From: a virus
Lineage: Duplodnaviria; Heunggongvirae; Uroviricota; Caudoviricetes
Length of the DNA stretch: 37,319 nucleotides
Virus record (IMG/VR): IMGVR_UViG_2645727743_000020
Span: 1 to 37,319 of that record
Strand: one strand, 5' to 3'
In this document: positions 1 to 37,319 of the stretch, one piece after another
Layout of the letters: the number at the start of each line of letters is the position of its first letter
How positions within the stretch are numbered: position 1 is the first letter of the stretch
Made by a program: the position numbers and the translations under genes
The notes under the pieces: model-generated
What the model saw: the letters and a program-made list of their open reading frames with translations, nothing else
What the model was told of the DNA's origin: nothing
Databases searched by the model: none

Positions 1-141
1 TTACTGCTTACACTGTAAGAACGCCGCAAACTCCGCTCCCCAGAAGCTCATCCGTATTTCACACAGCGAACCGTGCAACATCCAGATGATGAGGATTGCC
101 GTCACGCAGAACGTGATGGCCGTAAGCGATTTTTGCGACAT
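1..141 (-). CDS. hok: Hok/Gef-family type I toxin (46 aa small membrane peptide)
   Basis: ATG at 141, TAA at 1..3; AAGGAG SD about 9 nt upstream; product MSQKSLTAITFCVTAILIIWMLHGSLCEIRMSFWGAEFAAFLQCKQ has an N-terminal TM helix and the SLCEIR / E-x-AAF motifs conserved in Hok and Gef; too short for the ORF track (<60 aa). Confidence 0.6.
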   Translation of the reverse strand: MSQKSLTAITFCVTAILIIWMLHGSLCEIRMSFWGAEFAAFLQCKQ

Positions 142-271
142 AGCACTTGCTCCTTTTCCGGAGAGGCGCTAACCTTTCACTTGTCAAGGTAATGCGGTTA
201 GGGCCTCGGTTAAACAGAGATGTTTTCCGGGGCCTTTCCACATCTGGCCTTCGGGTATTCCCTCCGACCAT
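59..271 (-). CDS. mok-like overlapping reading frame (70 codons) covering the hok start
   Basis: Track ORF starting ATG 271, different frame from hok, ends inside hok; same architecture and length as mok of hok/sok loci; weak SD; product is low-complexity. Confidence 0.3.
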   Translation of the reverse strand: MVGGNTRRPDVERPRKTSLFNRGPNRITLTSERLAPLRKRSKCYVAKIAYGHHVLRDGNPHHLDVARFAV

Positions 272-331
272 TAGCCGAAAGGCACCCGCGCGTAATCTAT
301 CGCTTTTTTGTTACTCCGGCAATTCTGCCTG

Positions 332-592
332 TTAATTCTGAGGTAAAGGCAAGCTCATCTGATTGTTTCCCCTGTGTGAAGCTGGCAGCTCATGCCACGG
401 GATACCTTCTGAAGAGTGAACGCCGGAGGCGTGTTTCGATGTGAATTTATGGAAAGCTTCCAGTGTTGAGAAGCATACGCCGCATTCCAGATTGTTACAC
501 TGGTAATACTTTTGCCGTACGGTGTTTGAATCATTTTCCGGGCGACTGGTGCGGATACGGGCAGATGCGCCACAAAGCGGACAACGGAACAT
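332..592 (-). CDS. ogr: Ogr/Delta-family zinc-finger late-gene transcription activator
   Basis: MFRCPLCG...RTSR...YYQCNNLECGVCF matches the Cys4 zinc finger of P2 Ogr (MFHCPLC...RTSR...HQCQNVNC); GGGAGG SD 5 nt upstream of ATG 592; about 14 aa longer than P2 Ogr at the C-terminus. Confidence 0.85.
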   Translation of the reverse strand: MFRCPLCGASARIRTSRPENDSNTVRQKYYQCNNLECGVCFSTLEAFHKFTSKHASGVHSSEGIPWHELPASHRGNNQMSLPLPQN

Positions 593-854
593 AGCGACCT
601 CCCTTAACGTGGTGCAGTCACTATTCTAAGATTTACTTGCTCGGACTCCAACTGGCAGTTTGCGTAGCCAGAATGCAATCAAACCTGACAGTCCGCTTTG
701 AGTTGTGAGTTCAACGGGTCGATGTCAGAAATGTCATTTTGCGATTGAATTTCGCAATATTGAATTCTGTAAGAATGAAAAAGAATATATAGTGTTTATG
801 GCTGTGACGGTGGCGGTCTTTTGTGTGTTTCACTGAGCGCCTGGGGAAAGATGT

Positions 855-874
855 AAAAAACCGCCCAGCGGCGG
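855..874 (-). terminator. Rho-independent terminator downstream of the PRTase/SLOG operon
   Basis: GC stem CCGCC-N4-GGCGG (861..874) followed on the minus strand by a six-U tract (A-run 855..860), 30 nt past the stop of the 905..1462 gene. Confidence 0.5.
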
Positions 875-904
875 CTTTGACTACAGAGAAAAAAGATTTG
901 CACG

Positions 905-1462
905 TCAGATTAGGGCTATCTGCTGATTATTTAGCTTCTCCAATCTTTCAGACAGTTTTATCTTATCTTCAACTTTTTCCAGCGATGATGCTGACATAAA
1001 GCTAATCAGCTTATCAATATCTTTAGGTTCTTTGATAAGAACAAACTCCCTTGTCTTATTAATGAAAACAGCTGAGTTTTTCTTTCTTGATAGCAACTCA
1101 ATGACGTTGCTCAGTGTTCCCGGACTTTTTGTATCCCAAACCATAAGGCCACAGTCTGCTGTTTCTGCCATCTTTATATCTTTGGCTGTGTAGAAATCTC
1201 GAGTTCCGGGTCGGAAGTTTGATTTAACGAGTTTCACGGGCCATGCACCAAAATTGTTTCGTGGCTTGGCATCACTAGTGAACACAGTGGTTGCGCTATA
1301 ACCCAATTGTTTTAGTTCCAGCTGTACGGAAGAGTCAACGCCAGAGGCGTCACCGACGATAACATTAAAGTTCTTGTCAACAATCTTCTTTAAGCGCTCA
1401 ACGATAAGCGGGTCGAGCTTTTTAATGGTTATCGAGCCAGCAACGAAAACTGTCGTTGTCAT
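905..1462 (-). CDS. SLOG/DprA-like Rossmann-fold protein, second gene of the PRTase pair (ShosA-like candidate)
   Basis: ATG 1462 with GGAG SD, 2 nt after the PRTase stop; motifs VFVAGS...VIVGDASGVD and SPGTLSNVIELL resemble the glycine-rich loops of DprA/LOG (SLOG superfamily); family assignment is by motif only. Confidence 0.55.
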   Translation of the reverse strand: MTTTVFVAGSITIKKLDPLIVERLKKIVDKNFNVIVGDASGVDSSVQLELKQLGYSATTVFTSDAKPRNNFGAWPVKLVKSNFRPGTRDFYTAKDIKMAETADCGLMVWDTKSPGTLSNVIELLSRKKNSAVFINKTREFVLIKEPKDIDKLISFMSASSLEKVEDKIKLSERLEKLNNQQIALI

Positions 1463-1464
1463 GG

Positions 1465-2052
1465 TTATCTCCAGGTTAGTGCTGCTACATAAATTTTATT
1501 GATTTTATTATAACCGCGTAACGCTGTAACTGCAGCTTCCATGGATGCTCCTGTATGGAAGAGATCATCAACGATGAGGGCATTAAAAGGGCCATCCCCG
1601 ACAATTTGGTTTTGATAAGAAAAAGCGTCAGCAACAGCAGCTTCTTTCTCTTCTTTAGTGTTCAGATTTTTCAAAGACACGCCACCAGGTGCTTTGATTA
1701 ATAACTCATTGAAGCTAAACATGTTATTTCCCATTTTTGATGCCAGAGCGTCAGTAATTGCTGTCACGGGTTGAATTTTTCGAACATTTGAAGCTGCCAT
1801 TGGGATGATTAATTGTATGTTTTGAAAAAGAGGCACAGCATTAACTAATAGGCACTGGGCAAGCGCATCAACTTGGTCCATGTCATTTTGATATTTTAAC
1901 TGGTATACGGCTTCTCCAACCTCCGTGCGATCGTTTTGAAACATAGGCTTGCCATACTCGTTATCACCTAAATAAGTACTCTTAATCAAATGCTTATCCA
2001 TCGCGTAACCTAAATCCCAGTTACCCGTAATTGGCTTGATGTTTACTTTCAC
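1465..2052 (-). CDS. Type I phosphoribosyltransferase-domain protein (ShosT-like candidate)
   Basis: GTG start 2052 with AAGGAAA SD; PRPP-binding signature ALIVDDLFHTGASMEA near the C-terminus; inserted between tail gene D and ogr. Confidence 0.7.
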   Translation of the reverse strand: MKVNIKPITGNWDLGYAMDKHLIKSTYLGDNEYGKPMFQNDRTEVGEAVYQLKYQNDMDQVDALAQCLLVNAVPLFQNIQLIIPMAASNVRKIQPVTAITDALASKMGNNMFSFNELLIKAPGGVSLKNLNTKEEKEAAVADAFSYQNQIVGDGPFNALIVDDLFHTGASMEAAVTALRGYNKINKIYVAALTWR

Positions 2053-2285
2053 TACGCTTTCCTTGTTTGTTGTAATTGTTAATGAAGATACGCTAATTGG
2101 GAGTAATCCTAAAAGAAATCTTTAGTGAATTGTGAAGGCCGTTCGATCTTATAGGGGAATTGAGTATTTTCTATTGAAGTACAATAGTTAGTGTCCGATC
2201 TTGGCATAGAGCGAACTGTTAGATTAGGTTTGGTTCTGTGCCGTAAGCGTGTCAGCTCTGAGCTGGGCTAATGCATCTAAATTGC

Positions 2286-3395
2286 TCACTCTGTTTCTGC
2301 TATCCATTCCGGGATTTTTGCTTCAAGCTCAAGCCGCGTGGTAAAACCGCTGTTATCAATAGAGTGCTCCGCTTTTGCAATAATCCAGTCCTGATTATCA
2401 ATGTCGCTTTTGAAGCCTGTCACCGTGCCATGCATTTCGGGGTAGAGTTCTGCGCGGCCACGCGCCAGCGTGATGGAAAAAGATGCCGCTCCGCGCTGTA
2501 GCTGCTGCCACTTTGCAGCTGCTGCGCGCCTTGCTGCCTGCTCGTTCTGATAAGTCTTGCGTAACACAAACACATTGCCTTCCGCGCCTTCCATATAATC
2601 ACCTTCACGGCTGCTGCTTTTCTCCTTTTTGGGTTTTGGCGGTTTGCGGCGTTTCACGCTGACTTTTTTCTTTTTCCCGTAATTAAGATCAAGCCAGTAA
2701 GCGCGTACCCCCGTATACGCCTCGCGGTCAGCAATGCGGAACTGATGGCGATCGCCGCTGCTGCGTGTGATGGCGAACGATGGCAACGGCTGGCCCTGTG
2801 CGTTCACGCCACCGCCGGGCATGATGAATAACAGATTACCGCTTTTTACCGTGGTGATTGCGCCCAGCATTTCCGCCATGCGCGTAAGGAAGGACATGTC
2901 GCTTTCTTCAGTCTGGTCGGCGTGGTCGATTTCGATATCCATCAGCATTTCGCTGATTTGCGGTTTCAGACCATACCGATGAGCGATGGCGGATACCACA
3001 CGCTCAATGGTCACATCATGCCAGGACACCTCACGTTTAACGTTAAATTCATCCCGAAAATCTGCGCTTCTGGCTGAAACAGTCAGCCTGTCCGGCGGTC
3101 CTTCGTGAGCGATTTCATCAACAATGTAAGTGCCTTTTTCTGTCAGTGGTTCTCCTTTCCAGCCAATGAGAACCGTCAGGCGCGCGCCCCGTGGCGGTAG
3201 CTGCAACTGACCATCCGCATCATCCAGCGTGATGGTGAGCTGGTCCGCCTCAAATCCCCGGTTGTCGGTCAGTGACAGGCTCATCAGGCGCTCGGCCACG
3301 CCTGACAGCGTTTTACCCTCCGCGAGAATATCAAAATCCGGCATTTTCACGGGGTCTGTGCCCTGACTGAGCAATTGCATGGTGGTGTCGGTCAT
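2286..3395 (-). CDS. D: Tail protein D (late control gene D homolog)
   Basis: 369 aa from ATG 3395 with GGGAGGGAA SD; track ORF extends to 3527 but has no better start; length and position match P2 gpD. Confidence 0.85.
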   Translation of the reverse strand: MTDTTMQLLSQGTDPVKMPDFDILAEGKTLSGVAERLMSLSLTDNRGFEADQLTITLDDADGQLQLPPRGARLTVLIGWKGEPLTEKGTYIVDEIAHEGPPDRLTVSARSADFRDEFNVKREVSWHDVTIERVVSAIAHRYGLKPQISEMLMDIEIDHADQTEESDMSFLTRMAEMLGAITTVKSGNLLFIMPGGGVNAQGQPLPSFAITRSSGDRHQFRIADREAYTGVRAYWLDLNYGKKKKVSVKRRKPPKPKKEKSSSREGDYMEGAEGNVFVLRKTYQNEQAARRAAAAKWQQLQRGAASFSITLARGRAELYPEMHGTVTGFKSDIDNQDWIIAKAEHSIDNSGFTTRLELEAKIPEWIAETE

Positions 3396-3552
3396 CTGTT
3401 CCCTCCCTGTGCGGCATGGTCGCATGTGCGTGCGGAGGGGGTTACTGCTTTTTGTTGTCGCCGTGGCGGGAGAACGGCGCAGGGGTGAGATTACGCGCGT
3501 GGTGGGTGATGATTGTTGCCGAATCATTTAACGGATACAAGGGGCTGAAGCT

Positions 3553-4737
3553 ATGAGTGAAACTCGTTTTCATGGTGCCCGTGTTACGGAAAATACCGAC
3601 CTGGTAACAGCGATTAACGATGTTGATTCCAGCGTTATCGGTATCGTGGCAACGGCGGATGATGCGGACGCGAAGCTGTTCCCGCTGAACAAGCCCACAC
3701 TGCTGACCCGCGTCACTGACGTGCTGGGAAAATGCGGGACAACGGGGACGCTTTATCGTGCGCTTAAGGCCATCGCAGACCAGGTGAGCACAAAGGTGAT
3801 CGTCGTTCGCGTGGCTGAACACAAAGAAGAAGACGGAAAAACGCAGGATCAACTGGTTATCGGTGGTTCTGAATCTGACGGCAGCTATACGGGGATGTAT
3901 GCGCTGCTTGTTGCAGAGCAGGATGAAAGCATCGGATACCGTCCGCGTATTCTGGCCGCGCCGGAGCTGGACACGGAGGCGGTAACAAAATCCCTGTGCG
4001 TGATTGCGGGTAAACTGCGCGCGTTTGTGTATGCCTCATGTCACGGCTGTAACACGATGGCTGAGGCGATTACCTACCGCCAGAAATTCAACGAACGTGA
4101 GGTGATGCTCTTATGGCCGGACTTCATCGCCTACAACCCGAAAAGTGGCAAAAACGAAACGTTCCCCGCGCCTGCCTATGCGTGCGGCCTTCGTGCGTAC
4201 ATTGACCATGAGCAGGGCTGGCACAAATCGCTGTCCAACGTTCCGGTTAAAAATGTGCTGGGGATGTCCAGGCATGTGTTCTGGTCGTTGCAGGCCGAAG
4301 ACAGTGATGCCAACAGCCTCAACAACAAAGAAATCACGACCATTATTCGTCGCAACGGGTTCCGCTTCTGGGGCAACCGCACACCGGAAACGAACGCCTA
4401 CATCTTTGAGGTGTATACCCGAACCGCACAGGTGCTGGCTGATTCAATTGCGGAAGCGCAGTTTGAAACCATCGACAGTCCACTGACGCCTGCGAACGTG
4501 AAAGATGTTATCAGTGCCATCAGGGCAAAACTGGATTCACTGGTTACTGCCGGGAAACTGATTGGCGCGGAGTGCTGGTATGACGTGGTGGATAACAGCA
4601 CCACGGATTTACGTCAGGGGCGTGTGCGTATTCGCTACAAATATACGCCCGTTCCACCACTGGAAGACATGGAGCTTTACCAGACGTTTACTGATGAATA
4701 CTTTGAACCCGCATTTGCGGTGCTGGGAGGTGCCTGA
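3553..4737 (+). CDS. FI: Contractile tail sheath protein FI
   Basis: 394 aa (P2 FI about 396 aa); stop overlaps FII start (TGATG); first gene of the tail operon. Confidence 0.9.
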   Translation: MSETRFHGARVTENTDLVTAINDVDSSVIGIVATADDADAKLFPLNKPTLLTRVTDVLGKCGTTGTLYRALKAIADQVSTKVIVVRVAEHKEEDGKTQDQLVIGGSESDGSYTGMYALLVAEQDESIGYRPRILAAPELDTEAVTKSLCVIAGKLRAFVYASCHGCNTMAEAITYRQKFNEREVMLLWPDFIAYNPKSGKNETFPAPAYACGLRAYIDHEQGWHKSLSNVPVKNVLGMSRHVFWSLQAEDSDANSLNNKEITTIIRRNGFRFWGNRTPETNAYIFEVYTRTAQVLADSIAEAQFETIDSPLTPANVKDVISAIRAKLDSLVTAGKLIGAECWYDVVDNSTTDLRQGRVRIRYKYTPVPPLEDMELYQTFTDEYFEPAFAVLGGA

Positions 4738-5249
4738 TGGCTGTACCAAAACATCTTCGCTTTTTTACGCTGTTTGTGGATGGTGAAAACGAAGTGGGTA
4801 AGGTGACGTCCGTCACTCTGCCTAAGCTGACGCGCAAAACCGACAGTTACCGGGGTGGTGGCATGATGGGTGCGGTAAGTATTGATCTCGGTCTGGACGA
4901 CTCCGCGCTTGATGCGAGCTTTGTCATGGGGGGCGCAGTTCGTGAGCTGTTCCTTAAGTATGGCGGCACGATTGACGGCACGCTGCTGCGTTTTGCGGGT
5001 GAATACTACACCGATGCAGAAAGCGACCTGTATGAAGTCGAAATGCGCGGACGTGTGACGGAAATTGATATGGGGGAAGCCAAACAGGGCGAAGCCACAT
5101 CACACACTTACGCCATTAAAAACACCTACTACAAGCTGAGTGTTAACGATCGCCCGTTGTGGGAGATTGACCTGCTGAACTTCATTTACCGGAAGGACGG
5201 CAAGGACATTGTGCCCGATCGCATCCGTTCCGCGCTCGGGCTTGGCTGA
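4737..5249 (+). CDS. FII: Tail tube protein FII
   Basis: 170 aa (P2 FII about 172 aa); translationally coupled to FI. Confidence 0.9.
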   Translation: MAVPKHLRFFTLFVDGENEVGKVTSVTLPKLTRKTDSYRGGGMMGAVSIDLGLDDSALDASFVMGGAVRELFLKYGGTIDGTLLRFAGEYYTDAESDLYEVEMRGRVTEIDMGEAKQGEATSHTYAIKNTYYKLSVNDRPLWEIDLLNFIYRKDGKDIVPDRIRSALGLG

Positions 5250-5303
5250 TAAGTAATATGCAGGCGGCGCAGTGCGTCGCCTCTGACTGAAAGGAGTTTC
5301 CTG

Positions 5304-5669
5304 ATGAAAGAGACGAAAAACATCGATACCGAAAACACGGTAGTTACTGACACTGTGAAAGAAACCAGTGAGCGTGGCGTAAAACTTACCCAACCAATTG
5401 AGCGAGGCGGCGAAAAAATCACGTATGTGGAGATCACCGGGGCTATTGAGCAGGCTGGATCTCTGCGAGATTTGTCGCTGTCTGATGTGCTGAATCTGAA
5501 AGCGGAATCCATGTTTACGCTGCTGTCACGCGTGACATCACCGCGACTGGATGAAGTGACGATCAAAAAAATGGCATCCCGTGACTTTATTCAGTTATGT
5601 GTGGTTGCCGTAAATTTTTTGAGCGGTGCGGACTCTGGCGGGAAGAACGAACAGGCGACGGAAGCCTGA
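5304..5669 (+). CDS. E: Tail assembly chaperone E
   Basis: 121 aa, directly upstream of the tape-measure gene; contains the slippery heptamer. Confidence 0.85.
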   Translation: MKETKNIDTENTVVTDTVKETSERGVKLTQPIERGGEKITYVEITGAIEQAGSLRDLSLSDVLNLKAESMFTLLSRVTSPRLDEVTIKKMASRDFIQLCVVAVNFLSGADSGGKNEQATEA

Positions 5670-5833
5670 TCACGGTTGTGTGCTTTGAGCACATAGAAGA
5701 CTTTGTGGCTGATATTGCCGCCATTTTTAACTGGTCGCCCGCCGAAATCTTCATGATGACGCCCGGCGAAGTGGTTAGCTGGCGTGAGCGGGCGGCACTT
5801 CGCAGCGGGAATGCAGACAATGAAGACTCTTGA
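5304..5833 (+). CDS. E': Tail assembly chaperone E+E' made by programmed -1 frameshift
   Basis: Slippery T TTT TTG at 5615..5621 in the E frame; the -1 frame continues open to 5833 (track ORF 5597..5833 is the E' part); same arrangement as P2 E/E'. Confidence 0.7.
5615..5621 (+). promoter_or_regulatory. Programmed -1 ribosomal frameshift slippery heptamer (TTTTTTG)
   Basis: Codons AAT TTT TTG in the E frame verified against the E C-terminus VAVNFLSG; -1 slip gives FFERCGLW, which matches the overlapping ORF. Confidence 0.7.
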
Positions 5834-8627
5834 TATCCGGGTCGCTTTCAGCGCCGTTGACAGGCTGACCCGGCCTGCCGAAAACGCCCGCCGCCTGATG
5901 GGGCAGTTTGGTGACTCCATCCAGCGAACGCAGGGGGCGATCAAAAATCTCGAGCGTCAGGCGCGATCATTTGAGCGCGCCCACGACGCTGTCAGTAAAG
6001 CGGATGCTGGCATCGTGAAAGCACGACGCCAGCTTAACGCCCTTAATCAGTTACAACGCACGGGTACAGTGCTCAGCGAAAAACAACAAAAGCTGATGCA
6101 GCAGTTAAGCACCCGGCTTGAACGCCTGAATGAATCGCGCACACGGGAAATTCAGAAAATGCGGGAACTTGGCGGAGAGCTGAAACGCCACGGCATTTCC
6201 CTGACAGGCAGCGATAACACAATCCAGCAGGCCATCAGACGCACCGAACAGTACAACAACCAACTTGAACGCGAACGGCAGGCGCTTGCGCGTGTAACGC
6301 GGGCGCGTGAGCGGTATTCGCGCGCGCAGGAAACCGCGGGAAAACTGAAAACAGGTGGTGCGCTGGCAATTGGTGCTGCAGCGGCTGGCGGCTATGCTGC
6401 CGGGCGTTTTTTGCAGCCTGCGATCGGGTTCGGCAAAGAGATGTCCCGCGTTCAGGCACTGACGCGAATCGACAAAAACAGCCCGCAGTTTAAGGCGCTG
6501 CGTGAGCAGGCGTTAAAACTTGGTTCTGAAACACAGTTTACTGCGAGTGATGCCGCCAGTGGGCAGAGCTTTCTGGCAATGGCTGGTTTTACTCCGCAGG
6601 CCATTCAGGCCGCATTGCCCGGTGTTCTTAATATGGCGCTGGCAGGTGGCGTCGAACTCGGCGAGACGGCGGATATAGGCTCCAATATCCTCACACAGTT
6701 CAACCTGACAGCCGATCAAATGGACCGGGTTGGCGATACGCTGACAGCGGCATTCACCCGGACCAATACTGATTTACGCGCGCTGGGCGAAACCATGAAG
6801 TATACCGGTCCGGTTGCCGCAAAACTTGGTATCAGTCTTGAAGAAGCGGCAGCCATGGCCGGGATGCTTGCCAATAATGGTCTTCGTGGAAGCGATGCTG
6901 GTACGGCCATGCGCGCAAGTCTGTCCCGCCTTGCATCACCGCCAAAAGCTGCGGCTGATGCGCTGAAAGAGCTGGGGGTGTCAGTTGCTGACGCCAGAGG
7001 CAAAATGCGCCCGATGGAGGATGTGCTGCTTGATCTCTATAAGGCGACACAAAAATACGGACAGGTGGACCAGGTCTCCTTCTTCAAGGACATCGCCGGA
7101 GAAGAGGCGTTCGTTGGTTTGCAGACGCTTGTTGCGGCGGCTGGTTCAGGAGAGCTGCAAAAACTGACCAGAGAATTGCAGGGGGCAAGGGGAGAGGCCG
7201 ATCGCGTTGCAAAAGTAATGGCCGATAATCTTGATGGGGACCTGAAAAATCTCGACAGCGCATGGGAAGGTCTTCGTATTCGCATCAGTGATCTGGTTGA
7301 CGGTCCGCTGCGTTCTGTCACGCAGTGGCTCACGCGGGTGCTTGAAAAAATCACCTCGCTGGCGCAGGCCCATCCGGTACTGACGCGCCAGCTACTGATA
7401 GCAGGCGGTGCGTTGCTGGCAATGACTGCAACGATTGGCTCGTTGTCGCTGGTTATTGGGGTGCTTTACGGGAAGCTGGCCACCCTGCGTCTTGGTTTTG
7501 ACATTCTTACCCGGTCAATGAATGTCGTCAGGGTGTTGCCTGCGCTGTGGGGAATGGTGACGGGTTCCGTTTCTTTGCTGGGAGGCGCTATCGGGGCGCT
7601 GTTCAGTCCGGTTGGTCTTATCGTGGCTGCGCTTGCCGGAGCTGCCGTTCTTATCTGGAAATATTGGGATCCCATCAGGGCATTTTTTGCCGGGTTGTTC
7701 AGCGGGATTATGGAAAGGCTGAACCCGTTGCGTGAAACCTTTGAACGGTTTGGTCCTGTTTTTGACGCAATCGGAAGCGGGATCAGCCAGGTGTTTAACT
7801 GGTTTAAATCGCTGCTGTCACCGATGGAGTCCAGCAAGGAAACGCTGGATAAATGTACCAGTGCTGGCGAGATATTCGGTAACGCTCTTGGTGGCGCGCT
7901 ACAGCTTGTTCTGACGCCTGCAAAAATGTTGCTGGATACGCTGGCGTGGATACTTGAAAAACTCGGTGTGCTTCCGGATGAAGCGGAAAGGGCGAGAAAG
8001 AAAATCGAAGACGCACAGCGTGCGGCCATTCTTCAGGACAAGGTTGCTCTGTTTCAGGGAGACATTGCGAAAATCAATCCGCCGAGGTCTGCGGAAAATG
8101 GCAATGGCACCGGAGGCGATAAACCCAAAGACAACAAACCGCTCACAGACAGCAATACCGGCACGCTACGCAGACTCAGCAAAATTGCTGATAACACAGG
8201 TAAGCTGGTTGATGAGACAAAAAAACGTATTGGCCCCGGCGATATTGTCTTTAAGAACCTGCCCCGCGCACTTGCTGTTCGTGGGGAGTGGCAGGAGCGG
8301 AAGATTGCACAGGTCAGTAAGCCTGCCCCCGCAATGAATATCACCCCCGTGGTCCCGGCTCCGCTGCCTCCGGCGCTGGTCCCTGTTGTTGCGGCCAGCT
8401 CCCGCCCGGTGGCGGAGGCCATACGATCTCCAGTGGCATCAGTTCCTGTAACTTCCCGTAACCGGGAGCCTGTTGCCTCCAGATTTGGTGGTGAAATTCA
8501 TGTTCATCTGCATAACGTTGTTACGCAGAATCCCCGCGAACTGGCGAAACTGGTCGGTGAAATGGTCAGGGCAGAAATGGAACGGCGCGCCCGTGCCGGG
8601 CGTGGCAGTTTTTACGATAAAGATTGA
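5820..8627 (+). CDS. T: Tail tape measure protein T
   Basis: Long Ala/Gly/Leu-rich protein with coiled-coil N-terminus and hydrophobic central segment; start set at ATG 5820 (MKTLDIRV) just before the E' stop; track offers GTG 5784 and ATG 5811 as alternatives. Confidence 0.85.
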   Translation: MKTLDIRVAFSAVDRLTRPAENARRLMGQFGDSIQRTQGAIKNLERQARSFERAHDAVSKADAGIVKARRQLNALNQLQRTGTVLSEKQQKLMQQLSTRLERLNESRTREIQKMRELGGELKRHGISLTGSDNTIQQAIRRTEQYNNQLERERQALARVTRARERYSRAQETAGKLKTGGALAIGAAAAGGYAAGRFLQPAIGFGKEMSRVQALTRIDKNSPQFKALREQALKLGSETQFTASDAASGQSFLAMAGFTPQAIQAALPGVLNMALAGGVELGETADIGSNILTQFNLTADQMDRVGDTLTAAFTRTNTDLRALGETMKYTGPVAAKLGISLEEAAAMAGMLANNGLRGSDAGTAMRASLSRLASPPKAAADALKELGVSVADARGKMRPMEDVLLDLYKATQKYGQVDQVSFFKDIAGEEAFVGLQTLVAAAGSGELQKLTRELQGARGEADRVAKVMADNLDGDLKNLDSAWEGLRIRISDLVDGPLRSVTQWLTRVLEKITSLAQAHPVLTRQLLIAGGALLAMTATIGSLSLVIGVLYGKLATLRLGFDILTRSMNVVRVLPALWGMVTGSVSLLGGAIGALFSPVGLIVAALAGAAVLIWKYWDPIRAFFAGLFSGIMERLNPLRETFERFGPVFDAIGSGISQVFNWFKSLLSPMESSKETLDKCTSAGEIFGNALGGALQLVLTPAKMLLDTLAWILEKLGVLPDEAERARKKIEDAQRAAILQDKVALFQGDIAKINPPRSAENGNGTGGDKPKDNKPLTDSNTGTLRRLSKIADNTGKLVDETKKRIGPGDIVFKNLPRALAVRGEWQERKIAQVSKPAPAMNITPVVPAPLPPALVPVVAASSRPVAEAIRSPVASVPVTSRNREPVASRFGGEIHVHLHNVVTQNPRELAKLVGEMVRAEMERRARAGRGSFYDKD

Positions 8628-8633
8628 GGAGTC

Positions 8634-9128
8634 ATGGCCATGATGATGATCTACGGCATGTTTGTTTTTGAGCTGCGCACGCTGCCGCATCAGCAGTTAC
8701 AGCAAAACAAAAGCTGGCGGCATGTGAAAAATGAACGCGTTAACCGTTCAGCAAGCTGGCAGTATATCGGTGCAGGTGATGATCGCATCGTTCTTTCTGG
8801 TGTGCTTTATCCTGAAATTACAGGTGGCGAAGTGTCGCTGTCGCTGCTGACCACGCAGGCGTATACAGGACGACCCTGGCCTTTGATTGATGGCGTCGGG
8901 CAGATTTACGGCATGTATGTCCTGACTGGAACGAATACGACCCGTTCCGAGTTTGATCGCTACGGTAAGGCGAAAAAGATAGAATTTTCACTGACCCTTG
9001 AACGCTGTGATGAGGATTTGCGGGAGCGCCTGCAATCCTCATCGTTCAGTGATATGCTGTCCGGCTTCAAAGATAAGGTCACATCATCCCTTAACAGCGC
9101 GGCCAGCTCCGTTAAAGGGCTGTTTTGA
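8634..9128 (+). CDS. U: Tail protein U
   Basis: 164 aa (P2 U about 159 aa), YGMFVFELRTLPHQ N-terminus, immediately after T. Confidence 0.85.
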   Translation: MAMMMIYGMFVFELRTLPHQQLQQNKSWRHVKNERVNRSASWQYIGAGDDRIVLSGVLYPEITGGEVSLSLLTTQAYTGRPWPLIDGVGQIYGMYVLTGTNTTRSEFDRYGKAKKIEFSLTLERCDEDLRERLQSSSFSDMLSGFKDKVTSSLNSAASSVKGLF

Positions 9129-9154
9129 TTAACGCAAAACCGCTAATGGTCAGA

Positions 9155-9754
9155 TTAGTGGTTTTCATTTTCCTGAGTCTGCCTGGTTGTTTCTTCAGCC
9201 TGTATATCGCCTACAGGGTGATAACGATAAATCGTCGATATGCCGATGTCGTAAATGATCGCCAGTTGTTTTCTGTCATGACCGTTTTTGATCAGCCTTG
9301 CTATTTGCTCATGCTGTTCTTTTGTCAGCTTCGGGCGACGTCCGCCTGTGCGCCCCCGTGCGCGCGCTGCCGCCAGTCCGGCCAGTGTACGTTCAACAAT
9401 TAATTCACGTTCCATTTCAGCCAGGGCACCCATCACGTGGAAGAAAAAACGCCCCATTGGAGAAGATGTATCTATGCTGTCGGTCAGACTGCGAAAATTA
9501 ATCCCTCGCTCCCGTAGTTCTCCGACGAGAGAAATCAGATGTTTCATGCTTCGCCCAAGGCGATCCAGTTTCCAGACAACCAGCGTGTCACCTTTTTGAA
9601 GCCGCTTTAAAGCGCGTTTTAATCCCGGTCGGTCTGTCTTTGTCCCGCTTAATTTATCTTCAAATATTTGTTCACATCCTGCACAAACAAGAGCGTTTCG
9701 TTGCAGGTCTGTATTCTGGTCATTTGTTGATACCCTTACATAACCAATCAGCAC
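9155..9754 (-). CDS. Serine DNA invertase, Gin/Pin/Cin/Hin family
   Basis: VLIGYVRVSTNDQNTDLQRNAL N-terminus with catalytic Ser and a C-terminal HTH; start placed at GTG 9754, which reproduces the Gin/Hin N-terminus (track ORF begins at TTG 9772). Confidence 0.9.
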   Translation of the reverse strand: MLIGYVRVSTNDQNTDLQRNALVCAGCEQIFEDKLSGTKTDRPGLKRALKRLQKGDTLVVWKLDRLGRSMKHLISLVGELRERGINFRSLTDSIDTSSPMGRFFFHVMGALAEMERELIVERTLAGLAAARARGRTGGRRPKLTKEQHEQIARLIKNGHDRKQLAIIYDIGISTIYRYHPVGDIQAEETTRQTQENENH

Positions 9755-9808
9755 ACTGAATCTCCCGTCCAAAAGCGCAAATCATGCCATGCAGGCCGGA
9801 AACGGCCA

Positions 9809-9834
9809 TTATCTAAAACCTCGGTTTACAGGAA
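9809..9834. repeat. gix-like invertase crossover site, left
   Basis: TTATCTAAAACCTCGGTTTACAGGAA, a 26-bp two-half-site sequence with central GA; inverted repeat of 12881..12906 (23/26 identical). Confidence 0.8.
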
Positions 9835-10842
9835 ACGGTAAACAGGGCCAGGAACGCCGTGCAAAAGAATGGCGATACCTTGTCCGGTGGGCTTACTTTT
9901 GAAAACGACTCAATCCTTGCCTGGATTAGAAATACTGACTGGGCAAAGATTGGTTTTAAAAATAATGCCGACAGCGACACTGATTCATACATGTGGTTTG
10001 AAACAGGCGACAACGGCAATGAATATTTCAAATGGAGAAGCCGCCAGAGCACCACAACAAAAGACCTGATGACTCTTAAATGGGATGCTTTGTCTGTCCT
10101 TGTTAAAGTCCTTTTCAGCAGTGAAGTAAAAATATCGACAGTCAATGCACTGAGGATATTTAATTCATCTTTTGGTGCTATTTTTCGTCGTTCTGAAGAA
10201 TGCCTGCATATCATCCCTACACGAGAGAATGAGGGAGAAAATGGTGATATAGGGCCACTACGCCCCTTTACGCTTAATCTCAGAACTGGTCGGATAAGCA
10301 TGGGGCATGGTCTTGATGTTACAGGGGATATATTTGCAAACCGTTTTGCAATTAACAGTAGTACCGGCATGTGGATTCATATGCGTGACCAGAATGTTAT
10401 TTTGGGACGCAATGCGGTATCCACCGATGGTGCACAGGCATTACTTCGTCAGGACCATGCTGATCGCAAATTTATGATTGGTGGACTGGGAAATAAGCAA
10501 TTTGGCATCTACATGATTAATAACTCAAGGACAGCCAATGGCACCGATGGTCAGGCGTACATGGATAATAACGGGAACTGGCTTTGCGGCTCGCAAGTTA
10601 TTCCCGGCAACTATGGCAATTTTGATTCCAGATATGTGAAAGATGTTCGACTTGGTTCACAGCAATATTATGGAGTGAACAACTGGCAAACATGGAATTT
10701 CCAGTGCCCGTCAGGTCATGTATTGTCTGGTATTAATGTTCAGGATACAGGGTCCAACTCTGCCGATAATATAGCGGGCGTTTATTACAGACCCGTTCAA
10801 AAGTATATAAATGGCACCTGGTATAATGTAGCGAGCGTTTAA
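9835..10842 (+). CDS. Alternative tail-fibre C-terminal cassette (Sv'), promoterless in this orientation
   Basis: Open frame begins inside the left gix site and encodes [19 protein letters not shown]..., i.e. the same junction residues as H at the right site (LGLQETVN); ends ...[12 protein letters not shown] like the H C-terminus; track ORF 9859..10842. Confidence 0.75.
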
Positions 10843-10843
10843 T

Positions 10844-11371
10844 ATGATGCACTTAAAGAACATAAAAGCGGGTAACGCTAAAACACTGGAACAGTATGAG
10901 TTAACAAAGAAACACGGAGTTATCTGGCTTTACTCTGAGGACGGAAAAAACTGGTATGAGGAAGTGAAAAACTTTCAGCCAGACACAATAAAGATTGTTT
11001 ACGATGCAAATAATATTATTGTCGCCATCACTAAAGATGCCTCCACGCTTAACCCTGAAGGTTTTAGCGTCGTTGAGGTTCCCGATATAACAGCCAACCG
11101 CCGCGCTGATGATTCAGGAAAGTGGATGTTTAAGGATGGAGCTGTAGTTAAACGGATTTATACGGCAGACGAACAGCAACAACAAGCCGAATCACAAAAG
11201 GCCGCATTGCTTTCCGAAGCTGAATCAGTCATTCAGCCGCTGGAACGCGCTGTCAGGCTGAATATGGCAACAGACGAGGAACGCACACGACTGGAAGCAT
11301 GGGAACGCTACAGTGTTCTGGTCAGCCGTGTGGATACGGCAAATCCTGAATGGCCACAAAAGCCTGAGTAA
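10844..11371 (+). CDS. Tail fibre assembly protein, partner of the silent Sv' cassette
   Basis: 175 aa; N-terminal 110 aa closely similar to the 11400..11933 product (MMHLKNI.AGN.KT.EQY.LTK...[23 protein letters not shown]), divergent C-terminus. Confidence 0.85.
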
Positions 11372-11376
11372 AAATT

Positions 11377-11396
11377 AAGGCCCGATATCGGGCCTT
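11377..11396. terminator. Perfect 20-bp palindrome between the convergent tfa genes (putative bidirectional terminator)
   Basis: AAGGCCCGATATCGGGCCTT lies between the stops at 11369..11371 and 11400..11402, flanked by A/T runs. Confidence 0.5.
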
Positions 11397-11399
11397 CTC

Positions 11400-11933
11400 T
11401 CATTCTGGTTGTTCGGGAAACGTTACTGGCAGGCTGGAAGTGTCTGTAGATTCGACTTTCTGCGCAAAGAGCATCCACTCTGTTAATTTTTGTTTATTCT
11501 CGTCGGAAATGATGCCCAGCCGTAGCTGTGAGTCCCATAGCTGGGTTTTATCCCTGACGAGCTGTAGCAGGTTTTGCTTTTCATTTTCCGCCTGCTGCCT
11601 CTGCTCTTCCTCGGTATAAGTTCGCTTTACCACTACGCCATCTTTGAACATCCATTTACCCGAAATGTCAGCACGGCGATTTGCTGTAATATCAGGTAAT
11701 TCAACGACGCTTGCGCCTTCCGGATTAATTGCTGAAACATCCTTTTCAATACAAATAATAACGCCGTTATGGTCATAGACCATTTTCAAAGTGTCTGGCT
11801 GGAAATTCTTTTGTTCCTCATACCAGTTTTTTCCATCCTCTGAATAAAGCCATTTGATGTTAAATTGTTTCGTTAGCTGGTATTGCTCTTTTGTTTTAGG
11901 GTTGCCAGCAGTAATGTTTTTTAAGTGCATCAT
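11400..11933 (-). CDS. G: Tail fibre assembly protein G (expressed orientation)
   Basis: 177 aa directly downstream of H on the same strand. Confidence 0.85.
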   Translation of the reverse strand: MMHLKNITAGNPKTKEQYQLTKQFNIKWLYSEDGKNWYEEQKNFQPDTLKMVYDHNGVIICIEKDVSAINPEGASVVELPDITANRRADISGKWMFKDGVVVKRTYTEEEQRQQAENEKQNLLQLVRDKTQLWDSQLRLGIISDENKQKLTEWMLFAQKVESTDTSSLPVTFPEQPE

Positions 11934-11935
11934 CG

Positions 11936-14038
11936 TTAAATACTCCCCGCGTTATACCACGTCCCATTAATGCAATACTGAATTGGCCTTGCCTGAGTTG
12001 TATCAATTAATTCATCACGGTTTCCGTTAACTGAACCCGTAACGACATAACCTGACCTGTCAGACCAGCCGGGACCATTCCATGTCTGAACAGATGACAG
12101 ACCGCCAAGGCGAATACCTGTAATAAACCTTGAGTTACATTCTGCCTGCGTGTATGCACCAACATCTCCCGCAGAGGGTTTGCGGGTCGTGGTGTAAAAC
12201 TCTGACCAGTCAGCCTCAAATCCATAACCATCACGCGCTGAACGATAAAAAATACCGCCGTTCCTGTAATTCACGCGGAACTGTACAGCAGGGCAGCTCC
12301 CCGTATTCATATTGAAGTGGAGGATTAATGTCGATGCGCCACCAATGTTTGCGTTATAGACCCCGCTATTCCAGTTCCAGCCAACAGCTTTATCATTTCC
12401 GACAGTGCTTCCTGTTTGCCCTAAAGCAAATGCAGGTTGTTGATTTTTCGTGTTGTAGTCTCGTCGCCAGCCAGGAGCGTAAGCATCACCATGATTAATA
12501 TAAGTGAATTGAGCGTTAGTAATTCCGCCACCGCTGGACGTGCTCGGCGTGGTAACGCGTATGGTCATTGCGCCGCGAGTGCCAATAACTTCCACCACAG
12601 CACCTGCAAGACAAATATTTCCGCAACCTGTATCTGTAATGACCTTATTATTTGCATAAGCCCATGAGCCTTTGCACATCCAGTAAGGATGGTTAAATGC
12701 TCCCTGACTCTCCAGCCACGAAATAAATTGCGCGGTTGTCCAGACCTGACTATCGCCACCAATATTCAGCCATGAGCTATATGCGCGGCAGGCACCAATA
12801 TTTTTGGTGAAGGTATCTTTCCCCGGAATATCTGCGCCGTTCTGGTTTTTCTGTAATGCGCCAGAAGCCTGATTTACCGTTTCCTGTAAACCGAGGTATT
12901 CGATAACAGCGGCAACGGTCGATTTCGCAAGAATATCCCGCCCGACTTCTGTCAGGGTTGCCAGACTGGCAACATCATTCCCCGTAAAATACGGAAACCT
13001 GTCTGCCGCAGTAGCAAGCCCGGCCAGCGCCGTCAGGGTGGCATCTTTCGGTTGCTTACCCGCAAGCGCGTTAGTCATGGTGGTCGCAAAATTCGGGTCG
13101 TTGCCCAGCGCCGCCGCCAGCTCGTTCAGCGTGTTCAGTGCGTCAGGTGAAGAGTCTACAAGTGCGGCAATCGCGGCCATAACGAAAGCCGTGCTTGCGA
13201 TTTGGGTATTATTCGTTCCCTGTTGTGCAGTTGGTGTTGTTGGCGTTCCGGTCAGTGCCGGGCTGTTTAATGGGGCTTTCTTGTTCGTTTCATCCATTAC
13301 CGCCTTAACCGCTTTTGGTGTCGCTGCCAGCGTTTCAGACGTGCTGTTGGTTGCACTGCTGAGCTGGACTATCCCTTTTCGTGCCGTCGTGGCGTCCTGA
13401 GCGGTATATTTTCCGTTAGCCAGGTCATACGCGGCCTTAACCGCTTTCGGCGTTGCGGCCAGCGTTTCAGAATCGCTGTTAGTGGCGCTACTGAGTTGAA
13501 CAAAGCCTTTTGCGGTCAGCGAGGCATCCGGGTGACGTCGTGACTGTTCATGCTCTTTCAGTTTGTCATCCACGTAATCCACTGTGGCCATCACCATGGT
13601 GTTATCCACGGTAAGCGCCACGGTGGCAGTGCTGGATACGGTTAGAATGGTGCGAAATGTTTGTGCACGTCCGGACCCCTCGGCAACGGTTGGCTTGTAA
13701 CTTTCGGCAGTATTGCCCACCGCGATTAAATCGCCGTGCTCATCAAATACACCAATTTCCCGGATCCAGAATCCGCCCGTTTCAGGAGGAATAACCAGCT
13801 CCGCAATAATGCGGTTCTGATGTGTTGCGTCCAGGATGACGCGATTAACAGTGTGTCGCCACACCTCATGCACCAGACGGGTCTGCTTACTGTCTGGTGT
13901 GGGCAACGTGCCGCCACCGTCGCCCACGGCCATATGAGTCAGGCGGACAGGCTTACCATCTGGCGCGGCTGCCTGAGCTAATTTTTTTGCACCCGTATCG
14001 GTGATAACGGTTTTAAATTTTCGTGTTGTGGTACTCAT
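11936..14038 (-). CDS. H: Tail fibre protein H (constant N-terminus plus currently expressed variable C-terminus)
   Basis: 700 aa (P2 H about 669 aa) with Ala/Thr-rich repeats; right gix site falls at about residues 378-386. Confidence 0.9.
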   Translation of the reverse strand: MSTTTRKFKTVITDTGAKKLAQAAAPDGKPVRLTHMAVGDGGGTLPTPDSKQTRLVHEVWRHTVNRVILDATHQNRIIAELVIPPETGGFWIREIGVFDEHGDLIAVGNTAESYKPTVAEGSGRAQTFRTILTVSSTATVALTVDNTMVMATVDYVDDKLKEHEQSRRHPDASLTAKGFVQLSSATNSDSETLAATPKAVKAAYDLANGKYTAQDATTARKGIVQLSSATNSTSETLAATPKAVKAVMDETNKKAPLNSPALTGTPTTPTAQQGTNNTQIASTAFVMAAIAALVDSSPDALNTLNELAAALGNDPNFATTMTNALAGKQPKDATLTALAGLATAADRFPYFTGNDVASLATLTEVGRDILAKSTVAAVIEYLGLQETVNQASGALQKNQNGADIPGKDTFTKNIGACRAYSSWLNIGGDSQVWTTAQFISWLESQGAFNHPYWMCKGSWAYANNKVITDTGCGNICLAGAVVEVIGTRGAMTIRVTTPSTSSGGGITNAQFTYINHGDAYAPGWRRDYNTKNQQPAFALGQTGSTVGNDKAVGWNWNSGVYNANIGGASTLILHFNMNTGSCPAVQFRVNYRNGGIFYRSARDGYGFEADWSEFYTTTRKPSAGDVGAYTQAECNSRFITGIRLGGLSSVQTWNGPGWSDRSGYVVTGSVNGNRDELIDTTQARPIQYCINGTWYNAGSI
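12881..12906. repeat. gix-like invertase crossover site, right (inside H)
   Basis: TTCCTGTAAACCGAGGTATTCGATAA, inverted relative to 9809..9834; encodes AVIEYLGLQE in the H frame. Confidence 0.8.
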
Positions 14039-14040
14039 GC

Positions 14041-14571
14041 TTAATCGTCCGGATAAATGGTAATAACTTCACCGTCATAAGTTGCCGCCGCTGCGAAAAT
14101 ATCCCCCGGAATTTCCTGAATGATATTCAGCCCTGTCATGTGGCGGCTGACCGGACGGGCATCAGCAATCAACCGCTCCATTTCCAGATACATTTCCTCC
14201 GTCACGCCACTGTCCAGTGTGCCGACTTCAACGGTAAATGTTCCCGGTTCTCCGCCGAACTCCCACCACTCAGACACGCGAATGAGGTATCCCAGCGGCT
14301 CAATGGCCCTGCGCAGTGCGCTGATGGTCCCTTTGTGTCGGTGTATCAGCCATGCATCACGAATAACCTGTCGCTTTGTCTCTTCCGGCCAGTTGCGATC
14401 CCAGCGGTCAACGGAAAATGCCCAGGCGAGATAGGGCAGCAGATGCACCGGGCAGGTATCCGGCGACCACAGTGTGTTGAGGTCTACCGGAATGTCTGTA
14501 ATGCGTGTTCCGACGGCTTCGGCACAACGCATGAAATTGCTGGCTGATGGTGGTAACAACGAATTACTCAT
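14041..14571 (-). CDS. I: Baseplate/tail protein I
   Basis: Start placed at ATG 14571 (MSNSLLPP), giving 176 aa as in P2 gpI; track ORF extends to 14604. Confidence 0.8.
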   Translation of the reverse strand: MSNSLLPPSASNFMRCAEAVGTRITDIPVDLNTLWSPDTCPVHLLPYLAWAFSVDRWDRNWPEETKRQVIRDAWLIHRHKGTISALRRAIEPLGYLIRVSEWWEFGGEPGTFTVEVGTLDSGVTEEMYLEMERLIADARPVSRHMTGLNIIQEIPGDIFAAAATYDGEVITIYPDD

Positions 14572-15460
14572 TGCGCCCACCTTCGCTGATGGTGAATGAC
14601 TCACAGCGCGCCGCCTGTATGTCGCTGATGGCCATATTCTGTGTGGGTTCGATTATCTCCACGCGTTGCACACCGTGCACATGCAGTGCGGCAGCAATGG
14701 CGGACAACGCCACGTCCTGACCGATAAGCCCCTGCTCAGCCAGCCACTTCCTGAACGACGATTCCGCCGCAGCCAGAATAGGTTCGGATTCCGGACCGGG
14801 GTAAAAGTACAGTTTTGCATTCAGCCGCCATGTCACGATTCTGGCGCTCTGTACGGTCAGGCGGTCGGCCACCGGGCGGGTGTCCTCTGCATTCAGAACG
14901 GCGCGAACGGTATTAAGCAACGCCTCCGTTGCTGTGCCGTCGCCTTCAGTGGACAGAATGGAAACCGTCACATTTGCCGGAGACGGGCTGATAGCCCGCG
15001 CATCACGCACCAGACCGCTGGCGCTGCGGGCAAAATACTCGTATGCACCTGACGGGCCAGCAACACTCAGGCCGTCGTACGCCCGCTGCGCCCGCAGTCT
15101 CAGCGAGGTGTCGCTCTCCATCACCGCGTCGGTGGTATCCGTTGCCGGAGTGATAACCAGGCGCTTTGTGTTCATATTGCCCGCGAGGTTGTCCAGGTCT
15201 GTCCCGGCGCTGTGGCTTAACATGCAGGCGCGTGCCCCCTCGTTAACCCGCTGGCGTAACAGCATTTCACGAAACGACATGGTTTGAGCGATAACGTTAA
15301 GGGGTTCCGATTCCAGCTCCAGCGCGGCGGAAACGGCTTCACGCTGTTCGGCGGGATAAGCCGCAATCATCATGGCCTTTGTGTCAGCCAGAATTGCCTC
15401 AAAGTCAGGCTCCGCGATGATGGCGGGGTCCGGTAACTGTGAAAGGTCAACGGCGGGCAT
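14564..15460 (-). CDS. J: Baseplate protein J
   Basis: 298 aa (P2 J about 302 aa), between W and I. Confidence 0.85.
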   Translation of the reverse strand: MPAVDLSQLPDPAIIAEPDFEAILADTKAMMIAAYPAEQREAVSAALELESEPLNVIAQTMSFREMLLRQRVNEGARACMLSHSAGTDLDNLAGNMNTKRLVITPATDTTDAVMESDTSLRLRAQRAYDGLSVAGPSGAYEYFARSASGLVRDARAISPSPANVTVSILSTEGDGTATEALLNTVRAVLNAEDTRPVADRLTVQSARIVTWRLNAKLYFYPGPESEPILAAAESSFRKWLAEQGLIGQDVALSAIAAALHVHGVQRVEIIEPTQNMAISDIQAARCESFTISEGGRNE

Positions 15461-15463
15461 GAT

Positions 15464-15814
15464 TTACTCCCTTAGCGTGATGGTTAATTCAACATTCTGC
15501 ATGGTCTGCATGACAGTGCCCGACAGCGTCACCCCGGCGCGGCCTCCCGCTTTCCAGACAACGTCGATGGCATCCAGGGCAATGCGGGGTTCCCATCGTG
15601 TCAGCGCAATCACGGCAGCACTCATGCATTGCAGACGCGTGGTGTTATTCATGGGTTCGTCAATCAAATCAGGCACAAGGCTGCCATATTCCCGTCGCAT
15701 AACCCGGCTTGCCAGCGGGGTGGTCAGGATATCCCTGACTGACTGTTTCAGGTGCTCCATATCGTTCAGGTTTCCCGTCCCGTCCGGATTCATTCCTGTG
15801 TAGCGGGTTGTCAC
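15464..15814 (-). CDS. W: Baseplate protein W
   Basis: 116 aa (P2 W about 115 aa). Confidence 0.85.
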   Translation of the reverse strand: MTTRYTGMNPDGTGNLNDMEHLKQSVRDILTTPLASRVMRREYGSLVPDLIDEPMNNTTRLQCMSAAVIALTRWEPRIALDAIDVVWKAGGRAGVTLSGTVMQTMQNVELTITLRE

Positions 15815-16392
15815 TGCGGGCCTCCTGTCGAATCGCTGCCGCCTTTCACGCCACCGTGTTTATGCGTATGCACGGTAATGCCGTTTGAGGTGAAGTTGCC
15901 GCCGCTGTGCGTGATATTGCCGCTCATCTTTCCTCCTTTTGTGACGTCAAGCGTCGCCGTTCTCAGAAGGTTTGTGCATTCCACGACGGGCGTATCCAGC
16001 TTCACGCTGACGGATGCCTGTAAAGTGGCCGTTTTCATGCCGCTGGCGCTCAGTGCGCCTGCGTCCGCGTCGTAGCGGAACACCGCGCCGTCCGGCGCGC
16101 TGATCACGATTTCTTTCAGGCTTTTGCCGGGTGCCGGATTGGCATCACTCCACAGGCTGCCAATTATCATGGCGGTTTCCGGGTTGCCGCCAATGCAGGC
16201 AATTACCACCTGTTCGCCTGGTGATGGCGGCAGCCACACATTGAAGGCTCCCGCGCGCGTGGTGTTCCAGCGCAACCAGCCTGTTTCCAGTTCGCCGCTG
16301 CGAACGCGCACACGCCAGGACTTCTCATCAACTTCAGAGATGATCCCGGTGCGGATGATATTGCTCAGCAGTCGCATGAGTTCTGCGCTCAC
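15811..16392 (-). CDS. V: Baseplate spike protein V
   Basis: 193 aa, GTG start overlapping the S stop (GTGA); Gly-rich C-terminus. Confidence 0.85.
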   Translation of the reverse strand: MSAELMRLLSNIIRTGIISEVDEKSWRVRVRSGELETGWLRWNTTRAGAFNVWLPPSPGEQVVIACIGGNPETAMIIGSLWSDANPAPGKSLKEIVISAPDGAVFRYDADAGALSASGMKTATLQASVSVKLDTPVVECTNLLRTATLDVTKGGKMSGNITHSGGNFTSNGITVHTHKHGGVKGGSDSTGGPQ

Positions 16393-17033
16393 CGTACAGC
16401 CTCCGCAATCCGGCCCAGCACCGTGTTATAAATCAGGCGCTCATCTGCCTGGCTGATACCCAGCAGCTCACGTACCGGGTAATCGGTGAAAATGCCCGGC
16501 GCAACCTGATCGCGCTCACCGAACTGATGAACGCGGGCAATACGTGCGGCCACGCCGCTGTAACCCACCGTCACACCGGAAGCATCTGCACGGGCTTTCA
16601 GGTAGCGGGCGGTGCGCAGTTTTACGAACATTGGGACGCGCCTGGTGCTGTCCTGGTTGATGCGCCGGGTGCGTATTTCCAGAAAACGGTCGATGTCATC
16701 CCGGTAAAACGTGCGGATGTTGTTTTTATCCTCATCCCACCCGGTAATGGTTCGCCCGTATTTCCCCGTGTCGTGATGCCAGTTTTTCAGCGTGCGTGCT
16801 TCGTTATTCCAGATAAAGCGAATGCGTTCCTGTATCCGGGTTACGCGGCGTCTGCGTGGTGTCCACGCGGTCCCGTCCGGCGCTTTCTGTGACCGGATAC
16901 GCGCCTGCTGGGCGCGGCGTAAATCCTGTGCCAGCTTTCTGGCGATGTTATTGATGGCCTGCTGATTCAGGCTGTCGCGGATGGCCTCAAAGGTTTCATC
17001 CACGCGGGTGAATGCCTTATCCATCGCTTTCAC
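16389..17033 (-). CDS. S: Tail completion protein S
   Basis: Assigned by position between R and V; 214 aa is longer than P2 S (about 150 aa); GTG start. Confidence 0.7.
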   Translation of the reverse strand: MKAMDKAFTRVDETFEAIRDSLNQQAINNIARKLAQDLRRAQQARIRSQKAPDGTAWTPRRRRVTRIQERIRFIWNNEARTLKNWHHDTGKYGRTITGWDEDKNNIRTFYRDDIDRFLEIRTRRINQDSTRRVPMFVKLRTARYLKARADASGVTVGYSGVAARIARVHQFGERDQVAPGIFTDYPVRELLGISQADERLIYNTVLGRIAEAVR

Positions 17034-17484
17034 CCCACGTCACATCCTGGAATACATGCGACCAGTCGCCTTCGGAAGATGGCAGGCGGGGTTTTGGCTC
17101 CGTCAGGTGTTCTGCCTGCGGTGTGCCCTGACTGCTGCGCGTGATGCGAACGCGTTCCCGCAGGGGGAGCGTAAACAGGAGATCGGCGCTGTCATCGTCA
17201 TTGATAACGGCGGAAAATTTGATGTCCTGATTACGCTCCTGGTTGAGCAACAACTGTGGCTGATTTTCGGATAACCACGCCAGCAGCGGCAGCGTGAGGT
17301 CGTCCAGCTCCCCGGCGTAATCCATGACAAACATCACCATTTGATAGCGGTAAACAAACGAGGGCGTTTCTCCGGTCGTTTCAATGTTGCCGCTCTCCAC
17401 GAAAATGGTGAATTTTTCCGGGTTAGCCTGACACCATCGGCATGAACGGGTCATGGCTTCACGCAGGGAATCAGTTTTCAGCAT
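17017..17484 (-). CDS. R: Tail completion protein R
   Basis: 155 aa, same length as P2 R; follows the lysis cassette. Confidence 0.8.
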   Translation of the reverse strand: MLKTDSLREAMTRSCRWCQANPEKFTIFVESGNIETTGETPSFVYRYQMVMFVMDYAGELDDLTLPLLAWLSENQPQLLLNQERNQDIKFSAVINDDDSADLLFTLPLRERVRITRSSQGTPQAEHLTEPKPRLPSSEGDWSHVFQDVTWGESDG

Positions 17485-17761
17485 GGTTGTTATCCTCGTT
17501 GTTCAGTCGTTGCAGCCTGCGCTGTTCCAGTAATTCAATGGCCCGTTTATCCGCGTTACAGGTTTCCAGTGCATCCAGAAGGCGGTCGCCCCATATACCG
17601 AGATTTCCCCATGTGGGAGTGTCAGGGAAGGGGGGAGGCATTACCGGTATGGTCAGCGTCTGCGGTATAAGCCGGACTGACGGCGCTGGCAGTGGCGCGT
17701 TCTGCGTGCCTGCGCAACCTGTCAGTAAAACGAGCGTCAGGCAAAGCGAGGGCGCATTCAT
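17471..17761 (-). CDS. lysC: o-spanin lipoprotein LysC (Rz1-like)
   Basis: Start at M of MNAPSLCLTLVLLTGCAG gives 96 aa with a lipobox (LTGC); embedded out of frame in the lysB 3' end and overlapping the R start. Confidence 0.7.
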   Translation of the reverse strand: MNAPSLCLTLVLLTGCAGTQNAPLPAPSVRLIPQTLTIPVMPPPFPDTPTWGNLGIWGDRLLDALETCNADKRAIELLEQRRLQRLNNEDNNHAEN

Positions 17762-18029
17762 CTTTTGCAATATCGTTGCGTAGCTGTTCACGTCTGGCCT
17801 CTCCGTCCTGATTTCTCTGTTGATTTTCCACGCGGAGTTGCGCCAGCACCTGCTGCATATCCTGTACCCCGGTGCTGATGATATTCAGGGTGTCGACGGT
17901 ACTTTTCAGGGTGCTGGCCTGTGCTTCGTTTCTGGCGTTCTCCCGGCCAAGCGACCATGACAGACGCATGGATGTTCCCCATGCGGCAATCAGAAGGAAA
18001 GCGACACCCAGCGTGGGCCAGAGCTTCAT
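17622..18029 (-). CDS. lysB: i-spanin LysB (Rz-like)
   Basis: Start MKLWPTLGVAFLLIAAW (N-terminal TM) overlapping the K stop (ATGA); coiled-coil Gln/Arg-rich periplasmic part; about 135 aa. Confidence 0.75.
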   Translation of the reverse strand: MKLWPTLGVAFLLIAAWGTSMRLSWSLGRENARNEAQASTLKSTVDTLNIISTGVQDMQQVLAQLRVENQQRNQDGEARREQLRNDIAKDECALALPDARFTDRLRRHAERATASAVSPAYTADADHTGNASPLP

Positions 18030-18418
18030 GCCGGATAGGCTCCGTGTGGTAACTGAAAATGCGGTCCGTCTTTCAGGGTCTTCCAGTCGCCGCCCCATTC
18101 CACCGGAATATTCAGTTCCCGGCTGGCCTGTCTAAATGCTGCTGCGATTTTTTCGTACAGCGGCCATTCCCATGACACCTGGCTGCCGATATAAGCCACA
18201 ACATCCACGGCATGTCCCGTAAGGTGGCGGCTGTTCATGGTCTGGCTCTTACCTGTGGACACAAGTTGCTTCTGGCGGTAACGGCTGCGCAACCCTTCGG
18301 TGATACCAAAATCCACTTCCGAAATTTCCAGTGCCCGTCGGGTCACTTTCACCAGATCAGGATTTACGCCCTGCAAATTCTTTTCGCTCCGGTTGCTGAA
18401 TTTAAATGTGTTGCTCAT
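18026..18418 (-). CDS. K: Endolysin, zinc peptidase (M15/VanY-like) type
   Basis: HLTGHAVD ... DGPHFQL His/Asp zinc-binding pattern; 130 aa; occupies the lysin position after the holin. Confidence 0.8.
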   Translation of the reverse strand: MSNTFKFSNRSEKNLQGVNPDLVKVTRRALEISEVDFGITEGLRSRYRQKQLVSTGKSQTMNSRHLTGHAVDVVAYIGSQVSWEWPLYEKIAAAFRQASRELNIPVEWGGDWKTLKDGPHFQLPHGAYPA

Positions 18419-18738
18419 TCGTCCTTCTCCTTCACCCTGCGATTAAAGGCCGCAATAACCTTGTCGCGTGCTTTCTCTGCGCCCATAAAACCGATTGATG
18501 CGCCGATAAACGTCACGGCATCTTCAGGAAACCCGAAGAAGCGCAACGACCCGGCCACGGCCATGGCAAGAACGCCGCACGCCAGCGATCCCGTTACGGT
18601 CTGAACCAGTGTTCGTCCGTCATAAAGACTCATCAGCGCGGAAATGCTGACCGCCGCGCCTACTGCATACACCGTTGGCAGGTGGTCAAAGAGCCACGCA
18701 ATAACCTGCTCTGTGATCCCTGTTTGAATGGTGCTCAC
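18415..18738 (-). CDS. Y: Holin Y
   Basis: Start placed at GTG 18738 with GGGGGGAA SD inside the X 3' end; about 107 aa with hydrophobic segments; track ORF extends to 18957 across X. Confidence 0.6.
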   Translation of the reverse strand: MSTIQTGITEQVIAWLFDHLPTVYAVGAAVSISALMSLYDGRTLVQTVTGSLACGVLAMAVAGSLRFFGFPEDAVTFIGASIGFMGAEKARDKVIAAFNRRVKEKDE

Positions 18739-18740
18739 TG

Positions 18741-18947
18741 CTATTCCCCCCACAACTGAATCATTTCTCGTTTCTTCTTCTCCGGCTCCGGCATCTCCAC
18801 TTCCTGCCCGGCGTCCAGAAATACCTGCTGACAGAGCCCGGGGTTGGCATCCAGCACCTTTTCGGTGACGCCCTGCGTCGTGCCGTAGTACCGGAAACAG
18901 AGCGAATCCACGGTGTCGCCTTCCAGTGCCTTCACCTTCATCAGCAC
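18741..18947 (-). CDS. X: Tail protein X
   Basis: 68 aa (P2 X 67 aa), between L and Y. Confidence 0.8.
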   Translation of the reverse strand: MLMKVKALEGDTVDSLCFRYYGTTQGVTEKVLDANPGLCQQVFLDAGQEVEMPEPEKKKREMIQLWGE

Positions 18948-19444
18948 AACTCCGCAAAGATTCGCGGGCGGCGCAGAATGTCAGAGATGGCCCAGCTCAC
19001 ATCGCGCCACAAATCCGATGTCTGTATATCCAGTGCGTCCGCCCGGCGGTCGCCCTTGTCCGTTGTGTCCGCATCGCGGTAACGCTCCAGAATCAGGGCG
19101 CGTGTGGCGGTATAAACAGCATTGCGCCAGTGCCAGAGATTGACGCTTTCTCCGTTAATTACGGGGGCCGGAACATCGGCCAGCGTCTGATGGCCAGCCG
19201 CCTGCTGTTCCTGCTGCCATGCTTCCAGCTCGCGGGTAACGTGTGCCACGGCCCCAGTGGCGGTATGCAGCAGGCGGGAGGTGGTCACACGGCCCGGCAG
19301 TCGTACCGCCAGACGCAGCTCACGCAGCACAATATCCGGCCAGAATGCACCCGCTGAAATACGGGTATCACCATCATCGGTATCGGTGATGTCGTCCTCT
19401 GCGGGTCCGGGGTTGGTTCTGGCAACCATACTCATTGGGTTCAC
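18941..19444 (-). CDS. L: Head completion protein L
   Basis: 167 aa (P2 L about 169 aa). Confidence 0.85.
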   Translation of the reverse strand: MNPMSMVARTNPGPAEDDITDTDDGDTRISAGAFWPDIVLRELRLAVRLPGRVTTSRLLHTATGAVAHVTRELEAWQQEQQAAGHQTLADVPAPVINGESVNLWHWRNAVYTATRALILERYRDADTTDKGDRRADALDIQTSDLWRDVSWAISDILRRPRIFAELC

Positions 19445-19536
19445 TCCTGAAAAAATCGGGCGGTGGGTGCGCGGTGTAAACGGTCACGGAGTCAAACCGG
19501 AACACCGCGCACGCCGCCCGCTGACGGGGTCAGTCG

Positions 19537-20337
19537 TTAACCGCGCTTCGCCTTCTGCGTCGCGGTGGTTTTTCGTGTTGCAGGCTTCCGCGTTGTCTTT
19601 TTACTTTTGCTGCTTTCGTCCTGCGCCTGCGGTGTGCTGGCGTCTTCTGGTTCGGCTGCGGAATCGGCTTTTTTCAGGGCGCGGGAAAGGGTTGCAATCT
19701 CGCGTTTCACACCTGCGTTCGGGTTCAGGTGCATCGCTTCGCGCAGCAGCTTCAGTGATGAGGCCATGCTGTCCGCATCGCTCAGGCCACGGCGGGCAAA
19801 GGCGCACGCCTTGCATAATTTGGCGCGCACTTCGTCCGGCATATCCTGGTTGGCGACAATTTCCCAAAGTGTGTCCAGTGGTTCGATAAAGGCGGACAAA
19901 TCCGCGTCGGCATCCGTCCCGGCCTGCGTCAGTACCGGGTTGCAGATTTCTTCGGTCAGTACCGTGGCAGCAGTACGGCCAAAGTTATCCGGCATGATGA
20001 GGTTGTGACGGACCACATACGCACCAATACGCAATGCCAGCGGAAGATCGCCGCAGTCAATCGCCCACACCATCAGCGTGGCAATCACCTCATCCTGCTG
20101 CCCGCCGTCAGCCTCCAGCGTTCCTTCAATCCAGCCGGAAAAGTCCGGTAACAACTCTTTTTTGATGGCGGCTTTGGCGCTTCTGGCCTGTACGCCCTTA
20201 AGTCGGGCCTGTGCCAGACGCAGACGATACAGCACCTCTTCATGCGCGGTACGTGCGGCGTGATCCACGCCTTCATTCGCCCGGCCTGCGCGCTGCGCCA
20301 TCACGTTCTGCCAGTGTTGCTGTGCAGGGGTAATCAT
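19537..20337 (-). CDS. M: Terminase small (endonuclease) subunit M
   Basis: 266 aa, after the capsid gene, basic C-terminal tail. Confidence 0.85.
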   Translation of the reverse strand: MITPAQQHWQNVMAQRAGRANEGVDHAARTAHEEVLYRLRLAQARLKGVQARSAKAAIKKELLPDFSGWIEGTLEADGGQQDEVIATLMVWAIDCGDLPLALRIGAYVVRHNLIMPDNFGRTAATVLTEEICNPVLTQAGTDADADLSAFIEPLDTLWEIVANQDMPDEVRAKLCKACAFARRGLSDADSMASSLKLLREAMHLNPNAGVKREIATLSRALKKADSAAEPEDASTPQAQDESSKSKKTTRKPATRKTTATQKAKRG

Positions 20338-20382
20338 TCTTTCTCTCCGTTACAGGCGGGCATGATGCCCGCCGTGAGTTGA

Positions 20383-21435
20383 TTAGCTGTCGGCGAACTT
20401 CAGGCCTGTGACCATCGCGCACTTGCCATAGTCTTCAACGACATAAGCGTCATTGATGGACTGGTAGGTGGCGATGCGGTTGTATTCCGGCTCGTCTTTC
20501 ATCAGGCGACGCATTGAGCCTCTCTGCCAGTAAATTGACAGGTTGTTGAATGAGGTGATCAGCATCGTTGCATCCGGGAAGAACGGCGCAAGGAATACAT
20601 CCAGCCCACCAATGGTGCGCGATGACAGGATGAGCTGTCCGGCGAGTAATTCCGCATTGGGATTCTGGCCGCTGATGCTGTTCAGAACGGGCAGACGCAG
20701 CGAGTTAAACAGGTTGCGCCCCATAATCACCACGAGGTCGTCTGCTTCCTTGTGCCATTCATCCAACAGGGATGAGCGCGCGTCCTGTACCAGTGCATCA
20801 GCGTTCGCATACTTACCCGCGTGCGCCACGGTGTTGTCCATGTTGCGGGAAGTCAGCGTCACGTCATTCATTACGCGTTCACTGGCATCGGTTCTGATGT
20901 GCTCCAGCCAGCCCACGTTAACGTCCTGAAGCAGCTTGTTGGTGCTGAAATTGGATTTTTCCGCGTGTGATGTGCCGTTAAAGCCGATCATGATGCGGTC
21001 AAGCGCCACCTGCCGGGCAATCTGTGTGCTGATGCGCGACTGAAAATCGCTGTGAGCCGCCCAGGCATCAAGCTTCGGATACGAAATAAACGTGTCGTAG
21101 TTCACCTGTTCACACTGGTACTGACGAGCCTTCATATCGACAGCGTTAATCGGATTACGGCGATCTGTGCCGTCATAACTGGTATTCGTGCGCGCAATCG
21201 GCCCGGTGGTGTCCAGGAGAACTTTTTCGCCTTTCTGGTCAGTTACACCGATTACGTTAATTCTTTTCGTAAATTCGGTACTTTCCTTTGAAGCGTTTTC
21301 AAAACGCTGTTGTACCGATGGATTGACGGTAAATCGCGATACCAGCGCAGAAACCGGGATATTGTTAAGCGACGCCTGCTGCGTCATGTAGCAGCCCAGC
21401 TTGTTACGGGCATTATCTGACATCACCAGATTCAT
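20383..21435 (-). CDS. N: Major capsid protein N
   Basis: 350 aa (P2 N about 357 aa); AGGAG SD upstream of ATG 21435. Confidence 0.9.
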   Translation of the reverse strand: MNLVMSDNARNKLGCYMTQQASLNNIPVSALVSRFTVNPSVQQRFENASKESTEFTKRINVIGVTDQKGEKVLLDTTGPIARTNTSYDGTDRRNPINAVDMKARQYQCEQVNYDTFISYPKLDAWAAHSDFQSRISTQIARQVALDRIMIGFNGTSHAEKSNFSTNKLLQDVNVGWLEHIRTDASERVMNDVTLTSRNMDNTVAHAGKYANADALVQDARSSLLDEWHKEADDLVVIMGRNLFNSLRLPVLNSISGQNPNAELLAGQLILSSRTIGGLDVFLAPFFPDATMLITSFNNLSIYWQRGSMRRLMKDEPEYNRIATYQSINDAYVVEDYGKCAMVTGLKFADS

Positions 21436-21458
21436 AAAAAATTTGCTCCTTTGTCTTA

Positions 21459-22295
21459 TCAGAAGTCAGCCAGCTGGTCGGAGGCTGCGCCCGTTGCGGT
21501 GAACCGGTTCTGCGGATCTCCGTCCTGCGTGCGCAGTTTTTCCTTCAGTGCTGTCAGCTCTGTGGTCAGTGACGTAATTTTCTGGCGGTCCTGCTGATGG
21601 CGGGTTTCCAGCACATTAAAACGGTCGATAATGTCGGCCTGTGACGTTGCGACGCCTTCCACCGCTTCCTGAATACGGGAAAAACTGGCGTCATCCGCTT
21701 TGCGGCCACGGCCAATAATCCCCATTACGCGGTTAAACCACTGGGTGCCTTCTTCCTGGCGTTGTTCTGCCATTTCGATGATTTCAGACTCGATGGCTTC
21801 GGAGATAAGCGGCGCTTCACCCTGGACACTGTTGAACGTCATTACCGCCTGACGTTGCTGTGCCGTGAATTTCAGGCGCTCAGTGCCCAGGCTTGCCGGG
21901 GTGTCGGTCATCGCCAGCCCGACCAGATAGGCGCGCCCGTTAACGGAGAACTGCGGGTGCAGTTCGATACTGGAATAGATTTTCTTGCCGTCCGCGACAA
22001 GCTGCTTCATGCGCTCGGTCGGTTCGATTTCTGCATACAGCGCAGTACGTCCGGCCAGCGGACCTTCCGTAATGTCTTCCGTACTCAGTGCGGTGACATC
22101 GCCCATTGCGGAAAATTCGCTTGACGGGCATGGCGAGAGATAGTGCTCAACGTTCACGCGGGCAGCGTAAACATCCGGGTTGAAGTTCTCGGCGGCTTCA
22201 CGCAGATGCACCGGACTGATTTCACGGCCATCAACAGTTGATCCGGAGACAGCCACGCGAAACTTTTTGCGGGATGTCTTTTTTTCATTAGCCAT
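21459..22295 (-). CDS. O: Capsid scaffold protein O
   Basis: Start at ATG 22295 (MANEKKTSRKKFRVAVSG) with GAGGGG SD; about 278 aa (P2 O about 284 aa). Confidence 0.85.
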   Translation of the reverse strand: MANEKKTSRKKFRVAVSGSTVDGREISPVHLREAAENFNPDVYAARVNVEHYLSPCPSSEFSAMGDVTALSTEDITEGPLAGRTALYAEIEPTERMKQLVADGKKIYSSIELHPQFSVNGRAYLVGLAMTDTPASLGTERLKFTAQQRQAVMTFNSVQGEAPLISEAIESEIIEMAEQRQEEGTQWFNRVMGIIGRGRKADDASFSRIQEAVEGVATSQADIIDRFNVLETRHQQDRQKITSLTTELTALKEKLRTQDGDPQNRFTATGAASDQLADF

Positions 22296-22449
22296 AGTTT
22301 TTGCCCCTCTGACTGGTTCTTCAGTCATGATGGCAAAGCGTAACAGGCTGATACAAAGGGCTTTTGTTGTAAGAAAACGGCCAGAACAGGGGGTTAAGGA
22401 GAACGGTTTCGCGCGCGGGTAATCTTCCTGTAATTACTCAGGGGGAGCA

Positions 22450-24201
22450 ATGATTCAGGACGCTTTTGTGCGCCAGCGTGCGCGGCAACTTTACTGGCAG
22501 GGTTATCCGCCCGCAGAAATATCACGTCTGATGGGAATAAACCCGAACACGATTTATGCGTGGAAAAAACGCGACCAGTGGGATGAAACGCCACCCGTGC
22601 AGCGTGTCACGCAGTCCATCGATGCGCGCCTCATCCAGCTTACTGAAAAACAGAATAAAACAGGCGGTGACTTTAAGGAAATAGACCTGCTGACCCGGCA
22701 GCTTAAAAAGCTGCATGATGGCCAGCCGGATGTGATGGCCGCAGGAAAGAAAGGCCGGGCGAAAAAACTCAAAAATCATTTCACGCCGGAACAGATTTCC
22801 GCACTGCGGGAAAAAATCATCAGCAGGCTGGAGTGGCATCAGCGGGGCTGGTTTGACTCCCTGACCCTTTGCAGGGAAGCCGGGATACGTAACAGGATGA
22901 TCCTGAAATCCCGACAGATTGGGGCGACCTGGTATTTTGCACAGGAAGCTCTGCTGATGGCGCTGCGTGACGATGTGGCGCAACCTTACCAGCGTAACCA
23001 GATTTTTTTGTCTGCGTCGCGTCGTCAGGCGTTCCAGTTTAAAAGCATTATTCAGAAGGCCGCGGCTGAAGTTGATGTGGAGCTGAAAGGGGGCGATAAA
23101 ATCATCCTCTCCAACGGCGCAGAGCTGCATTTTCTCGGCACTTCTGCTGCGTCGGCACAGTCCTATACGGGCAATTTTTATTTTGATGAATTTTTCTGGG
23201 TCAGTCGCTTTGCTGAACTGCGCAAGGTGGCTGGCGCTATGGCAACCCTCAGCGGACTGCGGCGCACCTACTTCTCCACGCCATCCACCGAAACGCACGA
23301 GGCATACGCCTACTGGAACGGCGACCGCTGGAACGAGAAAAAGGCCTCGCATAAACGCCAGCGTTTTTCTGTGGACTGGAAAACGCTGCATAACGGGCTT
23401 ATCTGCCCTGACCGGACGTGGCGGCAAATTGTCACGCTGGAAGATGTGGTTAATCACGGCTGGAAACACACCGATATCGACGAAATTCGTGATGAAAACA
23501 CCGAAGACGAGTTCCTCAATCTCTATATGTGTGAGTTTGTCCGCGAAGGGGAATCGGCATTTAACCTGAATATCCTGATTGGCTGCGGTGTTGACGGATA
23601 CGACGACTGGAAAGACTGGAAACCTTTTGCTCCCCGCCCGATGGGGAATCGTCCGGTATGGATTGGGTATGACGCAAACGGCAGCAGTGGCAACGGCGAC
23701 AGCGGCGCTGTGTCCGTGGTGGTTCCTCCGGCTGTTCCTGGTGGCCGTTTTCGAACGGTGGAGACGAGACGCGTTCAGGGGCTGGAGTTTGAAGAACAGG
23801 CCAGAGTCATTGAAGAGTTCACGTATCGCTACAACGTGGAACACATCGGCATTGATGTGACGGGCGGGAACGGGGAGGCTGTTTATCAGATAGTGAAACG
23901 GTTTTTCCCTGCTGCTATTCCGTACACCTTCACGCTGTCATCAAAACGGTCGCTGGTACTGAAAATGCTGCAAATAATGCGTGCCGGGCGGTGGGAATAC
24001 GATCGCGCCGAACGCGAGCTGGTCGCGGCCTTTAACGCCGTGCGTAAGGTGAAAACACCGGGCGGCTTTATCACTTACGAAACGGACCGCGCGAGGGGGA
24101 TCAGCCACGGCGACCTTGCGTGGGCAACCATGCTTGCTGTCATTAACGAACCGATTGGCGGCGAAGGAGAAAACGAGCGTTTCACGGTTATGGAGTTCTG
24201 A
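22450..24201 (+). CDS. P: Terminase large (ATPase) subunit P
   Basis: 583 aa (P2 P about 590 aa); divergent from O; stop overlaps Q start. Confidence 0.9.
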   Translation: MIQDAFVRQRARQLYWQGYPPAEISRLMGINPNTIYAWKKRDQWDETPPVQRVTQSIDARLIQLTEKQNKTGGDFKEIDLLTRQLKKLHDGQPDVMAAGKKGRAKKLKNHFTPEQISALREKIISRLEWHQRGWFDSLTLCREAGIRNRMILKSRQIGATWYFAQEALLMALRDDVAQPYQRNQIFLSASRRQAFQFKSIIQKAAAEVDVELKGGDKIILSNGAELHFLGTSAASAQSYTGNFYFDEFFWVSRFAELRKVAGAMATLSGLRRTYFSTPSTETHEAYAYWNGDRWNEKKASHKRQRFSVDWKTLHNGLICPDRTWRQIVTLEDVVNHGWKHTDIDEIRDENTEDEFLNLYMCEFVREGESAFNLNILIGCGVDGYDDWKDWKPFAPRPMGNRPVWIGYDANGSSGNGDSGAVSVVVPPAVPGGRFRTVETRRVQGLEFEEQARVIEEFTYRYNVEHIGIDVTGGNGEAVYQIVKRFFPAAIPYTFTLSSKRSLVLKMLQIMRAGRWEYDRAERELVAAFNAVRKVKTPGGFITYETDRARGISHGDLAWATMLAVINEPIGGEGENERFTVMEF

Positions 24202-25247
24202 TGAGCAGAAAAAATAAAAAAGTGCGCATGAGTTCACGCATTGATCTCGCTGATGCGCTCAGGAAAGAATCGTCGCTCAGTGCATTCACATTTGATGGTC
24301 CTTATCGCCTGACCGGGCATGACCTGCTGGACAATATGTACTGTGCTGATAACGGGCGGTGGTATGAAACCCCGGTGGACTGGTACGGTCTGGCAAGAGC
24401 TGCCCGGCAAACGTCCTGGCATCAGTCTGCGCTTTACTTTAAGCGCAATGTATTACTCGGTTGCTACATCCCGCACCCGCTGCTTTCCCGGCAGGATTTC
24501 TCGGCGCTGGCGCTGGACTGGTTTGTGTTCGGTAACGCATTCCTTGAGCTTCGAAGCAATATGCTCGGCGAACCGCTTAAATTACGGCACGCCCTGGCAA
24601 AATACATGCGACGCGGTAGCGATCTTGAATCATGGTGGTATGTGCAGGATGGCAAGGATGCGTTCCAGTTTCGCCCTGGCAAAGTGTGCCACCTGATGAA
24701 TCCTGACATTAACCAGGAAATCTACGGCATGCCGGAATATCTCGGCGCATTACTCTCGGCCAGCCTGTCTCATTCGGCGGACATGTTCAGAAAACTGTAT
24801 TACGACAACGGATCCCACGCCGGGTGCATCATCTACATCGGTGCAGCGCAGGTAAACCGCGAAAGCATGGACTCCCTGAAAGAAACGCTACAGGGTGCAC
24901 GTGGTGGCGGTGCGTTTAAAAACGTGCTCATTCATGCGCCCAACGGGGGCAAAGAGGGGGTGCAAATTTTGCCGTTCCAGCAGATCACCGCAAAGGATGA
25001 GTTCATGAATGTTAAGGCGGCATCCCGTGATGATGTGCTGGCTGCGCACCGCGTTCCGCCGCAACTGATGGGGGCGATGCCGGGTGAAAAAAGTGCGTTT
25101 GGTGATGTGGAGAAGGCCGCGCGGGTTTACGCAATTAACGAGCTGATGCCCGTCATGGAGGCCATGAAGCACATCAATGACTGGCTTGGCGAAGAGGTGA
25201 TCCGCTTTAACCCTTACGCACTGTTAGATACCCAGCCCACATCCTGA
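24201..25247 (+). CDS. Q: Portal protein Q
   Basis: 348 aa (P2 Q about 344 aa); TGATG coupling to P; next to the cos region. Confidence 0.9.
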   Translation: MSRKNKKVRMSSRIDLADALRKESSLSAFTFDGPYRLTGHDLLDNMYCADNGRWYETPVDWYGLARAARQTSWHQSALYFKRNVLLGCYIPHPLLSRQDFSALALDWFVFGNAFLELRSNMLGEPLKLRHALAKYMRRGSDLESWWYVQDGKDAFQFRPGKVCHLMNPDINQEIYGMPEYLGALLSASLSHSADMFRKLYYDNGSHAGCIIYIGAAQVNRESMDSLKETLQGARGGGAFKNVLIHAPNGGKEGVQILPFQQITAKDEFMNVKAASRDDVLAAHRVPPQLMGAMPGEKSAFGDVEKAARVYAINELMPVMEAMKHINDWLGEEVIRFNPYALLDTQPTS

Positions 25248-25272
25248 CACGCTTCGCTTGTCTGCTGCTTCG

Positions 25273-25299
25273 CCGGGGCATAAAAAATTTATGCCCCGG
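25273..25299 (+). terminator. Stem-loop 26 nt downstream of Q (possible terminator, no clean U-tract)
   Basis: CCGGGGCATAAA..TTTATGCCCCGG perfect 12-bp inverted repeat. Confidence 0.35.
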
Positions 25300-25723
25300 C
25301 TCTCCAGCTCCTGTATCAATCAGATAATTTCACGACGCTTTTCTGCTTATTGCCATCATCGGCGGTCAGACTCTTACGCAATCCCACCGCGTTGACTGCA
25401 TGTTCTTCGCCGCCTCAGTGCGATTTTGACGGCCTTACCTTTCACCCCATCAAATCAGAATCCCTCACGTATTTTTCACGCTCAGCGTGAGAAATACAGC
25501 CATTCTGTTGTGTCTCTGCGACATCGTTCAGGGAATGCTATTTACCCCCTGAAACGCGGGCTGTTCCCCCGTCACCTGCGCGCAGAAAAAGCGCGTTTTT
25601 TTGTGCACGCACGGATCCCTGACGGATCCAGCCGCCACGCGGGCCAGAAGGGCAAAAATTCGTTCAAAAAAATTGTGCAAATTTGTGCACTATCGTGCAT
25701 GTAAATTCATAAAAAAATTACAG

Positions 25724-25745
25724 AAAAAAGGCCGCTTTCGCGGCC
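25724..25745 (-). terminator. Rho-independent terminator downstream of the AAA+/S8 operon
   Basis: GGCCGC-TTTC-GCGGCC stem-loop followed on the minus strand by a six-U tract, 8 nt after the subtilase stop. Confidence 0.6.
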
Positions 25746-25752
25746 ATAAAAA

Positions 25753-27957
25753 TTACGTGTCGAGAGAAATTTGTGTGCGCAGTTGAATAGGATTCAGAAT
25801 TGTATATCGCTGGCGAATAACATTATATAAATCAAAGTCTTTTACCCTTACGCTTATTACCATCGCATATTGCATATCAGGGGCTGAAACTCCCTTAACA
25901 TGGCGCGAAGAATCTCGGGCATGATACCGTATATCAAAAACTGGATCGCTTAATAATGTATCAGCACTGAACTTTTTGCTTCTGTGCAAACAAGTTTCCC
26001 ACTTATGACCTTCACTCCTACACTCCCTTTCAGTCTTATACTGGCTTTTTTGACCAAAGAAATCATCTGTATCGGTATCGTCAAGGCCGAATCTTGGGCG
26101 GAAAGTTACCTGCATACCGGCCCTTGTATAGTTTACTGAATGTTCAGGATCTACTGGGGTTTGAATGCATAAAGTAGCGGTAAGCTCAAATGCTTCGTCA
26201 AAGGGAACATCAGGGAATGGGATCGGTGCCCTTAAATATTTATTTTTTGCTAATGAACCATAGTAAATTACTGTAGCAGTATCATTTGGACAATCGATTA
26301 AAACGTTAGGATCCTCACTAAACCGTCCCCAACCGATATGTTCACGCGAATATTTTCTTGATGTTTCAGCATGATGAACAAGCAACGCTTTCAATGCAAT
26401 GGTGTTCAATGGAGTTCCTGATAGAGCCGCAACTCCAGCGGCCGTTCTCAATGCTAATGGAGAGGCATAACTGGTTCCTTGAACTCCAACTATAGAACCA
26501 AGCAGAGGGTTGTAAGTGTAAAAAGGCTCGTCGTCGCTTCCACCAAAAATAACACCATCAGGTTTAACGAATCCGGGGCTTCTGCCTGGCCCAATACAGC
26601 TATATGGTGCCCGCCCCCATTTTTCACCGCTACGATCAGCAGCACCAATCGCTAGCGCGTTTACCATATCGGAAGGAGGTTGTATTCTCGCTGCATCACC
26701 GTCCTCATTGCCATCATTCCCAACAGCAACAGTAAGTAATATCCCATGCTTAGCACAGATTTGGTCTAAAACAGCAGTCCATACATGAACCTCATCATCA
26801 CCAATTGGAAGATGAGGACCAATACTTAGATTAGCGAACTTATAGTCACCACTATCAAGAACGGACTGTATTTTCTTAAGGACATCAAATAAATCCCAAT
26901 TGCCATTGTCACCTGATGTCGGTGAAAGAACTCTATAATGATCTACATTCATAAACGGTCTTTTAAAAGAAGGTGCATTTTCCTCGACACGTCCGAATAA
27001 GAAAGTGGATGTCACTTCATTACCGTGCTGCAATAATAATCCGCTTGTTTCTTTGGTGTCTGGATACACGTATTCCGTAACCCAATTACTCAAGTCAGCT
27101 GTCCCCAAGCCACCATCAAAAATGGCAATACGTTCGGATTCAAGAACAGCTTTAGAATTAGGGAGCTCTGGTGTAACTATATTAGATAACTTTCTGACAA
27201 TGTTCGGCTGAGTACACCTGAGAGACGGCATCGGCCGCACAACGCGGATTAATGAAAAATCGAGTGTTTTTTTCATATCTTCAGGTCGCGCGTGTGCAAC
27301 GATGAAAGTCAGCCCACCAACTTGGATTCTACTTTTGTAATCAACAGAGACATCATATTGTGCCGCATAGCTAATATAGGCTTTAACGATATCATCGTCT
27401 TCAACCCCAGCATGAAGAACCACTTCAAATTTTATCAAATCACTTTTCGCATGCTCAAAATTGCGTGCTCTCTCTTTTCCTTCAAAAAAGCTAACACTTT
27501 CAATTTCGATCAAATCCTTTTGTACGCCCTTCGGAGCTGTAGGGGAATTTAAAATTTCCTTAAATCTTATAACGGCATCATCATCACCGCTAACAAACAG
27601 TTGCGCCGTTACTAAGTCCTTATTCTGATCGCACTGACGTGCCGCTTTCCGTGGGCGAATGATTACCTGACGGCTACCGACATCCCGTAAACCTGTCGCT
27701 CTAAGCAATCCTTCCGGAAAGTAGCTTTTACCCAAAAACGCTGGGTGTAAAGTTAAATTGAATACACTCTCCCCCCTTGGCTTAGCCGCATCATCCAAAC
27801 TGCGAAAGCGTGAGAGTAAAGTATCAATCTCTGGGTTTAAATGCTCCCTTACTTCTTCAAGAGTATAGGGATAGCGCTTACCATCCCTTCCTTTAGGCAA
27901 AGGTTCCTTTTTTGTCAGAACATGACCGTTACCTAAAAGTAAGTTCCTTTCCATCAT
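25753..27957 (-). CDS. S8-family subtilisin-like serine protease with a roughly 270-aa N-terminal domain of unknown function (IetS-like candidate)
   Basis: Catalytic triad motifs in order: IAIFDGG (Asp), HGNEVTS (His), GTSYASPLA (Ser, the GTS-x-A-x-P signature); 734 aa; start overlaps the ATPase stop by 4 nt. Confidence 0.85.
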   Translation of the reverse strand: MMERNLLLGNGHVLTKKEPLPKGRDGKRYPYTLEEVREHLNPEIDTLLSRFRSLDDAAKPRGESVFNLTLHPAFLGKSYFPEGLLRATGLRDVGSRQVIIRPRKAARQCDQNKDLVTAQLFVSGDDDAVIRFKEILNSPTAPKGVQKDLIEIESVSFFEGKERARNFEHAKSDLIKFEVVLHAGVEDDDIVKAYISYAAQYDVSVDYKSRIQVGGLTFIVAHARPEDMKKTLDFSLIRVVRPMPSLRCTQPNIVRKLSNIVTPELPNSKAVLESERIAIFDGGLGTADLSNWVTEYVYPDTKETSGLLLQHGNEVTSTFLFGRVEENAPSFKRPFMNVDHYRVLSPTSGDNGNWDLFDVLKKIQSVLDSGDYKFANLSIGPHLPIGDDEVHVWTAVLDQICAKHGILLTVAVGNDGNEDGDAARIQPPSDMVNALAIGAADRSGEKWGRAPYSCIGPGRSPGFVKPDGVIFGGSDDEPFYTYNPLLGSIVGVQGTSYASPLALRTAAGVAALSGTPLNTIALKALLVHHAETSRKYSREHIGWGRFSEDPNVLIDCPNDTATVIYYGSLAKNKYLRAPIPFPDVPFDEAFELTATLCIQTPVDPEHSVNYTRAGMQVTFRPRFGLDDTDTDDFFGQKSQYKTERECRSEGHKWETCLHRSKKFSADTLLSDPVFDIRYHARDSSRHVKGVSAPDMQYAMVISVRVKDFDLYNVIRQRYTILNPIQLRTQISLDT

Positions 27958-29036
27958 TTAATCCCCCACTTTTGTAATTTATTCGCGATTGTTGGATGTG
28001 AAACACCAACTAATTCAGCTATCTTCCTATTTGAAAAACCGTCAAAATGATATTTAATTATATTGAGATCATTATCGCTAAACTCATCCAATGAAACCCT
28101 CTCCGTAATTACGGCTTCTATTAATGAGCTTTCAAATGGAATATTTCTAAGTACCTCATTCTTTTTGGAGAAATTCAAAATACGGTTAATGATGGCAAAG
28201 GACATGCCATCTAATAATGGTGCAAGTTTTTTAGATAGTTCAGGTTCAATATTATGATTGACTAAATATCTATCTATCAGTTCTACTGATGGCATATTAA
28301 ATTTAAGGATGTGCTCAAATCGACGCCAAACAGCCGGATCTAAGATATCAGGGTGATTAGTCGCAGCAACAAGAAGCGAGGTCGCTGGCCACTCATCTAT
28401 GGTCTGTAGGAGTACAGTAACTAAACGTTTTAATTCTCCAACGTCCCTGTCATCATCACGTCTTTTTGCAACAGCATCAAATTCATCAAGCAAAAGGACA
28501 CATGGTTTCTCTTTGGCATAATCCATAACGGATTTAATATTATTACCTGTTTTTCCCAAAAGAGAACTCATTACAGATGAGAGATCCAATGTTAAAAGAG
28601 GTAAATTTAACTTTGCAGCAAGCCAATGTGCGGACATTGTTTTGCCTACGCCTGGCGGGCCAGAAAGTAAAACCGTCTTCACAGGTTCAAGACCAGCTTT
28701 GAACAAAGAAACCGCATTCTCTCTTTCGTTAACAATTGACTCCAGCTTCTTTGAGATATCCGTATTCCATACAGGTTCTTCAACAATTGCGTTGACAGAT
28801 GTTTCCTGCAAAAGGTTTCGTCTGGAGTCTCCATCCACAGGCATAGGAGCCTTACTAGATGCCCCACGTAATACTGTTCCCTCAGCAACTAACGAAGCCA
28901 GCTTAGAAGCTAAAGCCTCATCATTTTTACGGATGTTGTTAATCATCTTTCTGCATAGGAGTGTAAATGCATTTGCGTTGCCTTTGATGCCTTGCTCGAT
29001 GAGTTTGAAAAGTTCATCCTCCCTCACGTTTACCAT
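27954..29036 (-). CDS. AAA+ ATPase with C-terminal LuxR/sigma-70 region-4-like HTH (IetA-like candidate)
   Basis: Walker A GPPGVGKT, Walker B VLLLDEFD, sensor/arginine-finger ATNHPDILDPAVWRRF; C-terminal NRKIAELVGVSHPTIANKLQKWGI; ATG 29036 with GGGGG SD. Confidence 0.85.
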   Translation of the reverse strand: MVNVREDELFKLIEQGIKGNANAFTLLCRKMINNIRKNDEALASKLASLVAEGTVLRGASSKAPMPVDGDSRRNLLQETSVNAIVEEPVWNTDISKKLESIVNERENAVSLFKAGLEPVKTVLLSGPPGVGKTMSAHWLAAKLNLPLLTLDLSSVMSSLLGKTGNNIKSVMDYAKEKPCVLLLDEFDAVAKRRDDDRDVGELKRLVTVLLQTIDEWPATSLLVAATNHPDILDPAVWRRFEHILKFNMPSVELIDRYLVNHNIEPELSKKLAPLLDGMSFAIINRILNFSKKNEVLRNIPFESSLIEAVITERVSLDEFSDNDLNIIKYHFDGFSNRKIAELVGVSHPTIANKLQKWGIK

Positions 29037-29414
29037 AAAACCCCCAATAAAACATCAGCTTGTGTAAGCTGGTAACTACATTAATGAAAATCATTGACTA
29101 ATGTTACCACTCTTGCTGGCGTAATTCAAAGAGTATCCTCACTTTTTTACTGTATGGATAATCAGCATAAAATCTATCCAGTTGGGTTACTCGAACATAC
29201 TGTCAATACTTGTTTCCAACGATTGATCAGTTCTACAGTTTTATCTCCTTCACTTGTGTTGGCAGCATGCTTATTCCTGAACCAGCTCGATTACTTGGCC
29301 ATTTGAGAAAGATGTGTAGATCTTCTGATGGTTTGTATTGGAACGGGGTGCATAGTGATTTGCACCCCGTTCTTTATGTTATGGGATTGGTGGCAGGGCG
29401 AATACGCCCTGATG

Positions 29415-29726
29415 TTATTCAGGAAATAACGCCCGGATATTTCCGGCCATCTGACTGGTTATCTGTGCGGTTGATACTGGCTGTGACGCGGGGCGTTCTG
29501 TCTTGGTTTGTGTCACTGATAACACCTCATCATCAGCCCATGCAGCCAGTCGGTAAGCCTCTGCCGGATTCATTTTCAGAAGTGCCAGCCCGGCCAGAAA
29601 AGCCACGCGTTGGCCGCTTTTGCGGGCTTCTGGTGTAAGGCTGTCCAGCCAGGCGCATGCTTCTCCTTCGTTCTTGACGGCGGTGGGCTTCAGATAGAAA
29701 CTTATCCGTCTGGTTGGAGTCGTCAT
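29415..29726 (-). CDS. parR: ParR-like centromere-binding adaptor
   Basis: Start ATG 29726, 4 nt after the parM stop with AAGGAG SD; MTTPTRRISFYLKP...LDSLTPEARKSGQRVAFLAGLAL...NIRALFPE parallels R1 ParR (RRTIAFKLNP...LDSIP..ERS..RAALTAGLAL...LRSLFPKE, recalled from memory). Confidence 0.7.
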   Translation of the reverse strand: MTTPTRRISFYLKPTAVKNEGEACAWLDSLTPEARKSGQRVAFLAGLALLKMNPAEAYRLAAWADDEVLSVTQTKTERPASQPVSTAQITSQMAGNIRALFPE

Positions 29727-29730
29727 TGGT

Positions 29731-30690
29731 TTACTCCTTGTCCATTGCGTACAGCCCATTAACCAGAGCAAACTGTGGCACCCCGTCCGCGATGAAAGTC
29801 GCATTAACTCCGCAGGCTTCGCGGATAGCGGGTGCCACAATCTCCGCCCCTCCACCGACAACCATCACCCGCCCGTAACCCGAAAAAACCGCCAGCGCGC
29901 GGATCACGCGTTGTTTCAGTGTTTCTTCCTTTTCACGAATAACCGCCATCAGGCTGGCGTAATGCGCGTCATTGTGGATGTGCTGGCGCAGCCAGGCTTC
30001 ATCATGGCGATGTTCGATAATGGTATTGGCGATGTGGTGACTGGTGCGCATACCGTTAGTGGCCATCACCGACAGTACGGCATCGGCCATCAGAGAAACG
30101 CCTACGTGTGGATCGCAAAACACCTGGCTGATACCTGCCAGTTGCCCCTGAACCTTTGCCACATCCAGCGTGGTTCCGCCCAAATCCACAATCAGCAGGG
30201 ATTCAAACGGACTCATGTCAGCCAGTGCCTTAAAGCCAGCCGGAATGGATTCAGGCATAACCCGCACGTTACGGATAGTGAATGCCTCACCGTTCTGGTA
30301 CTCCACCGGGCGCATAACGTTTGCTTTTTTGCGGTTGATGTTGGCCATGTCCGGCTGGGCGTTAGTGTCGAAATATTCGCTCAGTGGCAGGGTGACAACC
30401 ACATCCACTTCCTGTGGCGTGATGCCTGATTTGACCAGCGCGTGATGAATGGCAATGACATTCACATCGCTGTACTGGTATTGCGTGTCGGTCGTCTGGA
30501 CAAAGCGATCGCTGACCGGATCAAAACCATAGCGCACGCCATCAAGCATGTAGTTCGCAGGCTGCGAGCCACCGAACGGTGCAGACCATTCCGACTTGAA
30601 GCTGTTCGGGCTGATGGCGTTGCGGCGTTCGCCGTTTTCAGTCCATGCCAGCTTGATGTTGGTGGAGCCGTCGTCGATACAAATTTTCAT
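29731..30690 (-). CDS. parM: ParM/StbA-family actin-like segregation ATPase
   Basis: 319 aa; IDDGSTNIKL, ISPNSF, YSDVNV, HHAL, KANVMRPVE, VMPESIPAG, LLIVDLGGTTLD, VVGGGAE, LVNGLY all align with R1 ParM (recalled from memory). Confidence 0.9.
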   Translation of the reverse strand: MKICIDDGSTNIKLAWTENGERRNAISPNSFKSEWSAPFGGSQPANYMLDGVRYGFDPVSDRFVQTTDTQYQYSDVNVIAIHHALVKSGITPQEVDVVVTLPLSEYFDTNAQPDMANINRKKANVMRPVEYQNGEAFTIRNVRVMPESIPAGFKALADMSPFESLLIVDLGGTTLDVAKVQGQLAGISQVFCDPHVGVSLMADAVLSVMATNGMRTSHHIANTIIEHRHDEAWLRQHIHNDAHYASLMAVIREKEETLKQRVIRALAVFSGYGRVMVVGGGAEIVAPAIREACGVNATFIADGVPQFALVNGLYAMDKE

Positions 30691-30725
30691 GTCGATTTTC
30701 CTTATGTTGGTTAATTAACCGTTTA

Positions 30726-30816
30726 CGGGATTTTTAAATCCCGCTTTCGCCTGTTTTGTGCGCGCTTCATATATCGCGGCGCGTTTTTTGCTCATTTGCG
30801 GGATTTGTGAATCCCG
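30726..30816. repeat. Two related palindromes upstream of parM (parC-like centromere/operator candidates)
   Basis: CGGGATTTTTAAATCCCG (30726..30743) and CGGGATTTGTGAATCCCG (30799..30816), each followed by a similar T-rich stretch, within 130 bp of the parM start and overlapping the A 3' end. Confidence 0.45.
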
Positions 30817-33607
30817 TTTCTGTCTGTTTTTTGTTGCCACTGGTCAGGCCACCCCGCAGCAGGTCTGCTTTGCGGCGGGCGCGTTCAGTGGTTTCACTGA
30901 TTCTCTGTGCGTGCTCTGCGTCACGAATGGCGCGCAGCATGTCAGAAAGCACGGTAACGGGTGTTTTCATGGTGTTCTGGTCCTGCTGAAGTGTGGATGC
31001 CAGGCGTGCGGCGGCTTCGGGGTCTGATGCCCCGAGCTGTGCCAGATAGCTGGCGACCGGGTTATGGCGGATCTCCGTGCTGCTTACGCCGTGATTACGG
31101 CTCAGGCGCTGCCAGAGCTGCGTGATTCGGCTGTCCGGGCGGGTATCCGGTTTGCGTACAATTTCAAATCCCTGCGGTGCAATGATGCTGCCGTCAACGT
31201 ACAGGCTGCCGCCCCGTAACAGGTGCTGCATCTGCTGTTCACCGATATGCAGGCCGAGAGATTCGGCAGACTCCCGCCATTCTTTAGCGAGTAATTCGTG
31301 GTTATCAGGCAAAGGCTGTGGCTGTTTGCGGCTCTGTGTCCAGTTCTGCATTTCATCACTGCTGTTTTTGGCCTGTTTGTCACGCAGCGAACGCATCAGT
31401 GCCCGGCGTTCGTGCCGTTTCAGTGAGCGCATCCATTCATTCACTTCAATGCCGTCAGGGAGCTGCGGCCACGGTGCTGGCCGTTCTTCCGGCTGTTCTG
31501 TCCCGTTGTTGTCCGTTTCCTGTACACGGGGACAGTTATTGCCACGAGTCCAAGGGGCGGCAGGGCCGCCCTGAAGGTCAAAACCATTTTCGTGGGCGTT
31601 GTCTTCCGGTTCTGGTTTACGTCTTACCAGCTTCCAGTTATCCGGATGCGTGCACACACGGGAGGATTCCCCGATGAGTGGTGACCAGATTCCGTAAATC
31701 TGTACGCTCTGTTCGCCGTAATCGTTCAGCTCATCTGCGAGGTCGTAGGCGGTGCGAATCAGGTAGTCCTTGCGTGGAACAAGCACGCCACCCTGTTTTT
31801 CAATGTAGGTGGCAAAACATCCGGCATCAGCGGCAGCGAGTACCGCATCCATTGCGTCATCCTTCAGCCGTTGCGGGCCTTCCGGGTTGCGTGCCATCTG
31901 GCTGGCAAGGCGGCGCAGTTCACGCCACACCTGACGGGAGGGGATACCAAAGAACTGGAACTGGCGGACCCGGTGAAGGCGCGCCCAGCCGATGGCGCGT
32001 TCCACGCTCTCGGCCATTGATTTTCCGGTTTCGTGGTCAACGCGTGGCTTGCCCGTTTTCGGGTCGATGCCATCCACGGCGCGGCTGTCCAGGTTTTTTC
32101 CGATGTAGGTCGCGATATAGCTGGTTGGTGTGCCTTTTGAGCCGTCGACATACTCCACCTTAAAGCGCGGAGTAATATCATTGCCCAGCTCGTGGCGGTC
32201 TTCCTGAATGGCAATATCGCGGGTGATGGCCACGATGCTGTCGATTTCTTCCGGATGAGCAAAGACCATCATATGCCAGTGCACGGTGCCGTCATGGTGA
32301 GGCTCCACCGTGCGGATGCCATACCAGCGCAGACCGTCGCGGTTCAGTTTTTTGCGGACTGCCGCAAAAAACGTGTTAACCAGGTAATCGCTGGAGTCGC
32401 GCATGGTGGCCCCGTTCCATTTGGGATTCGGATGACCGTTCTCTGTTGTGGCGTGGTATTTTGACGGGCAGGTGACAGTCAGAAACACCGCTCTGTCGCC
32501 ACGGGCTTCGGCCAGAAGTTCCAGCCCCCTCATGGTGGCCATCATTTCTGCCTTACGGTGAACCGGGTTACTTACTCCCGCGTAATACACTGTCTCGAGA
32601 TCAATCGTGAACCCGTCTTCGTTTTCCAGCATGAAACTTTTCAGGAAATCGCGTGTTTTCTCGCGCTGCGCGCGAAACTCGCTTAATGCGTCCTGACTCA
32701 GATAGGGCGATGTTTTTCTGGAAACCAGACAGGCGGCGCGGAGTTGTTCTTCCCGCCACTCGCAACGTAACAGCCACAGTTTGCGTTTCCACCATTCCGC
32801 ACAGGTCAGGCGAAGGATTGCGCCCGGCAGCAGCTCCGTGTCCGGTTCGTTCCTCCGGTCTTTGTCTGTTGTCAGTGCGTCATAATGTGGAGGCATGGCG
32901 TGCAGGTGTAACGCCATGCGGGCCAGCATCTGATACGCCTTCAGCGTTACATCCATGGTCAGCTCGCCATCAGTCGCGCCAAAGCTATCGCAGAGTTTTT
33001 CGAAGGTGCTGCTGAACATCGCCGCCGTCATGGTGGCCAGCGTCTGTATCTGGTGTTTGTTGAGCTGCGGCAGGTAAAGCAAATCGTCCAGGCGTTCGCG
33101 TCCGGTAAGGGAGCGATAACCCGGTGTCAGCCAGCGGTGATCGGTGCGTTCCAGGCGTTCGAATATTTTGCGCAGGTTTCCGCGCGCGTAGCGTTCAGCC
33201 TGCCAGCTCTTTTTGCCTTTCTGACGATCGGATTCCTGTTTTTTGCGCAGGAAAGAGAGGTGGCGGCTCAGAGGTTCACGCAGATAAACGGGAAGCACTT
33301 TCAGTGTGGCAAAAGCACGGGCCACCGGGTCTTGTTCTGTTGCCTGACGCTTGCTGATGATGCTTTGTGCCAGCTTTTCACGCTGTCCGGCTTCCTCAAG
33401 GGATGCCATGAGTTTTTTACCCACGGTGGATTGTGCGAAAAAGGCTTCCTCCTTCGCTTCCTGTTCTTCCAGGGCCTTTTTGTCTGCCTCAAGGTAGTAA
33501 CGGATGGCGCGTTGCAGGTCGGTTTCAGTTTCCTGCCTGTGCTCCGTAAATCTGGCCGGATCAATGGCTGGTCGTGGTTCATTCCAGCTCCATGCAAACT
33601 CACTCAT
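30767..33607 (-). CDS. A: Replication initiation protein A (rolling-circle nickase family)
   Basis: 946 aa from ATG 33607 (ATGA overlap with the upstream ORF); longer than P2 gpA (about 761 aa). Confidence 0.85.
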   Translation of the reverse strand: MSEFAWSWNEPRPAIDPARFTEHRQETETDLQRAIRYYLEADKKALEEQEAKEEAFFAQSTVGKKLMASLEEAGQREKLAQSIISKRQATEQDPVARAFATLKVLPVYLREPLSRHLSFLRKKQESDRQKGKKSWQAERYARGNLRKIFERLERTDHRWLTPGYRSLTGRERLDDLLYLPQLNKHQIQTLATMTAAMFSSTFEKLCDSFGATDGELTMDVTLKAYQMLARMALHLHAMPPHYDALTTDKDRRNEPDTELLPGAILRLTCAEWWKRKLWLLRCEWREEQLRAACLVSRKTSPYLSQDALSEFRAQREKTRDFLKSFMLENEDGFTIDLETVYYAGVSNPVHRKAEMMATMRGLELLAEARGDRAVFLTVTCPSKYHATTENGHPNPKWNGATMRDSSDYLVNTFFAAVRKKLNRDGLRWYGIRTVEPHHDGTVHWHMMVFAHPEEIDSIVAITRDIAIQEDRHELGNDITPRFKVEYVDGSKGTPTSYIATYIGKNLDSRAVDGIDPKTGKPRVDHETGKSMAESVERAIGWARLHRVRQFQFFGIPSRQVWRELRRLASQMARNPEGPQRLKDDAMDAVLAAADAGCFATYIEKQGGVLVPRKDYLIRTAYDLADELNDYGEQSVQIYGIWSPLIGESSRVCTHPDNWKLVRRKPEPEDNAHENGFDLQGGPAAPWTRGNNCPRVQETDNNGTEQPEERPAPWPQLPDGIEVNEWMRSLKRHERRALMRSLRDKQAKNSSDEMQNWTQSRKQPQPLPDNHELLAKEWRESAESLGLHIGEQQMQHLLRGGSLYVDGSIIAPQGFEIVRKPDTRPDSRITQLWQRLSRNHGVSSTEIRHNPVASYLAQLGASDPEAAARLASTLQQDQNTMKTPVTVLSDMLRAIRDAEHAQRISETTERARRKADLLRGGLTSGNKKQTETGFTNPANEQKTRRDI

Positions 33608-33993
33608 GGCTGGTATCCCGTCACGCGCTGCCACTCCTGCAAGAAGATGGTGGAAAGGCGGTTAAATTCAGCGGTGTATTCACTCAGCGAGACACACCCG
33701 CCAGCAGTGCGATGCGCCAGCATTGCCGCAAATACGGAGGCCGGGGAGTCGTAATACGCCAGCAGTGATTCGCCGTGCGGTGTCAGGCAGTGCAACGCCA
33801 GTCCGTGTGGTGTGAAGTCCACGCGGTAGCAGTCGTCTACTGTGAAATAAAGGGTATCCACATTCTCCGGTTTTGTGGTGCGTGCTCTGTTGTCACGACC
33901 ACGAATGTAGAGATCAAATAATCCCCGAAGAATGGGAGCCAGACGGGTGTCCTGTGTGCGCACCCATCTTGTGAAGTCATGAGCGTCAATCAT
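33604..33993 (-). CDS. Hypothetical early protein (129 aa) translationally coupled to A
   Basis: ATG 33993; stop overlaps A start; no recognisable motif. Confidence 0.55.
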   Translation of the reverse strand: MIDAHDFTRWVRTQDTRLAPILRGLFDLYIRGRDNRARTTKPENVDTLYFTVDDCYRVDFTPHGLALHCLTPHGESLLAYYDSPASVFAAMLAHRTAGGCVSLSEYTAEFNRLSTIFLQEWQRVTGYQP

Positions 33994-34101
33994 GCTGCAA
34001 TTCTCTCTACTAAGGATGTGCGAAGGCTTCCTGCCAAAAAACTCAGAAGCGGTCGGTTACAGAAATTGGCGTTCTACGAGTAGTTATTGCTGGCTTGAGG
34101 T

Positions 34102-34320
34102 TCATTTCTGTTTAATTCCGTGCATGCTGTAGAAGAAATCAAAAGTGTTATCTATGCGTATCATGAGCTCACGCTGCATCGCTTCTGGTGTTTCTGGTTC
34201 ACCTAGTGAGCCAACTCCCGCGAAGAAATCACCGATCTCGCTTTGAATAAGTGCCTTTAGCGTTGCTGAGGAATTCAGGTGTGTGCGGTGATGTCTGCGA
34301 GTGATTCTTCTCCTGCTCAT
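34102..34320 (-). CDS. Hypothetical early protein (72 aa)
   Basis: ATGA coupling to the upstream 67-aa ORF; basic N-terminus MSRRRITRRHHR. Confidence 0.5.
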   Translation of the reverse strand: MSRRRITRRHHRTHLNSSATLKALIQSEIGDFFAGVGSLGEPETPEAMQRELMIRIDNTFDFFYSMHGIKQK

Positions 34321-34520
34321 TTGCGTGGATCCTGTACCTGTCGGATAAGATTCACCCGCGCCACATTAGTGGCGCAGAAGTAAGTACCGTCAGTGAGATA
34401 GATGTGGTGTGCATCCTTTTCTGAGCGGTGTTTGTCGATTGTGGTAATCAGGCGTTCGTCGACTTCGTATTCACGTCCTCTGGAAGTGAAACGAACGACA
34501 GGAAAATGCTTAATTGCCAT
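34317..34520 (-). CDS. Hypothetical early protein (67 aa)
   Basis: ATG 34520 with AGGAGG SD 5 nt upstream. Confidence 0.6.
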   Translation of the reverse strand: MAIKHFPVVRFTSRGREYEVDERLITTIDKHRSEKDAHHIYLTDGTYFCATNVARVNLIRQVQDPRK

Positions 34521-34607
34521 TACGCCTCCTGGGCGTGTGCGAATACCTCCGCGAATGCGGATTGTTTTTACATTTTCTTATTTAACCTAGGGTTTTTATT
34601 TGCGCTG

Positions 34608-34721
34608 TTATTCGCCAGTGAAAATGCGTTCAATCTTTTTTACTGAATGAATAATTTGCATAATCCCAATGGCGCAGACCACCGAAATAATCAGGACAAG
34701 CCATGAGATAAATATACTCAT
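34608..34721 (-). CDS. Putative 37-aa single-TM membrane peptide
   Basis: ATG 34721 overlapping the stop of the 80-aa ORF (ATGA), GGGGAA SD; MSIFISWLVLIISVVCAIGIMQIIHSVKKIERIFTGE, hydrophobic core with charged tail; not in the ORF track. Confidence 0.4.
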   Translation of the reverse strand: MSIFISWLVLIISVVCAIGIMQIIHSVKKIERIFTGE

Positions 34722-34960
34722 GCAATATTCCCCAGCTTATACGGTTCAATATGCTCCCCGCATTCTGCGGCACAGATCAGCTCGGAAAGTTCGTTAAGTG
34801 CATCCAGATCATCAGCGTAAAAAGCCACGTCATACAGACTCCGGATTGCCCTGGTCAATGAGTCACGGGCTGCACGTTCAGCATGAGCACCTGATGCACT
34901 TAAGCGAAAATAAAAACGCTCAAGTGCTTTGTTAATGAGAGTTTTATATTCTTTGCCCAT
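34718..34960 (-). CDS. Hypothetical early protein (80 aa)
   Basis: ATG 34960 with AAGGG SD; acidic, Ala-rich. Confidence 0.5.
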   Translation of the reverse strand: MGKEYKTLINKALERFYFRLSASGAHAERAARDSLTRAIRSLYDVAFYADDLDALNELSELICAAECGEHIEPYKLGNIA

Positions 34961-34971
34961 CGCAACGCCCT

Positions 34972-35250
34972 TTAATCTGCTTTCTGAATTTCAGCTTCTG
35001 AATCCATACAAATAATTTCGATATAGGGTTCATCGCCATTAATCTTACGTGCTTTTTCAGCTTCGCTAATGATTCCGTGTACAGTCTGGTACGGAAGTTC
35101 TACGGTCAGGCGCGTGCCGTTCAGATAAACGTAAGTAGCTGCATTTTTTTCTGATGGGACAACTCCATCAATAGCTGATGCGCGCAATAACAGTTCACCG
35201 CGAAAATCAATAAAACGGATAAATACACCTTGTGCATGCTCTTTGGTCAT
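34972..35250 (-). CDS. Hypothetical early protein (about 92 aa)
   Basis: Start placed at ATG 35250 (MTKEHAQGVF) with AGGTG SD, avoiding overlap with the upstream gene; track ORF extends to 35349. Confidence 0.5.
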   Translation of the reverse strand: MTKEHAQGVFIRFIDFRGELLLRASAIDGVVPSEKNAATYVYLNGTRLTVELPYQTVHGIISEAEKARKINGDEPYIEIICMDSEAEIQKAD

Positions 35251-35260
35251 AACGCACCTG

Positions 35261-35599
35261 TTATAAATCAGTCTGTTTAATAAAACTTTGCCCGCGAAGC
35301 AGACGATCAACCGTGCGAAGTGCTTCGTACAATGTGAAATCCTGTCCAAACTGAGTGTCGCCGTTGCTCAGAGCAAAAATGCGGTTTCCGGTAAATGGGT
35401 TGCGTTGGCATCTGTGAACCACGATTCCAGCTTTTTCAATCAGCCAGGTGTGTTCGCCAATTTGTTTTACTGTATGGCCATCTGGCGTTGCGTGCGTCTC
35501 GCTCAGGCTGTAGCGGATGTTGCTGCGTGATGCGCTGGTAGCGAAACGGTTAGCTTGGCGTTCCGTTTCGGTGCGAAAATTACGGCGTTGCTTCAGCAT
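35261..35599 (-). CDS. Hypothetical early protein (112 aa)
   Basis: ATG 35599 with GAGGTG SD, 14 nt downstream of the Cox-like stop. Confidence 0.55.
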   Translation of the reverse strand: MLKQRRNFRTETERQANRFATSASRSNIRYSLSETHATPDGHTVKQIGEHTWLIEKAGIVVHRCQRNPFTGNRIFALSNGDTQFGQDFTLYEALRTVDRLLRGQSFIKQTDL

Positions 35600-35613
35600 A
35601 AAATGACACCTCG

Positions 35614-35892
35614 TTATTTTGTCATCTGCACGTATTTCTCTGCGTTTCTGATGGTTTTCAGGAAAATTGCGAAGAGATTTACTGTACGTTTTGAGTTTTT
35701 TTCTTCTTGGTTGATGGGAAGGGCTGCTCTGTCAGCCTGCCTTTTCACTGCATTAACAGTTTGATTGGTACGCTTCGCGTAATCTTTCAGGCTTTCTTCG
35801 AGTACCGGTAATCCATGCTCATCGCGGTATGGGTAGAACGCCGCCAAACGCTCAAAATCCGCTTGCTCGTATGTGTTCAAGAGCTTTGTCAT
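35614..35892 (-). CDS. Putative Cox/Apl-like early regulator, assigned by position only
   Basis: 92 aa, first gene of the early operon divergent from C (as P2 cox or 186 apl); no sequence similarity to P2 Cox that I can recall. Confidence 0.45.
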   Translation of the reverse strand: MTKLLNTYEQADFERLAAFYPYRDEHGLPVLEESLKDYAKRTNQTVNAVKRQADRAALPINQEEKNSKRTVNLFAIFLKTIRNAEKYVQMTK

Positions 35893-35928
35893 GATGTGAT
35901 AACCTGTTCAGTCTGTGGTTATTTGTTG

Positions 35929-35973
35929 CTAAAAGTCGTCTCTAGGCGACTTTTAGGGTTAATTTAGTCGTCT
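35929..35973. promoter_or_regulatory. Operator/promoter repeats of the C versus early-operon switch region
   Basis: Inverted repeat CTAAAAGTCG-N8-CGACTTTTAG (35929..35956) and direct repeat AGTCGTCT at 35934..35941 and 35966..35973, in the 91-bp divergent region. Confidence 0.45.
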
Positions 35974-35983
35974 GGAGACCACC

Positions 35984-36295
35984 ATGTCAAGTGGGTACGA
36001 AAAAAAACTGAAAGAGATACGGAAAAGTGAAGGGTTAACTCAAGCTGAGTTTGCAGATGTTACTGGGATAAATCTCGGAACTATAAAGAATTATGAGAGC
36101 GGTAAAAGAGAGGTTGGTTTAAGCGTTGTTGATCGCGTAATTAATTCTAAGGATTTCGAAAAATACACTATATGGCTTATGACGGGAAAAACAAATGAGG
36201 CTGCTGGGCAGATCAGTCCCTCTCTCTCCCCTGATGGGCCAGAAAACACATCGTCTTCTCAAAAATCCCGCAAGACTGGTACACAGCCCGGCTAA
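35984..36295 (+). CDS. C: Immunity repressor C
   Basis: 103 aa; central motif KYTIWLMTGKTNEAAGQISPSL and C-terminal SQKSRKTG parallel P2 C as I recall it (...FTKYTLWFMT...SGQIAP...GQKTG). Confidence 0.8.
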   Translation: MSSGYEKKLKEIRKSEGLTQAEFADVTGINLGTIKNYESGKREVGLSVVDRVINSKDFEKYTIWLMTGKTNEAAGQISPSLSPDGPENTSSSQKSRKTGTQPG

Positions 36296-36344
36296 TCATG
36301 GAACGCTGGGGGCATGGTGGTCTTGTAACGCTGGGGTTTCACGA

Positions 36345-37319
36345 ATGAGCATAAAATCAATTCCGGGAGGGTATCTTCTTGACATGCGCCCTGAGGGGCG
36401 TAAAGGCAAACGCATTCGCAAAAAATTTAAAACGAAATCGGATGCAGTTTTATATGAGCGGTGGGTGCTGGCGCAACAGCATAACAATGAGTGGAAAGGA
36501 AACTCCATTGATCGCCGTCCGCTGTCGGTGCTTATTGACTTGTGGTGGAAATACCACGGCCAGCTAATGAAGTCAGGGCATAACACGCGCCTTAAATTGC
36601 TGCGCTTGAGTGAGGCAATGGATGACCCGTGTGTGCATAAACTTAATACAACGATGCTCACCGAGCTACGTGTGTCCAGGATAGAGCAGGGGATACAGCC
36701 CAGCACCATTAATCGAGAGATTGGGGCGTTAAGCGCGATGTTTACCGCACTCATCTCATCCGGCCATTTTCTTAACGATAACCCCGTTCAAGGCCTTAAA
36801 GGAATGAAGGTTAACGAGCGCGAAATGGGATATCTGAGTAAGTCTGAATGTGTTCAGTTGCTGGATGCACTGGCTGAAAATCCCGATGAACGGCTGGCTG
36901 TCGAAATCCTTCTGTCGACCGGGGCGCGATGGGGCGAGGTAGCGGCACTGGAGCAGCGCCGTGTTCTTCATTGTCGAATCACTTTTTCAAAAACGAAGAA
37001 CAGCAAAAACCGTACAGTTCCTATTTCTGAAAGCCTGTTTGAAAAGATCAAAAAACGGGGCGGGAAACTGGTGTTTCCGACGCTGGATTATCCATTGGTT
37101 CGCGATGTCATCAAAACGGTCGCACCTGATGTTCCTGACGGCCAGGCTGTTCATGCGCTGCGCCACACCTTCGCCAGTCATTTCATGATGAACGGCGGCA
37201 ATATTCTGACGCTCCAGAAAATTCTGGGGCACGCAAAGATTCAGACAACGATGATTTATGCCCATCTTGCGCCGGATTACTTGCAGGATGCGGTGAGATT
37301 TAATCCTATTGCTGGGTAA
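36345..37319 (+). CDS. int: Tyrosine integrase
   Basis: Start at ATG 36345 (MSIKSIPGGYLL), 324 aa; ARWGEV, HALRHTFASH and IYAHLAPDY catalytic-region motifs; TAA stop is the last codon of the window. Confidence 0.9.
   Translation: MSIKSIPGGYLLDMRPEGRKGKRIRKKFKTKSDAVLYERWVLAQQHNNEWKGNSIDRRPLSVLIDLWWKYHGQLMKSGHNTRLKLLRLSEAMDDPCVHKLNTTMLTELRVSRIEQGIQPSTINREIGALSAMFTALISSGHFLNDNPVQGLKGMKVNEREMGYLSKSECVQLLDALAENPDERLAVEILLSTGARWGEVAALEQRRVLHCRITFSKTKNSKNRTVPISESLFEKIKKRGGKLVFPTLDYPLVRDVIKTVAPDVPDGQAVHALRHTFASHFMMNGGNILTLQKILGHAKIQTTMIYAHLAPDYLQDAVRFNPIAG

Follow-up and report, generated by a model that had tools for sequence, protein, structure and literature searches.

At the left end of an E. 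coli prophage sequence lies a reading frame of 46 codons whose stop codon coincides with the first bases of the record, and it raises three linked questions: whether it encodes a genuine Hok/Gef toxin, whether it belongs to the phage or is crossed by the prophage boundary, and how its translation might be held in check. The window, by which we mean the whole stretch of 37,319 nucleotides analysed here (IMG/VR record IMGVR_UViG_2645727743_000020), is a P88-like prophage flanked in its host by greA and yhbY. We put at about 85% the probability that the locus at its edge is a complete type I toxin-antitoxin (TA) module of the hok/sok type, which the P88-like prophages of E. coli (Xuanwuvirus, P2 family) carry as cargo.

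A Hok/Gef-family peptide and its known relatives

The frame occupies positions 1..141 on the minus strand (ATG 141-139, TAA 3-1) and encodes the 46-residue peptide MSQKSLTAITFCVTAILIIWMLHGSLCEIRMSFWGAEFAAFLQCKQ; the strong ribosome-binding site described for it in a preliminary description of this DNA is indeed present, as the Shine-Dalgarno (SD) sequence AAGGAG at 155-150 (minus strand), 8 nt 5' of the ATG. That description had also assigned the peptide to the Hok/Gef family from its motifs, and the profile search agrees: Pfam PF01848 (HOK_GEF) matches residues 7-44 of 46 at 29.9 bits, above its gathering score of 22. Both motifs, SLCEIR and AEFAAF, are there, the hydrophobic stretch is LTAITFCVTAILIIWML, and residues C27, E28, A36, E37, A39, A40 and C44 are invariant across 19 homologues, so that the peptide has the size of around 50 residues, the N-terminal hydrophobic helix, the LCE motif and the C-terminal E-x-AA by which the family is recognised. 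The frame is moreover intact in every locus that we examined, across five genera, and its variability follows the codon: columns vary at 27/46 first, 19/46 second and 32/46 third positions, a pattern that marks it as coding. From these comparisons we take the frame to be a genuine Hok/Gef-family toxin gene. No defence-system model in PADLOC matched the peptide. The closest NCBIfam model is HokA (NF007290; 34 bits, E 2.2e-8), and with an equivalog cutoff of 89 bits we rejected HokA as its identity; in the catalogue alignments, K-12 HokA and the window Hok do have the C-terminus ...AAFLxCK... in common.

The locus is already known, as a common, annotated and catalogued prophage TA module. Routine annotation calls the gene 'Hok/Gef family protein', 1548 out of 5426 complete E. 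coli genomes have the locus, the same peptide is RefSeq WP_000078916.1, and records of P88-like phages label the frame 'MokW-like host killing'. A recent catalogue of Hok proteins (2025-26 preprint; Escalera-Maurer et al., bioRxiv 10.1101/2025.08.07.668861), which drew on IMG/VR and found Hok to be enriched in prophages, lists the identical 46-residue peptide as entry 72_1621 in the high-abundance Hok cluster 72. The entry was cloned (plasmid LRP137) for a toxicity assay in which 42 of 45 homologues were toxic, the only non-toxic ones being 19_179, 60_1482 and 69_1540, and 72_1621 is not among these (10.1101/2025.08.07.668861). The same work analysed the coding sequence only, deliberately setting aside mok, Sok and mRNA structure (10.1101/2025.08.07.668861). 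The protein of the cluster 72 entry is identical to that of the window; the placement of the gene between ogr and the attachment site is not described there. What the present analysis adds is a corrected anatomy, comprising the promoter, the 5' end, an fbi element and terminator that lie outside the window, and the position of a Sok-like RNA, together with the standing of the module as phage cargo.

A further relative is hokW-sokW of the Stx2 prophage Sp5 / 933W, a type I TA system established by experiment, which aids phage release (Takada et al. 2021, PMC8621323). It resembles the window locus in being a prophage-borne hok/sok-type locus; HokW, however, is 51 residues long, begins MKQQKAM and belongs to another Hok cluster. 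Sp5 has in addition another hok locus, unannotated, which lies downstream of lom at the end of the late operon and whose DNA is 82% identical to that of the window. The published primers and probes for hokW find no match in the Sp5 segment around this lom-proximal paralogue (L006), and for this reason, as well as the different peptide, we do not identify our locus with hokW.

Position within the prophage

Whether the locus was phage cargo or was instead cut by the prophage end had been left as alternatives, and it is the first that holds. The genome of E. coli VG35A2 is 99.9% identical to the window over positions 1-1500 (2 differences) and continues beyond its left edge, with greA on one side of the prophage and yhbY on the other. 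Comparison with the empty site in K-12 located a 20-bp attachment core, GGCCGCT(A/C)TGCGGCCTTTT, which is duplicated at both prophage ends and whose sequence is that of the greA/yhbY terminator. Its two copies (at 2716-2735 of L001 and about 3199-3218 of L003) bracket the element, and from the hok stop codon to the end of the nearer copy there are 265 bp. Positions 1-630 of the window are 95-97.5% identical to P88-like phages (Xuanwuvirus, Peduoviridae), and the homology with the P88 genome goes on for another 119 bp beyond the hok stop, taking in a terminator; the phage genome itself thus has hok, its 3' untranslated region (UTR) and its terminator. As the attachment core lies 265 bp beyond the stop codon and P88 carries the whole locus, the comparisons place hok as phage cargo (a moron) wholly within the prophage, between ogr and the attachment site, and the suggestion that the prophage end might fall inside the locus is no longer tenable.

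The left edge of the window is exactly the hok stop codon, and the same codon is the exact contig end in 47 of the 80 IMG/VR contigs that carry the gene. Considering that so many contigs end at this one codon, the edge is best read as an artefact of provirus trimming, and provirus edges at the hok stop should not be counted as prophage ends.

The neighbour on the inner side is a zinc-finger late activator of the ogr/Delta type (332..592, minus strand; 86 residues; Pfam PF04606, 52.4 bits), directly upstream of hok on the same strand. This adjacency recurs in 73 of the 80 IMG/VR loci, and the order D-ogr-hok is also found in Salmonella P2-like prophages at other integration sites. The same Hok cluster occurs elsewhere too: on plasmids near traI, beside Fic/Phd, in chromosomal tandem arrays and, in Salmonella, as tandem duplicates of the locus. 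Its occurrence away from phage late operons argues that the hok module is independent of ogr.

Conserved RNA architecture and a predicted antisense RNA

For comparison we assembled 26 distinct homologous loci from E. coli, E. albertii, Salmonella, Klebsiella, Citrobacter, P88 and the lom-downstream locus of Sp5, 21 of which entered a consensus structure of 76 pairs (RNAalifold). An alignment search of IMG/VR yielded 80 loci, all with an identical Hok, which serve for allele statistics and not for covariation, and one of genome contigs yielded 7, three of them in implausible hosts (probably contaminated assemblies). The transcript ends and the Sok-like RNA proposed below are drawn from homology and conservation across these sets.

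On the hok-sense strand, the Rfam family RF01794 (sok) matches positions 287..128 (minus strand) at 46.6 bits (E 6.5e-9), a score below its gathering score of 59 even though the match covers the full length of the model (positions 1-157). The start of this match suggests G287 (GGGUGCC...) as the 5' end of the hok mRNA, and in 20 of 21 loci GGGTGCC is also where sequence conservation of the transcript sets in, to stop only at the terminator. From G287, the leader would span 142..287 (minus strand), that is 146 nt, compared with about 173 nt in the hok/sok (parB) locus of plasmid R1, and along it lie the elements familiar from R1: tac (287-273), a ucb-like box GGAAAGGCCCC (about 239-229), a GAGGC box where R1 has its mok SD (207-203) and a dcb/anti-SD box GCCUCUCC (167-160), all on the minus strand. 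Elsewhere in the window, an Rfam match to SdsR/RyeB at 999-1085 (E 0.88) was treated as chance.

A promoter for this transcript is predicted at 294..322 (minus strand), with a -35 TTGCCG (322-317), a 17-nt spacer, a -10 TAGATT (299-294) and 6 nt to G287. Its -10 reads TAGATT, TAAATT or TAGAAT across the loci, always at a constant distance from GGGTGCC, and conservation among the homologous loci reaches up to this box. With 8/12 consensus matches the site falls under the threshold of 9/12 in a consensus promoter scan that returned no promoter-like site at all, and our promoter assignments accordingly draw on conservation and positional homology. The predicted promoter fits within the 44 bp that follow the ogr stop, its -35 beginning 9 nt after that codon, and the terminator scan found no intrinsic terminator from ogr until that of hok itself; the promoter space does appear to be squeezed against ogr, as had been remarked, and without a terminator between the two genes, read-through from ogr into hok is plausible.

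The 3' part of the mRNA had rightly been placed outside the window, and we took it from the near-identical VG35A2 genome. There, the hok stop is followed by an 18-bp hairpin, then by GGUCGAUAAGGCACCC, the fbi element of the 3' UTR, which is complementary to the mRNA 5' end GGGUGCCUUUCGGCU, and, some 30 nt further on, by an intrinsic terminator, about 120 bp past the left edge of the window. Extending the sequence leftward and folding it, as had been proposed, gives a 406-nt mRNA model (its 3' half from VG35A2) with a minimum free energy of -188.4 kcal/mol against a shuffle mean of -132 (z -10.1). In this fold a 15-bp helix of tac with fbi joins the two ends (nt 1-15 with nt about 338-353), the GAGGC box pairs with an upstream GGCCCCGG box, the hok SD pairs with an upstream CUCC, and the start codon pairs into the coding region.

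R1 is alike in several respects. There too, an mRNA of ~400 nt is closed from 5' to 3' by tac and fbi, and a ucb box holds the GAGG box, which lies about -70 from the hok ATG in R1 and is conserved at -66 in our loci; further points in common are the dcb/anti-SD box, AAGGAG as the hok SD, and a 3' hairpin whose stability would halt 3' trimming. The differences lie in the length of the leader, in a tail of ~55 nt more and a classical terminator that follow fbi here, in a Hok of 46 residues with the C-terminus AAFLQCKQ as against 52 residues in R1, and in the carrier, a P2-family phage here and a plasmid in R1.

The alignment of 21 loci supports this architecture: 98.4% of the cells in the consensus are paired, compared with 31-42% when the partners are slid, and 15 pairs have changed on both sides, observed values that none of 500 shuffles reached. 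Of the two-sided changes, the tac/fbi extension has three and the stem of the GAGG box one, and several fall in the 3' hairpin and terminator. Helices 1 and 2 of the consensus are 100% paired and include 3 two-sided changes and 2 G-U variants, and the SD helix (helix 6) is 99% paired. Most of the compensatory changes distinguish one clade, of E. coli type, from another, of Salmonella type, and so represent few independent events.

Removal of the last ~75 nt, fbi among them, alters the predicted fold. In the minimum free energy structure of the remaining 332 nt, tac pairs with nt 50-59 and the stem of the GAGG box is lost, while GAGGC (81-85) pairs with GCCUC (121-125), part of the hok anti-SD, a rearrangement that would reproduce the tac/ucb and SD/dcb logic of R1. 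The boxes concerned are invariant across the loci, and so yield no covariation signal for the truncated fold.

On the opposite strand, a Sok-like promoter is predicted at 147..175 (plus strand), its -35 TTGCTC (147-152) overlapping the hok SD and its -10 TAACCT (170-175) lying beyond a 17-nt spacer. This is a weak match to the consensus and is absent from the output of the promoter scan; its boxes (TTGCTC/TTTACT and TAACCT/TATCCT), however, keep their 17-nt spacing in 20 of 21 loci, with 18 nt in Sp5. An antisense promoter within the leader, with a -10 of TA(A/T)CCT and a hairpin RNA of roughly 60 nt, is again what R1 would lead one to predict here. The candidate RNA, of ~58 nt, would extend over 183..240 (plus strand), with a 5' tail of 13 unpaired nt, then a hairpin at 200-236 (-24.1 kcal/mol, z -3.9) and after it UUUCCA, a poor U-tail in the E. 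coli alleles which is better in those of Salmonella (UUUCGCUUUUCU). Conservation extends to its outer stem, where columns 54/89 show a compensatory change of G-C to A-U, and its 5' tail falls in the stretch where the loci differ most, as would be expected of a specificity determinant among paralogues. The predicted RNA is complementary to nt 48-105 of the hok mRNA.

Taken together, these parts suggest how the module could work. Transcription from the promoter behind ogr would yield the mRNA of ~406 nt, from G287 to the intrinsic terminator, locked at full length by the pairing of its 5' end with fbi, with GAGGC held by the upstream box and the hok SD and start codon held in helices, local and within the coding region. 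Slow trimming from the 3' end, as far as the stable 3'-UTR hairpin, would remove fbi; the 5' end would then pair anew with the upstream box, the freed GAGGC would capture the anti-SD, and the hok ribosome-binding site would open. As long as a presumably unstable Sok-like RNA is made, it would cover the very region that must refold, leaving hok untranslated and the duplex exposed to RNase III. Should its synthesis stop, whether because the prophage is lost, because an infecting phage shuts off transcription or because the phage is induced, Hok would enter the inner membrane and collapse it, and the cell would be killed or permeabilised.

A leader without a conserved mok

A more literal copy of the R1 system can be built from the preliminary description: Hok would be coupled to a 70-codon mok starting at 271, a long Sok would end at the T run that was put there at about 301-308 and in fact lies at 304-309, and the promoter and leader, like Sok, would run into the 3' end of ogr, whose stop (334-332) lies 60 bp from position 271. 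The frame certainly exists (59..271, minus strand): it is open in the window in the same register to hok as the mok of R1, and is kept in 49 of the 80 near-identical IMG/VR loci. Its ATG, however, lies 16 nt from the conserved and predicted 5' end, inside the tac helix and without an SD. Among the 26 distinct loci the frame is open only in the window allele; it is closed in P88 (by a stop at -46, at 95% nucleotide identity) as well as in Sp5, no Salmonella, Klebsiella or Citrobacter locus has it open, and even where Hok is identical it is closed or shifted in 31 of the 80 IMG/VR loci (21 of 46 leader haplotypes). The leader, for its part, has no codon-position periodicity. Given a frame open in this allele only, closed in 31 of 80 close relatives and lacking any coding pattern, we regard it as a chance feature of the window allele, so that of the mok once proposed the overlapping frame stands, and a conserved gene, start and SD do not.

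The T run fares no better. There is a T6 at 304-309 on the plus strand, in the spacer of the predicted hok promoter, which on the hok strand is A-rich in other loci too, but no hairpin precedes it: folds of 262-312 and 183-310 give only a 3-bp stem (-8.2 kcal/mol, z -0.09), the terminator scan did not pick it up, and we rejected it as the Sok terminator. The conserved hairpin at 200-236 already yields an RNA of Sok size, which would end inside the hok leader and overlap neither ogr nor the hok promoter, contrary to the overlap with the ogr 3' end once foreseen. We therefore give the literal R1 arrangement next to no credence.

The search for a conserved mok elsewhere in the leader was also negative: no conserved start (ATG, GTG or TTG) was found in either overlapping frame, a scan for near-cognate starts 4-14 nt beyond the GAGG box gave none that is conserved, and most loci have stops at -46 or -16 with no ATG, GTG or TTG upstream. 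By these alignments the cluster as a whole appears to be without a conserved mok, and herein lies its main departure from R1, where the mok ATG lies 9 nt after its GAGG SD and 58 nt before the hok ATG, is needed for Hok translation, and abolishes that translation when mutated.

Several chromosomal hok loci of E. coli K-12 are reported to be untranslated from their own mRNA. Perhaps, then, the window locus is a silent relic that has lost its mok, is never translated from its own mRNA and hitch-hikes in the prophage; the lack of any conserved mok start, near-cognate codons included, and the effect of the start mutation in R1 would both fit. We nonetheless consider this improbable. The frame is intact across five genera, with third codon positions the most variable, and an RNA architecture and an antisense promoter conserved with compensatory changes are not what one expects of a dead locus; the spread of the locus through E. 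coli genomes and its tandem duplication in Salmonella, as well as the reported toxicity of the peptide when expressed (10.1101/2025.08.07.668861), also speak against it. For the complete module, refolding of the truncated RNA would suggest, on folding grounds, that Hok could be translated without mok, and that Sok would block this translation over nt 48-105.

With the parts of the module taken as above, its role might instead lie in the lytic cycle, where read-through from ogr would outtitrate Sok or occlude its promoter, and Hok would permeabilise the cell and speed phage release in the manner of hokW-sokW, which doubles the release of Sp5 after induction. The arrangement invites the idea: the two genes share a strand, 9 nt separate the ogr stop from the -35, nothing resembling a terminator intervenes before that of hok, the adjacency is kept in most IMG/VR loci and in Salmonella prophages at other attachment sites, and the paralogue of the Stx phages also sits at the end of the late operon, after lom. 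In that paralogue, however, the lom terminator precedes the hok promoter, the same Hok cluster also occurs away from late operons, and a read-through RNA extended at its 5' end could still close via tac and fbi. We hold such a dedicated lytic role to be possible but rather doubtful, and continue to favour a self-contained hok/sok-type module carried as cargo.

The apparent lack of mok in Hok cluster 72 is the point most worth an experiment. We tentatively entertain the idea that the cluster is a naturally mok-less form of hok/sok, in which the RNA switch (tac/fbi, ucb, GAGG, dcb/anti-SD) has been kept and the leader frame is absent. Hok would then be opened either by GAGGC capturing the anti-SD or by a standby site at GAGG, and Sok would block this refolding or standby binding, and not the translation of mok; in P88-like phages, read-through from ogr might even tie the release of Hok to late-gene activation. 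If the absence of mok were confirmed, it would represent a second way of gating the translation of Hok in the best-studied family of type I TA systems.

Related loci in Stx phages, Salmonella and assemblies of unrelated taxa

A second complete hok/sok-type locus lies on the minus strand of the Stx2 prophage Sp5 (phage VT2-Sakai), just downstream of lom, at positions 2382-2789 of our comparison segment L006 (about 44.5-44.9 kb of AP000363.1). Whilst the same phage carries the experimentally characterised hokW-sokW, the lom-proximal locus is a separate one, with 82% DNA identity to the window, and it is also present in 933W and other Stx phages. Its Hok is a protein of 46 aa that begins MSQKSLITVTICM and corresponds to entry 72_1589 in the Hok catalogue; the original records of Sp5 and 933W leave the locus unannotated.

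Tandem arrangements were found in Salmonella enterica, where four contigs (L104, L105, L106 and L107) hold the window's Hok cluster in two to three copies, spaced 450-700 bp apart. Each of these copies has its own leader, fbi element (the 3'-UTR element that pairs with the 5' end of the hok mRNA) and terminator, and divergence between the copies is greatest where the 5' tail of the antisense RNA Sok is predicted to base-pair.

The E. coli-type hok was also found in assemblies assigned to a Planococcaceae MAG (L007), a Vagococcus sp. (L008) and Xanthomonas pisi (L011, a contig of 857 bp), with identities of 98% in the first two and 72% in the third; in the Vagococcus assembly, ogr stands upstream of hok. 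Enterobacterial DNA contaminating these three assemblies is the most likely explanation.

Prophage boundaries and the Rfam sok model

The left end of the window coincides precisely with the stop codon of hok, and 47 of the 80 hok-carrying IMG/VR viral contigs compared (L014-L093) end at this same point; provirus boundaries in IMG/VR are placed at the last called gene. For the window, this left-end trimming cuts away ~265 bp that truly belong to the phage, among them the 3' UTR of hok, the fbi element and the terminator. The right end also lacks some phage DNA, since the window stops at the integrase stop codon, and in the near-identical genome NZ_CP128590.1 a gene for a 131-aa hypothetical protein (segment L003, 2697-3092, beyond window position 37319) separates the integrase stop from the att core.

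The Rfam model RF01794 ('sok', 157 positions) matches the window at 128-287 on the minus strand, in the sense orientation of hok, over the stretch that runs from the 5' end of the mRNA up to the start of hok. What RF01794 effectively models is the hok leader and not the ~60-nt antisense RNA, and strand calls that rest on it can therefore mislead.

A low-GC cassette between ogr and D

A two-gene cassette separates ogr from the tail gene D and occupies window positions 905-2052 on the minus strand (flanks about 600-2250), with a GC content of 38-45% against 51-56% in the flanking DNA. It adjoins a window-type ogr-hok arrangement in only 7 of 5426 complete E. coli genomes. One product (195 aa) is ComF/phosphoribosyltransferase-like, with weak PADLOC matches to PsyrT (E 1e-7) and ShosT (E 0.002); the other (185 aa) has no match in Pfam, NCBIfam or PADLOC. 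The cassette may be a Shosta/PsyrTA-like defence moron.

Follow-up and report, generated by a model that had tools for sequence, protein, structure and literature searches.

A compact phosphoribosyltransferase–SLOG gene pair in the D–ogr junction of a P88-like prophage, remotely related to ShosTA and PsyrTA

Between the late activator gene ogr and the tail gene D of a P88-like prophage lies a two-gene cassette that encodes a ComF-like phosphoribosyltransferase (PRTase; protein 1) and a SLOG-fold protein (protein 2). Its gene structure, the folds of its products, an intact PRPP motif, the conservation of the pair, a remote homology of both partners to ShosTA and PsyrTA, and its recurrence in mobile and defence-island contexts were all observed directly. 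We favour, with moderate confidence, the view that the pair is a toxin/neutraliser module of the ShosTA/PsyrTA kind that acts in abortive infection or superinfection exclusion; that the PRTase is toxic and the SLOG protein neutralises it, how the module is triggered, and that it acts against phages, are what we infer. The window, i.e. the whole stretch of DNA that was analysed and to which all positions refer, comprises the 37,319 nucleotides of IMG/VR record IMGVR_UViG_2645727743_000020.

A foreign insert with two coupled genes

The prophage is P88-like (Xuanwuvirus, Peduoviridae). Its D protein shares 96-99% identity with the counterparts in P88-like phages and, in contrast to P2, gene D is divergent here from the tail-sheath operon. 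A preliminary description of the sequence had taken P2 as its reference, in which ogr would follow the D stop almost directly; the short spacing holds (81 bp in P2 itself, 42 bp from D stop to ogr start in four P88-like phages), but the element at hand is not P2 proper. The insert of about 1.7 kb that had been placed in this gap was delimited by BLAST at 1,645 bp, homology to the same four phages ending at position 2276 and returning at 630. TTAGA stands at both junctions (2280-2276 and 629-625), and the GC content drops from about 53% outside to 38-44% across the insert, with an average of 41% for the insert against 51.5% window-wide. Small ORFs lie at 705-836 in the insert flank. The cassette is absent from P88, P88_4B11, PhiR44_2 and Shae_phiSM; roughly 480 E. 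coli genomes have an interrupted D–ogr junction, in other E. coli genomes the slot carries at least seven other cargos, and those of sister prophages include a GmrSD-domain enzyme and DUF2971/PDC-S31. In view of its foreign composition, its own terminator, the variable slot and its presence or absence in sister phages, the cassette is a prophage moron, that is, cargo of a defence hotspot.

As had been noticed from the sequence, two minus-strand ORFs of 195 and 185 aa occupy positions 905-2052 (Table 1). They are separated by 2 nt (the TAA of the PRTase gene at 1467-1465, the ATG of the SLOG gene at 1462-1460), and the ribosome-binding site of the SLOG gene sits within the 3' end of the PRTase gene. 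Both ORFs are real genes: each product has hundreds of homologues that match it in size and over its full length (352 and 386 clusters at E<=1e-3), and the AlphaFold models of the two proteins are confident (pLDDT 94.3 and 91.9). The terminator with which the cassette had been credited is indeed there.

Table 1. Features of the D–ogr region, with positions in the window
Feature	Position	Strand	Signals and basis
ogr, Ogr/Delta zinc-finger late activator, downstream flank	332..592	-	Pfam Ogr_Delta 5e-14; RefSeq annotation
Foreign insert	630..2275	.	Homology break vs four Xuanwuvirus phages; GC drop; D stop to ogr RBS
Intrinsic terminator AAAGCCGCCGCTGGGCGGTTTTTT, 27 nt past SLOG stop	855..878	-	Terminator scan and sequence; GC hairpin and T-run
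Gene 2, SLOG-fold protein, 185 aa, putative neutraliser/sensor	905..1462	-	ATG start; RBS GGAG 1472-1469
Gene 1, ComF-like phosphoribosyltransferase, 195 aa, putative toxin/effector	1465..2052	-	GTG start; RBS AAGGA 2064-2060
Cassette 5' leader, presumed promoter region	2053..2135	-	Within segment common to plasmid copy; RBS AAGGA 2064-2060
Gene D, tail/baseplate hub, upstream flank	2286..3527	-	Pfam Phage_GPD 1.8e-16

The extent of the mobile unit is indicated by a plasmid copy (NZ_CP021538, 83% identical), which matches the window at 839-2135 only, i.e. over the leader, the two genes and the terminator. Because the match is confined to this segment, the leader travels with the genes; the terminator falls inside the same segment. 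A consensus scan of the minus strand at 2053-2285 gave no sigma-70 promoter, Rfam gave no match at 300-2600, and neither Rfam nor the comparison with the plasmid copy pointed to an ncRNA or a further component in the flanks of the insert.

The two protein families and their distribution

Protein 1 has the type I PRTase fold, with a Rossmann-like core and a PRPP-binding loop of the form hydrophobic-DD-hydrophobic-x-TG-x-S/T. The motif VDDLFHTGASM, from which the domain had been recognised, covers residues 161-171; the PRPP loop proper, VDDLFHTGAS, spans 161-170 and has its DD intact. ComFC is by far the top structural match, but the four-Cys zinc finger of ComF/ComFC is absent: the N-terminal beta domain (~14-42) has three beta strands and no Cys pairs, the whole protein contains one Cys, and the comF model (TIGR00201) yields 22 bits against a cut-off of 233 bits. 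A domain search found neither a HAD/Hydrolase match nor a helicase domain in protein 1, and the length of the family is 191-197 aa throughout. Among the PADLOC models protein 1 is matched best by PsyrT, over its C-terminal PRTase part (positions 529-681 of 689, E 1e-7). Within the family PsyrT is matched by all 34 aligned members (best 2.6e-10), ShosT by 33 of the 34 (1.1e-9) and PRTase_III-A by two (at 0.023); judged by these HMM scores, the PRTase is no farther from PsyrT than from ShosT. A housekeeping salvage PRTase, which the preliminary description had named as the outcome that would speak against it, was rejected, given that no NCBIfam equivalog was reached, that the fold matches ComFC far better than anything else, and that the gene sits in a mobile context. 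A retron-type PRTase effector was rejected as well, since the insert has no RT ORF or ncRNA and PRTase_III-A is barely matched.

In the case of protein 2, the two motifs reported earlier, GDASGVD (residues 37-43) and SPGTL (113-117), belong to a SLOG-superfamily architecture, i.e. a Rossmannoid fold in which strand 2 is followed by a Gly-rich nucleotide loop and strand 5 by an SxGT-type loop; DprA ranks among the top structural matches. The protein opens straight with strand 1, lacking an N-terminal extra domain, and has a C-terminal helical hairpin (~147-184); it is basic (pI 9.45) and carries the signature motifs GDAxGxDxxxQ, RNNxGxW, KDxxM and WDxxSxGTxxN. Across 150 cluster representatives the residues of a polar pocket hardly vary (D38, D43, Q47, R68-N69-N70, W74, K94-D95, W109-D110, S113, T116, N119). 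The HMM search that had been suggested as a check gave weak matches for part of the family, but none for protein 2 itself, which matched neither ShosA, PsyrA or any other PADLOC model nor Pfam DNA_processg_A or YpsA. Among 35 family members the top two PADLOC families were PsyrA (11 of 35, best 6.8e-4) and ShosA (7 of 35, best 1.3e-3), and 12 of the 35 matched DNA_processg_A weakly (~1e-3). The scores of the window proteins themselves lie far under any system-calling threshold. The SLOG family comprises 2,139 representative clusters (50% identity, E<=1e-3) and includes fusions to Abi_alpha (2e-14) and, more weakly, HEPN_AbiU2-like effector domains, as well as to NADAR (P0277), DUF4326 and HTH_37 domains. 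One E. coli SLOG sequence (P0049) is truncated; sequencing errors are suggested, because the sheath and D genes of the same assembly are also fragmented.

In 35 of the 37 assessable loci the pairing is kept, the PRTase gene standing directly upstream of the SLOG gene in the same orientation (SLOG identity 44-100%), and there is a natural PRTase–SLOG fusion (P0374). The cassette occurs in 7 of 5,426 E. coli genomes; in IMG/VR 26 loci have either both genes or a SLOG-gene relative, and a megablast DNA search of the phage database retrieved no deposited phage with the cassette. Neighbours across the loci include Septu-like, Gabija-like, Kiwa, SIR2-HerA and restriction-modification (R-M) genes, and comprise AAA_15+HNH and OLD-TOPRIM+UvrD in Proteus, KwaAB in Brenneria and SIR2_2+DUF87 in Bdellovibrionales. 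The Serratia and Citrobacter loci lie at prophage ends, and the plasmid copy adjoins a type II R-M system. WP_052931257 and WP_032083446 are absent from the DefensePredictor supplements.

Relation to described systems

The preliminary description had likened the pair to ShosTA (Millman et al. 2022; the 'DprA + PRTase' system of Rousset et al. 2022), with the proviso that it might be a minimal or distinct variant. In favour of the likeness are the two-gene operon for a PRTase-domain and a SLOG/DprA-fold protein, the carriage by a P2-family prophage, the retained DD of the PRPP loop and the weak ShosT and ShosA HMM matches across both families. Nevertheless, ShosT, at 424 aa, begins with a HAD/pyrophosphatase domain (PMC11961720; Rousset Table S3), and ShosA, at ~330 aa, joins an N-terminal SAM domain to a larger, nine-stranded DprA core (PMC11961720), whereas proteins 1 and 2, at 195 and 185 aa, lack the HAD/pyrophosphatase and the SAM domain, respectively; in addition, the conserved motifs of the SLOG partner (RNN, KD, WD) differ from ShosA, and ShosTA resides in a cos-adjacent hotspot instead of at D–ogr. 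Alignment by hhalign to ShosA and ShosT of APEC O1 (sequences taken from Rousset Table S5B) was in register at 19-23% identity but not significant (E 0.012-0.043), the single-sequence templates limiting the sensitivity. The pair also resembles PsyrTA/RqlHI, where the toxicity lies in a ComF-like PRTase domain and a DprA-homologous protector is encoded downstream; PsyrT is the best PADLOC match of protein 1 and PsyrA the commonest of the SLOG family; the RecQ-like helicase of PsyrT/RqlH (~500 aa of ~690), on the other hand, is absent from protein 1. The pair is a relative and not a member of these systems, because it has neither the HAD/PPase domain of ShosT, nor the RecQ helicase of PsyrT, nor the SAM domain of ShosA; membership of ShosTA or PsyrTA was rejected on the different domain architecture and on HMM scores that are too low. 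What survives of the original assignment is the remote family relation and the proviso, and not ShosTA proper.

The family already figures in the catalogue of Rousset et al. 2022, where it is system #98 (Table S5B of PMC9122126), a pair of 185 + 193 aa with 33 occurrences in the P2 cos-adjacent hotspot. Its proteins are 63% (SLOG) and 57% (PRTase) identical to those of the window, and it is likewise cargo of P2-like prophages, but in the cos-adjacent old/tin hotspot and not at D–ogr. Within these supplementary tables system #98 is catalogued only, in a row without a note, and the one DprA+PRTase entry located in Table S2, which covers the tested constructs, is pFR105 (ShosTA). The literature searched contained no experiment on this family. 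A PRTase serves as defence effector in retron type III, Ophion OpnC and the PRTase + NADAR system of DefensePredictor; however, the window cassette has no RT/ncRNA, rSAM or PHP partner, and the DefensePredictor PRTase is a different, retron-III-like protein of 343 aa.

Proposed function and its alternatives

Systems that combine a PRTase toxin and a DprA-like antitoxin protect against phage, and deletions of the antitoxin are untransformable (10.1101/2022.05.11.491447). ShosTA gives protection from T7 and lambda. The toxicity of ShosT depends on the PRPP-binding DD (PMC11961720, PMC12961424) and that of RqlH on its PRTase domain (PMC4670107), and ShosA neutralises via ssDNA and RecA (PMC11961720, PMC12961424). 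In the mechanism that we propose, a self-contained moron of two translationally coupled genes, equipped with a leader and a terminator, would have entered the variable D–ogr slot of the P88-like prophage by recombination. Its ComF-like PRTase would bind PRPP and move the phosphoribosyl group onto a nucleobase target, either free purines, the target reported for ShosT, or DNA bases, the one proposed for RqlH, and either target would lead to nucleotide-pool or genotoxic stress. The basic SLOG protein, translated from the same mRNA, would keep the PRTase harmless in the uninfected lysogen, be it by reversing or consuming the product in its polar pocket or by binding ssDNA and repair factors like ShosA. 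Infection by another phage would then remove or overload the SLOG protein, upon which the PRTase would halt the infected cell.

Several observations sit less easily with this mechanism. The RqlH PRTase domain is non-toxic by itself (PMC4670107), and the same may hold for a PRTase that stands alone. For its neutralisation ShosA relies on features, such as the SAM domain, that are not evident in the window cassette, and natural PRTase–SLOG fusions fit a labile-antitoxin model awkwardly. A Neisseria locus among housekeeping genes and the absence of a recognised promoter count against a defence module.

It is possible, though in our estimate unlikely, that the pair is a PRPP-based analogue of DarTG, in which the PRTase would phosphoribosylate a DNA base or nucleotide and the SLOG protein would act as a LOG-like N-glycosidase antitoxin that removes the adduct, not as a DprA-like ssDNA/RecA adaptor. 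NADAR is a domain described for the reversal of base ADP-ribosylation. The near-invariant polar pocket and the NADAR and DUF4326 fusions of the SLOG family are compatible with such an activity, as is a validated defence system that pairs a PRTase with NADAR (PMC13092281), NADAR being a partner in the one case and a fusion partner in the other; the same holds for the proposal in the RqlH paper that the PRTase alters a nucleotide and RqlI resolves it (PMC4670107).

The fusions and the pocket bear on another reading that we hold to be improbable, the nucleotide-signalling model of Burroughs and Aravind, in which the PRTase would make an unusual nucleotide from PRPP upon infection and the SLOG protein would bind it as a sensor and, for example, oligomerise via its C-terminal helices or recruit a host factor. 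The N-terminal fusion of the SLOG family to Abi_alpha and HEPN_AbiU2-like effectors is a sensor–effector layout, and the conserved polar pocket points the same way. The YpsA paper (Brzozowski et al. 2019) calls SLOG proteins signal sensors or generators and, after Burroughs et al. 2015, mentions a branch of the YpsA family whose genes are strongly paired with a PRTase gene (PMC6459960); that pair, described purely computationally and given no function, has the GxD nucleotide-loop motif in common with protein 2. The two-gene version, however, has no recognisable effector domain, and experiments on the relatives ShosTA and RqlHI assign the toxicity to the PRTase and the protection to the SLOG protein (PMC11961720, PMC4670107).

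A toxin/neutraliser module could also serve addiction only, retaining the prophage or plasmid by post-segregational killing with no anti-phage role. The architecture and the mobile-element location would be the same as for a defence module, the prophage also encodes hok/gef and StbA/ParM, and the plasmid copy lies near RelBE; yet the pair recurs beside dedicated anti-phage systems and in slots with GmrSD and PDC-S31 cargo, and both characterised relatives protect against phages (PMC9122126, 10.1101/2022.05.11.491447), which makes a pure addiction role quite unlikely. Very unlikely, finally, is an accessory pair derived from ComFC and DprA that processes or recombines ssDNA, or blocks the uptake of foreign ssDNA, without killing: ComFC, which handles ssDNA in transformation, acts there in the same process as DprA (PMC9005727), and both structural matches and the basic SLOG protein would suit this, but protein 1 has a Cys-free beta domain in place of the zinc finger and falls far short of the comF cut-off, and a mobile, low-GC moron outside a competence locus, patchy in E. 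coli and with defence-island neighbours, fits accessory conflict genes and not core phage functions.

If the toxin/neutraliser module is active as proposed, it would be a minimal form of a principle, PRTase toxin and SLOG protector, that ShosTA and PsyrTA bury under accessory pyrophosphatase, helicase and SAM domains. The pair of 195 + 185 aa would then reveal which activities are sufficient, would provide a tractable route to the acceptor substrate of defence PRTases, and could decide between an enzymatic, a DNA-binding and a sensory role of the SLOG partner. Defence-annotation tools based on the 2023 PADLOC models would miss the large SLOG family. The D–ogr junction of P88-like prophages, for its part, adds a second slot for cargo to the cos-adjacent hotspot described in P2-like phages and is a new place to search for anti-phage genes.

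The D-ogr junction and its cargo

The prophage carrying the cassette is a P88-like member of the Peduoviridae (Xuanwuvirus); its D protein shares 96-99% identity with the D proteins of P88, P88_4B11, PhiR44_2, Chuche and Shae_phiSM. The preliminary description had taken P2 as its frame of reference; the insert that it reported between D and ogr is indeed present, but the prophage is not P2. With both genes annotated in P88_4B11 and PhiR44_2, the distance from the D stop to the ogr start can be read there as 42 bp; P2 has a gap of 81 bp, which contains the ogr promoter. Homology between the window and four of the P88-like phages ends at 2276 and restarts at 630, from which it follows that the insert measures 1,645 bp. 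Its GC content is 41% (versus 51.5% for the window), it has TTAGA on either side, and an identical insert occupies this very site in only seven of the 5,426 complete E. coli genomes, as well as in one IMG/VR contig. A copy with 83% identity, located on plasmid NZ_CP021538 next to a type II restriction-modification system, spans only the leader, the two genes and the terminator, i.e. the mobile unit. The cassette is a genuine, well-delimited prophage moron that codes for a compact PRTase-SLOG pair.

The junction itself is a hotspot for variable cargo in P88-like prophages. A 626-bp probe covering the 3' end of D and ogr matched 1,202 E. coli genomes, in only 720 of which the slot is uninterrupted. 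In all eight interrupted slots sampled, the sequence departs at the D stop or no more than about 25 bp from it. Between them they carry seven kinds of cargo, namely a GmrSD-domain restriction enzyme, a DUF2971 protein (PADLOC candidate PDC-S31, 5.6e-27), a YecA/SEC-C protein (in two genomes) and four unrelated hypothetical proteins of 221, 340, 384 and 487 aa. No earlier description of this hotspot was found in the literature searched. The classical hotspot of the same prophage is occupied by ietAS, encoding a 734-aa Peptidase_S8 protein (IetS, PADLOC 6.6e-41) and a 360-aa AAA ATPase (IetA, 3.6e-89), with a StbA/ParM segregation gene adjoining; the prophage thus has a known defence system besides the PRTase-SLOG cassette.

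Three further observations concern the surroundings. Because of the insert, ogr is immediately preceded by foreign sequence of about 230 bp and a terminator; in the sister phages it follows 42 bp after D. Phage records annotate D at about 369 aa, and RefSeq gives, in identical E. coli prophages (L001:7687-8487), an 801-nt 'VgrG/Pvc8 family' CDS plus a pseudo-fragment; in the window the ORF is uninterrupted, and the disagreement seems to lie in annotation or in the choice of start site and not in a broken gene. The phage-borne Hok/Gef gene is conserved at the same position in P88-like phages.

Features of the cassette and its surroundings in the window
Feature	Coordinates	Strand	Remarks
Hok/Gef toxin gene	1-141	minus	PF01848, 4e-7; downstream of ogr, prophage end adjoining ihfA
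Interval 5' of ogr	593-904
D-ogr junction	2276-2285 / 625-630
TTAGA	2280-2276, 629-625
Terminator-like hairpin	800-818	plus
Mobile unit	839-2135
GC-rich hairpin and T-run	about 878-855	minus	3' of gene 2 stop; terminator scan
Gene 2 (SLOG-fold protein, 185 aa)	905-1462	minus	ATG at 1462-1460
Gene 1 (PRTase, 195 aa)	1465-2052	minus	GTG start; RBS AAGGA at 2064-2060; stop TAA at 1467-1465
Gene D	2286-3527	minus	one uninterrupted 413-codon ORF
ietAS	25753-29036	minus	cos-adjacent P2-type hotspot
StbA/ParM gene	29731-30690	minus

A coupled PRTase-SLOG gene pair

Both ORFs are true genes, not chance ORFs. Populous, constant-length families stand behind both proteins (386 and 352 clusters at E<=1e-3, one figure per family), and the AlphaFold models are confident (pLDDT 91.9 and 94.3). 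The GTG start of gene 1 agrees with the N-termini of homologues (MKVNIK/MNVNIK). Only 2 nt separate the PRTase stop from the ATG of gene 2, the GGAG of which lies within gene 1, so that the two genes are translationally coupled. ORFs, coupling, hairpin, families and models together bear out the two-gene cassette with its own terminator that had been described from the sequence. The genes form one module: at 35 of the 37 assessable SLOG loci the gene immediately 5' of the SLOG gene, in the same orientation, codes for a PRTase (44-100% SLOG identity; Enterobacterales, Aeromonas, Neisseria, Comamonas, Bdellovibrionales and viral contigs), and a natural fusion of 404 aa (P0374) has the same order (Pribosyltran 1.8e-6). 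Neighbourhoods of the pair are typical of mobile and defence regions, with Septu-like AAA_15+HNH and Gabija-like OLD-TOPRIM+UvrD gene pairs in Proteus, KwaAB and CcdAB in Brenneria, SIR2_2+DUF87 in a Bdellovibrionales MAG and a position at prophage ends in Citrobacter and Serratia; housekeeping genes surround the pair at one locus, in Neisseria.

Protein 1 is a ComF-like PRTase. Its sequence matches are weak but consistent across NCBIfam (comF, 1e-4), Pfam (Pribosyltran, 0.017) and PADLOC (PsyrT, 1e-7, in the C-terminal PRTase part; ShosT, 0.0019), and within the aligned family PsyrT is matched by all 34 members (best 2.6e-10) and ShosT by 33 (best 1.1e-9). The protein retains an intact PRPP loop (VDDLFHTGAS) whose DD, G and S do not vary across 34 homologues; the position of the ComFC zinc finger is taken by a Cys-free three-stranded domain with invariant G10, W12, G15, K20, R42 and G46.

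Protein 2 has a SLOG fold and belongs to a distinct clade. No Pfam, NCBIfam or PADLOC model is matched by the window protein itself. Matches came from its relatives: 12 of 35 family members weakly match DNA_processg_A, and the commonest PADLOC matches are PsyrA (11/35) and ShosA (7/35). The proposed SLOG/DprA fold is supported by structural matches to YpsA (14.2), TM1055 (13.7), a Moco-carrier protein (13.3), DprA (13.1), the ShosA crystal structure (12.9), LOG (11.9) and the ThsA SLOG domain (10.8); viral structural neighbours are DprA-like, YspA/cpYpsA and DUF2493 proteins. A profile search of 1.84 billion representatives recovered 2,139 clusters at E<=1e-3. Among the best 150 representatives, G37-D38-A39-x-G41-x-D43-xxx-Q47, R68-N69-N70-x-G72-x-W74, K94-D95-xx-M98 and W109-D110-xx-S113-x-G115-T116-xx-N119 are near-invariant; together they make up a polar pocket of the kind expected for catalysis or the binding of a ligand. 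The C-terminal end is a poorly conserved helical hairpin, and the protein is basic (pI 9.45; family median 9.3).

The clade behaves as a portable module of conflict systems, being fused to Abi_alpha (2e-14), HEPN_AbiU2-like regions (4e-5, below cut-off), NADAR (2e-23), DUF4326 and an HTH_37 domain (fusion proteins, PRTase included: P0374, P0277, P0294, P0365, P0361, P0244, P0243). Orphan short homologues of 149 and 133 aa, lacking the C-terminal helices and an upstream PRTase gene, occur in two AT-rich viral contigs (L041:5962-6411 and L042:2080-2481), one of them 180 kb long; such proteins may imitate the neutraliser to the benefit of the phage, as anti-defence, or the domain may simply be put to a different use in them.

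Relation to known systems and proposed function

Two defence TA systems have been described in which the toxin has a PRTase domain and the antitoxin is homologous to DprA, namely ShosTA and PsyrTA (RqlHI) (10.1101/2022.05.11.491447). ShosT is a 424-aa HAD/pyrophosphatase-PRTase fusion that requires the DD of its PRPP loop for toxicity, and ShosA, a SAM+DprA protein, binds ssDNA and RecA but not ShosT (PMC11961720, PMC12961424). RqlH is a RecQ-helicase-PRTase fusion, the PRTase domain of which is necessary but not sufficient for genotoxicity (PMC4670107). Both accessory domains, HAD/pyrophosphatase and helicase, are absent from the window pair, and profile alignments with APEC O1 ShosA and ShosT are in register (ShosA 135-270 with residues 7-131 of protein 2) but not significant; no RNN, KD or WD motif was seen in the register-matched ShosA alignment. 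This makes the pair a distant and minimal relation of both ShosTA and PsyrTA that belongs to neither system. The ShosTA-like reading was essentially right in kind, yet the cassette is not ShosTA itself, and the hedge 'minimal or distinct variant' was justified.

The family of the short pair is not new to catalogues. One of its pairs (63% SLOG and 57% PRTase identity) is listed by Rousset et al. as system #98 with 33 occurrences in the P2 cos-adjacent hotspot, in a catalogue row that carries no note, and the construct that those authors tested, pFR105, is the APEC O1 HAD-PRTase + DprA pair, i.e. ShosTA (PMC9122126). Brzozowski et al. (2019) noted that one branch of the YpsA family is strongly paired, at the gene level, with a PRTase (PMC6459960). 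No experimental test of the short pair was found in the literature searched, and the window proteins are absent from the DefensePredictor tables.

The best-supported reading, which we consider somewhat probable, takes the pair for an abortive-infection module made up of a toxin and its neutraliser; we infer its toxicity, the rescue, the trigger and the phenotype. The PRTase would be a PRPP-dependent effector that the co-translated SLOG protein would hold harmless until infection. The analysis establishes the architecture, the folds, the intact PRPP site, the conserved pairing, the mobile, defence-associated context and a distant homology of the two proteins to the two components of ShosTA and PsyrTA. 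The basic charge of the SLOG protein fits ShosA-like DNA binding, and the Abi_alpha and HEPN-like effector fusions of its family fit a sensor role. That the SLOG protein is instead an enzyme reversing a phosphoribosyl adduct is unlikely, though such a role agrees with its invariant polar pocket and with the fusions of its family to NADAR and DUF4326; we hold a nucleotide-signalling pair to be just as unlikely, and a pure addiction module slightly more so. A ComFC/DprA-like pair handling ssDNA is improbable.

The cassette is a new, pared-down version of the PRTase/SLOG defence theme, the principle of which is itself known. Its value lies in its use as a minimal model and in the fact that present defence finders would overlook it.

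Follow-up and report, generated by a model that had tools for sequence, protein, structure and literature searches.

The 37,319-nucleotide stretch of DNA analysed here (the window) is a complete and intact P88-like (Xuanwuvirus-type) prophage of the P2 family, with its map reversed relative to P2. The inversion of its tail gene block is the normal inherited gene order of the P88/Xuanwuvirus-type lineage, and there is no present-day flipping. We consider it very probable that this order goes back to one ancient, fixed inversion, and that a single Ogr dyad now serves two divergent late promoters, pF and pD. Somewhat less firmly, we favour a reading in which the inversion split the F operon into two divergent late units, with the pF dyad reused bidirectionally, a new -10 element and a monocistronic D, the whole being a synapomorphy of a large clade.

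The plus strand carries FI, FII, E/E', T and U (3553-9128), the minus strand D, H, ogr and the invertase (Table 1). The initial annotation had described the FI-U block as inverted relative to P2 synteny with these same strands, which both the Pfam matches and the identities to the P2 proteins confirm. It also placed the start of D correctly, at the ATG at 3395, leaving a spacer of 157 bp to FI; this start has a GGAGGG ribosome-binding site and agrees with the P88 annotation. A longer D ORF reaching up to 3527 was rejected as the true start, as P88 D has 366 aa. The ogr gene, on the other hand, had been assigned to an ORF at 355-573, which is the wrong frame.

Table 1. Features of the window discussed in the text, with positions, strands and supporting evidence.
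Feature	Position	Strand	Evidence or remark
ogr, zinc-finger late activator of the ogr type	332-592	-	PF04606 Ogr_Delta, E=5e-14; 42% identical to P2 Ogr
D, tail/baseplate hub protein gpD, divergent from FI	2286-3395	-	PF05954, E=1e-16; 48% identical to P2 D
D/FI divergent intergenic region	3396-3552		157 bp; putative bidirectional late promoter
Predicted -10 of pD	3416-3421	-	GACCAT
TGT-N12-AGA dyad, putative Ogr binding site	3456-3473		TGTCGCCGTGGCGGGAGA; single TGT-N12-A(C/G)A in the spacer
Predicted -10 of pF	3508-3513	+	GATGAT
FI, tail sheath	3553-4737	+	PF04984, PF17482, PF22671; 46% identical to P2 FI
FII, tail tube	4737-5249	+	PF04985, E=7.5e-47
E	5304-5669	+	tblastn to P2 E; P88 annotates both E and E'
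E'	E + E' span 5304-5833	+	-1 frameshift at slip site TTTTTTG, 5614-5620
T, tape measure	5820-8627	+	PF10145, E=1.6e-56; ATG at 5820 fits the length of P88 T
U, tail protein	8634-9128	+	PF06995, E=1.5e-38
Terminator-like hairpin at the end of U	9104-9122		contains an arm of the 9-bp repeat
Terminator-like hairpin between convergent U and invertase	9136-9165		overlaps the 'gix half-site' at 9129-9141
Serine invertase of the Gin/Cin/Hin type	9155-9772	-	PF00239 and PF02796; 91-95% nucleotide identity to Mu/D108 gin
Invertible tail-fibre segment	9809-12906		bounded by gix-like 26-bp sites at 9809-9834 and 12881-12906
H	11936-14038	-	
Matching TGT-N12-AGA dyad	22368-22385		in the P/O divergent late-promoter spacer

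Beyond H follow baseplate, head and lysis genes, P/Q, A, C and int, and homologues of all P2 structural proteins were found in the window. The late tail module is P2-like, as all seven genes of the P2 F operon (FI FII E E' T U D) have homologues, the -1 frameshift of E/E' included. Unlike in P2, D is found outside the F operon, divergent from FI across the spacer, and U is convergent with the invertase. Hence there is no co-directional FI-through-D operon, FI to U being on the plus strand and D on the minus strand, and this departure is clade-wide. The proteins of the FI-U block are 32-47% identical to those of P2, which is the same range as for Q, P, N, V, J and D. We therefore rejected the idea of the block as an imported, foreign module, since its divergence from P2 equals that of the rest of the genome.

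The same layout is widespread in complete E. coli genomes. We used an 8.2-kb query running from D to the invertase; in 1,101 of 5,426 complete genomes, one colinear match took in at least 80% of it. The query was also colinear with the phages P88, P884B11, 500465-2 and Citrobacter phiSM at 93-97% identity. For P88 it gave 94.8% identity over 92% in a single colinear piece, in agreement with the gene table. In P88, P884B11 and phiSM (Xuanwuvirus, Peduoviridae) the coverage of the region is 92-99% and the nucleotide identity 93-97%, and by its identity to and colinearity with P88 and P884B11 the window belongs with Xuanwuvirus. In all, the inverted layout was colinear in 13 phage records. The P88 and phiSM annotations have an order and strands identical to those of the window, the P88-like order being D(-), FI to U(+), invertase(-), invertible fibre segment and H(-).

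The window differs from the P88-like phages in its cargo and in its tail-fibre alleles. Between D and ogr, P88 has hok/gef, while the window carries two other ORFs in a low-GC insert (905-2052), one of them with a weak resemblance to the PsyrT/ShosT C-terminal region. At the old/tin position the cargo of the window is IetAS; this IetA/IetS defence pair (25753-29036) is in a low-GC region between Q/cos and parM, and a ParM-like gene is found at 29731-30690.

Further we wanted to place the inversion among more distant relatives. An alignment of D proteins was searched against one genome per species, and the resulting 80 D loci were classified by tblastn with window and P2 proteins. The inverted order (J+ I+ H+ ... 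U- T- FII- FI- D+ ogr+) was found in 48 loci from more than 20 genera, and the canonical co-directional order in 31; in the remaining locus neither FI nor U was found. The D proteins of the inverted loci are about 60-98% identical to that of the window. Their hosts include Salmonella, Trabulsiella, Symbiopectobacterium, Edwardsiella, Serratia, Erwinia, Enterobacter, Pantoea, Kosakonia, Pectobacterium, Citrobacter, Brenneria, Klebsiella, Xenorhabdus, Photorhabdus, Providencia, Morganella, Hafnia and Yersinia, among others.

The 48 inverted loci form one clade in each of the trees of D, FI and U, which were built by quick neighbour-joining and carry no support values. The inverted layout is also present in other ICTV genera, as in Salmonella SEN5 (Senquatrovirus) and Klebsiella 3LV2017 (Reginaelenavirus). 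The outgroups Ralstonia RSA1 and Mannheimia phiMhaA1 are canonical, as is Burkholderia KS5 for T-U-D. As the inverted loci make up one clade and the outgroups have the canonical order, the simplest reading of these sequences would be a single, old and derived inversion in the ancestor of the enterobacterial clade. This clade comprises Xuanwuvirus, Senquatrovirus, Reginaelenavirus and many unnamed prophages of Enterobacterales, and it may include the R-type tailocin loci of Pectobacterium, Kosakonia, Pantoea and Xenorhabdus. The inverted gene order as such is already known from annotated genomes in public databases, which cover at least three ICTV genera. We found no remark on the inversion or on a promoter for D in the literature on P88, SEN4/5, P2-like diversity, tailocins and Burkholderia P2-like phages.

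With D cut off from the F operon, the initial annotation had proposed that either D has its own promoter within 3396-3552 or the prophage is tail-defective. The comparative data favour the first of these, and D probably has its own late promoter in the D/FI spacer. Of the 47 inverted loci measured, 46 have a spacer of 140-164 bp; in the outlier (L065, 249 bp) the start codon was miscalled. An alignment of 47 distinct spacers showed conserved blocks. Of 46 distinct relatives, 43 have a TGT-N12-A(C/G)A site at the position aligned with the dyad of Table 1, and three have no exact match; in the window the dyad ends in AGA and not in ACA. Counted over the window, the bare motif occurs 27 times against 32.6 expected, so that it shows no enrichment and is no evidence when taken alone. 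Near the presumed cos region, a match to TGT-N12-ACA (25506-25523) has no flanking -10-like elements.

In the relatives the centre of the dyad is 78.5-88.5 nt from the ATG of FI, mostly about 82 nt, and mostly 65-82 nt from the ATG of D, with one locus at 55.5 nt. In P2 the annotated activator site of pF has its centre 83 nt from the ATG of FI; in canonical relatives this distance is 79.5-83.5 nt. Since the distance is as in P2 pF and in the canonical relatives, the FI side seems to be the ancestral pF, moved together with the block.

We then anchored the spacer sequences on the dyad, with no gaps allowed. Among the 43 inverted-clade sequences, the FI side has an invariant A at +44, A at +47 and T at +48, giving a hexamer of the form xAxxAT, along with a conserved CGTGA at +19 to +23 from the dyad centre. 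These -10 positions are conserved at identical offsets in canonical pF, and the -10 offset of P2 pF itself is the same as in the window. On the D side the mirror-image positions -49/-48/-45 are conserved in the inverted clade, with an information content of 1.05-1.73 bits. As a control, the canonical pF regions anchored in the same way showed no conserved positions on the left (D-side) flank. Mirrored -10-like elements are thus seen about 44-49 nt from the dyad centre on either side.

This arrangement resembles a known case in P2, where according to the annotation one activator site (3057-3087) serves both pP and pO, 55-56 nt from each start. The D/FI spacer has the predicted geometry of this type: one dyad halfway along a spacer of some 150 bp, with the putative starts of two divergent late genes about 55 nt to either side of it, and a -10-like element on both sides. 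In the window the gene pair is D/FI, and both the starts and the Ogr dependence are predictions. The window's own P/O spacer, of about 154 bp when the P88 O start is used, contains the second predicted Ogr site, and the ogr gene itself is present. An extended motif, CTTTT(T)GTTGT-N12-AGAAC, is common to the D/FI and P/O spacers. We considered whether the D/FI spacer could be a copy of the P/O spacer and rejected this, as only the activator motif is shared. From these observations we infer a bidirectional, Ogr-dependent promoter in the D/FI spacer.

An alternative is that the layout is a lineage feature while D is transcribed from a promoter independent of Ogr, constitutive or otherwise controlled, with no shared activator site. 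The conserved GC-rich CGCGCG block on the D side, which is not seen on the FI side, would fit such a promoter. However, in 43 diverged sequences the distance between the dyad and the D-side -10-like element is fixed and mirrors that on the FI side, the spacer length is tightly constrained, and the geometry equals that of P2 pP/pO. We consider this alternative unlikely.

Under the shared-dyad reading, the FI-FII-E/E'-T-U block would have been inverted once, long ago, and the inversion fixed in the ancestor of the Enterobacterales peduovirus clade. One breakpoint would lie upstream of the pF activator site and the other between U and D. With a breakpoint there, the old pF promoter would have travelled along with FI and would now abut the start of D. 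The single dyad-symmetric Ogr site could then serve two divergent late promoters. The rightward pF would start near 3520 from its predicted -10 (Table 1) and have a leader of about 33 nt. The leftward pD, specific to the lineage, would start near 3409 and have a leader of about 15 nt beginning at the ribosome-binding site. With one dyad serving both, D would be made late from its own short-leader transcript, in a scheme of one site and two promoters that mirrors pP and pO of P2. The invertase beside U switches only the tail-fibre segment.

It could also be argued that the layout is real but D is orphaned, so that the prophage or the whole lineage is tail-defective or dependent on a helper. D is indeed cut off from the direction of the F operon promoter, and a sigma-70 consensus scan of the D/FI spacer found no promoter, as is expected for activator-dependent promoters, so that the scan lends the promoter model no support. 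Against this, P88 is inducible and plaque-forming, with a burst size of about 65 and a contractile tail of 137-140 nm by EM (PMC5285337). As P88 is functional with an identical layout, the inverted order is compatible with a working tail. In addition, the database entries of phiSM and SEN5, both with the inverted layout, are complete phage genomes; the D ORF is intact, and its conservation over the clade falls no lower than about 58% identity; and no P2 structural homologue is missing from the window. An orphaned D, and with it the tail defect suggested at first, thus seems very improbable.

The initial annotation regarded the inversion as a possible event, either a flip by the adjacent invertase or a misassembly. 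A recent or ongoing inversion would require quasi-gix sites at about 3530 and 9110-9140 on which the serine invertase acts, so that the block could be switched. The invertase does abut the right junction, a 9-bp inverted repeat joins the two junctions, and a sequence resembling a half-site in 8 of 12 positions is found at 9130-9141. Cin and Gin are also known to use quasi-sites. We probed the junctions in both orientations. A 1-kb probe over the native D/FI junction was contiguous in 1,110 E. coli genomes, while a synthetic probe for the canonical D/U junction, made by flipping the block, had its halves matched in 1,415 E. coli genomes and was contiguous in none of them. With only one orientation found among these close relatives, both misassembly and an actively switching segment are ruled out.

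The invertase itself is not a constant neighbour of the block. Only about 6 of the 48 inverted loci have a homologue, and three canonical loci (L051, L072 and L082) have an invertase in the same slot, immediately upstream of FI. The adjacency is hence incidental, and the invertase occupies a variable slot downstream of the fibre genes. Flipping 3396-9154 in silico, which had been said to restore the canonical order with the invertase at the Z/fun position, does give the order of these three canonical loci.

The crossover sites point in the same direction. The true substrates of the invertase in the window are the two gix-like sites bounding the fibre segment; they form a 34-nt inverted repeat, 94% complementary, and are the only two positions in the window scoring 24/24 against the half-site set. 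This gin-like invertase and gix-flanked fibre segment resemble the Mu G and P1 C segments (Gin/Cin/Hin/Pin). Unlike those segments, the FI-U block has no 26-bp sites and is found in one orientation only. The best full-site scores at its borders are 15/24, no better than at random positions of the window, so no inverted 26-bp pair flanks 3396-9154. An inverted-repeat scan of 3300-9300 likewise found nothing joining the block borders beyond chance.

The two short motifs reported at the junctions are both present. An inverted match at least as long as the 9-bp repeat (3527-3535 and 9108-9116) also arose in 52 of 2000 shufflings of the two junction windows, and the repeat has no conserved counterpart across 44 inverted loci. 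The gix-like half-site TTAACGCAAAACC at 9129-9141 matches the true half-sites at 8 of 12 positions, as do 542 12-mers in the window. A terminator scan along with MFE and centroid folds placed both motifs within terminator-like hairpins (Table 1), which explain them in a more ordinary way. On the plus strand the hairpin at 9136-9165 has a 12-bp stem between runs of A and T, in the MFE and the centroid fold alike; the minus-strand fold of the hairpins gives a stem of 6+5 bp with one internal mismatch. Both motifs are at chance level, and an invertase-driven flip of the block is hardly credible. A misoriented block as an artefact of assembly, for which nothing speaks but the departure from P2 synteny, can practically be dismissed, as identical junctions are found in about 1,100 independent complete genomes and several independently sequenced phages, and the junctions have no long inverted repeats able to mislead an assembler.

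The related phages, to which the initial annotation had referred the question, share the arrangement of the window, and in P88 it is functional. Departures from P2 synteny of this kind should not be flagged as a rearrangement, a misassembly or a defective prophage, since about a fifth of complete E. coli genomes carry the inverted layout. The inversion is also a simple structural marker, dividing the enterobacterial peduoviruses into two groups. Finally, the D/FI spacer is a candidate case of promoter reuse following a rearrangement, in which one Ogr dyad would act in two directions.

The D/ogr slot, which in most relatives is a gap of about 45 bp and in P88 is filled by hok/gef, holds in the window an insert of two other open reading frames of low GC content (see table). 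Neither matched any Pfam family; the 195-aa product shows a weak match to the C-terminal part of the defence toxins PsyrT (E=1e-7) and ShosT (E=2e-3). The insert may be a small cargo with a role in defence or as a toxin.

A two-gene anti-phage defence pair, IetA and IetS, was detected by PADLOC with E-values of 3.6e-89 and 6.6e-41, roughly at the place where P2 carries old/tin. The cargo region holding the pair is low in GC (39-43%) and is bounded by the Q/cos end and parM.

Non-coding DNA follows Q; within it, close to the presumed cos region, TGTTGTGTCTCTGCGACA at 25506-25523 is an exact match to the Ogr-type motif TGT-N12-ACA, with a core like that of the P2 pO/pP site. Since neither flank has -10-like elements at the expected spacing, we consider this match probably due to chance.

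The invertible segment next to the gin-like invertase contains two alternative tail-fibre C-termini along with two tail-fibre assembly genes, and its parts share 91-95% nucleotide identity with the G/C segments of Mu, D108 and P7 and with gin.

Genera with studied P2-like R-type tailocins (carotovoricin, kosakonicin, pantailocin and xenorhabdicin) also hold loci where the FI to U block is inverted relative to D, an overlap seen at the genus level. Among the 80 D-gene loci compared, these are L019 and L048 in Pectobacterium, L020, L022 and L026 in Kosakonia, L015 in Pantoea, and L029-L049 in Xenorhabdus and Photorhabdus.

Positions in the window of the accessory features discussed in the text.
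Feature	Position	Strand	Remark
Two ORFs, 185 and 195 aa	905-2052	-	separate D from ogr
Invertible tail-fibre segment, gin-like	9809-12906		26-bp sites 9809-9834 and 12881-12906, perfect-scoring
Tail-fibre assembly gene	10844-11371	+	
Tail-fibre assembly gene	11400-11933	-	
IetA/IetS pair	25753-29036	-	
IetS	25753-27957	-	S8 subtilase-like
IetA	27954-29036	-	AAA ATPase
ParM-type actin-like segregation ATPase	29731-30690	-	PF06406 and PF21523

The ParM-type gene adjoins replication gene A, as it does in P88, and this hints that at some stage the lineage can exist as a plasmid-like replicon, being maintained or partitioned in that form.

Follow-up and report, generated by a model that had tools for sequence, protein, structure and literature searches.

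The locus described here is, very probably (about 93%), a working tail-fibre host-range switch of the Mu G / P1 C type in a P88-like (Xuanwuvirus) P2-family prophage. It lies in a stretch of 37,319 nucleotides of phage DNA, hereafter the window, and its features are collected in Table 1. All parts of such a switch were present, and the open reading frames of the locus were all intact.

On its gene content and gene order, the element carrying the switch is a P88-like prophage of the P2 family (Xuanwuvirus, Peduoviridae). The window was collinear with Escherichia phage 520873, which is classified as Xuanwuvirus, and Pfam searches detected the P2-family markers Phage_P2_GpU, Tail_P2_I, Baseplate_J, Phage_GPD, Phage_GPA, Ogr_Delta and Phage_sheath, together with a tyrosine integrase gene (Phage_integrase). 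Head, tail, lysis, replication and integrase genes were all found, and the prophage looks complete as judged from these predicted genes. Scans for tRNA genes and Rfam families over the entire 37-kb window gave no matches.

Table 1. Features of the switch locus (positions are those of the window)
Feature	Position	Strand	Remarks
Terminator-like hairpin	9136..9165		Lies where the gpU and invertase genes converge
DNA invertase, 199 aa, GTG start	9155..9754	-	Gin/Din-family small serine recombinase
Recombinational enhancer equivalent (Mu sis / P1 cin enhancer)	9665..9736		nt 19-90 of the invertase gene
Left gix	9809..9834	-	Outer half 9809-9820, core 9821-9822, inner half 9823-9834; 1 mismatch to Mu gix
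Invertible segment, core to core	9821..12894		3074 bp (both 2-bp cores counted); homologue of the Mu G and P1/P7 C segments
Silent tail-fibre 3' cassette, S-variable type	9823..10842	+	Pfam Gp34_trimer; without upstream reading frame
Silent fibre assembly chaperone, U type	10844..11371	+	Pfam Caudo_TAP 8.7e-38; 91% identical to Mu U
GC-rich hairpin	11377..11396		Separates the two cassettes, which converge; resembles a terminator on the minus strand (AAGGCCCGATATCGGGCCTT, then a T-run)
Expressed fibre assembly chaperone, U' type	11400..11933	-	Pfam Caudo_TAP 4.4e-36; 96.6% identical to Mu U'
Variable 3' part of H as sequenced, S' type, Mu G(-) form	11936..12893	-
Right gix	12881..12906	+	In frame within H (…IEYLGLQE…); differs from Mu gix at 2 positions
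Constant 5' part of P2-type H, outside the segment	12894..14038	-	Pfam Phage_tail_fib 1.2e-53, Phage_fiber_2 1.2e-41

Recombination sites and fibre cassettes

A repeat search found a 34-nt inverted repeat at 9809-9842 and 12873-12906, the arms of which are 94% complementary and are separated by 3030 nt. The left site within this repeat reads TTCCTGTAAACCGAGGTTTTAGATAA as its reverse complement, and the right site reads TTCCTGTAAACCGAGGTATTCGATAA. The Mu gix sequence, TTCCTGTAAACCGAGGTTTTGGATAA, is present exactly at both G-segment boundaries of NC_000929, just as it was given in the preliminary description of this DNA, which had also proposed inverted 26-bp sites with a central GA close to Mu gix. 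Both sites of the window indeed consist of two 12-bp half-sites flanking an identical, non-palindromic 2-bp core, GA. The one and two mismatches to Mu gix are confined to the outer half-sites (AATACC in the right site in place of AAAACC), and neither site departs from Mu gix in its inner half or at the central GA. No other gix-like match was found in the 37-kb window, either with up to 3 mismatches or, in a separate scan, with up to 5, and the expectation from 100 shuffled sequences was 0.00. A shufflon or a Min-like multi-inversion system, of the kind present in one P2-like prophage of EPEC, was considered and rejected, since a third site was absent when the full site or its 16-nt inner part was searched with up to 3 mismatches and in the separate scan with up to 5.

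The DNA of the segment is about 92% identical to Mu G, 92.5% to the P7 C segment and 93% to Shigella phage SfMu. It holds two opposed 3' cassettes, and behind each lies a separate chaperone gene (Caudo_TAP). The constant part of H, which consists of a collar domain and fibre repeats (about 381 codons), continues in the sequenced orientation into a variable part of the Mu S' type (residues 376-700 are 97.5% identical to the variable part of Mu S'), giving a protein of 700 aa. For the silent cassette, the identity is 94% with the fibre variant of SfMu, 83% with P88, 78.5% with P7 Sv', 69.5% with Mu Sv and 59.6% with the cassette of phage 520873. When the segment was inverted in silico at the site centres, H remained an uninterrupted frame, now of 721 aa with an S-type tip; the two forms have residues 1-389 in common.

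The open 721-aa fusion and the paired chaperone genes bear out the earlier proposal that inversion would swap the C-terminus of H together with its chaperone, and the reading frame confirms that the right site lies in frame inside H. The fibre at 11936..14038 is, as proposed, the H of the sequenced state; its variable cassette belongs to the Mu G(-) type (S'/U') and not to G(+). Of the junction residues, which the silent cassette was also proposed to encode, it shares only the inner ones, GLQETVN; in that frame the outer half of the left gix reads I-stop-N. Because of this TAA, there would be no read-through into the silent cassette. A simple promoter scan of the segment found no promoter able to express the silent cassette.

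Invertase, enhancer and proposed mechanism

The invertase gene sits just outside the segment, and its transcription is directed away from it. The start codon is most likely the GTG at 9754 (MLIGYVRVS…, preceded by GGGAGA) rather than the TTG at 9772 of the mechanical ORF list. A simple scan detected no sigma-70-like promoter upstream of the gene. The product carries the Pfam domains Resolvase (1.3e-50) and HTH_7 (8.8e-13) and can be aligned with Gin, Cin and PinE. Its best match among solved structures was Gin (8.7e-102; PDB 4m6f/3uj3, about 1e-101, with a full-length alignment), the mechanism of which, including the role of Ser9, has been described (PMC3575834). The overall identity to Mu Gin is 82%, made up of 122/125 identical residues in aa 1-125 and 23/47 (49%) in the HTH region, aa 139-185. 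The nucleophilic Ser9 (in the conserved YVRVSTNDQ), the LDRLGR motif, the wild-type Met114 and the HTH are all kept. Helix 3 of the HTH, IGISTIYRYHP, resembles that of Hin, IGVSTLYRYFP. By these alignments, the enzyme is a mosaic of a Gin catalytic domain and a Hin-like DNA-binding helix.

The P1 record, in which the cix sites, the crossover and the cin enhancer are annotated, gives the enhancer the coordinates nt 19-90 within cin, which is also where the enhancer equivalent of the window lies in its gene. This stretch of the window gene is identical to Mu gin at 72/72 positions and to cin and pinE at 55/72. A scan of it with the Fis consensus was ambiguous, giving two G-N13-C motifs with a centre spacing of 49 bp; the spacing of the Fis sites in hin is 48 bp. 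The assignment of the enhancer equivalent is accordingly based on the 72/72 identity to Mu gin and not on these motifs. By analogy with the related systems, Fis would bind here.

The switch may then operate as follows, with the dependence on Fis and the enhancer and the cleavage at the GA core taken by analogy from Gin, Hin and Cin. Dimers of the invertase would bind the two 26-bp gix sites and, together with host Fis bound to the enhancer in the 5' end of the invertase gene, would form an invertasome. Ser9 would cut both sites at the central 2-bp core, and subunit rotation and religation would leave the 3.07-kb segment flipped. The promoter, the ribosome-binding site and the first ~381 codons of H would remain fixed outside the segment; each orientation would thus provide a different C-terminal receptor-binding region, followed by the chaperone gene that belongs to it. 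As sequenced, the locus is expected to yield the S'/U'-type fibre of Mu G(-); once flipped, it would yield a fibre of the S/U type, for which SfMu offers the closest match. The receptor specificities of the two fibres are likewise predicted from the analogous systems, and a population of lysogens would release particles with two host ranges.

Orientation of the segment in E. coli genomes

The segment occurs in both orientations within this locus family in E. coli genomes. Among the complete genomes, 72 were collinear with the sequenced orientation and 62 with the orientation flipped in silico (about 54:46), where collinear means that at least 80% of the 5.2 kb was found in one place; identities ranged up to 97-98%. 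The preliminary description would have been contradicted had the alternative orientation never been seen; it was seen both in these counts and in two pairs of sibling isolates, whose members differ over about 11 kb by exactly this inversion. Strain 2020N21-110 and its derivative 2020N21-110-15 differed at 2240 positions before, and at none of 11,348 bp after, one sequence was flipped between the site centres. The strains GF8 and GF161 showed after the flip a single mismatch in 11,198 bp, which lay outside the locus. In this pair both gix sites are exactly those of the window, and the invertase is closely similar, though not identical, to that of the window; it is this pair that points to activity on the exact sites found here. 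Flipping had occurred, too, in a pair with a more divergent right site (3 mismatches). In the sibling pairs the crossover was confined to 23-25 identical bases containing the GA core.

There is another possible interpretation of the inversions in these relatives, namely RecA-dependent homologous recombination at short inverted repeats, with the adjoining recombinase being incidental. The placement of the crossover, which is resolved only to the 23-25-bp run of identity, is compatible with either site-specific or homologous exchange. An identity of about 25 bp is, however, a very poor substrate for RecA, and the break points observed do not fall in the longer stretches of inverted homology within the segment, which the two chaperone genes share over 80 nt and 65 nt. 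The repeats are, moreover, the specific recognition sites of the family of the adjoining enzyme, and high-frequency flipping of such loci in culture has been documented (PMC4272514). We regard RecA-dependent exchange as scarcely credible.

The other question is whether the switch still works in this particular prophage. The two substitutions in the right site, both in its outer half, and the DNA-binding domain with only 49% identity to Gin count, at the level of sequence, against the full-strength reading. Together with the single substitution in the left site, they would fit a frozen relic, in which the G-type architecture persists but the invertase or the right site is dead and the prophage can no longer leave the S'/U' state. 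Against this, all open reading frames are intact, the catalytic domain is nearly identical to that of Gin and retains Ser9, and the enhancer equivalent matches Mu gin at every position. GF8 and GF161, with identical sites, have flipped, as has the pair with the 3-mismatch right site, and the orientations are nearly balanced among the genomes. It is thus very unlikely that the locus is such a relic, and a functional switch remains the preferred explanation.

Related systems and significance

The Mu G segment with Gin shows the same order as the window: the constant fibre part (Sc in Mu, H here), a segment of about 3 kb, and the invertase. The constant part is about 170 codons long in Mu and 381 in the P2-type H of the window, and the window invertase has a longer tail than Gin in addition to the divergent HTH. 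The mom/com genes found in Mu are lacking downstream. Mu is, furthermore, a transposable phage, whereas the switch described here resides in an integrative phage of the P2 family. The C segment of P1 is 4.2 kb long and has long inverted repeats, the orientation and placement of cin are unlike those in the window, and the two invertase genes are identical at 268/375 nt over the first 375 nt.

The P88-like phages (520873, 503458, P88 and Citrobacter phage ΦSM, Shae_phiSM) match 80% of the 5.2-kb region at 93% identity and have the gene order of the window, i.e. tape measure, gpU, invertase, two cassettes, H, I, J and W. The invertase of ΦSM is 97.5% identical to that of the window. Fibre cassettes are exchanged among these phages, the silent cassette being the one that is only 59.6% identical to its counterpart in 520873. 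The paper on the host range of P88 (PMC5285337) makes no mention of inversion or of an invertase. In E. coli E2348/69, Goldberg et al. (2014, PMC4272514) described prophages that are likewise P2-like and exchange fibre C-termini by means of a Hin-family invertase. Their invertible fibre loci flip constantly in culture, and sequencing and PCR showed both orientations to coexist in clonal cultures; one of these prophages has three repeats and four states, in contrast to the two sites of the window (PMC4272514). The invertase family is shared with the P segment and PinE of e14, with Salmonella Hin and with Fels-2 Fin, and PinE aligns over its full length. Hin, however, inverts a promoter, and the present system inverts the 3' end of a coding sequence. 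Unlike the prophage in the window, e14 is defective, and its invertible segment, about 1.8 kb, is shorter.

Invertases of the Din family cross-complement, and in E. coli genomes with any match the number of G-segment-like places has a median of 2 and a maximum of 11, so that several substrates often coexist. The flipping might affect the lysogen or other elements, either by action of the invertase in trans on other G/P-type segments or by one orientation altering the sensitivity of the cell to other phages, which we consider unlikely; if it did, action in trans would link several prophages in their host-range states or promote exchanges among them. Serine invertases of cryptic prophages are reported to block T2 adsorption after inversion (PMC12529663), and a change in phage sensitivity has recently been reported for PinQ and PinR of cryptic prophages. 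That such a role for the host, be it in trans or through a protein of one orientation that changes the surface or the phage sensitivity of the lysogen, is the main present role of a working switch is nonetheless highly improbable: the prophage appears complete, the cassettes are ordinary fibre tips with their chaperones, and with no promoter found in the segment by the simple scan there would be no expression independent of H.

Tail-fibre switches of the Mu G / P1 C type are well known, and the locus opens no new question. It does bear on annotation, since RefSeq labels the silent 3' cassette as a separate gene for a 'phage tail protein' or 'hypothetical protein', and on the comparison of assemblies of the same strain, which may differ by the 3-kb flip without real divergence. 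For the prediction of host range, the sequenced state would be read as a fibre of the Mu G(-) type and not of the K-12 type. The locus would represent a clean and complete case of classical bet-hedging, in which one prophage gives rise to particles with two host ranges.

Recombination sites and anatomy of the segment

In the region 9000-14200, a single outstanding inverted repeat was found, formed by 9809-9842 and 12873-12906 (34 nt, 94% complementary, 3030 nt between the arms). The two inverted gix-like sites proposed in the preliminary description differ from Mu gix by one base (left) and two bases (right). All of these differences fall in the outer half-sites, and both sites have the same inner half-sites and the same central GA. 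The gix sequence given in the preliminary description is present unchanged at both G-segment boundaries in the Mu reference genome. Elsewhere in the 37,319-base window, no further gix match was found with up to three mismatches allowed (up to five in a separate scan), and none was found in 100 shuffles. The observation of the two sites is real and far beyond chance.

Features of the inversion locus and of the surrounding element
Feature	Position	Strand	Remarks
Hok/Gef-family toxin ORF	1-141	minus	very start of the window; 46 aa; Pfam 4.1e-07
Ogr/Delta zinc-finger late activator	332-592	minus	adjoins the Hok/Gef ORF
Invertase gene	9155-9754	minus	immediately outside the left site, transcribed away from it; 199 aa
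Left gix site	9809-9834		26 bp
Silent fibre cassette	9823-10842 (mechanical ORF from 9859)	opposite to H, facing it	frame open from the left site onwards
Second chaperone gene	10844-11371	opposite to H	silent side
GC-rich hairpin	11377-11396		between the two cassettes
Caudo_TAP chaperone gene	11400-11933	minus	after H
H (P2-type tail fibre)	11936-14038	minus	700 aa; N-terminal P2-type collar domain and fibre repeats
Right gix site	12881-12906		26 bp
Direct repeat in constant part of H	13302-13397 and 13434-13529		96 nt, 75% identical, 132 nt apart
IetS-like S8 subtilase	25753-27957	minus	PADLOC IetS 6.6e-41; Pfam Peptidase_S8
IetA-like AAA+ ATPase	27954-29036	minus	PADLOC IetA 3.6e-89
ParM actin-like segregation protein	29731-30690	minus
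gpA-type replication protein	30767-33634	minus	unusually long (955 aa)

The right site lies in frame within H, as had been claimed. The left site, read in the frame of the silent cassette, encodes inner residues common to the H junction, in line with the earlier reading, but its outer half contains a stop codon, so that the silent fibre copy is kept untranslated. Inversion had been expected to swap the C-terminal region of H together with the chaperone; flipping 9821-12894 in silico indeed gave an uninterrupted H of 721 aa, the first 389 residues of which were unchanged. The 96-nt direct repeat in H corresponds to the two Phage_fiber_2 repeats. The layout, in which the constant part of H is followed by the segment and the invertase gene, is the order of Sc, G and gin in Mu.

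The DNA identity of the segment is about 92% with the G segment of Mu, 92.5% with the C segment of P7 and 93% with SfMu. For the expressed variable part and its chaperone, identity reaches 97.5% with Mu S' and 96.6% with Mu U', which belong to the G(-) form; for the silent fibre part and chaperone, it is 69.5% with Mu S and 91% with Mu U. The closest relatives of the silent tip are SfMu (94%) and then P88 (83%). The observation and interpretation of the preliminary description were upheld overall; the minor points needing correction are where the invertase starts, which Mu orientation is expressed, and that the left site contains a stop codon.

Invertase, putative enhancer and predicted mechanism

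The invertase probably starts at the GTG at 9754 (MLIGYVRVS…), which gives the length of 199 aa. The protein is a mosaic of a Gin-like catalytic part and a diverged HTH domain. Residues 1-125 are identical to Gin at 122 positions, including Ser9 and the wild-type Met114, and about the first 375 nt of the gene match Mu gin at 348 of 375 positions; past 125 aa the divergence is sharp. The HTH domain shares 23 of 47 residues with Gin, its third helix is more Hin-like than Gin-like, and the acidic tail is 14 aa longer. Within residues 1-125, the Gin chain in 4m6f differs from the window only at position 114 (Val in 4m6f); M114V is a Fis-independent mutation. Among the invertases of the phage collection, the nearest is the one from Citrobacter phage ΦSM, at 97.5% identity.

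The Cin enhancer is annotated at nt 19-90 of cin in the P1 record, and the equivalent stretch of the window's gene (9665-9736) is identical to Mu gin at all 72 positions. Judged by sequence, with the enhancer represented by its equivalent stretch, the locus has each of the four components of a Din-type inversion system in intact form.

By analogy with the established knowledge of Gin (PMC3575834), Hin and Cin, invertase dimers would bind the two gix sites, and Fis at the enhancer would promote assembly of the invertasome on supercoiled DNA. Cleavage by Ser9 at the 2-bp core, rotation of subunits by 180 degrees and religation would then invert the segment. Because H is transcribed and translated from starts that lie outside the segment, each orientation would supply it with a different receptor-binding tip and the chaperone that goes with that tip. 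The S'/U' fibre of Mu adsorbs to the LPS cores of E. coli C, Citrobacter, Shigella sonnei, Enterobacter and Erwinia, and the S/U-type fibre to K-12-like cores. The silent tip resembles SfMu more closely than Mu, which makes its receptor uncertain.

The host prophage and its other genes

On the basis of Pfam matches to gpU, gpI, gpJ, gpD, gpA, Ogr, sheath and integrase, the host element is a P2-family prophage of the P88 type. Escherichia phage 520873 (Xuanwuvirus, Peduoviridae) is collinear with the window. ParM, which phage 520873 shares and accompanies with a partition protein, adjoins the long gpA-type gene in this integrative P2-family phage.

A putative two-gene IetAS-type anti-phage/anti-plasmid defence pair (25753-29036, minus strand) adjoins the portal gene, in the P2 cargo hotspot. 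The interval between ogr and gpD contains two adjacent ORFs (185 and 195 aa; 905-2052, minus strand); neither matched a Pfam family at 1e-3. The second has a weak PADLOC match to the PsyrT C-terminus (1e-7), and a motif in it, LIVDDLFHTGAS, faintly resembles a phosphoribosyltransferase (Pfam Pribosyltran, E 0.017). Together the two ORFs could form a small module for cargo or defence. No Sok-type RNA matching the Hok/Gef ORF was found by Rfam at gathering score.

Orientation of the segment among E. coli genomes

Whether the alternative orientation is ever seen was the test named in the preliminary description. The evidence was taken from the population of complete E. coli genomes, and a genome was regarded as collinear when at least 80% of the 5.2-kb region lay in one place. 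Both orientations were found: the region as sequenced was collinear with 72 genomes (up to 97.8% identity), and the region with the segment flipped in silico with 62. Two pairs of related isolates differ by the inversion. In the deposited sequences, 2240 positions over 11,348 bp separate 2020N21-110 from its derivative 2020N21-110-15; a flip between the site centres removes every one of these differences. GF8 and GF161, from chicken meat in one study, have both of the window's sites unaltered, and a single position, outside the locus, differs between them. These inversions agree with the reported continuous flipping in culture of invertible fibre loci of E. coli P2-like prophages (PMC4272514).

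It is unlikely that the switch is a frozen relic, since none of its parts is damaged and the same two sites have undergone inversion in GF8 and GF161. RecA-mediated inversion is likewise improbable. The exchange in both pairs is confined to 23-25 identical bases including the GA core; site identity extends over only about 25 bp, and longer inverted homologies of 65-80 nt inside the segment were not used as break points.

It is worth noting that, in the RefSeq annotation of these four isolates, the silent fibre 3' cassette appears as a free-standing CDS ("phage tail protein", "tail fiber protein" or "hypothetical protein"), and that siblings have different H protein accessions for no other reason than the flip.

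Of the 5426 complete E. coli genomes, 3187 contained one or more stretches resembling the 5.2-kb region; the median was 2 places per matching genome and the maximum 11, and 296 of the places are on plasmids. A single cell therefore often carries more than one G/C/P-type segment and invertase. A host-level role of the switch, or action in trans on other segments, is possible in view of the several such loci in many genomes, but the present analysis gave no pointer to either. Both the inversion system described here and its setting are well known, and more than 100 complete genomes have near-identical copies.

Follow-up and report, generated by a model that had tools for sequence, protein, structure and literature searches.

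Described IetAS systems and the P2 cargo site

The closest described relatives of the locus analysed here are the IetAS systems. The founding pair, IetA/IetS of the Agrobacterium plasmid pTiC58 (NC_003065.3, positions 97873-101373), has the ATPase gene directly before the S8 protease gene and was first described as a plasmid-stability toxin-antitoxin, with the protease as the toxin and the ATPase as the antitoxin (Yamamoto 2009, cited in PMC13069673). In homologues, the protease activity is required for defence, and the mechanism of IetAS is stated as unknown (PMC13069673). The ietAS of Bacillus cereus is an abortive-infection system with one single phage protein, yosG of SPbeta, as its trigger (10.1101/2022.08.27.505566). 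In Escherichia coli, a prophage-borne ietAS was cloned and tested by Wu et al.; the ietAS of strain ECOR52 on its own gave limited protection (10.1101/2022.08.21.504612).

Two further systems share the same core. The ietHAS of E. coli E24377A (NC_009801.1, positions 3330029-3336281; Liu et al. 2026, PMC13069673) has been validated as a defence against phages and behaves as a toxin-antitoxin. It has an additional SNF2 helicase, and instead of lying in the P2 hotspot it has an integrase, IS elements and a methyltransferase/helicase pair as neighbours. SgiAT (S026/S025) of Salmonella genomic island 1 is, by its description, an IetAS-type pair of an AAA-ATPase antitoxin and a subtilisin-like toxin; it is a functional toxin-antitoxin in E. 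coli and stabilises the SGI1 island (Huguet et al. 2016, PMC5006074).

The P2 hotspot itself is the cos-proximal region between gpA and gpQ: according to Rousset et al. 2022 (PMC9122126), who defined it, it is enriched in validated anti-phage systems and carries tin and old in P2. Both genes serve lysogenic conversion and exclude other phages, Old being an ATPase-TOPRIM nuclease and Tin an exclusion protein that blocks T-even phages.

Layout of the operon and exchange of the cargo module

The window, i.e. the whole stretch of DNA that we analysed, is the virus record IMGVR_UViG_2645727743_000020 with a length of 37,319 nucleotides. It contains a two-gene operon which very probably encodes an IetAS system, a toxin-antitoxin/abortive-infection module against phages. 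The operon is accessory cargo of an E. coli prophage of the P2 family (P88-like), where it occupies the cos-proximal gpQ-gpA hotspot. ORF calling across the whole window found two genes, ietA and ietS, that overlap by four nucleotides and together cover 25753-29036, exactly as a sequence-only reading of this DNA had proposed; their orientation is to be corrected to the minus strand. The junction reads ...AAATGATGG, with the ATG of ietS sharing four nucleotides with the TGA of ietA, and the same four-nucleotide overlap is present in the annotation of Enterobacter phage phiT5282H. Such an ATGA start/stop overlap implies that translation of ietA and ietS is probably coupled; the starts of both genes are also preceded by a Shine-Dalgarno-like GGGGG run. 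A terminator of the operon's own had been proposed too, and indeed a hairpin followed by a T-run starts 8 nucleotides past the ietS stop codon. The gene layout thus predicts one transcript with coupled translation and its own terminator, and the gene order is that of the ietAS family: the AAA+ ATPase gene is directly upstream of the S8 subtilase gene and both have a common terminator.

Signals upstream of the operon are candidates only (Table 1). A sigma-70 scan identified no site ahead of ietA in the orientation of this gene, and promoter-like sites in the upstream region were not more common than in shuffled sequences. The candidate promoter was found by eye: it matches the consensus at 8 of 12 positions, has in addition the TGn of an extended -10 element, and scores under the threshold of the scanner. 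Its -10 element is overlapped by an imperfect palindrome that may serve as an operator.

Table 1. Coordinates of the ietAS module in the window and of the parts of its two proteins
Feature	Position	Strand	Description
Swappable cargo module	25707..29364		Variable segment of the gpQ-gpA hotspot; blastn against P88 flanks
Intrinsic terminator of the ietAS operon	25730..25745	-	GGCCGCGAAAGCGGCC followed by T-run TTTTTTCTGT; 6 G-C pairs
ietS	25753..27957	-	734 aa; cytoplasmic S8 subtilase; toxin/effector by family
ATGA start/stop overlap	27954..27957	-	4 nt; ORF coordinates and junction sequence
ietA	27954..29036	-	360 aa; AAA+ ATPase, C-terminal HTH; antitoxin/regulator by family
Module-specific upstream region	29037..29364	-	Candidate promoter, palindrome and 5'-UTR hairpin
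Candidate 5'-UTR hairpin	29071-29056		Sequence scan
Imperfect palindrome, putative operator	29078-29104		ACATTAATGAA-n5-TTGACTAATGT; candidate only
Candidate promoter	29129-29124 (-35); 29109-29101 (extended -10)	-	TTGAAT; 17-nt spacer; TGgTAACAT; by eye
IetA, residues	6-52		Helical bundle
IetA, residues	54-71		Disordered linker with invariant PVDGDSRR motif
IetA, residues	~110-250		AAA+ core
IetA, residues	251-316		Lid
IetA, residues	322-356		HTH
IetS, residues	~1-270		N-terminal region, propeptide-like alpha/beta fold
IetS, residues	~272-545		Catalytic domain
IetS, residues	~555-730		C-terminal beta-sandwich

The operon is part of a module of 3.66 kb with sharply defined borders: in blastn comparisons with phage P88, the conserved flanks end at position 25706 (97.3% identity) and resume at position 29365 (95.9% identity). 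The GC content of the module is 41.1%, in comparison to 53.5% and 55.9% of its flanks, and the slot is filled differently in P88, by 706 bp that contain two small genes. Positions 25558-29297 are 95.9% identical to phiT5282H, a member of a different genus (Novemvirus), with the cassette in the same slot (megablast). Among 5426 complete E. coli genomes, the flanks are present in 1115 and the cargo in 32; this agrees with the earlier proposal that P2-like prophages swap cargo at this site. By these sequence comparisons, the cassette is a horizontally exchanged module.

The gene order around the cargo is that of a P88/P2-type prophage: portal (Q), cargo, parR-parM and a gpA-type replication endonuclease. 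The sequence-only reading had placed the operon between cos and the replication region, at the P2 tin/old hotspot. The hotspot is confirmed by its two anchors, portal and gpA, but the immediate right-hand neighbours of the cargo are parR/parM and not the replication gene, and cos was not found: the 19-mer of P2 cos (from NC_001895) has zero matches with up to three mismatches in the window. The best local cos look-alike, at 25558-25576 and identical in 13 of 19 positions, was rejected as it is at chance level (12 such matches, with 7.4 expected from shuffles). The slot between gpA and cos/gpQ is the one that carries old and tin in P2; these are, however, unrelated to IetA/IetS and are transcribed away from cos, while transcription of ietAS runs to the portal side.

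Instead of an intracellular conflict system, the two genes could in principle encode a protease/ATPase for phage morphogenesis or a moron in the form of a secreted virulence protease, but we regard this as extremely improbable. The cargo is missing from about 97% of the prophages with the same flanks, and also from P88 and P2, and is therefore not essential for morphogenesis. Moreover, the operon ends in a terminator of its own and is oriented away from the head operon, and neither IetA nor IetS has a signal peptide or a trans-membrane segment.

Family assignment and protein architecture

The sequence-only reading had compared the pair to IetA/IetS, and searches with the PADLOC profiles (Gao_Iet defence family, Gao et al. 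2020) are positive for both proteins over nearly their full lengths. IetA matches PDLC02196 with an E-value of 3.6e-89 and 297.8 bits (residues 7-356 of 360, profile positions 5-370 of 374) and also three more IetA models; IetS matches PDLC02197 with an E-value of 6.6e-41 and 138.4 bits (residues 22-707 of 734, profile positions 24-718 of 749) and also five more IetS models, with no competing family. The order of the AAA+ ATPase and the S8 protease is the same as in this family and the catalytic residues are intact. The fallback proposal of an uncharacterised ATPase-protease system is not needed with these matches.

In NCBIfam, the top matches of the pair are likewise IteA and IteS, with scores far below the equivalog cutoffs: 253.1 bits for IetA (IteA_antiphage, NF042959; cutoff 510) and 115.7 bits for IetS (IteS_antiphage, NF042956; cutoff 900). 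The pair therefore belongs to a different subclade than the NCBIfam reference, and this is also the reason why RefSeq names the proteins 'AAA family ATPase' and 'S8 family peptidase'.

The comparison with the individual systems gives a similar picture. IetA of pTiC58 is 32% identical to the window IetA (E-value 1e-45), a similarity that takes in the N-terminal helical region and the linker, but with 328 aa it is shorter than the window IetA and lacks its HTH. IetA of E24377A (326 aa, 31% identity) has no HTH either; all three IetA subtypes are 31-32% identical with E-values of about 1e-46, N-terminal region included. The proteases have diverged further. IetS of pTiC58 has 836 aa and no significant BLASTP similarity to the window IetS (E-value 0.33); the two are linked through common PADLOC IetS profiles only, and the best model for pTiC58 IetS is PDLC02198 instead of PDLC02197. 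IetS of E24377A (795 aa) is 22% identical to the window IetS over the catalytic domain, and IteS proteins named by NCBI on plasmids are 21-25% identical. The two genes of pTiC58 are 3 nucleotides apart and do not overlap, and the SNF2 helicase of ietHAS has no counterpart in the window pair. By these sequence differences, the window pair is an HTH-bearing IetA subtype that is distinct from both pTiC58 IetAS and E. coli ietHAS. P2-type prophages carry this subtype, with an IetS of about 734 aa, and so do plasmids of rhizobia, Xanthomonas and Streptomyces; plasmids with homologues of the same subtype come from Agrobacterium, Rhizobium, Xanthomonas, Streptomyces and Plesiomonas.

The missed equivalog cutoffs, the low similarity of the proteases and the absence of an HTH from the IetA proteins of pTiC58 and E24377A could be taken to mean that the pair resembles IetAS in its domain composition only and is a separate, uncharacterised system. 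We consider this highly improbable: it is at odds with the near-full-length matches of both proteins to the PADLOC models and with the similarity between the IetA subtypes, and the founding IetS of pTiC58 scores even lower on the PADLOC IetS models (85.6 bits) than the window IetS does. The pair is also already classed as ietAS by Rousset et al.

IetA has a Pfam match to AAA (PF00004, 9.6e-31), as the earlier assignment to the classic clade of AAA+ ATPases had led us to expect, and the C-terminal HTH proposed with it is recognised as HTH_50 at residues 335-359; here the score of 26.7 bits is slightly below the cutoff of 27 bits, and the residues are invariant among homologues. Walker A (GPPGVGKT, residues 126-133, with K132), Walker B (LLLDE, with D184/E185), the sensor-1 residue N227 and the arginine fingers R238/R239 are invariant in 20 homologues, and so is, in the homologue alignment, the second-region-of-homology (SRH) motif ATNHPDILDPAVWRRF. 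In the alignment with PDB matches, pore loop 1 reads SLLG and has no aromatic residue. The closest solved proteins by sequence are p97/Cdc48/VAT/Rix7 (E-values of about 1e-38), with NSF and PAN also matched. The AF2 model of IetA is confident and its neighbours are AAA+ unfoldases: Foldseek returned p97 D2, Drg1, FIGL-1, FtsH, Vps4, spastin and Rpt subunits. We therefore take IetA to be an intact AAA+ ATPase of the classic clade (p97/FtsH/Vps4-like) with a C-terminal HTH.

IetS matches Peptidase_S8 of Pfam at residues 288-544 (4e-17), and the catalytic triad D281/H311/S496 as well as N414 are invariant in the homologue alignments. The structure model is confident and its neighbours are subtilases; a sequence search of the PDB for an IetS-like structure returned none, with generic subtilases as the only matches (E-values of at least 2e-4). 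The earlier description as a 734-aa S8 protease with an uncharacterised N-terminal domain of 270 aa holds for the protease class and the length, but part of this N-terminus folds like a subtilase propeptide in the predicted structure. IetS is an intact cytoplasmic subtilase, flanked in the predicted structure by a propeptide-like region on its N-terminal side and by a beta-sandwich on its C-terminal side. The C-terminal domain, of about 190 aa, had gone unmentioned in the sequence-only reading.

The identification as IetAS is correct but not new: the same proteins were catalogued in the same hotspot in 2022. Row 7 of Table S5B of Rousset et al. (PMC9122126) gives the name "ietAS (Gao et al, 2020)" to a system of the P2 gpA-gpQ hotspot which, with 400 occurrences, is the 7th most frequent; its IetA is 100% identical to the window IetA over 360 aa and its IetS is identical across the 399 residues that are printed. 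The RefSeq accessions WP_000248600 and WP_000970615, also listed in Table S5, annotate the pair in E. coli VG35A2, which is 100% identical over the locus, and StbA and Plasmid_stab_B are listed at the same locus. Among the systems named as cloned and tested in the accessible part of this paper, ietAS does not appear. The allele tested by Wu et al. differs from the one studied here, since the primers used for cloning from ECOR52 have no match in the window, nor in E24377A. Literature searches turned up neither phage-challenge nor toxicity data on this exact HTH-bearing subtype, and nothing on mechanistic or structural (cryo-EM) studies of the ietAS protease or on the WP accessions. The new detail is modest and consists of the HTH-bearing IetA subtype, the propeptide-like N-terminus of IetS and its C-terminal beta-sandwich.

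Possible mode of action

By analogy with the homologues, IetS would be toxic and neutralised by IetA, and protection from phage would depend on the protease. In an uninfected lysogen, a hexamer of IetA with ATP would keep IetS inactive, either by holding or remodelling it or by keeping the propeptide-like inhibitory domain engaged; the contact to IetS may be made through the N-terminal bundle and the conserved PVDGDSRR linker of IetA. The palindrome across the candidate -10 element may be the site at which the HTH autoregulates the operon. When another phage superinfects, one of its proteins would disable or titrate IetA, and the IetS thus released would cleave essential host or phage proteins and thereby abort the infection. 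ATP-dependent neutralisation, autoinhibition by the propeptide-like region, autoregulation by the HTH and the nature of the trigger are unproven parts of this scheme.

The same toxin-antitoxin logic would also penalise loss of the prophage, and an alternative view is that stabilising the prophage or its excised form is the main task of the pair, as an addiction (post-segregational killing) module, with an anti-phage effect that is secondary or absent. This is possible, but clearly less probable than a role in defence. It would fit the first description of pTiC58 IetAS, the stabilisation of SGI1 by SgiAT upon induced excision (PMC5006074), the plasmid-borne homologues of the same subtype, the position of the cassette next to the parM/parR maintenance genes and the poor protection by ECOR52 ietAS alone (10.1101/2022.08.21.504612). 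On the other hand, the slot is, according to Rousset et al., a hotspot rich in validated anti-phage systems that holds old and tin in P2, and IetAS homologues protect against phage and act as abortive-infection systems. Moreover, addiction and defence are compatible roles, and the difference between the two is a matter of emphasis rather than a true alternative.

Within the preferred assignment to anti-phage IetAS, a more far-reaching and rather doubtful idea is that the subtype with an HTH-bearing IetA and an IetS of about 734 aa forms a mechanistically distinct branch. In this branch, the antitoxin would be a DNA-binding, ATP-dependent AAA+ unfoldase. It would gate a cytoplasmic, zymogen-like subtilase by way of the subtilase's uncleaved propeptide-like domain, and both the trigger and the cleavage targets would be others than in the pTiC58/ietHAS branch.

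As a discovery, the locus adds little: the 2022 catalogue already has the exact proteins at this hotspot under the name ietAS, and PADLOC calls them automatically. Its remaining value is that of a convenient model that is compact, naturally mobile and found in well-studied strains, and the features of the subtype (the HTH of IetA, the propeptide-like region and beta-sandwich of IetS and the very low similarity to the founding IetS) bear on the question of how a protease toxin is kept in check by an AAA+ ATPase. One of the strains that have the module is EPEC E2348/69.

IetAS assignment and subtypes

Both proteins match IetAS profiles of PADLOC-DB over nearly their full lengths: IetA matches PDLC02196 (3.6e-89; residues 7-356, profile positions 5-370 of 374) and IetS matches PDLC02197 (6.6e-41; residues 22-707, profile positions 24-718 of 749). 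Several more IetA and IetS models of PADLOC-DB match the two proteins and no competing PADLOC-DB family matched the IetS protease. The best NCBIfam matches are IteA_antiphage (253 bits, cutoff 510) and IteS_antiphage (116 bits, cutoff 900), far under these equivalog cutoffs; PHROGs has full-length families for both proteins, labelled 'unknown function'.

The identification is already known. In P2-like phages, the gpA-gpQ locus shows 1,650 gene arrangements among 18,150 occurrences, and Rousset et al. 2022 (PMC9122126) define it as a hotspot of defence genes. Their table lists the accessions that RefSeq gives these genes in E. coli VG35A2; the catalogued IetA is identical to the window IetA over 360 residues, the catalogued IetS over the 399 residues printed. 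With this entry and the near-full-length profile matches, the IetAS identity proposed in an earlier sequence-only reading is correct. The fallback of that reading, an uncharacterised ATPase-protease system unrelated to IetAS, is unlikely given these same matches and the homology between the IetA proteins.

The founding pair of pTiC58 (NC_003065.3, 97873-101373) has a 328-aa IetA without HTH that is 32% identical to the window IetA (E 1e-45), and an 836-aa IetS with no significant BLASTP similarity to the window IetS (E 0.33) and PDLC02198 as best PADLOC model (85.6 bits). The locus of E. coli E24377A belongs to the ietHAS type of Liu et al. 2026 (PMC13069673); its 326-aa IetA and 795-aa IetS are 31% and 22% identical to the window proteins, and NCBI-named IteS proteins are only 21-25% identical to the window IetS. 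Members of the window subtype, with a C-terminal extension of IetA, an IetS of about 735 aa and PDLC02196/02197 as best models, are found on plasmids of Agrobacterium, Rhizobium, Xanthomonas, Streptomyces and Plesiomonas (35-85% identity). Judged by these sequence comparisons, the window ietAS is a distinct HTH-bearing subtype within a very heterogeneous family.

In E24377A (NC_009801.1, 3330029-3340792), a SNF2 helicase, IetA and IetS are directly followed by a DNA methyltransferase and a DEAD/DEAH helicase, a layout that may explain the co-localisation of RM III and ietAS reported by Wu et al. (10.1101/2022.08.21.504612).

The ietAS operon and its prophage slot

ORF calls and the junction sequence (AAATGATGG) agree with the two genes and the 4-nt overlap of the sequence-only reading, the ATG of ietS sharing 4 nt with the TGA of ietA; the terminator it assigned to the pair is present too. 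A GGGGG run lies 5' of both start codons. The palindrome upstream of ietA overlaps a candidate extended -10 element, picked by eye, and could be an operator for the IetA HTH.

Features of the ietAS locus and of other, possibly variable regions in the window
Feature	Position	Strand	Remarks
Two adjacent ORFs, 185 and 195 aa	905-2052	-	41-43% GC stretch beside gpD (2286..3527, -)
Serine invertase, Hin/Gin/Cin-type	9155..9772	-	Resolvase 1.3e-50, HTH_7
Alternative tail-fibre C-terminal ORF	9859..10842	+	Gp34_trimer; with the next gene, beside invertase
Tail-fibre assembly gene	10844..11371	+	
Second tail-fibre assembly gene	11400..11933	-	faced, like the tail fibre gene, by the 9155-11371 genes
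Tail fibre gene	11936..14038	-	
Hairpin with T-run	25578-25596	+	GCGCGCAGAAAAAGCGCGT; downstream of portal gene
G+C-rich hairpin with T-run	25745-25730	-	8 nt past ietS stop codon
ietS, 734 aa	25753..27957	-	ORF call
ietA, 360 aa	27954..29036	-	ORF call
IetA linker, residues 54-72	~28821-28877	-	
6-bp hairpin, ietA 5' UTR	29056-29071		CAGCTTACACAAGCTG; 20 nt ahead of start codon
Imperfect palindrome	29078-29104		ACATTAATGAA-n5-TTGACTAATGT; upstream of ietA
Perfect 12-bp inverted repeat	29340-29373		GAACGGGGTGCA / TGCACCCCGTTC; immediately downstream of parR
parR and parM/StbA	29415-30690	-	Plasmid_stab_B, 6.7e-24 (parR); between cargo and gpA of integrated P2-type prophage

The 4.4 kb around ietAS are 100% identical to E. 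coli VG35A2, where the genes are annotated in the order terminase, portal, S8 peptidase, AAA ATPase, Plasmid_stab_B (parR), ParM and a replication endonuclease of the gpA type, followed by early genes, repressor/integrase and the host gene yhbY. The prophage is assigned to the P2 family, P88 (Xuanwuvirus) type, and Wu et al. also describe ietAS of E. coli as prophage-borne. Homology between phage P88 and the window ends at 25706 and restarts at 29365, the P88 slot holding 706 bp with two small genes; the swapped module is therefore 25707-29364. The GC content of the ietAS segment is 41.1%, versus 53.5% and 55.9% in its flanks. Of 5426 complete E. coli genomes, 1115 have the flanks and only 32 (EPEC E2348/69 included) the cargo, 31 of these at least 99% identical. 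Enterobacter phage phiT5282H, of another genus (Novemvirus), has a 95.9%-identical cassette in the same portal-gpA slot (window 25558-29297, phage segment 6001-9746), which points to recent exchange of the cassette across phage genera.

In P2, the slot contains orf91, tin and old and adjoins cosR. The sequence-only reading had placed the pair between cos and the replication region: the portal/gpA slot stands as that of P2 tin/old, while cos could not be located, the P2 cos 19-mer being absent from the window and the best look-alike scoring at chance level.

Two strong hairpins, both in conserved DNA, bracket the module. The right boundary (29365) falls within the second arm (29361-29372) of the 12-bp inverted repeat, and the left edge of phiT5282H homology is 148 bp inside the P88-conserved region. 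The Rousset table counts parR/parM within the hotspot.

Anatomy and function of IetA and IetS

The ATPase-HTH and S8 protease architecture of the sequence-only reading is borne out by Pfam (AAA PF00004, 9.6e-31; Peptidase_S8, 4e-17, residues 288-544), with the C-terminal HTH_50 just below its cutoff (26.7 versus 27 bits). Among 20 IetA homologues (49-91% identity), Walker A GPPGVGKT (126-133), Walker B D184/E185, sensor-1 N227, the SRH arginines R238/R239, the pore-loop region VMSSLLGKTG and eight HTH residues (G333, S335, R337, I339, A340, H347, P348, T349) are invariant. The nearest relatives of IetA are classic-clade AAA+ ATPases, both by sequence (p97, Cdc48, VAT, Rix7, NSF, PAN) and by fold (p97 D2, Drg1, FIGL-1, FtsH, Vps4, spastin, proteasomal Rpt subunits); these families form hexamers that act on protein substrates by threading or remodelling them. 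The AF2 model (pLDDT 77) has a three-helix bundle (6-52), the AAA+ core, the lid and the HTH (322-356). Disorder is predicted for linker 54-71 (pLDDT < 50), yet its PVDGDSRR motif (66-72) is invariant; residues 54-72 might bind IetS or act as a pseudosubstrate. A similar 'AP-x-P-[VI]' stretch is seen in alignments of pTiC58 and E24377A IetA.

In 30 IetS homologues (41-85% identity, all about 730 aa), D281 (FDGG), H311 (HG), N414 (GNDG) and S496 (GTSxxxP) are invariant, as are many residues of the first 270 aa and the last 190 aa. The conserved N-terminus had been called uncharacterised; from whole-chain inference, we read part of it as a subtilase-propeptide-like alpha/beta unit with an additional N-terminal extension, and the C-terminus is modelled as a beta-sandwich. 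IetS has no signal peptide or TM segment; together with the patchy distribution and the autonomous operon, this rules out a morphogenetic or secreted protease.

For homologues, PMC13069673 (citing Yamamoto 2009) describes IetS as toxin and IetA as antitoxin; construction of ietA mutants was impossible, which fits the antitoxin role, defence required protease activity, and the mechanism is explicitly termed unknown. The ietAS of B. cereus shows abortive-infection behaviour triggered by the SPbeta protein YosG (10.1101/2022.08.27.505566), and ECOR52 ietAS protects weakly alone and acts in synergy with Zorya II against T3 (Wu et al.). The ECOR52 cloning primers have no match in the window, so no direct test of the HTH-bearing subtype was found. 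The pair may plausibly serve chiefly as a prophage-stabilising toxin-antitoxin, a role compatible with defence: relatives are plasmid-borne, parMR is adjacent, and SgiAT of SGI1, which works as a toxin-antitoxin pair in E. coli, stabilises its island (PMC5006074). For defence by ietAS, we propose that an ATP-driven IetA hexamer would hold a zymogen-like IetS inactive, with the HTH autoregulating the operon, possibly at the palindrome over the candidate extended -10; a phage protein would disable or titrate IetA, and free IetS would then kill the infected cell.

Other possible variable regions of the prophage

Window 9155-14038 looks like an invertible segment for host range, of the Mu G / P1 C type. 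Beyond the queried 4.4 kb, the window is not colinear with VG35A2, with an 830-bp coordinate shift between the tail sheath gene and ietS; VG35A2 has a family-9 glycosyltransferase (4756-5934 of the compared segment) in place of the invertase segment (~9100-11400), which suggests that prophages of this lineage have a second variable slot. The two ORFs beside gpD have no Pfam match; one weakly matches phrog_289 ('GTP-binding domain', 3e-07), and the pair may represent additional cargo or the edge of the prophage.

Follow-up and report, generated by a model that had tools for sequence, protein, structure and literature searches.

Why should two GC-rich hairpins without a U-tract on the sense strand stand between the end of a phage partition operon and the cargo genes beside it? 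The DNA in question, a 37,319-nt virus record (here called the window, meaning the whole stretch analysed), is a P88-like prophage (Xuanwuvirus, Peduoviridae, P2 family) that runs in reverse relative to the P2 map. The original prediction had placed two inverted repeats downstream of parR and both were recovered exactly, hairpin 1 as AACGGGGTGCA-N8-TGCACCCCGTT at 29342-29371 and hairpin 2 as CAGGGCG-AATA-CGCCCTG. The explanation that we consider probable is that hairpin 1 is the orphaned terminator of a lost DUF4760 gene and hairpin 2 a backbone boundary stem-loop of the partition operon. The features on which the argument draws are collected in Table 1.

Table 1. Features of the window that bear on the two hairpins (coordinates are window positions)
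Feature	Position	Strand	Description
Terminase and portal Q	22450-25247	+	
Imported block	25555..29297	-	ietS, ietA, upstream region and gpA remnant; 95.8% identical to Enterobacter phage phiT5282H (blastn)
ietS	25753-27957	-	S8 peptidase; PADLOC IetS, E = 6.6e-41
ietA	27954-29036	-	AAA ATPase; PADLOC IetA, E = 3.6e-89
gpA remnant, Novemvirus type	29174..29297	-	Frameshifted last ~43 codons; ..SNRAGSGISMLPTQVKEIK / DKTVELINRWKQVLTVCSSNPTG* matches the phiT5282H gpA C-terminus
DUF4760 remnant	29297..29319	+	Last 7 codons and TAG stop (GGCCATTTGAGAAAGATGTGTAG); homology to Shae_phiSM and no107 begins at 29297
Hairpin 1	29340..29373	+	12-bp stem (plus one G.T pair), 8-nt loop; read as orphaned intrinsic terminator of the lost DUF4760 gene
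T-rich tail of hairpin 1	29373..29385	+	TTTATGTTATGGG; from T-score and alignment with P88-type and P884B11-type junctions
Hairpin 2	29394..29411	.	7-bp stem, 4-nt loop; read as conserved boundary stem-loop of the P88-like backbone
parR	29415..29726	-	R1 StbB/ParR type; Pfam PF10784 Plasmid_stab_B, E = 7e-24; last gene of the gpA-parM-parR string
parM	29731-30690	-	R1 StbA type; StbA_N and ParM C-terminal domains
Candidate parC repeats	30722-30760, 30795-30833		Two 39-nt direct repeats, 79% identical, 73 bp apart, each with CGGGATTTnnAAATCCCG
Replication endonuclease gpA	30767-33634	-	

Genomic context of the hairpins

A published defence hotspot of P2-like phages is located beside cos, between gpA and gpQ (Rousset et al. 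2022, PMC9122126), and hairpins 1 and 2 mark its parR-side, that is its replication/partition-side, border. The hotspot is filled here by ietA and ietS, which are situated in an AT-rich block after the portal gene and whose products also matched the NCBIfam IteA/IteS models, below the curated cut-offs. A term search of PMC9122126 and PMC13586616 returned no mention of terminators or hairpins, a literature search on the P2 early-operon terminator and on IetAS gave nothing usable, and a presumed P2 cos sequence had no match in the window.

Ordinary terminators are in use elsewhere in the hotspot, as evidenced by two canonical examples with U-tracts, one on the + strand at 25578-25596, in a region common to all relatives, and one on the - strand at 25745-25730, directly past the ietS stop. 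The former probably ends late P-Q transcription. Three other structures were observed in the window. A perfect, GC-rich palindrome of 12-13 bp (GCCGGGGCATAAA-AAA-TTTATGCCCCGGC, 25270-25300) lies about 25 nt past the portal (Q) stop and has a U-tract on neither strand, making it a second location for a U-tract-less hairpin, at the opposite edge of the cos/hotspot region. Within the gpA coding sequence there is an 11-bp perfect inverted repeat (TTTTTTGCGGA-CTGC-TCCGCAAAAAA, 32347-32372). On the - strand at 29056-29071, a terminator-like hairpin (CAGCTTACACAAGCTG followed by ATGTTTTATT) stands directly ahead of the ietA ribosome-binding site and may represent an attenuator or leader structure of the defence operon.

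The window has three sites with a perfect inverted repeat of 11 bp or longer where 0.03 are expected, and hairpin 1 is clearly non-random. Repeats resembling hairpin 2 (7 bp with at least six G/C) occur at five places against 1.5 expected, so that this hairpin is only mildly above chance within the window and its reality depends on conservation in relatives. The 141-nt region is far more stably folded than its dinucleotide shuffles, with z = -6.9 for the - strand and -4.1 for the + strand. A terminator scan flagged both hairpins as terminator-like sites on the + strand.

Hairpin 1 as the probable terminator of a lost gene

The arms of hairpin 1 extend to 12 Watson-Crick pairs (29341-29372) with an additional G.T pair between 29340 and 29373, at approximately -23 kcal/mol, and include eight G-C pairs; GC content, stem length and loop agree with the stem of an intrinsic terminator (GC-rich, 5-14 bp, short loop). 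The two flanks of this stem differ markedly. The original prediction that the parR-sense (-) strand carries no U-run was borne out, with one T in the first 8 nt after each of the two stems. On the + strand the tail of hairpin 1 is TTTATGTTAT, in which six of the first eight nucleotides are T and the T-score of 3.85 ranks in the top 0.7% of window positions, a U-tract that is present though interrupted. A discriminant of the d'Aubenton-Carafa 1990 type (modern energy parameters used) was approximately +23 on the + strand versus -22 on the - strand. In other P2-like phages, homologous DUF4760 genes are followed at 15-20 nt by canonical terminators, for which the value was +24. A short transcript that stops at hairpin 1 could start from a + strand promoter-like match at 29146-29173, although such matches are no commoner than chance would give (1 found, 1.3 expected).

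Across 103 ParR-bearing loci and phage records, hairpin 1 is confined to three junction types, the other ParR loci being without it. The first is the window type with IetAS, present in 31 of 5426 complete E. coli genomes including EPEC E2348/69, and the second is that of E. coli 23CRST027, with an unrelated cargo. The third comprises Citrobacter phage Shae_phiSM, E. coli no107 and the viral contigs L096 and L102, in all of which an intact + strand DUF4760 gene ('memP') is convergent to parR and stops approximately 20 nt before the hairpin. Through these intact relatives hairpin 1 is placed shortly after a stop codon on its own strand. The DUF4760 gene is reduced to 23 nt in the window type versus about 60 nt in 23CRST027 with its different cargo, and none of the ParR loci or phage records compared had hairpin 1 without a DUF4760 3' end or remnant. 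A pattern scan of IMG/VR for hairpin 1 returned ten stretches, nine of which belong to this prophage family. The tenth (L103), a canonical terminator from a GC-rich contig, is unrelated and was taken to be a chance match.

All 31 window-type copies in E. coli are at least 99% identical, so that the retention of hairpin 1 among them is uninformative on selection. Its sole polymorphism, C29351T in E2348/69, L014 and L015, retains a U.G pair in + strand RNA and produces an A.C mismatch in - strand RNA. Taken with the arrangement in relatives, these data indicate that hairpin 1 is, as judged by sequence comparison, a probable + strand intrinsic terminator whose DUF4760 gene was lost. The claim that neither hairpin is a canonical intrinsic terminator thus stands for the parMR transcript and fails on the opposite strand, where hairpin 1 is terminator-like and belongs to the lost gene. 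The orphan may still be active, for example in stopping stray + strand transcripts antisense to parR, parM and gpA.

The tail of hairpin 1 is also the reverse complement of a conserved A-rich ribosome-binding-site box, AACATAAA(C/G)AAGG, that lies ahead of the first - strand cargo gene in P88 and P884B11, and the right arm together with the tail (CCCCGTTCTTTATGTT, 29365-29380) aligns with the reverse complement of a conserved Shine-Dalgarno box, AACATAAACAAGG(G/A)G, ahead of the same gene. An older junction, or microhomology, may lie inside hairpin 1.

Import of the IetAS cassette

Enterobacter phage phiT5282H (Novemvirus) has the same IetAS pair in the same hotspot, and its homology to the 3.7-kb imported block of the window continues into the 3' end of its gpA gene. 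The flanking portal genes are only 69% identical and phiT5282H is without parMR. The 95.8% identity of the block, together with the gpA tail that it includes, argues for a Novemvirus-like donor, from which the IetAS cassette was acquired complete with its upstream region and a piece of gpA. The left join of the cassette lies within 25555-25700, in sequence common to all relatives, and the right join is at 29297, inside the resident DUF4760 gene. Small intergenic pseudogenes at these hotspots have been described as remnants of intense recombination (NAR 2026, PMC13586616), and the gpA and DUF4760 fragments of the window match that description.

Comparison with relatives indicates that a DUF4760 gene on the + strand was once convergent to parR, with hairpin 1 as its probable Rho-independent terminator. 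The cassette then recombined in from a Novemvirus-like relative within the P2 family, donor gpA tail included, and replaced all of the DUF4760 gene except its last 23 nt, leaving the terminator orphaned beside the junction. The suggestion that the hairpins are a recombination scar at the cargo junction therefore applies to the neighbourhood of hairpin 1, where the 23-nt DUF4760 remnant abuts a frameshifted gpA fragment that came with IetAS, and does not describe hairpin 1 itself, which reads as an ordinary terminator of the opposite strand.

It is also conceivable that the palindromes are DNA sites that drive cassette exchange, either as hairpin or cruciform recombination hot points or as short linker homologies. 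The homology between cargo classes often stops at, or a few nucleotides from, the outer arm of hairpin 2 (in the L072, L054 and L085 types, in class C and in the window type), and a second short conserved box (AACATAAACAAGG) is located just ahead of the variable genes. Past the parR stop of contig L078 (IMGVR_UViG_2826200407_000009), the P88-class (class-C) loop, CATC, is joined to the P884B11-class (class-A) spacer and first gene, a chimeric junction that suggests recombination within or beside hairpin 2. The breakpoints are scattered rather than fixed, though, the junctions with relatives being at 29297, approximately 29365, 29394 and 29415, and hairpin 1 is present in one lineage only. The join in the window at 29297, which is 43 nt from hairpin 1, resembles illegitimate or microhomology recombination of two gene fragments, and selection for a backbone element accounts for the overall pattern more simply, so that we consider a role in exchange improbable. 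The more specific proposal, that hairpin 2 with the adjacent ribosome-binding-site box is a conserved linker for defence-cassette swaps among P2-like phages, is one to which we give correspondingly little credence; the linker could act by short-homology recombination or by template switching promoted by a GC-rich hairpin. An attC-like site-specific recombination site, with one fixed join, was considered separately and rejected, given the scattered junctions and a window join that lies 43 nt from hairpin 1 and connects two gene fragments.

Conservation of hairpin 2

Hairpin 2, at approximately -12 kcal/mol, begins 3 nt downstream of the parR TAA (29417-29415) in the window and is kept in about 85 of 103 ParR loci, 3-8 nt past the parR stop, in 35 distinct junction sequences and next to at least six different downstream contents. 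The original prediction had suggested asking whether the hairpins are conserved at cargo boundaries in related prophages, and for hairpin 2 the answer is positive. The core CAGGGCG/CGCCCTG is near-invariant and the stem is frequently 9-10 bp, with loops that vary (TATT, CATC, TATC, AGTT and AACT, and AAA in the L074 junction type). The closing pair has undergone a double change from G-C to A-U in L052 and L054, and the stem has a G.U pair in L009. The hairpin is broken in a few singletons, and one of its arms is missing from the Shae_phiSM type, where hairpin 1 is present.

In an alignment of hairpin 2, 93% of cells are paired, and the one true compensatory change is that of L052/L054, among closely related sequences; a second double change that had been counted is an artefact of a one-column misalignment of L074. 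The covariation score of 0.098, again for closely related sequences, compares with 0.071 for shuffled alignments and was reached by 4 of 500 shuffles. Formal covariation support is thus weak because the sequences are close, and a DNA palindrome under selection would look alike. An Rfam scan of 28900-29800 assigned no family, with only a chance-level lncRNA match (9.9 bits against a gathering score of 80).

Matches in a plasmid collection bear on where this element came from. In true plasmids the match is limited to parM, at approximately 66% nucleotide identity, and includes neither the 3' end of parR nor either hairpin, so that hairpin 2 is not traceable to a plasmid par module. One E. coli record filed as a plasmid, NZ_CP148288.1, matches parMR and hairpin 2 at 96.6%. 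With 34,461 bp it has the size of a P88-like phage, and it may be such a phage, either maintained as a circle outside the chromosome or assembled as one, in keeping with the presence of parMR. A ParR search in one-genome-per-species contigs yielded only three loci.

Two further observations concern the 3' end of parR. On the parR-sense (-) strand, a small hairpin in the last codons (29433-29446, CCGGAAATATCCGG followed by GCGTTATTTC) received a terminator-like flag. A direct repeat (ACGCCCTGATGTT / ACGCCCGGATATT) permits alternative pairing with the 3' arm of hairpin 2, a possibility restricted to the window type. An alternative - strand fold between GGGCG in the parR 3' end and this arm was rejected, as its inner helix requires a 5-nt deletion that only the window type has, and P88 does not conserve this helix.

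Probable transcription through hairpin 2

None of the 35 junction variants has a U-tract after hairpin 2 on the sense strand. On the + strand the window tail is ATGTTATTCA, with T at five of the first eight nucleotides, and the terminator-like flag was raised for P88 as well as for the window. Across variants this antisense tail, ATGTT(GTG)TTATTC, passes a simple scan with marginal values (T = 2.4-2.6, discriminant -9 to +2). It overlaps the parR stop and last codons and may be T-rich only because this sequence is coding. Four loci have a convergent gene of 198 aa ahead of hairpin 2, with its stop at a distance of 17 nt in L028, L071 and L072 and of about 40 nt in L085. At 40-50 nt past the hairpin, the P88-type and P884B11-type junctions have the start of a co-oriented gene, which has a Shine-Dalgarno sequence of its own, and in P88 the stretch from parR to this gene gave no promoter-like site. 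With a co-oriented gene so close and no sense-strand U-tract, hairpin 2 most likely passes much sense transcription, which probably reads through it at least in part. Among ParR lineages at 62-71% identity the position after parR is occupied by canonical sense-strand terminators, by a hairpin between convergent genes or by nothing, indicating that there is no family-wide rule.

These observations weigh on a reading in which both hairpins act on the parR-sense transcript, as U-tract-less terminators or barriers to 3' exonucleases, and so end and stabilise the gpA-parM-parR message and shield potentially toxic ietAS from induced early transcription. Both stems form equally well in - strand RNA and sit exactly between the parR stop and a cargo that has its own co-imported upstream region, and the divergent ParR lineages L157, L151 and L174 do have a sense-strand terminator at this position. 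Against this, the - strand U-tract is absent from both hairpins in all variants, read-through is implied in most relatives by the nearby co-oriented gene, and hairpin 1 is tied to the DUF4760 gene instead of parR, with a strand-asymmetric tail and, in E2348/69, a variant that mismatches in - strand RNA. We regard this reading as rather unlikely; a purely sense-strand role is possible for hairpin 2 and is a poor fit for hairpin 1.

The preferred explanation assigns hairpin 2 to the conserved phage backbone, as the operon-end stem-loop of the partition module. It would form where the parMR message ends, a point that, if P2 is a guide, is also the end of the early operon, and sense transcription would partly pass. 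Mechanistically it would terminate transcription weakly or in both directions, or else protect the 3' end: for sense transcripts it may serve as a protective or intercistronic stem-loop, and for antisense transcription that comes in from the hotspot as a modest terminator. The RNA-stability element contained in the original prediction accordingly survives as a possible role for hairpin 2.

Candidate partition sites

The same prediction had offered a protein-binding site, and one or both palindromes might in principle be bound by ParR, as centromere or operator, or by another phage regulator. Conserved arms, a variable spacer and a symmetric double change would suit a palindrome that binds a dimer as well as they suit an RNA stem. 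In R1-type systems parC consists of repeats arrayed upstream of parM. Each hairpin motif is single-copy in the window and forms no such array, and a search for the hairpin 2 motif with up to two mismatches found only its own site. Furthermore, hairpin 2 is half-deleted in Shae_phiSM and no107 despite intact parMR genes, and hairpin 1 is absent from most phages that have parMR. A better candidate is provided by the two 39-nt repeats (Table 1), which straddle the gpA stop just upstream of parM and each contain the palindrome CGGGATTTnnAAATCCCG; they are likely to be the putative parC centromere or ParR operator of the prophage partition system. Binding of a protein at either hairpin is thus very improbable, and this part of the original prediction was not upheld. 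Dispersed repeats of the REP/BIME kind were also rejected, as the hairpins were present in only 34 of 5426 E. coli genomes, at a single site in each and always in this prophage context.

Significance

The direct importance of the locus is small, an odd pair of U-tract-less hairpins being explained by ordinary module shuffling, and both hairpins are ordinary in that they belong to known kinds of element, an orphaned terminator and a conserved operon-end stem-loop. What the locus offers is a base-resolved case of IetAS moving between two genera of P2-like phages, in which the cassette dragged a piece of donor gpA along and truncated a resident accessory gene; the swap fits, and adds detail to, the published rapid swapping of cassettes at this hotspot. 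For annotation, the lesson is to score hairpins at hotspot borders on both strands and to compare relatives before proposing a function. The linker reading, if true, would provide a concrete and testable mechanism for rapid swapping at the gpA–gpQ hotspot.

Comparison with known systems

The locus is that of the P2 gpA–gpQ hotspot, extending from gpA/parMR to portal Q by the cos region and holding a recognised defence system, IetAS, as cargo; it differs in that the P88-like flank is parR instead of gpA. The partition genes resemble parMRC of R1 in having ParM and ParR of the R1 type, whereas the hairpins follow parR and occur once each, the parC-like repeats being upstream of parM.

Hairpin 1 is similar to Rho-independent terminators located between convergent genes, with a GC-rich stem that in relatives follows a stop codon by about 20 nt, a tail rich in T on the DUF4760 strand and canonical terminators at the same place after homologous DUF4760 genes; unlike these, in the window its gene is gone and its U-tract is interrupted. 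Hairpin 2 of the L072 type likewise lies between two convergent stop codons, but is followed by no U-tract on the sense strand and only by a marginal one on the antisense strand. Stem-loops that act as intercistronic or 3' stabilisers include the REP hairpins in malEFG and the intercistronic hairpins of Rhodobacter puf. Hairpin 2 is like such stabilisers in being stable, U-tract-less and directly past a stop codon, with a co-oriented gene next in most relatives, and differs from the REP family in being a single-copy element that is not repeated.

Follow-up and report, generated by a model that had tools for sequence, protein, structure and literature searches.

Directly downstream of its replication gene A, an Escherichia coli prophage of the P88 type carries an intact parM-parR pair, whose family assignments mark it as genuine type II partition genes. 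The position expected of a centromere is occupied by a conserved cis element, recognised from its sequence, that contains two palindromes. The module is already documented, being annotated and lineage-defining in common P88-like phages, and is neither new nor a recent capture. The chances seem to us evenly divided as to whether it forms a functional type II partition cassette in the core genome of these temperate phages, as opposed to variable cargo. The features of the window, by which we mean the whole stretch of 37,319 nucleotides analysed, are listed in Table 1.

Table 1. Positions of the partition module and associated features in the window
Feature	Position	Strand	Basis
hok-family toxin ORF	1..141	minus	NCBIfam HokA 2e-8, below curated cut-off
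parR, 103-aa centromere-binding adaptor (predicted)	29415..29726	minus	PF10784, PHROG 2515
parM, 319-aa actin-like segregation ATPase	29731..30690	minus	Pfam, PDB, motifs, PHROG 691
parM leader with Shine-Dalgarno AAGGAA	30691..30721	minus	sequence; no sigma-70-like promoter
Proximal 39-nt repeat unit, A-rich tract and palindrome, candidate centromere half-site	30722..30760	minus	A-parM spacer
Distal 39-nt repeat unit, candidate centromere half-site	30795..30833	minus	last 22 codons of gene A
Gene A, P2-type rolling-circle replication endonuclease	30767..33634	minus	Pfam Phage_GPA 2.7e-130
Candidate early promoter TTGACA-18-TAAATT of the cox...A-parM-parR operon	35961..35990	minus	promoter scan

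The parM and parR genes

ParM comprises two domains: residues 1-157 correspond to Pfam StbA_N (E 2.1e-82), and residues 159-316 to the Pfam ParM C-terminal domain (E 6.3e-69). It matches the R1 ParM structures in the PDB (1mwk, E 6e-93) and shares 47% identity with R1-type ParM, in alignment with which the IDDGST, MPESIPAG, DLGGTTLD and GGGAE motifs are all retained. The gene belongs to PHROG 691 ("partition protein"). The initial annotation had recognised signature blocks of R1 ParM in this 319-aa protein; the open reading frame is real, and Pfam, PDB and motif matches agree on the assignment. The actin-fold ATPase with nucleotide-binding motifs that characterises type II partition is thus present, as is the small, adjacent downstream adaptor with a ParR/StbB-family N-terminal domain. 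The parM stop codon (29731-29733) and the parR start codon (ATG at 29726) are separated by 4 nt, and ParR matches PF10784 Plasmid_stab_B of the ParR/StbB family (E 6.7e-24), which supports the earlier view that the gene 4 nt downstream resembles parR.

The parR gene falls into PHROG 2515. Its product aligns with R1-type ParR in hhalign at a probability of 97% and, as a profile against the PDB, finds pB171 ParR (2jd3) as the best match (E 0.015); a single-sequence search of the PDB sequences gave no match, and only the profile reached pB171 ParR. Identity to plasmid ParRs is 25-28%, and tblastn against genuine plasmids returned no match. ParR consists of a conserved N-terminal domain (residues 1-65), a hypervariable linker (residues 66-92) and a conserved C-terminal motif, NIRALFPE, which is predicted to be helical and aligns with the C-termini of plasmid ParRs, the ParM-binding end. 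Residues 1-14 are invariant across the allele groups that have the same palindromes. The AlphaFold2 model of the monomer is of low confidence (pLDDT 58.6), and its helical N-terminus is uninformative because ribbon-helix-helix proteins fold as dimers. A ParR-pattern scan of genome contigs found three loci only, one of them in a probably contaminated Vagococcus assembly.

Strong purifying selection acts on parM (dN/dS 0.06), which is intact in 85 of 85 related loci; parR, likewise under purifying selection, is intact in 83 of the 85, with a dN/dS of 0.27 over codons 1-65. Pseudogene decay was rejected on the dN/dS of parM and on the integrity of both genes.

Upstream repeat units and transcription

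The 76-bp spacer between A and parM holds the proximal repeat unit. The proximal palindrome, CGGGATTT-TT-AAATCCCG (30726-30743), is exact, and the distal one, CGGGATTTGTGAATCCCG (30799-30816), has 7-bp arms; the two are 73 bp apart, each within a 39-nt direct repeat. Two related palindromes overlapping the 3' end of A had been described before, and they do lie upstream of parM, the distal copy inside gene A. The arm spacing given then, two or three nucleotides, is right for the proximal palindrome (N2) but not for the distal one, which reads either as N4 between 7-bp arms or as N2 if one mismatch is allowed. By chance, 0 matches would be expected for the exact pattern given in that description. 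In the 37-kb window CGGGAT-N6-ATCCCG is confined to these two sites, and a search for further palindrome copies in the phage yielded only weak matches at chance level.

E. coli, Salmonella and Hafnia relatives retain the GGGAT-N6-ATCCC core and the surrounding unit. In the Hafnia relative the exact 73-bp spacing is kept though the flanks diverge, and the gene A stop codon lies inside the palindrome. One arm of the proximal palindrome has C changed to T in about a quarter of the copies. Palindrome variants were scored by variant tables; column-wise diversity is distorted by a few indel-bearing loci. Covariation of ParR allele groups with palindrome variants was looked for, and none was found.

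The multiple tandem iterons of 10-11 bp (or 20 bp) expected upstream of a type II parM were not found: the 10-11 bp periodicity is absent there, against z values of 3.7-4.8 in three plasmid parC regions. Weak signals at lags of 72-74 are seen in plasmid parC regions. We refer to the upstream element as a parC candidate only, because it lacks the architecture that defines parC. A complete ParMRC had initially been proposed; parM and parR justify their part of that name, whereas neither the iteron periodicity of parC nor a promoter-like site was detected.

From the early promoter to parR the genes are tightly packed on one strand, with gene A (stop codon 30767-30769) directly upstream of parM, and the order A-parM-parR is kept in all related phages. 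A simple consensus scan, which gives weak evidence, found 0 sigma-70-like promoters in 29200-31200, including the autoregulated promoter that type II systems embed in parC; the same scanner detected the early promoter at 35990-35961, which adjoins an inverted repeat at 35929-35956. No promoter or terminator was found between A and parM. Transcription of parMR probably occurs by read-through from the early operon, with the gene A side as its source.

Carrier phage, distribution and origin

The prophage is classified by sequence as a Xuanwuvirus (P88-like Peduoviridae) in E. coli. The window is 91-97% identical to phage P88 over most of its length, two cargo regions excepted, and has the same gene order. 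The best-matching copy is integrated beside yhbY and possesses an integrase. The family assignment, the integrase and this location bear out the initial description of an integrative P2-like prophage, in which int, C and a hok-family ORF were listed; all three were located. A hok gene is also annotated in P88 and in a circular record deposited as a plasmid. No Rfam family, Sok RNA included, was matched anywhere in the window at gathering thresholds. AT-rich variable cargo, here IetAS, begins just past the parR stop codon. The parMR pair itself is present in all relatives and has the G+C content of the phage backbone; its interpretation as part of a variable defence or cargo hot spot was rejected on this conservation and on its unexceptional G+C content.

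The A-parM-parR arrangement is found in 14/14 Xuanwuvirus phage records, including P88 and Citrobacter phiSM. Among 5426 complete E. coli genomes, 1308 contain the module, which occupies 1454 places on chromosomes and 2 on plasmids. Counted by record, about 1309 from E. coli have parMR and about 1385 a P88-type A gene. The module is close to fixation in the P88 lineage and is linked to the A gene of the P88 type. The remark that such genes are not standard P2 cargo is true of P2, 186 and Fels-2 relatives but not of Xuanwuvirus, where they are standard and annotated. Genuine plasmid ParMs are all less than 60% identical to this one, the nearest at about 52%. Recent capture from a plasmid was rejected given this distance, a ParR without tblastn match and the backbone G+C content. 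Of the idea that plasmid stability modules had been captured, only an event in the distant past is retained; the nearest ParM, the G+C content and near-fixation in the lineage contradict a recent one.

Pfeifer et al. 2021 (PMC7969092) noted the partition genes of P88 and treated it as a putative phage-plasmid, suggesting episomal and integrative states. One complete circular copy of 34.5 kb (NZ_CP148288.1) was deposited as a plasmid, the only phage-sized circle among 72,556 plasmid records; it may be no more than a phage genome that the assembler captured in its excised, replicating state. Phage-plasmids are extrachromosomal and usually lack an integrase, whereas here 1454 of 1456 places are chromosomal and an integrase is present, with the one circular exception. 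These figures and the copy beside yhbY contradict the earlier suggestion that the element sits in a plasmid or replicates as a phage-plasmid.

Proposed role of the module and related systems

By analogy with srpMRC of SXT/R391 and AlpAC of CGP3, we infer that ParMR partitions or positions the extrachromosomal phage circle. As the last genes of the early operon cox...A-parM-parR, parM and parR would be made only without C repressor, that is, after infection, or upon induction and excision, when the phage genome would be a free circle. ParR dimers would bind the two conserved units of about 40 bp, 73 bp apart, each with its GGGAT-N6-ATCCC palindrome, and the C-terminal NIRALFPE helix of ParR would capture the growing ends of ATP-ParM filaments. 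The filaments would push the phage circles apart and keep a copy in both daughter cells until integration, re-integration or commitment to lysis, and cells losing the element would be killed by Hok. We tentatively propose, as a possibility short of an even chance, that ParMR and a non-canonical two-palindrome centromere segregate non-integrated P88-like circles, so that before integration or after excision the phage would pass through a phase of inheritance as an episome (pseudolysogeny).

Several observations were counted for partition: the family membership of ParM and ParR, the ParR architecture, selection, integrity, fixation in the lineage and long residence; a cis element unique in the window, with its exact 73-bp spacing out to the Hafnia relative; the lack of a promoter or terminator from A to parM where the same scanner found the early promoter; the co-conservation of hok; and the srpMRC precedent, the Pfeifer 2021 proposal and the one circular copy deposited as a plasmid. 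Counted against it were the presence of two units only, without tandem iterons, unlike every characterised parC, and the C-to-T change in the proximal palindrome arm in about a quarter of copies. Lytic P2-type replication also brings the phage to a high copy number in each cell, where partition offers little benefit.

The gene pair is a lineage-defining feature of a very common prophage type, P88-like phages being found in about a quarter of sequenced E. coli, and not an exotic capture by one prophage. If the proposal is true, these phages would provide the first active partition system demonstrated in any integrating tailed phage of enterobacteria, together with a new, minimal kind of type II centromere. 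Active partition would then matter for the efficiency of establishing and keeping lysogeny, would affect the spread of carried defence systems such as IetAS, and would offer a natural compact two-site centromere for studying ParR-ParM segrosome assembly.

A rather unlikely alternative places the module in the lytic cycle: ParR-anchored ParM filaments would move or spread replicating phage DNA for replication or packaging, not for daughter-cell inheritance, for example toward the membrane or off the nucleoid, as AlpC/AlpA do for CGP3. The position of parMR directly after replication gene A, in the early operon and without its own promoter, agrees with this, as do the alpAC genes of CGP3, which are induced early, whose products bind repeats upstream of their own operon and whose loss halves phage DNA copy number (PMC4446434). 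However, ParM is close (47-52% identity) to plasmid-segregating ParMs and is not a divergent Alp, the conservation of hok alongside it suggests that loss of the element matters, and other P2-like phages replicate well without parMR. A true dual lifestyle, in which the phage would either integrate or persist for many generations as a low-copy phage-plasmid maintained by ParMRC and Hok/Sok, appears improbable. Pfeifer 2021 lists P88 among putative phage-plasmids with episomal and integrative states, the circular NZ_CP148288.1 exists, and both par and hok are R1-type stability functions; yet almost all places in complete E. coli genomes are chromosomal (1454/1456), the plasmid records hold that single phage-sized circle, integrase and attachment site are always present, and for the A protein, which initiates rolling-circle replication, no copy-number control is known.

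It is equally doubtful that the palindromes are not a centromere, ParR binding elsewhere or nowhere. They would then be operators of another regulator (such as a winged-helix/MarR-like early protein) or form an mRNA structure that governs translation of parM or termination of A. Helix-turn-helix dimers typically recognise palindromes of 18-20 bp, and the ParRs known so far bind direct iterons; RNA from 30680-30850 gives a good fold (z = -4.0), the palindromes pairing with each other, and their plus-strand versions score as weak terminators. Against this, no compensatory changes favouring an RNA helix were found and pairing is disrupted by the common variants, the motif has no further occurrence in the phage, the site, immediately before parM, is where every type II centromere is located, and the two blocks about 73 bp apart echo the weak lag signals of plasmid parC. 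We consider it highly improbable that the module is a decaying relic, which the dN/dS of parM and its 85/85 intact copies exclude, or a weapon that upsets partition in competing ParMRC plasmids. Incompatibility mediated by partition is well established among plasmids, and the module sits at the edge of a defence-gene hot spot, but it is conserved where the adjoining cargo varies, and no cross-reaction is expected because ParR has diverged (25-28% identity, no tblastn match) and the cis site is too different.

For the preferred role in partition of the phage circle, the closest plasmid counterparts are R1/NR1 parMRC (stbAB, parA locus) and the IncI-gamma/K (R621a) and IncL/M systems. They share the parM-then-parR order, a ParM 47-52% identical with all ATPase motifs, a homologous ParR N-terminal domain (hhalign 97%) with the C-terminal N-I/A-x-x-L-F/I retained, and, immediately before parM, a cis element whose two blocks are spaced by about 73 bp. 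They differ in that the phage module sits in a chromosomally integrated phage, its element consists of two palindrome units without tandem 10-11 bp iterons or a promoter between the blocks, and its ParR, with the hypervariable linker, has 103 residues compared to 116-147 in plasmid ParRs.

The srpMRC system, shown experimentally to stabilise transient excised SXT/R391 (Carraro et al. 2015, PMC4489591), is likewise a type II partition system on an integrating element with a rolling-circle initiator, expressed only with excision and replication genes and accompanied by a toxin-antitoxin (PMC4489591). In contrast, SrpM is distant from R1 ParM and SrpR has no recognisable ParR domain (PMC4489591); the carrier is an ICE and not a phage, and its system has an experimentally shown function where that of the phage module is predicted. 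AlpC/AlpA/alpS of the Corynebacterium glutamicum prophage CGP3 is switched on soon after excision (Donovan et al. 2015, PMC4446434), but AlpC belongs to the divergent Alps, the gene order is adaptor first and actin second, and the role is replication efficiency and membrane targeting, not segregation (PMC4446434). The only other phage record with such a ParM (48% identity) is that of the P1-like phage-plasmid D6, which has StbA-type partition and whose record carries the remark "similar to phage P88 StbA protein"; D6, however, is a true plasmid prophage without integration, and its upstream repeats are direct TCTCA-type units. The ParM/ParR ("StbA") genes of P88, P884B11, 520873, 503458, PhiR44_2, Chuche and Citrobacter phiSM represent the same module. 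Nucleotide identity is 94-97% and ParM is at least 95% identical in amino acids; these genes, too, are situated between A and the cargo hot spot, and they are annotated as ParM or partition protein. Nothing essential differs from these Xuanwuvirus copies; the present one is distinguished by a ParR allele variant of its own and by IetAS as the adjoining cargo.

The ParM-ParR pair

The partition module is real: an intact ParM-ParR pair under selection is accompanied by a conserved two-unit cis element. The 319-aa protein covers both ParM domains end to end (Pfam StbA_N, 2.1e-82; ParM C-terminal, 6.3e-69), aligns with solved structures of R1 ParM (E 6e-93) and shares 47% identity with R1-type ParM. 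Its motifs for nucleotide binding, IDDGST, MPESIPAG, DLGGTTLD and GGGAE, are all intact. The 103-aa protein matches PF10784 in Pfam (6.7e-24). A profile search with this protein and 25 homologues revealed pB171 ParR (2jd3) as the best solved relative, with an E-value of 0.015, and the same profile aligned with R1-type and R621a ParR at an hhalign probability of 97%. In PHROGs, both proteins belong to 'partition protein' families (691 and 2515). The HMM searches bear out the ParM/ParR family membership proposed in the initial annotation, whose description of the sequence, including int, C and the hok-family ORF, was right.

Features of the partition region and of the neighbouring replication, defence and toxin genes
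Feature	Position	Strand	Description
hok-family toxin ORF	1-141	-	46 aa, contains SLCEIR; NCBIfam HokA 2e-8, below curated cut-off
IetS (S8 peptidase)	25753-27957	-	defence pair with IetA
IetA (AAA ATPase)	27954-29036	-	defence pair with IetS
parR	29415-29726	-	103 aa; begins 4 nt past parM; Pfam PF10784 Plasmid_stab_B
parM	29731-30690	-	319 aa; both Pfam ParM domains
A-parM spacer		-	76 bp, between A and the 319-aa ORF
Proximal 39-nt direct-repeat copy	30722-30760		upstream of parM
Distal 39-nt direct-repeat copy	30795-30833		upstream of parM
Gene A	30767-33634	-	P2-type replication endonuclease; Pfam Phage_GPA 2.7e-130

Across related loci, parM is a 319-aa ORF in 85 of 85 and parR is full length in 83; of the two exceptions, one has a stop-terminated ORF of 79 aa and the other runs off the end of the fetched sequence. 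Averaged over pairs, dN/dS is 0.06 in parM and 0.27 in codons 1-65 of parR. ParR residues 1-14 (MTTPTRRISFYLKP) are the same in almost all 85 loci and do not differ between allele groups. The linker (residues 66-92) is hypervariable, with a model pLDDT below 50 over residues 65-86, and a helix is predicted for the conserved C-terminal motif, N-I-R/Q-x-L/F-F-P-E. This motif aligns with the extreme C-terminus of plasmid ParRs, their ParM-binding end, which reads NIKNLFPDDE in R621a and NAMKLIN in R1-type ParR. ParR shows the layout that would be expected of a working adaptor, namely a conserved N-terminal domain, a variable linker and a conserved C-terminal motif. Judged from sequence, the parMR pair is very probably functional.

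At least two parR allele groups, ~55% identical to each other, sit beside nearly identical parM genes (loci L002, L009 and others). Near codon 18 of parR there is a recombination breakpoint, and dS reaches 1.29 within parR, whereas it does not exceed 0.20 in parM.

The candidate centromere

The two 39-nt repeat copies are spaced at 73 bp, and each holds an 18-bp palindrome, CGGGAT-N6-ATCCCG, that is absent elsewhere in the window; by chance, zero matches are expected for the exact pattern given in the initial annotation. Units of ~40 nt, composed of an A-rich tract and the palindrome, are kept in E. coli, Salmonella and one Hafnia relative, whose ParM and ParR are 94% and 72% identical, respectively. 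In the Hafnia relative the units are still 73 bp apart and have intact GGGAT-N6-ATCCC cores, whereas the spacer and the C-terminus of A diverge. Because the A stop codon of this relative lies within the distal palindrome, the conservation of the units cannot be put down to coding constraint alone. From their position, uniqueness and conservation, we infer that ParR would bind these units.

The parC sites of R1-type, IncI-gamma and IncL/M plasmids display a strong 10-11 bp periodicity (z 3.7-4.8), whereas the phage region upstream of parM has none, its sole signal being at lag 73 (z 4.7). By its sequence organization, the phage element is thus different from a canonical parC: of the complete ParMRC module initially proposed, parM and parR stand, but a canonical parC does not. 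In the P1-like phage-plasmid D6, the upstream repeats are direct and of TCTCA type. One arm of the proximal palindrome has T in place of C in about a quarter of the copies, and the palindrome variants do not track the ParR allele groups. The RNA of the region folds well, pairing both palindromes (z -4.0); no compensatory changes were found for this helix. Because of the 39-nt duplication (30715-30840, minus strand), an overlapping ORF of 41 aa encodes a peptide (..AGFKNP..) that resembles the C-terminus of A (..TGFTNP..), and the 73 bp between the repeats are apparently deleted in one of 83 related loci.

Distribution and origin of parMR

The window represents a P88-like prophage, which belongs to Xuanwuvirus, a genus of the Peduoviridae. 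The 1.6-kb region recurs at 94-97% identity in 14 phage records, including P88, P884B11, 520873, 503458, PhiR44_2, Chuche, 569R5, 705R2 and Citrobacter phiSM. In the Xuanwuvirus records parMR is already labelled ParM or partition protein, and the order portal, variable cargo, parR, parM, A is identical in all of them. Among complete E. coli genomes, 1308 of 5426 contain the region, at 1454 chromosomal and two plasmid places; strain VG35A2 holds an identical copy in a prophage integrated beside yhbY. As the P88-type A gene (at least 90% identity) occurs in ~1385 records and parMR in 1309, the pair is almost fixed in the P88 lineage. Other Peduoviridae (Fels-2, SopEPhi, Klebsiella and Yersinia phages) have only the central 1.3 kb of A in common, at ~64% identity, and no ParM was found in them. 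Among 50,697 phage records, such a ParM occurs only in Xuanwuvirus and in D6 (48% identity), the annotation of which itself reads 'similar to phage P88 StbA protein'. One more P88-like A-parM-parR region, differing little from those of E. coli, is found on a contig assigned to the Gram-positive 'Vagococcus sp.' (L007, NZ_JBQPOM010000071.1) and is probably assembly contamination.

The suggestion that the element captured plasmid stability modules does not hold for a recent event. Matches of at least 99% among 72,556 plasmids are prophage copies only. Genuine plasmid ParMs are all below 60% identity among the 5000 best-scoring records listed, where the closest (IncL/M, IncI-gamma/K) reach ~52%; tblastn found no ParR match in genuine plasmids, and the G+C content of parMR (52-55%) is that of the phage backbone. 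This composition also argues against parMR being variable cargo, as the adjacent cargo has 38-45% G+C, and inter-phage homology stops where the variable region starts, just past the stop codon of parR.

Here the AT-rich cargo (38-45% G+C) that separates the portal gene from parR is the anti-phage pair IetA/IetS (25753-29036); in other P88-like phages, different genes occupy this position. Two G+C-rich hairpins just 3' of parR (29394-29411 and 29340-29373, within 29340-29411) fall where similarity to other P88-like phages breaks off (29373, 29394, 29415 and 29420) and so mark the boundary of this hot spot. A second variable cargo region (905-2052, minus strand) encodes two proteins, one of 185 aa without a family match and one of 195 aa that resembles phosphoribosyltransferases and weakly matches PsyrT (1e-7). 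This region is missing from P88 and from L005, a circular copy deposited as a plasmid.

Expression and proposed role

No sigma-70-like promoter was found in 29200-31200, and scanning inside A gave a single site, at chance level. The same scanner detects a good early promoter, TTGACA-18-TAAATT, at 35990-35961 (minus strand), beside an inverted repeat. This repeat (35929-35956, 12-bp stem) lies between the cox-like and C genes, and 35929-35990 is probably the repressor-controlled switch region. From the early promoter through parR, the genes are tightly packed on one strand; no minus-strand terminator was found between A and parM, and each of the two partition genes has a good Shine-Dalgarno sequence. 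Most simply, parMR would be the distal genes of the early operon, with expression shut off in the repressed prophage and switched on while the genome is extrachromosomal.

The module has already been annotated and commented on: Pfeifer et al. (2021; PMC7969092) pointed to the partition genes of P88 and proposed that this phage has episomal and integrative states. The original P88 paper makes no mention of partition genes, and our literature search found no functional study of P88-type parMR. The two-palindrome element may be a minimal centromere. We favour, at about even confidence, a role in which parMR would keep a transient episome in both daughter cells until integration, re-integration or lysis. 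Upon infection or excision, ParR would bind both upstream units, its C-terminal helix would capture the ends of ParM filaments, and filament growth would separate or position the phage circles, while Hok would remove cells that lose the element. Maintenance of this kind would follow the same logic as srpMRC and toxin-antitoxin of the SXT/R391 elements, for which partition by srpMRC counts only as long as the element is excised (PMC4489591). The hok gene is co-conserved, being annotated in P88 and L005 too; no Sok RNA was detected with Rfam.

The main rival, an AlpAC-like positioning of DNA for efficient lytic replication (cf. PMC4446434), appears rather doubtful to us. Life as a stable plasmid, raised initially as a phage-plasmid or an element residing in a plasmid, is quite improbable as the main state because 1454 of the 1456 places are chromosomal; it keeps a slight probability owing to L005 (NZ_CP148288.1), a complete circular 34.5-kb P88-like genome (34,461 bp) deposited as plasmid pZ1323PEC0009-2 of E. 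coli from a cat.
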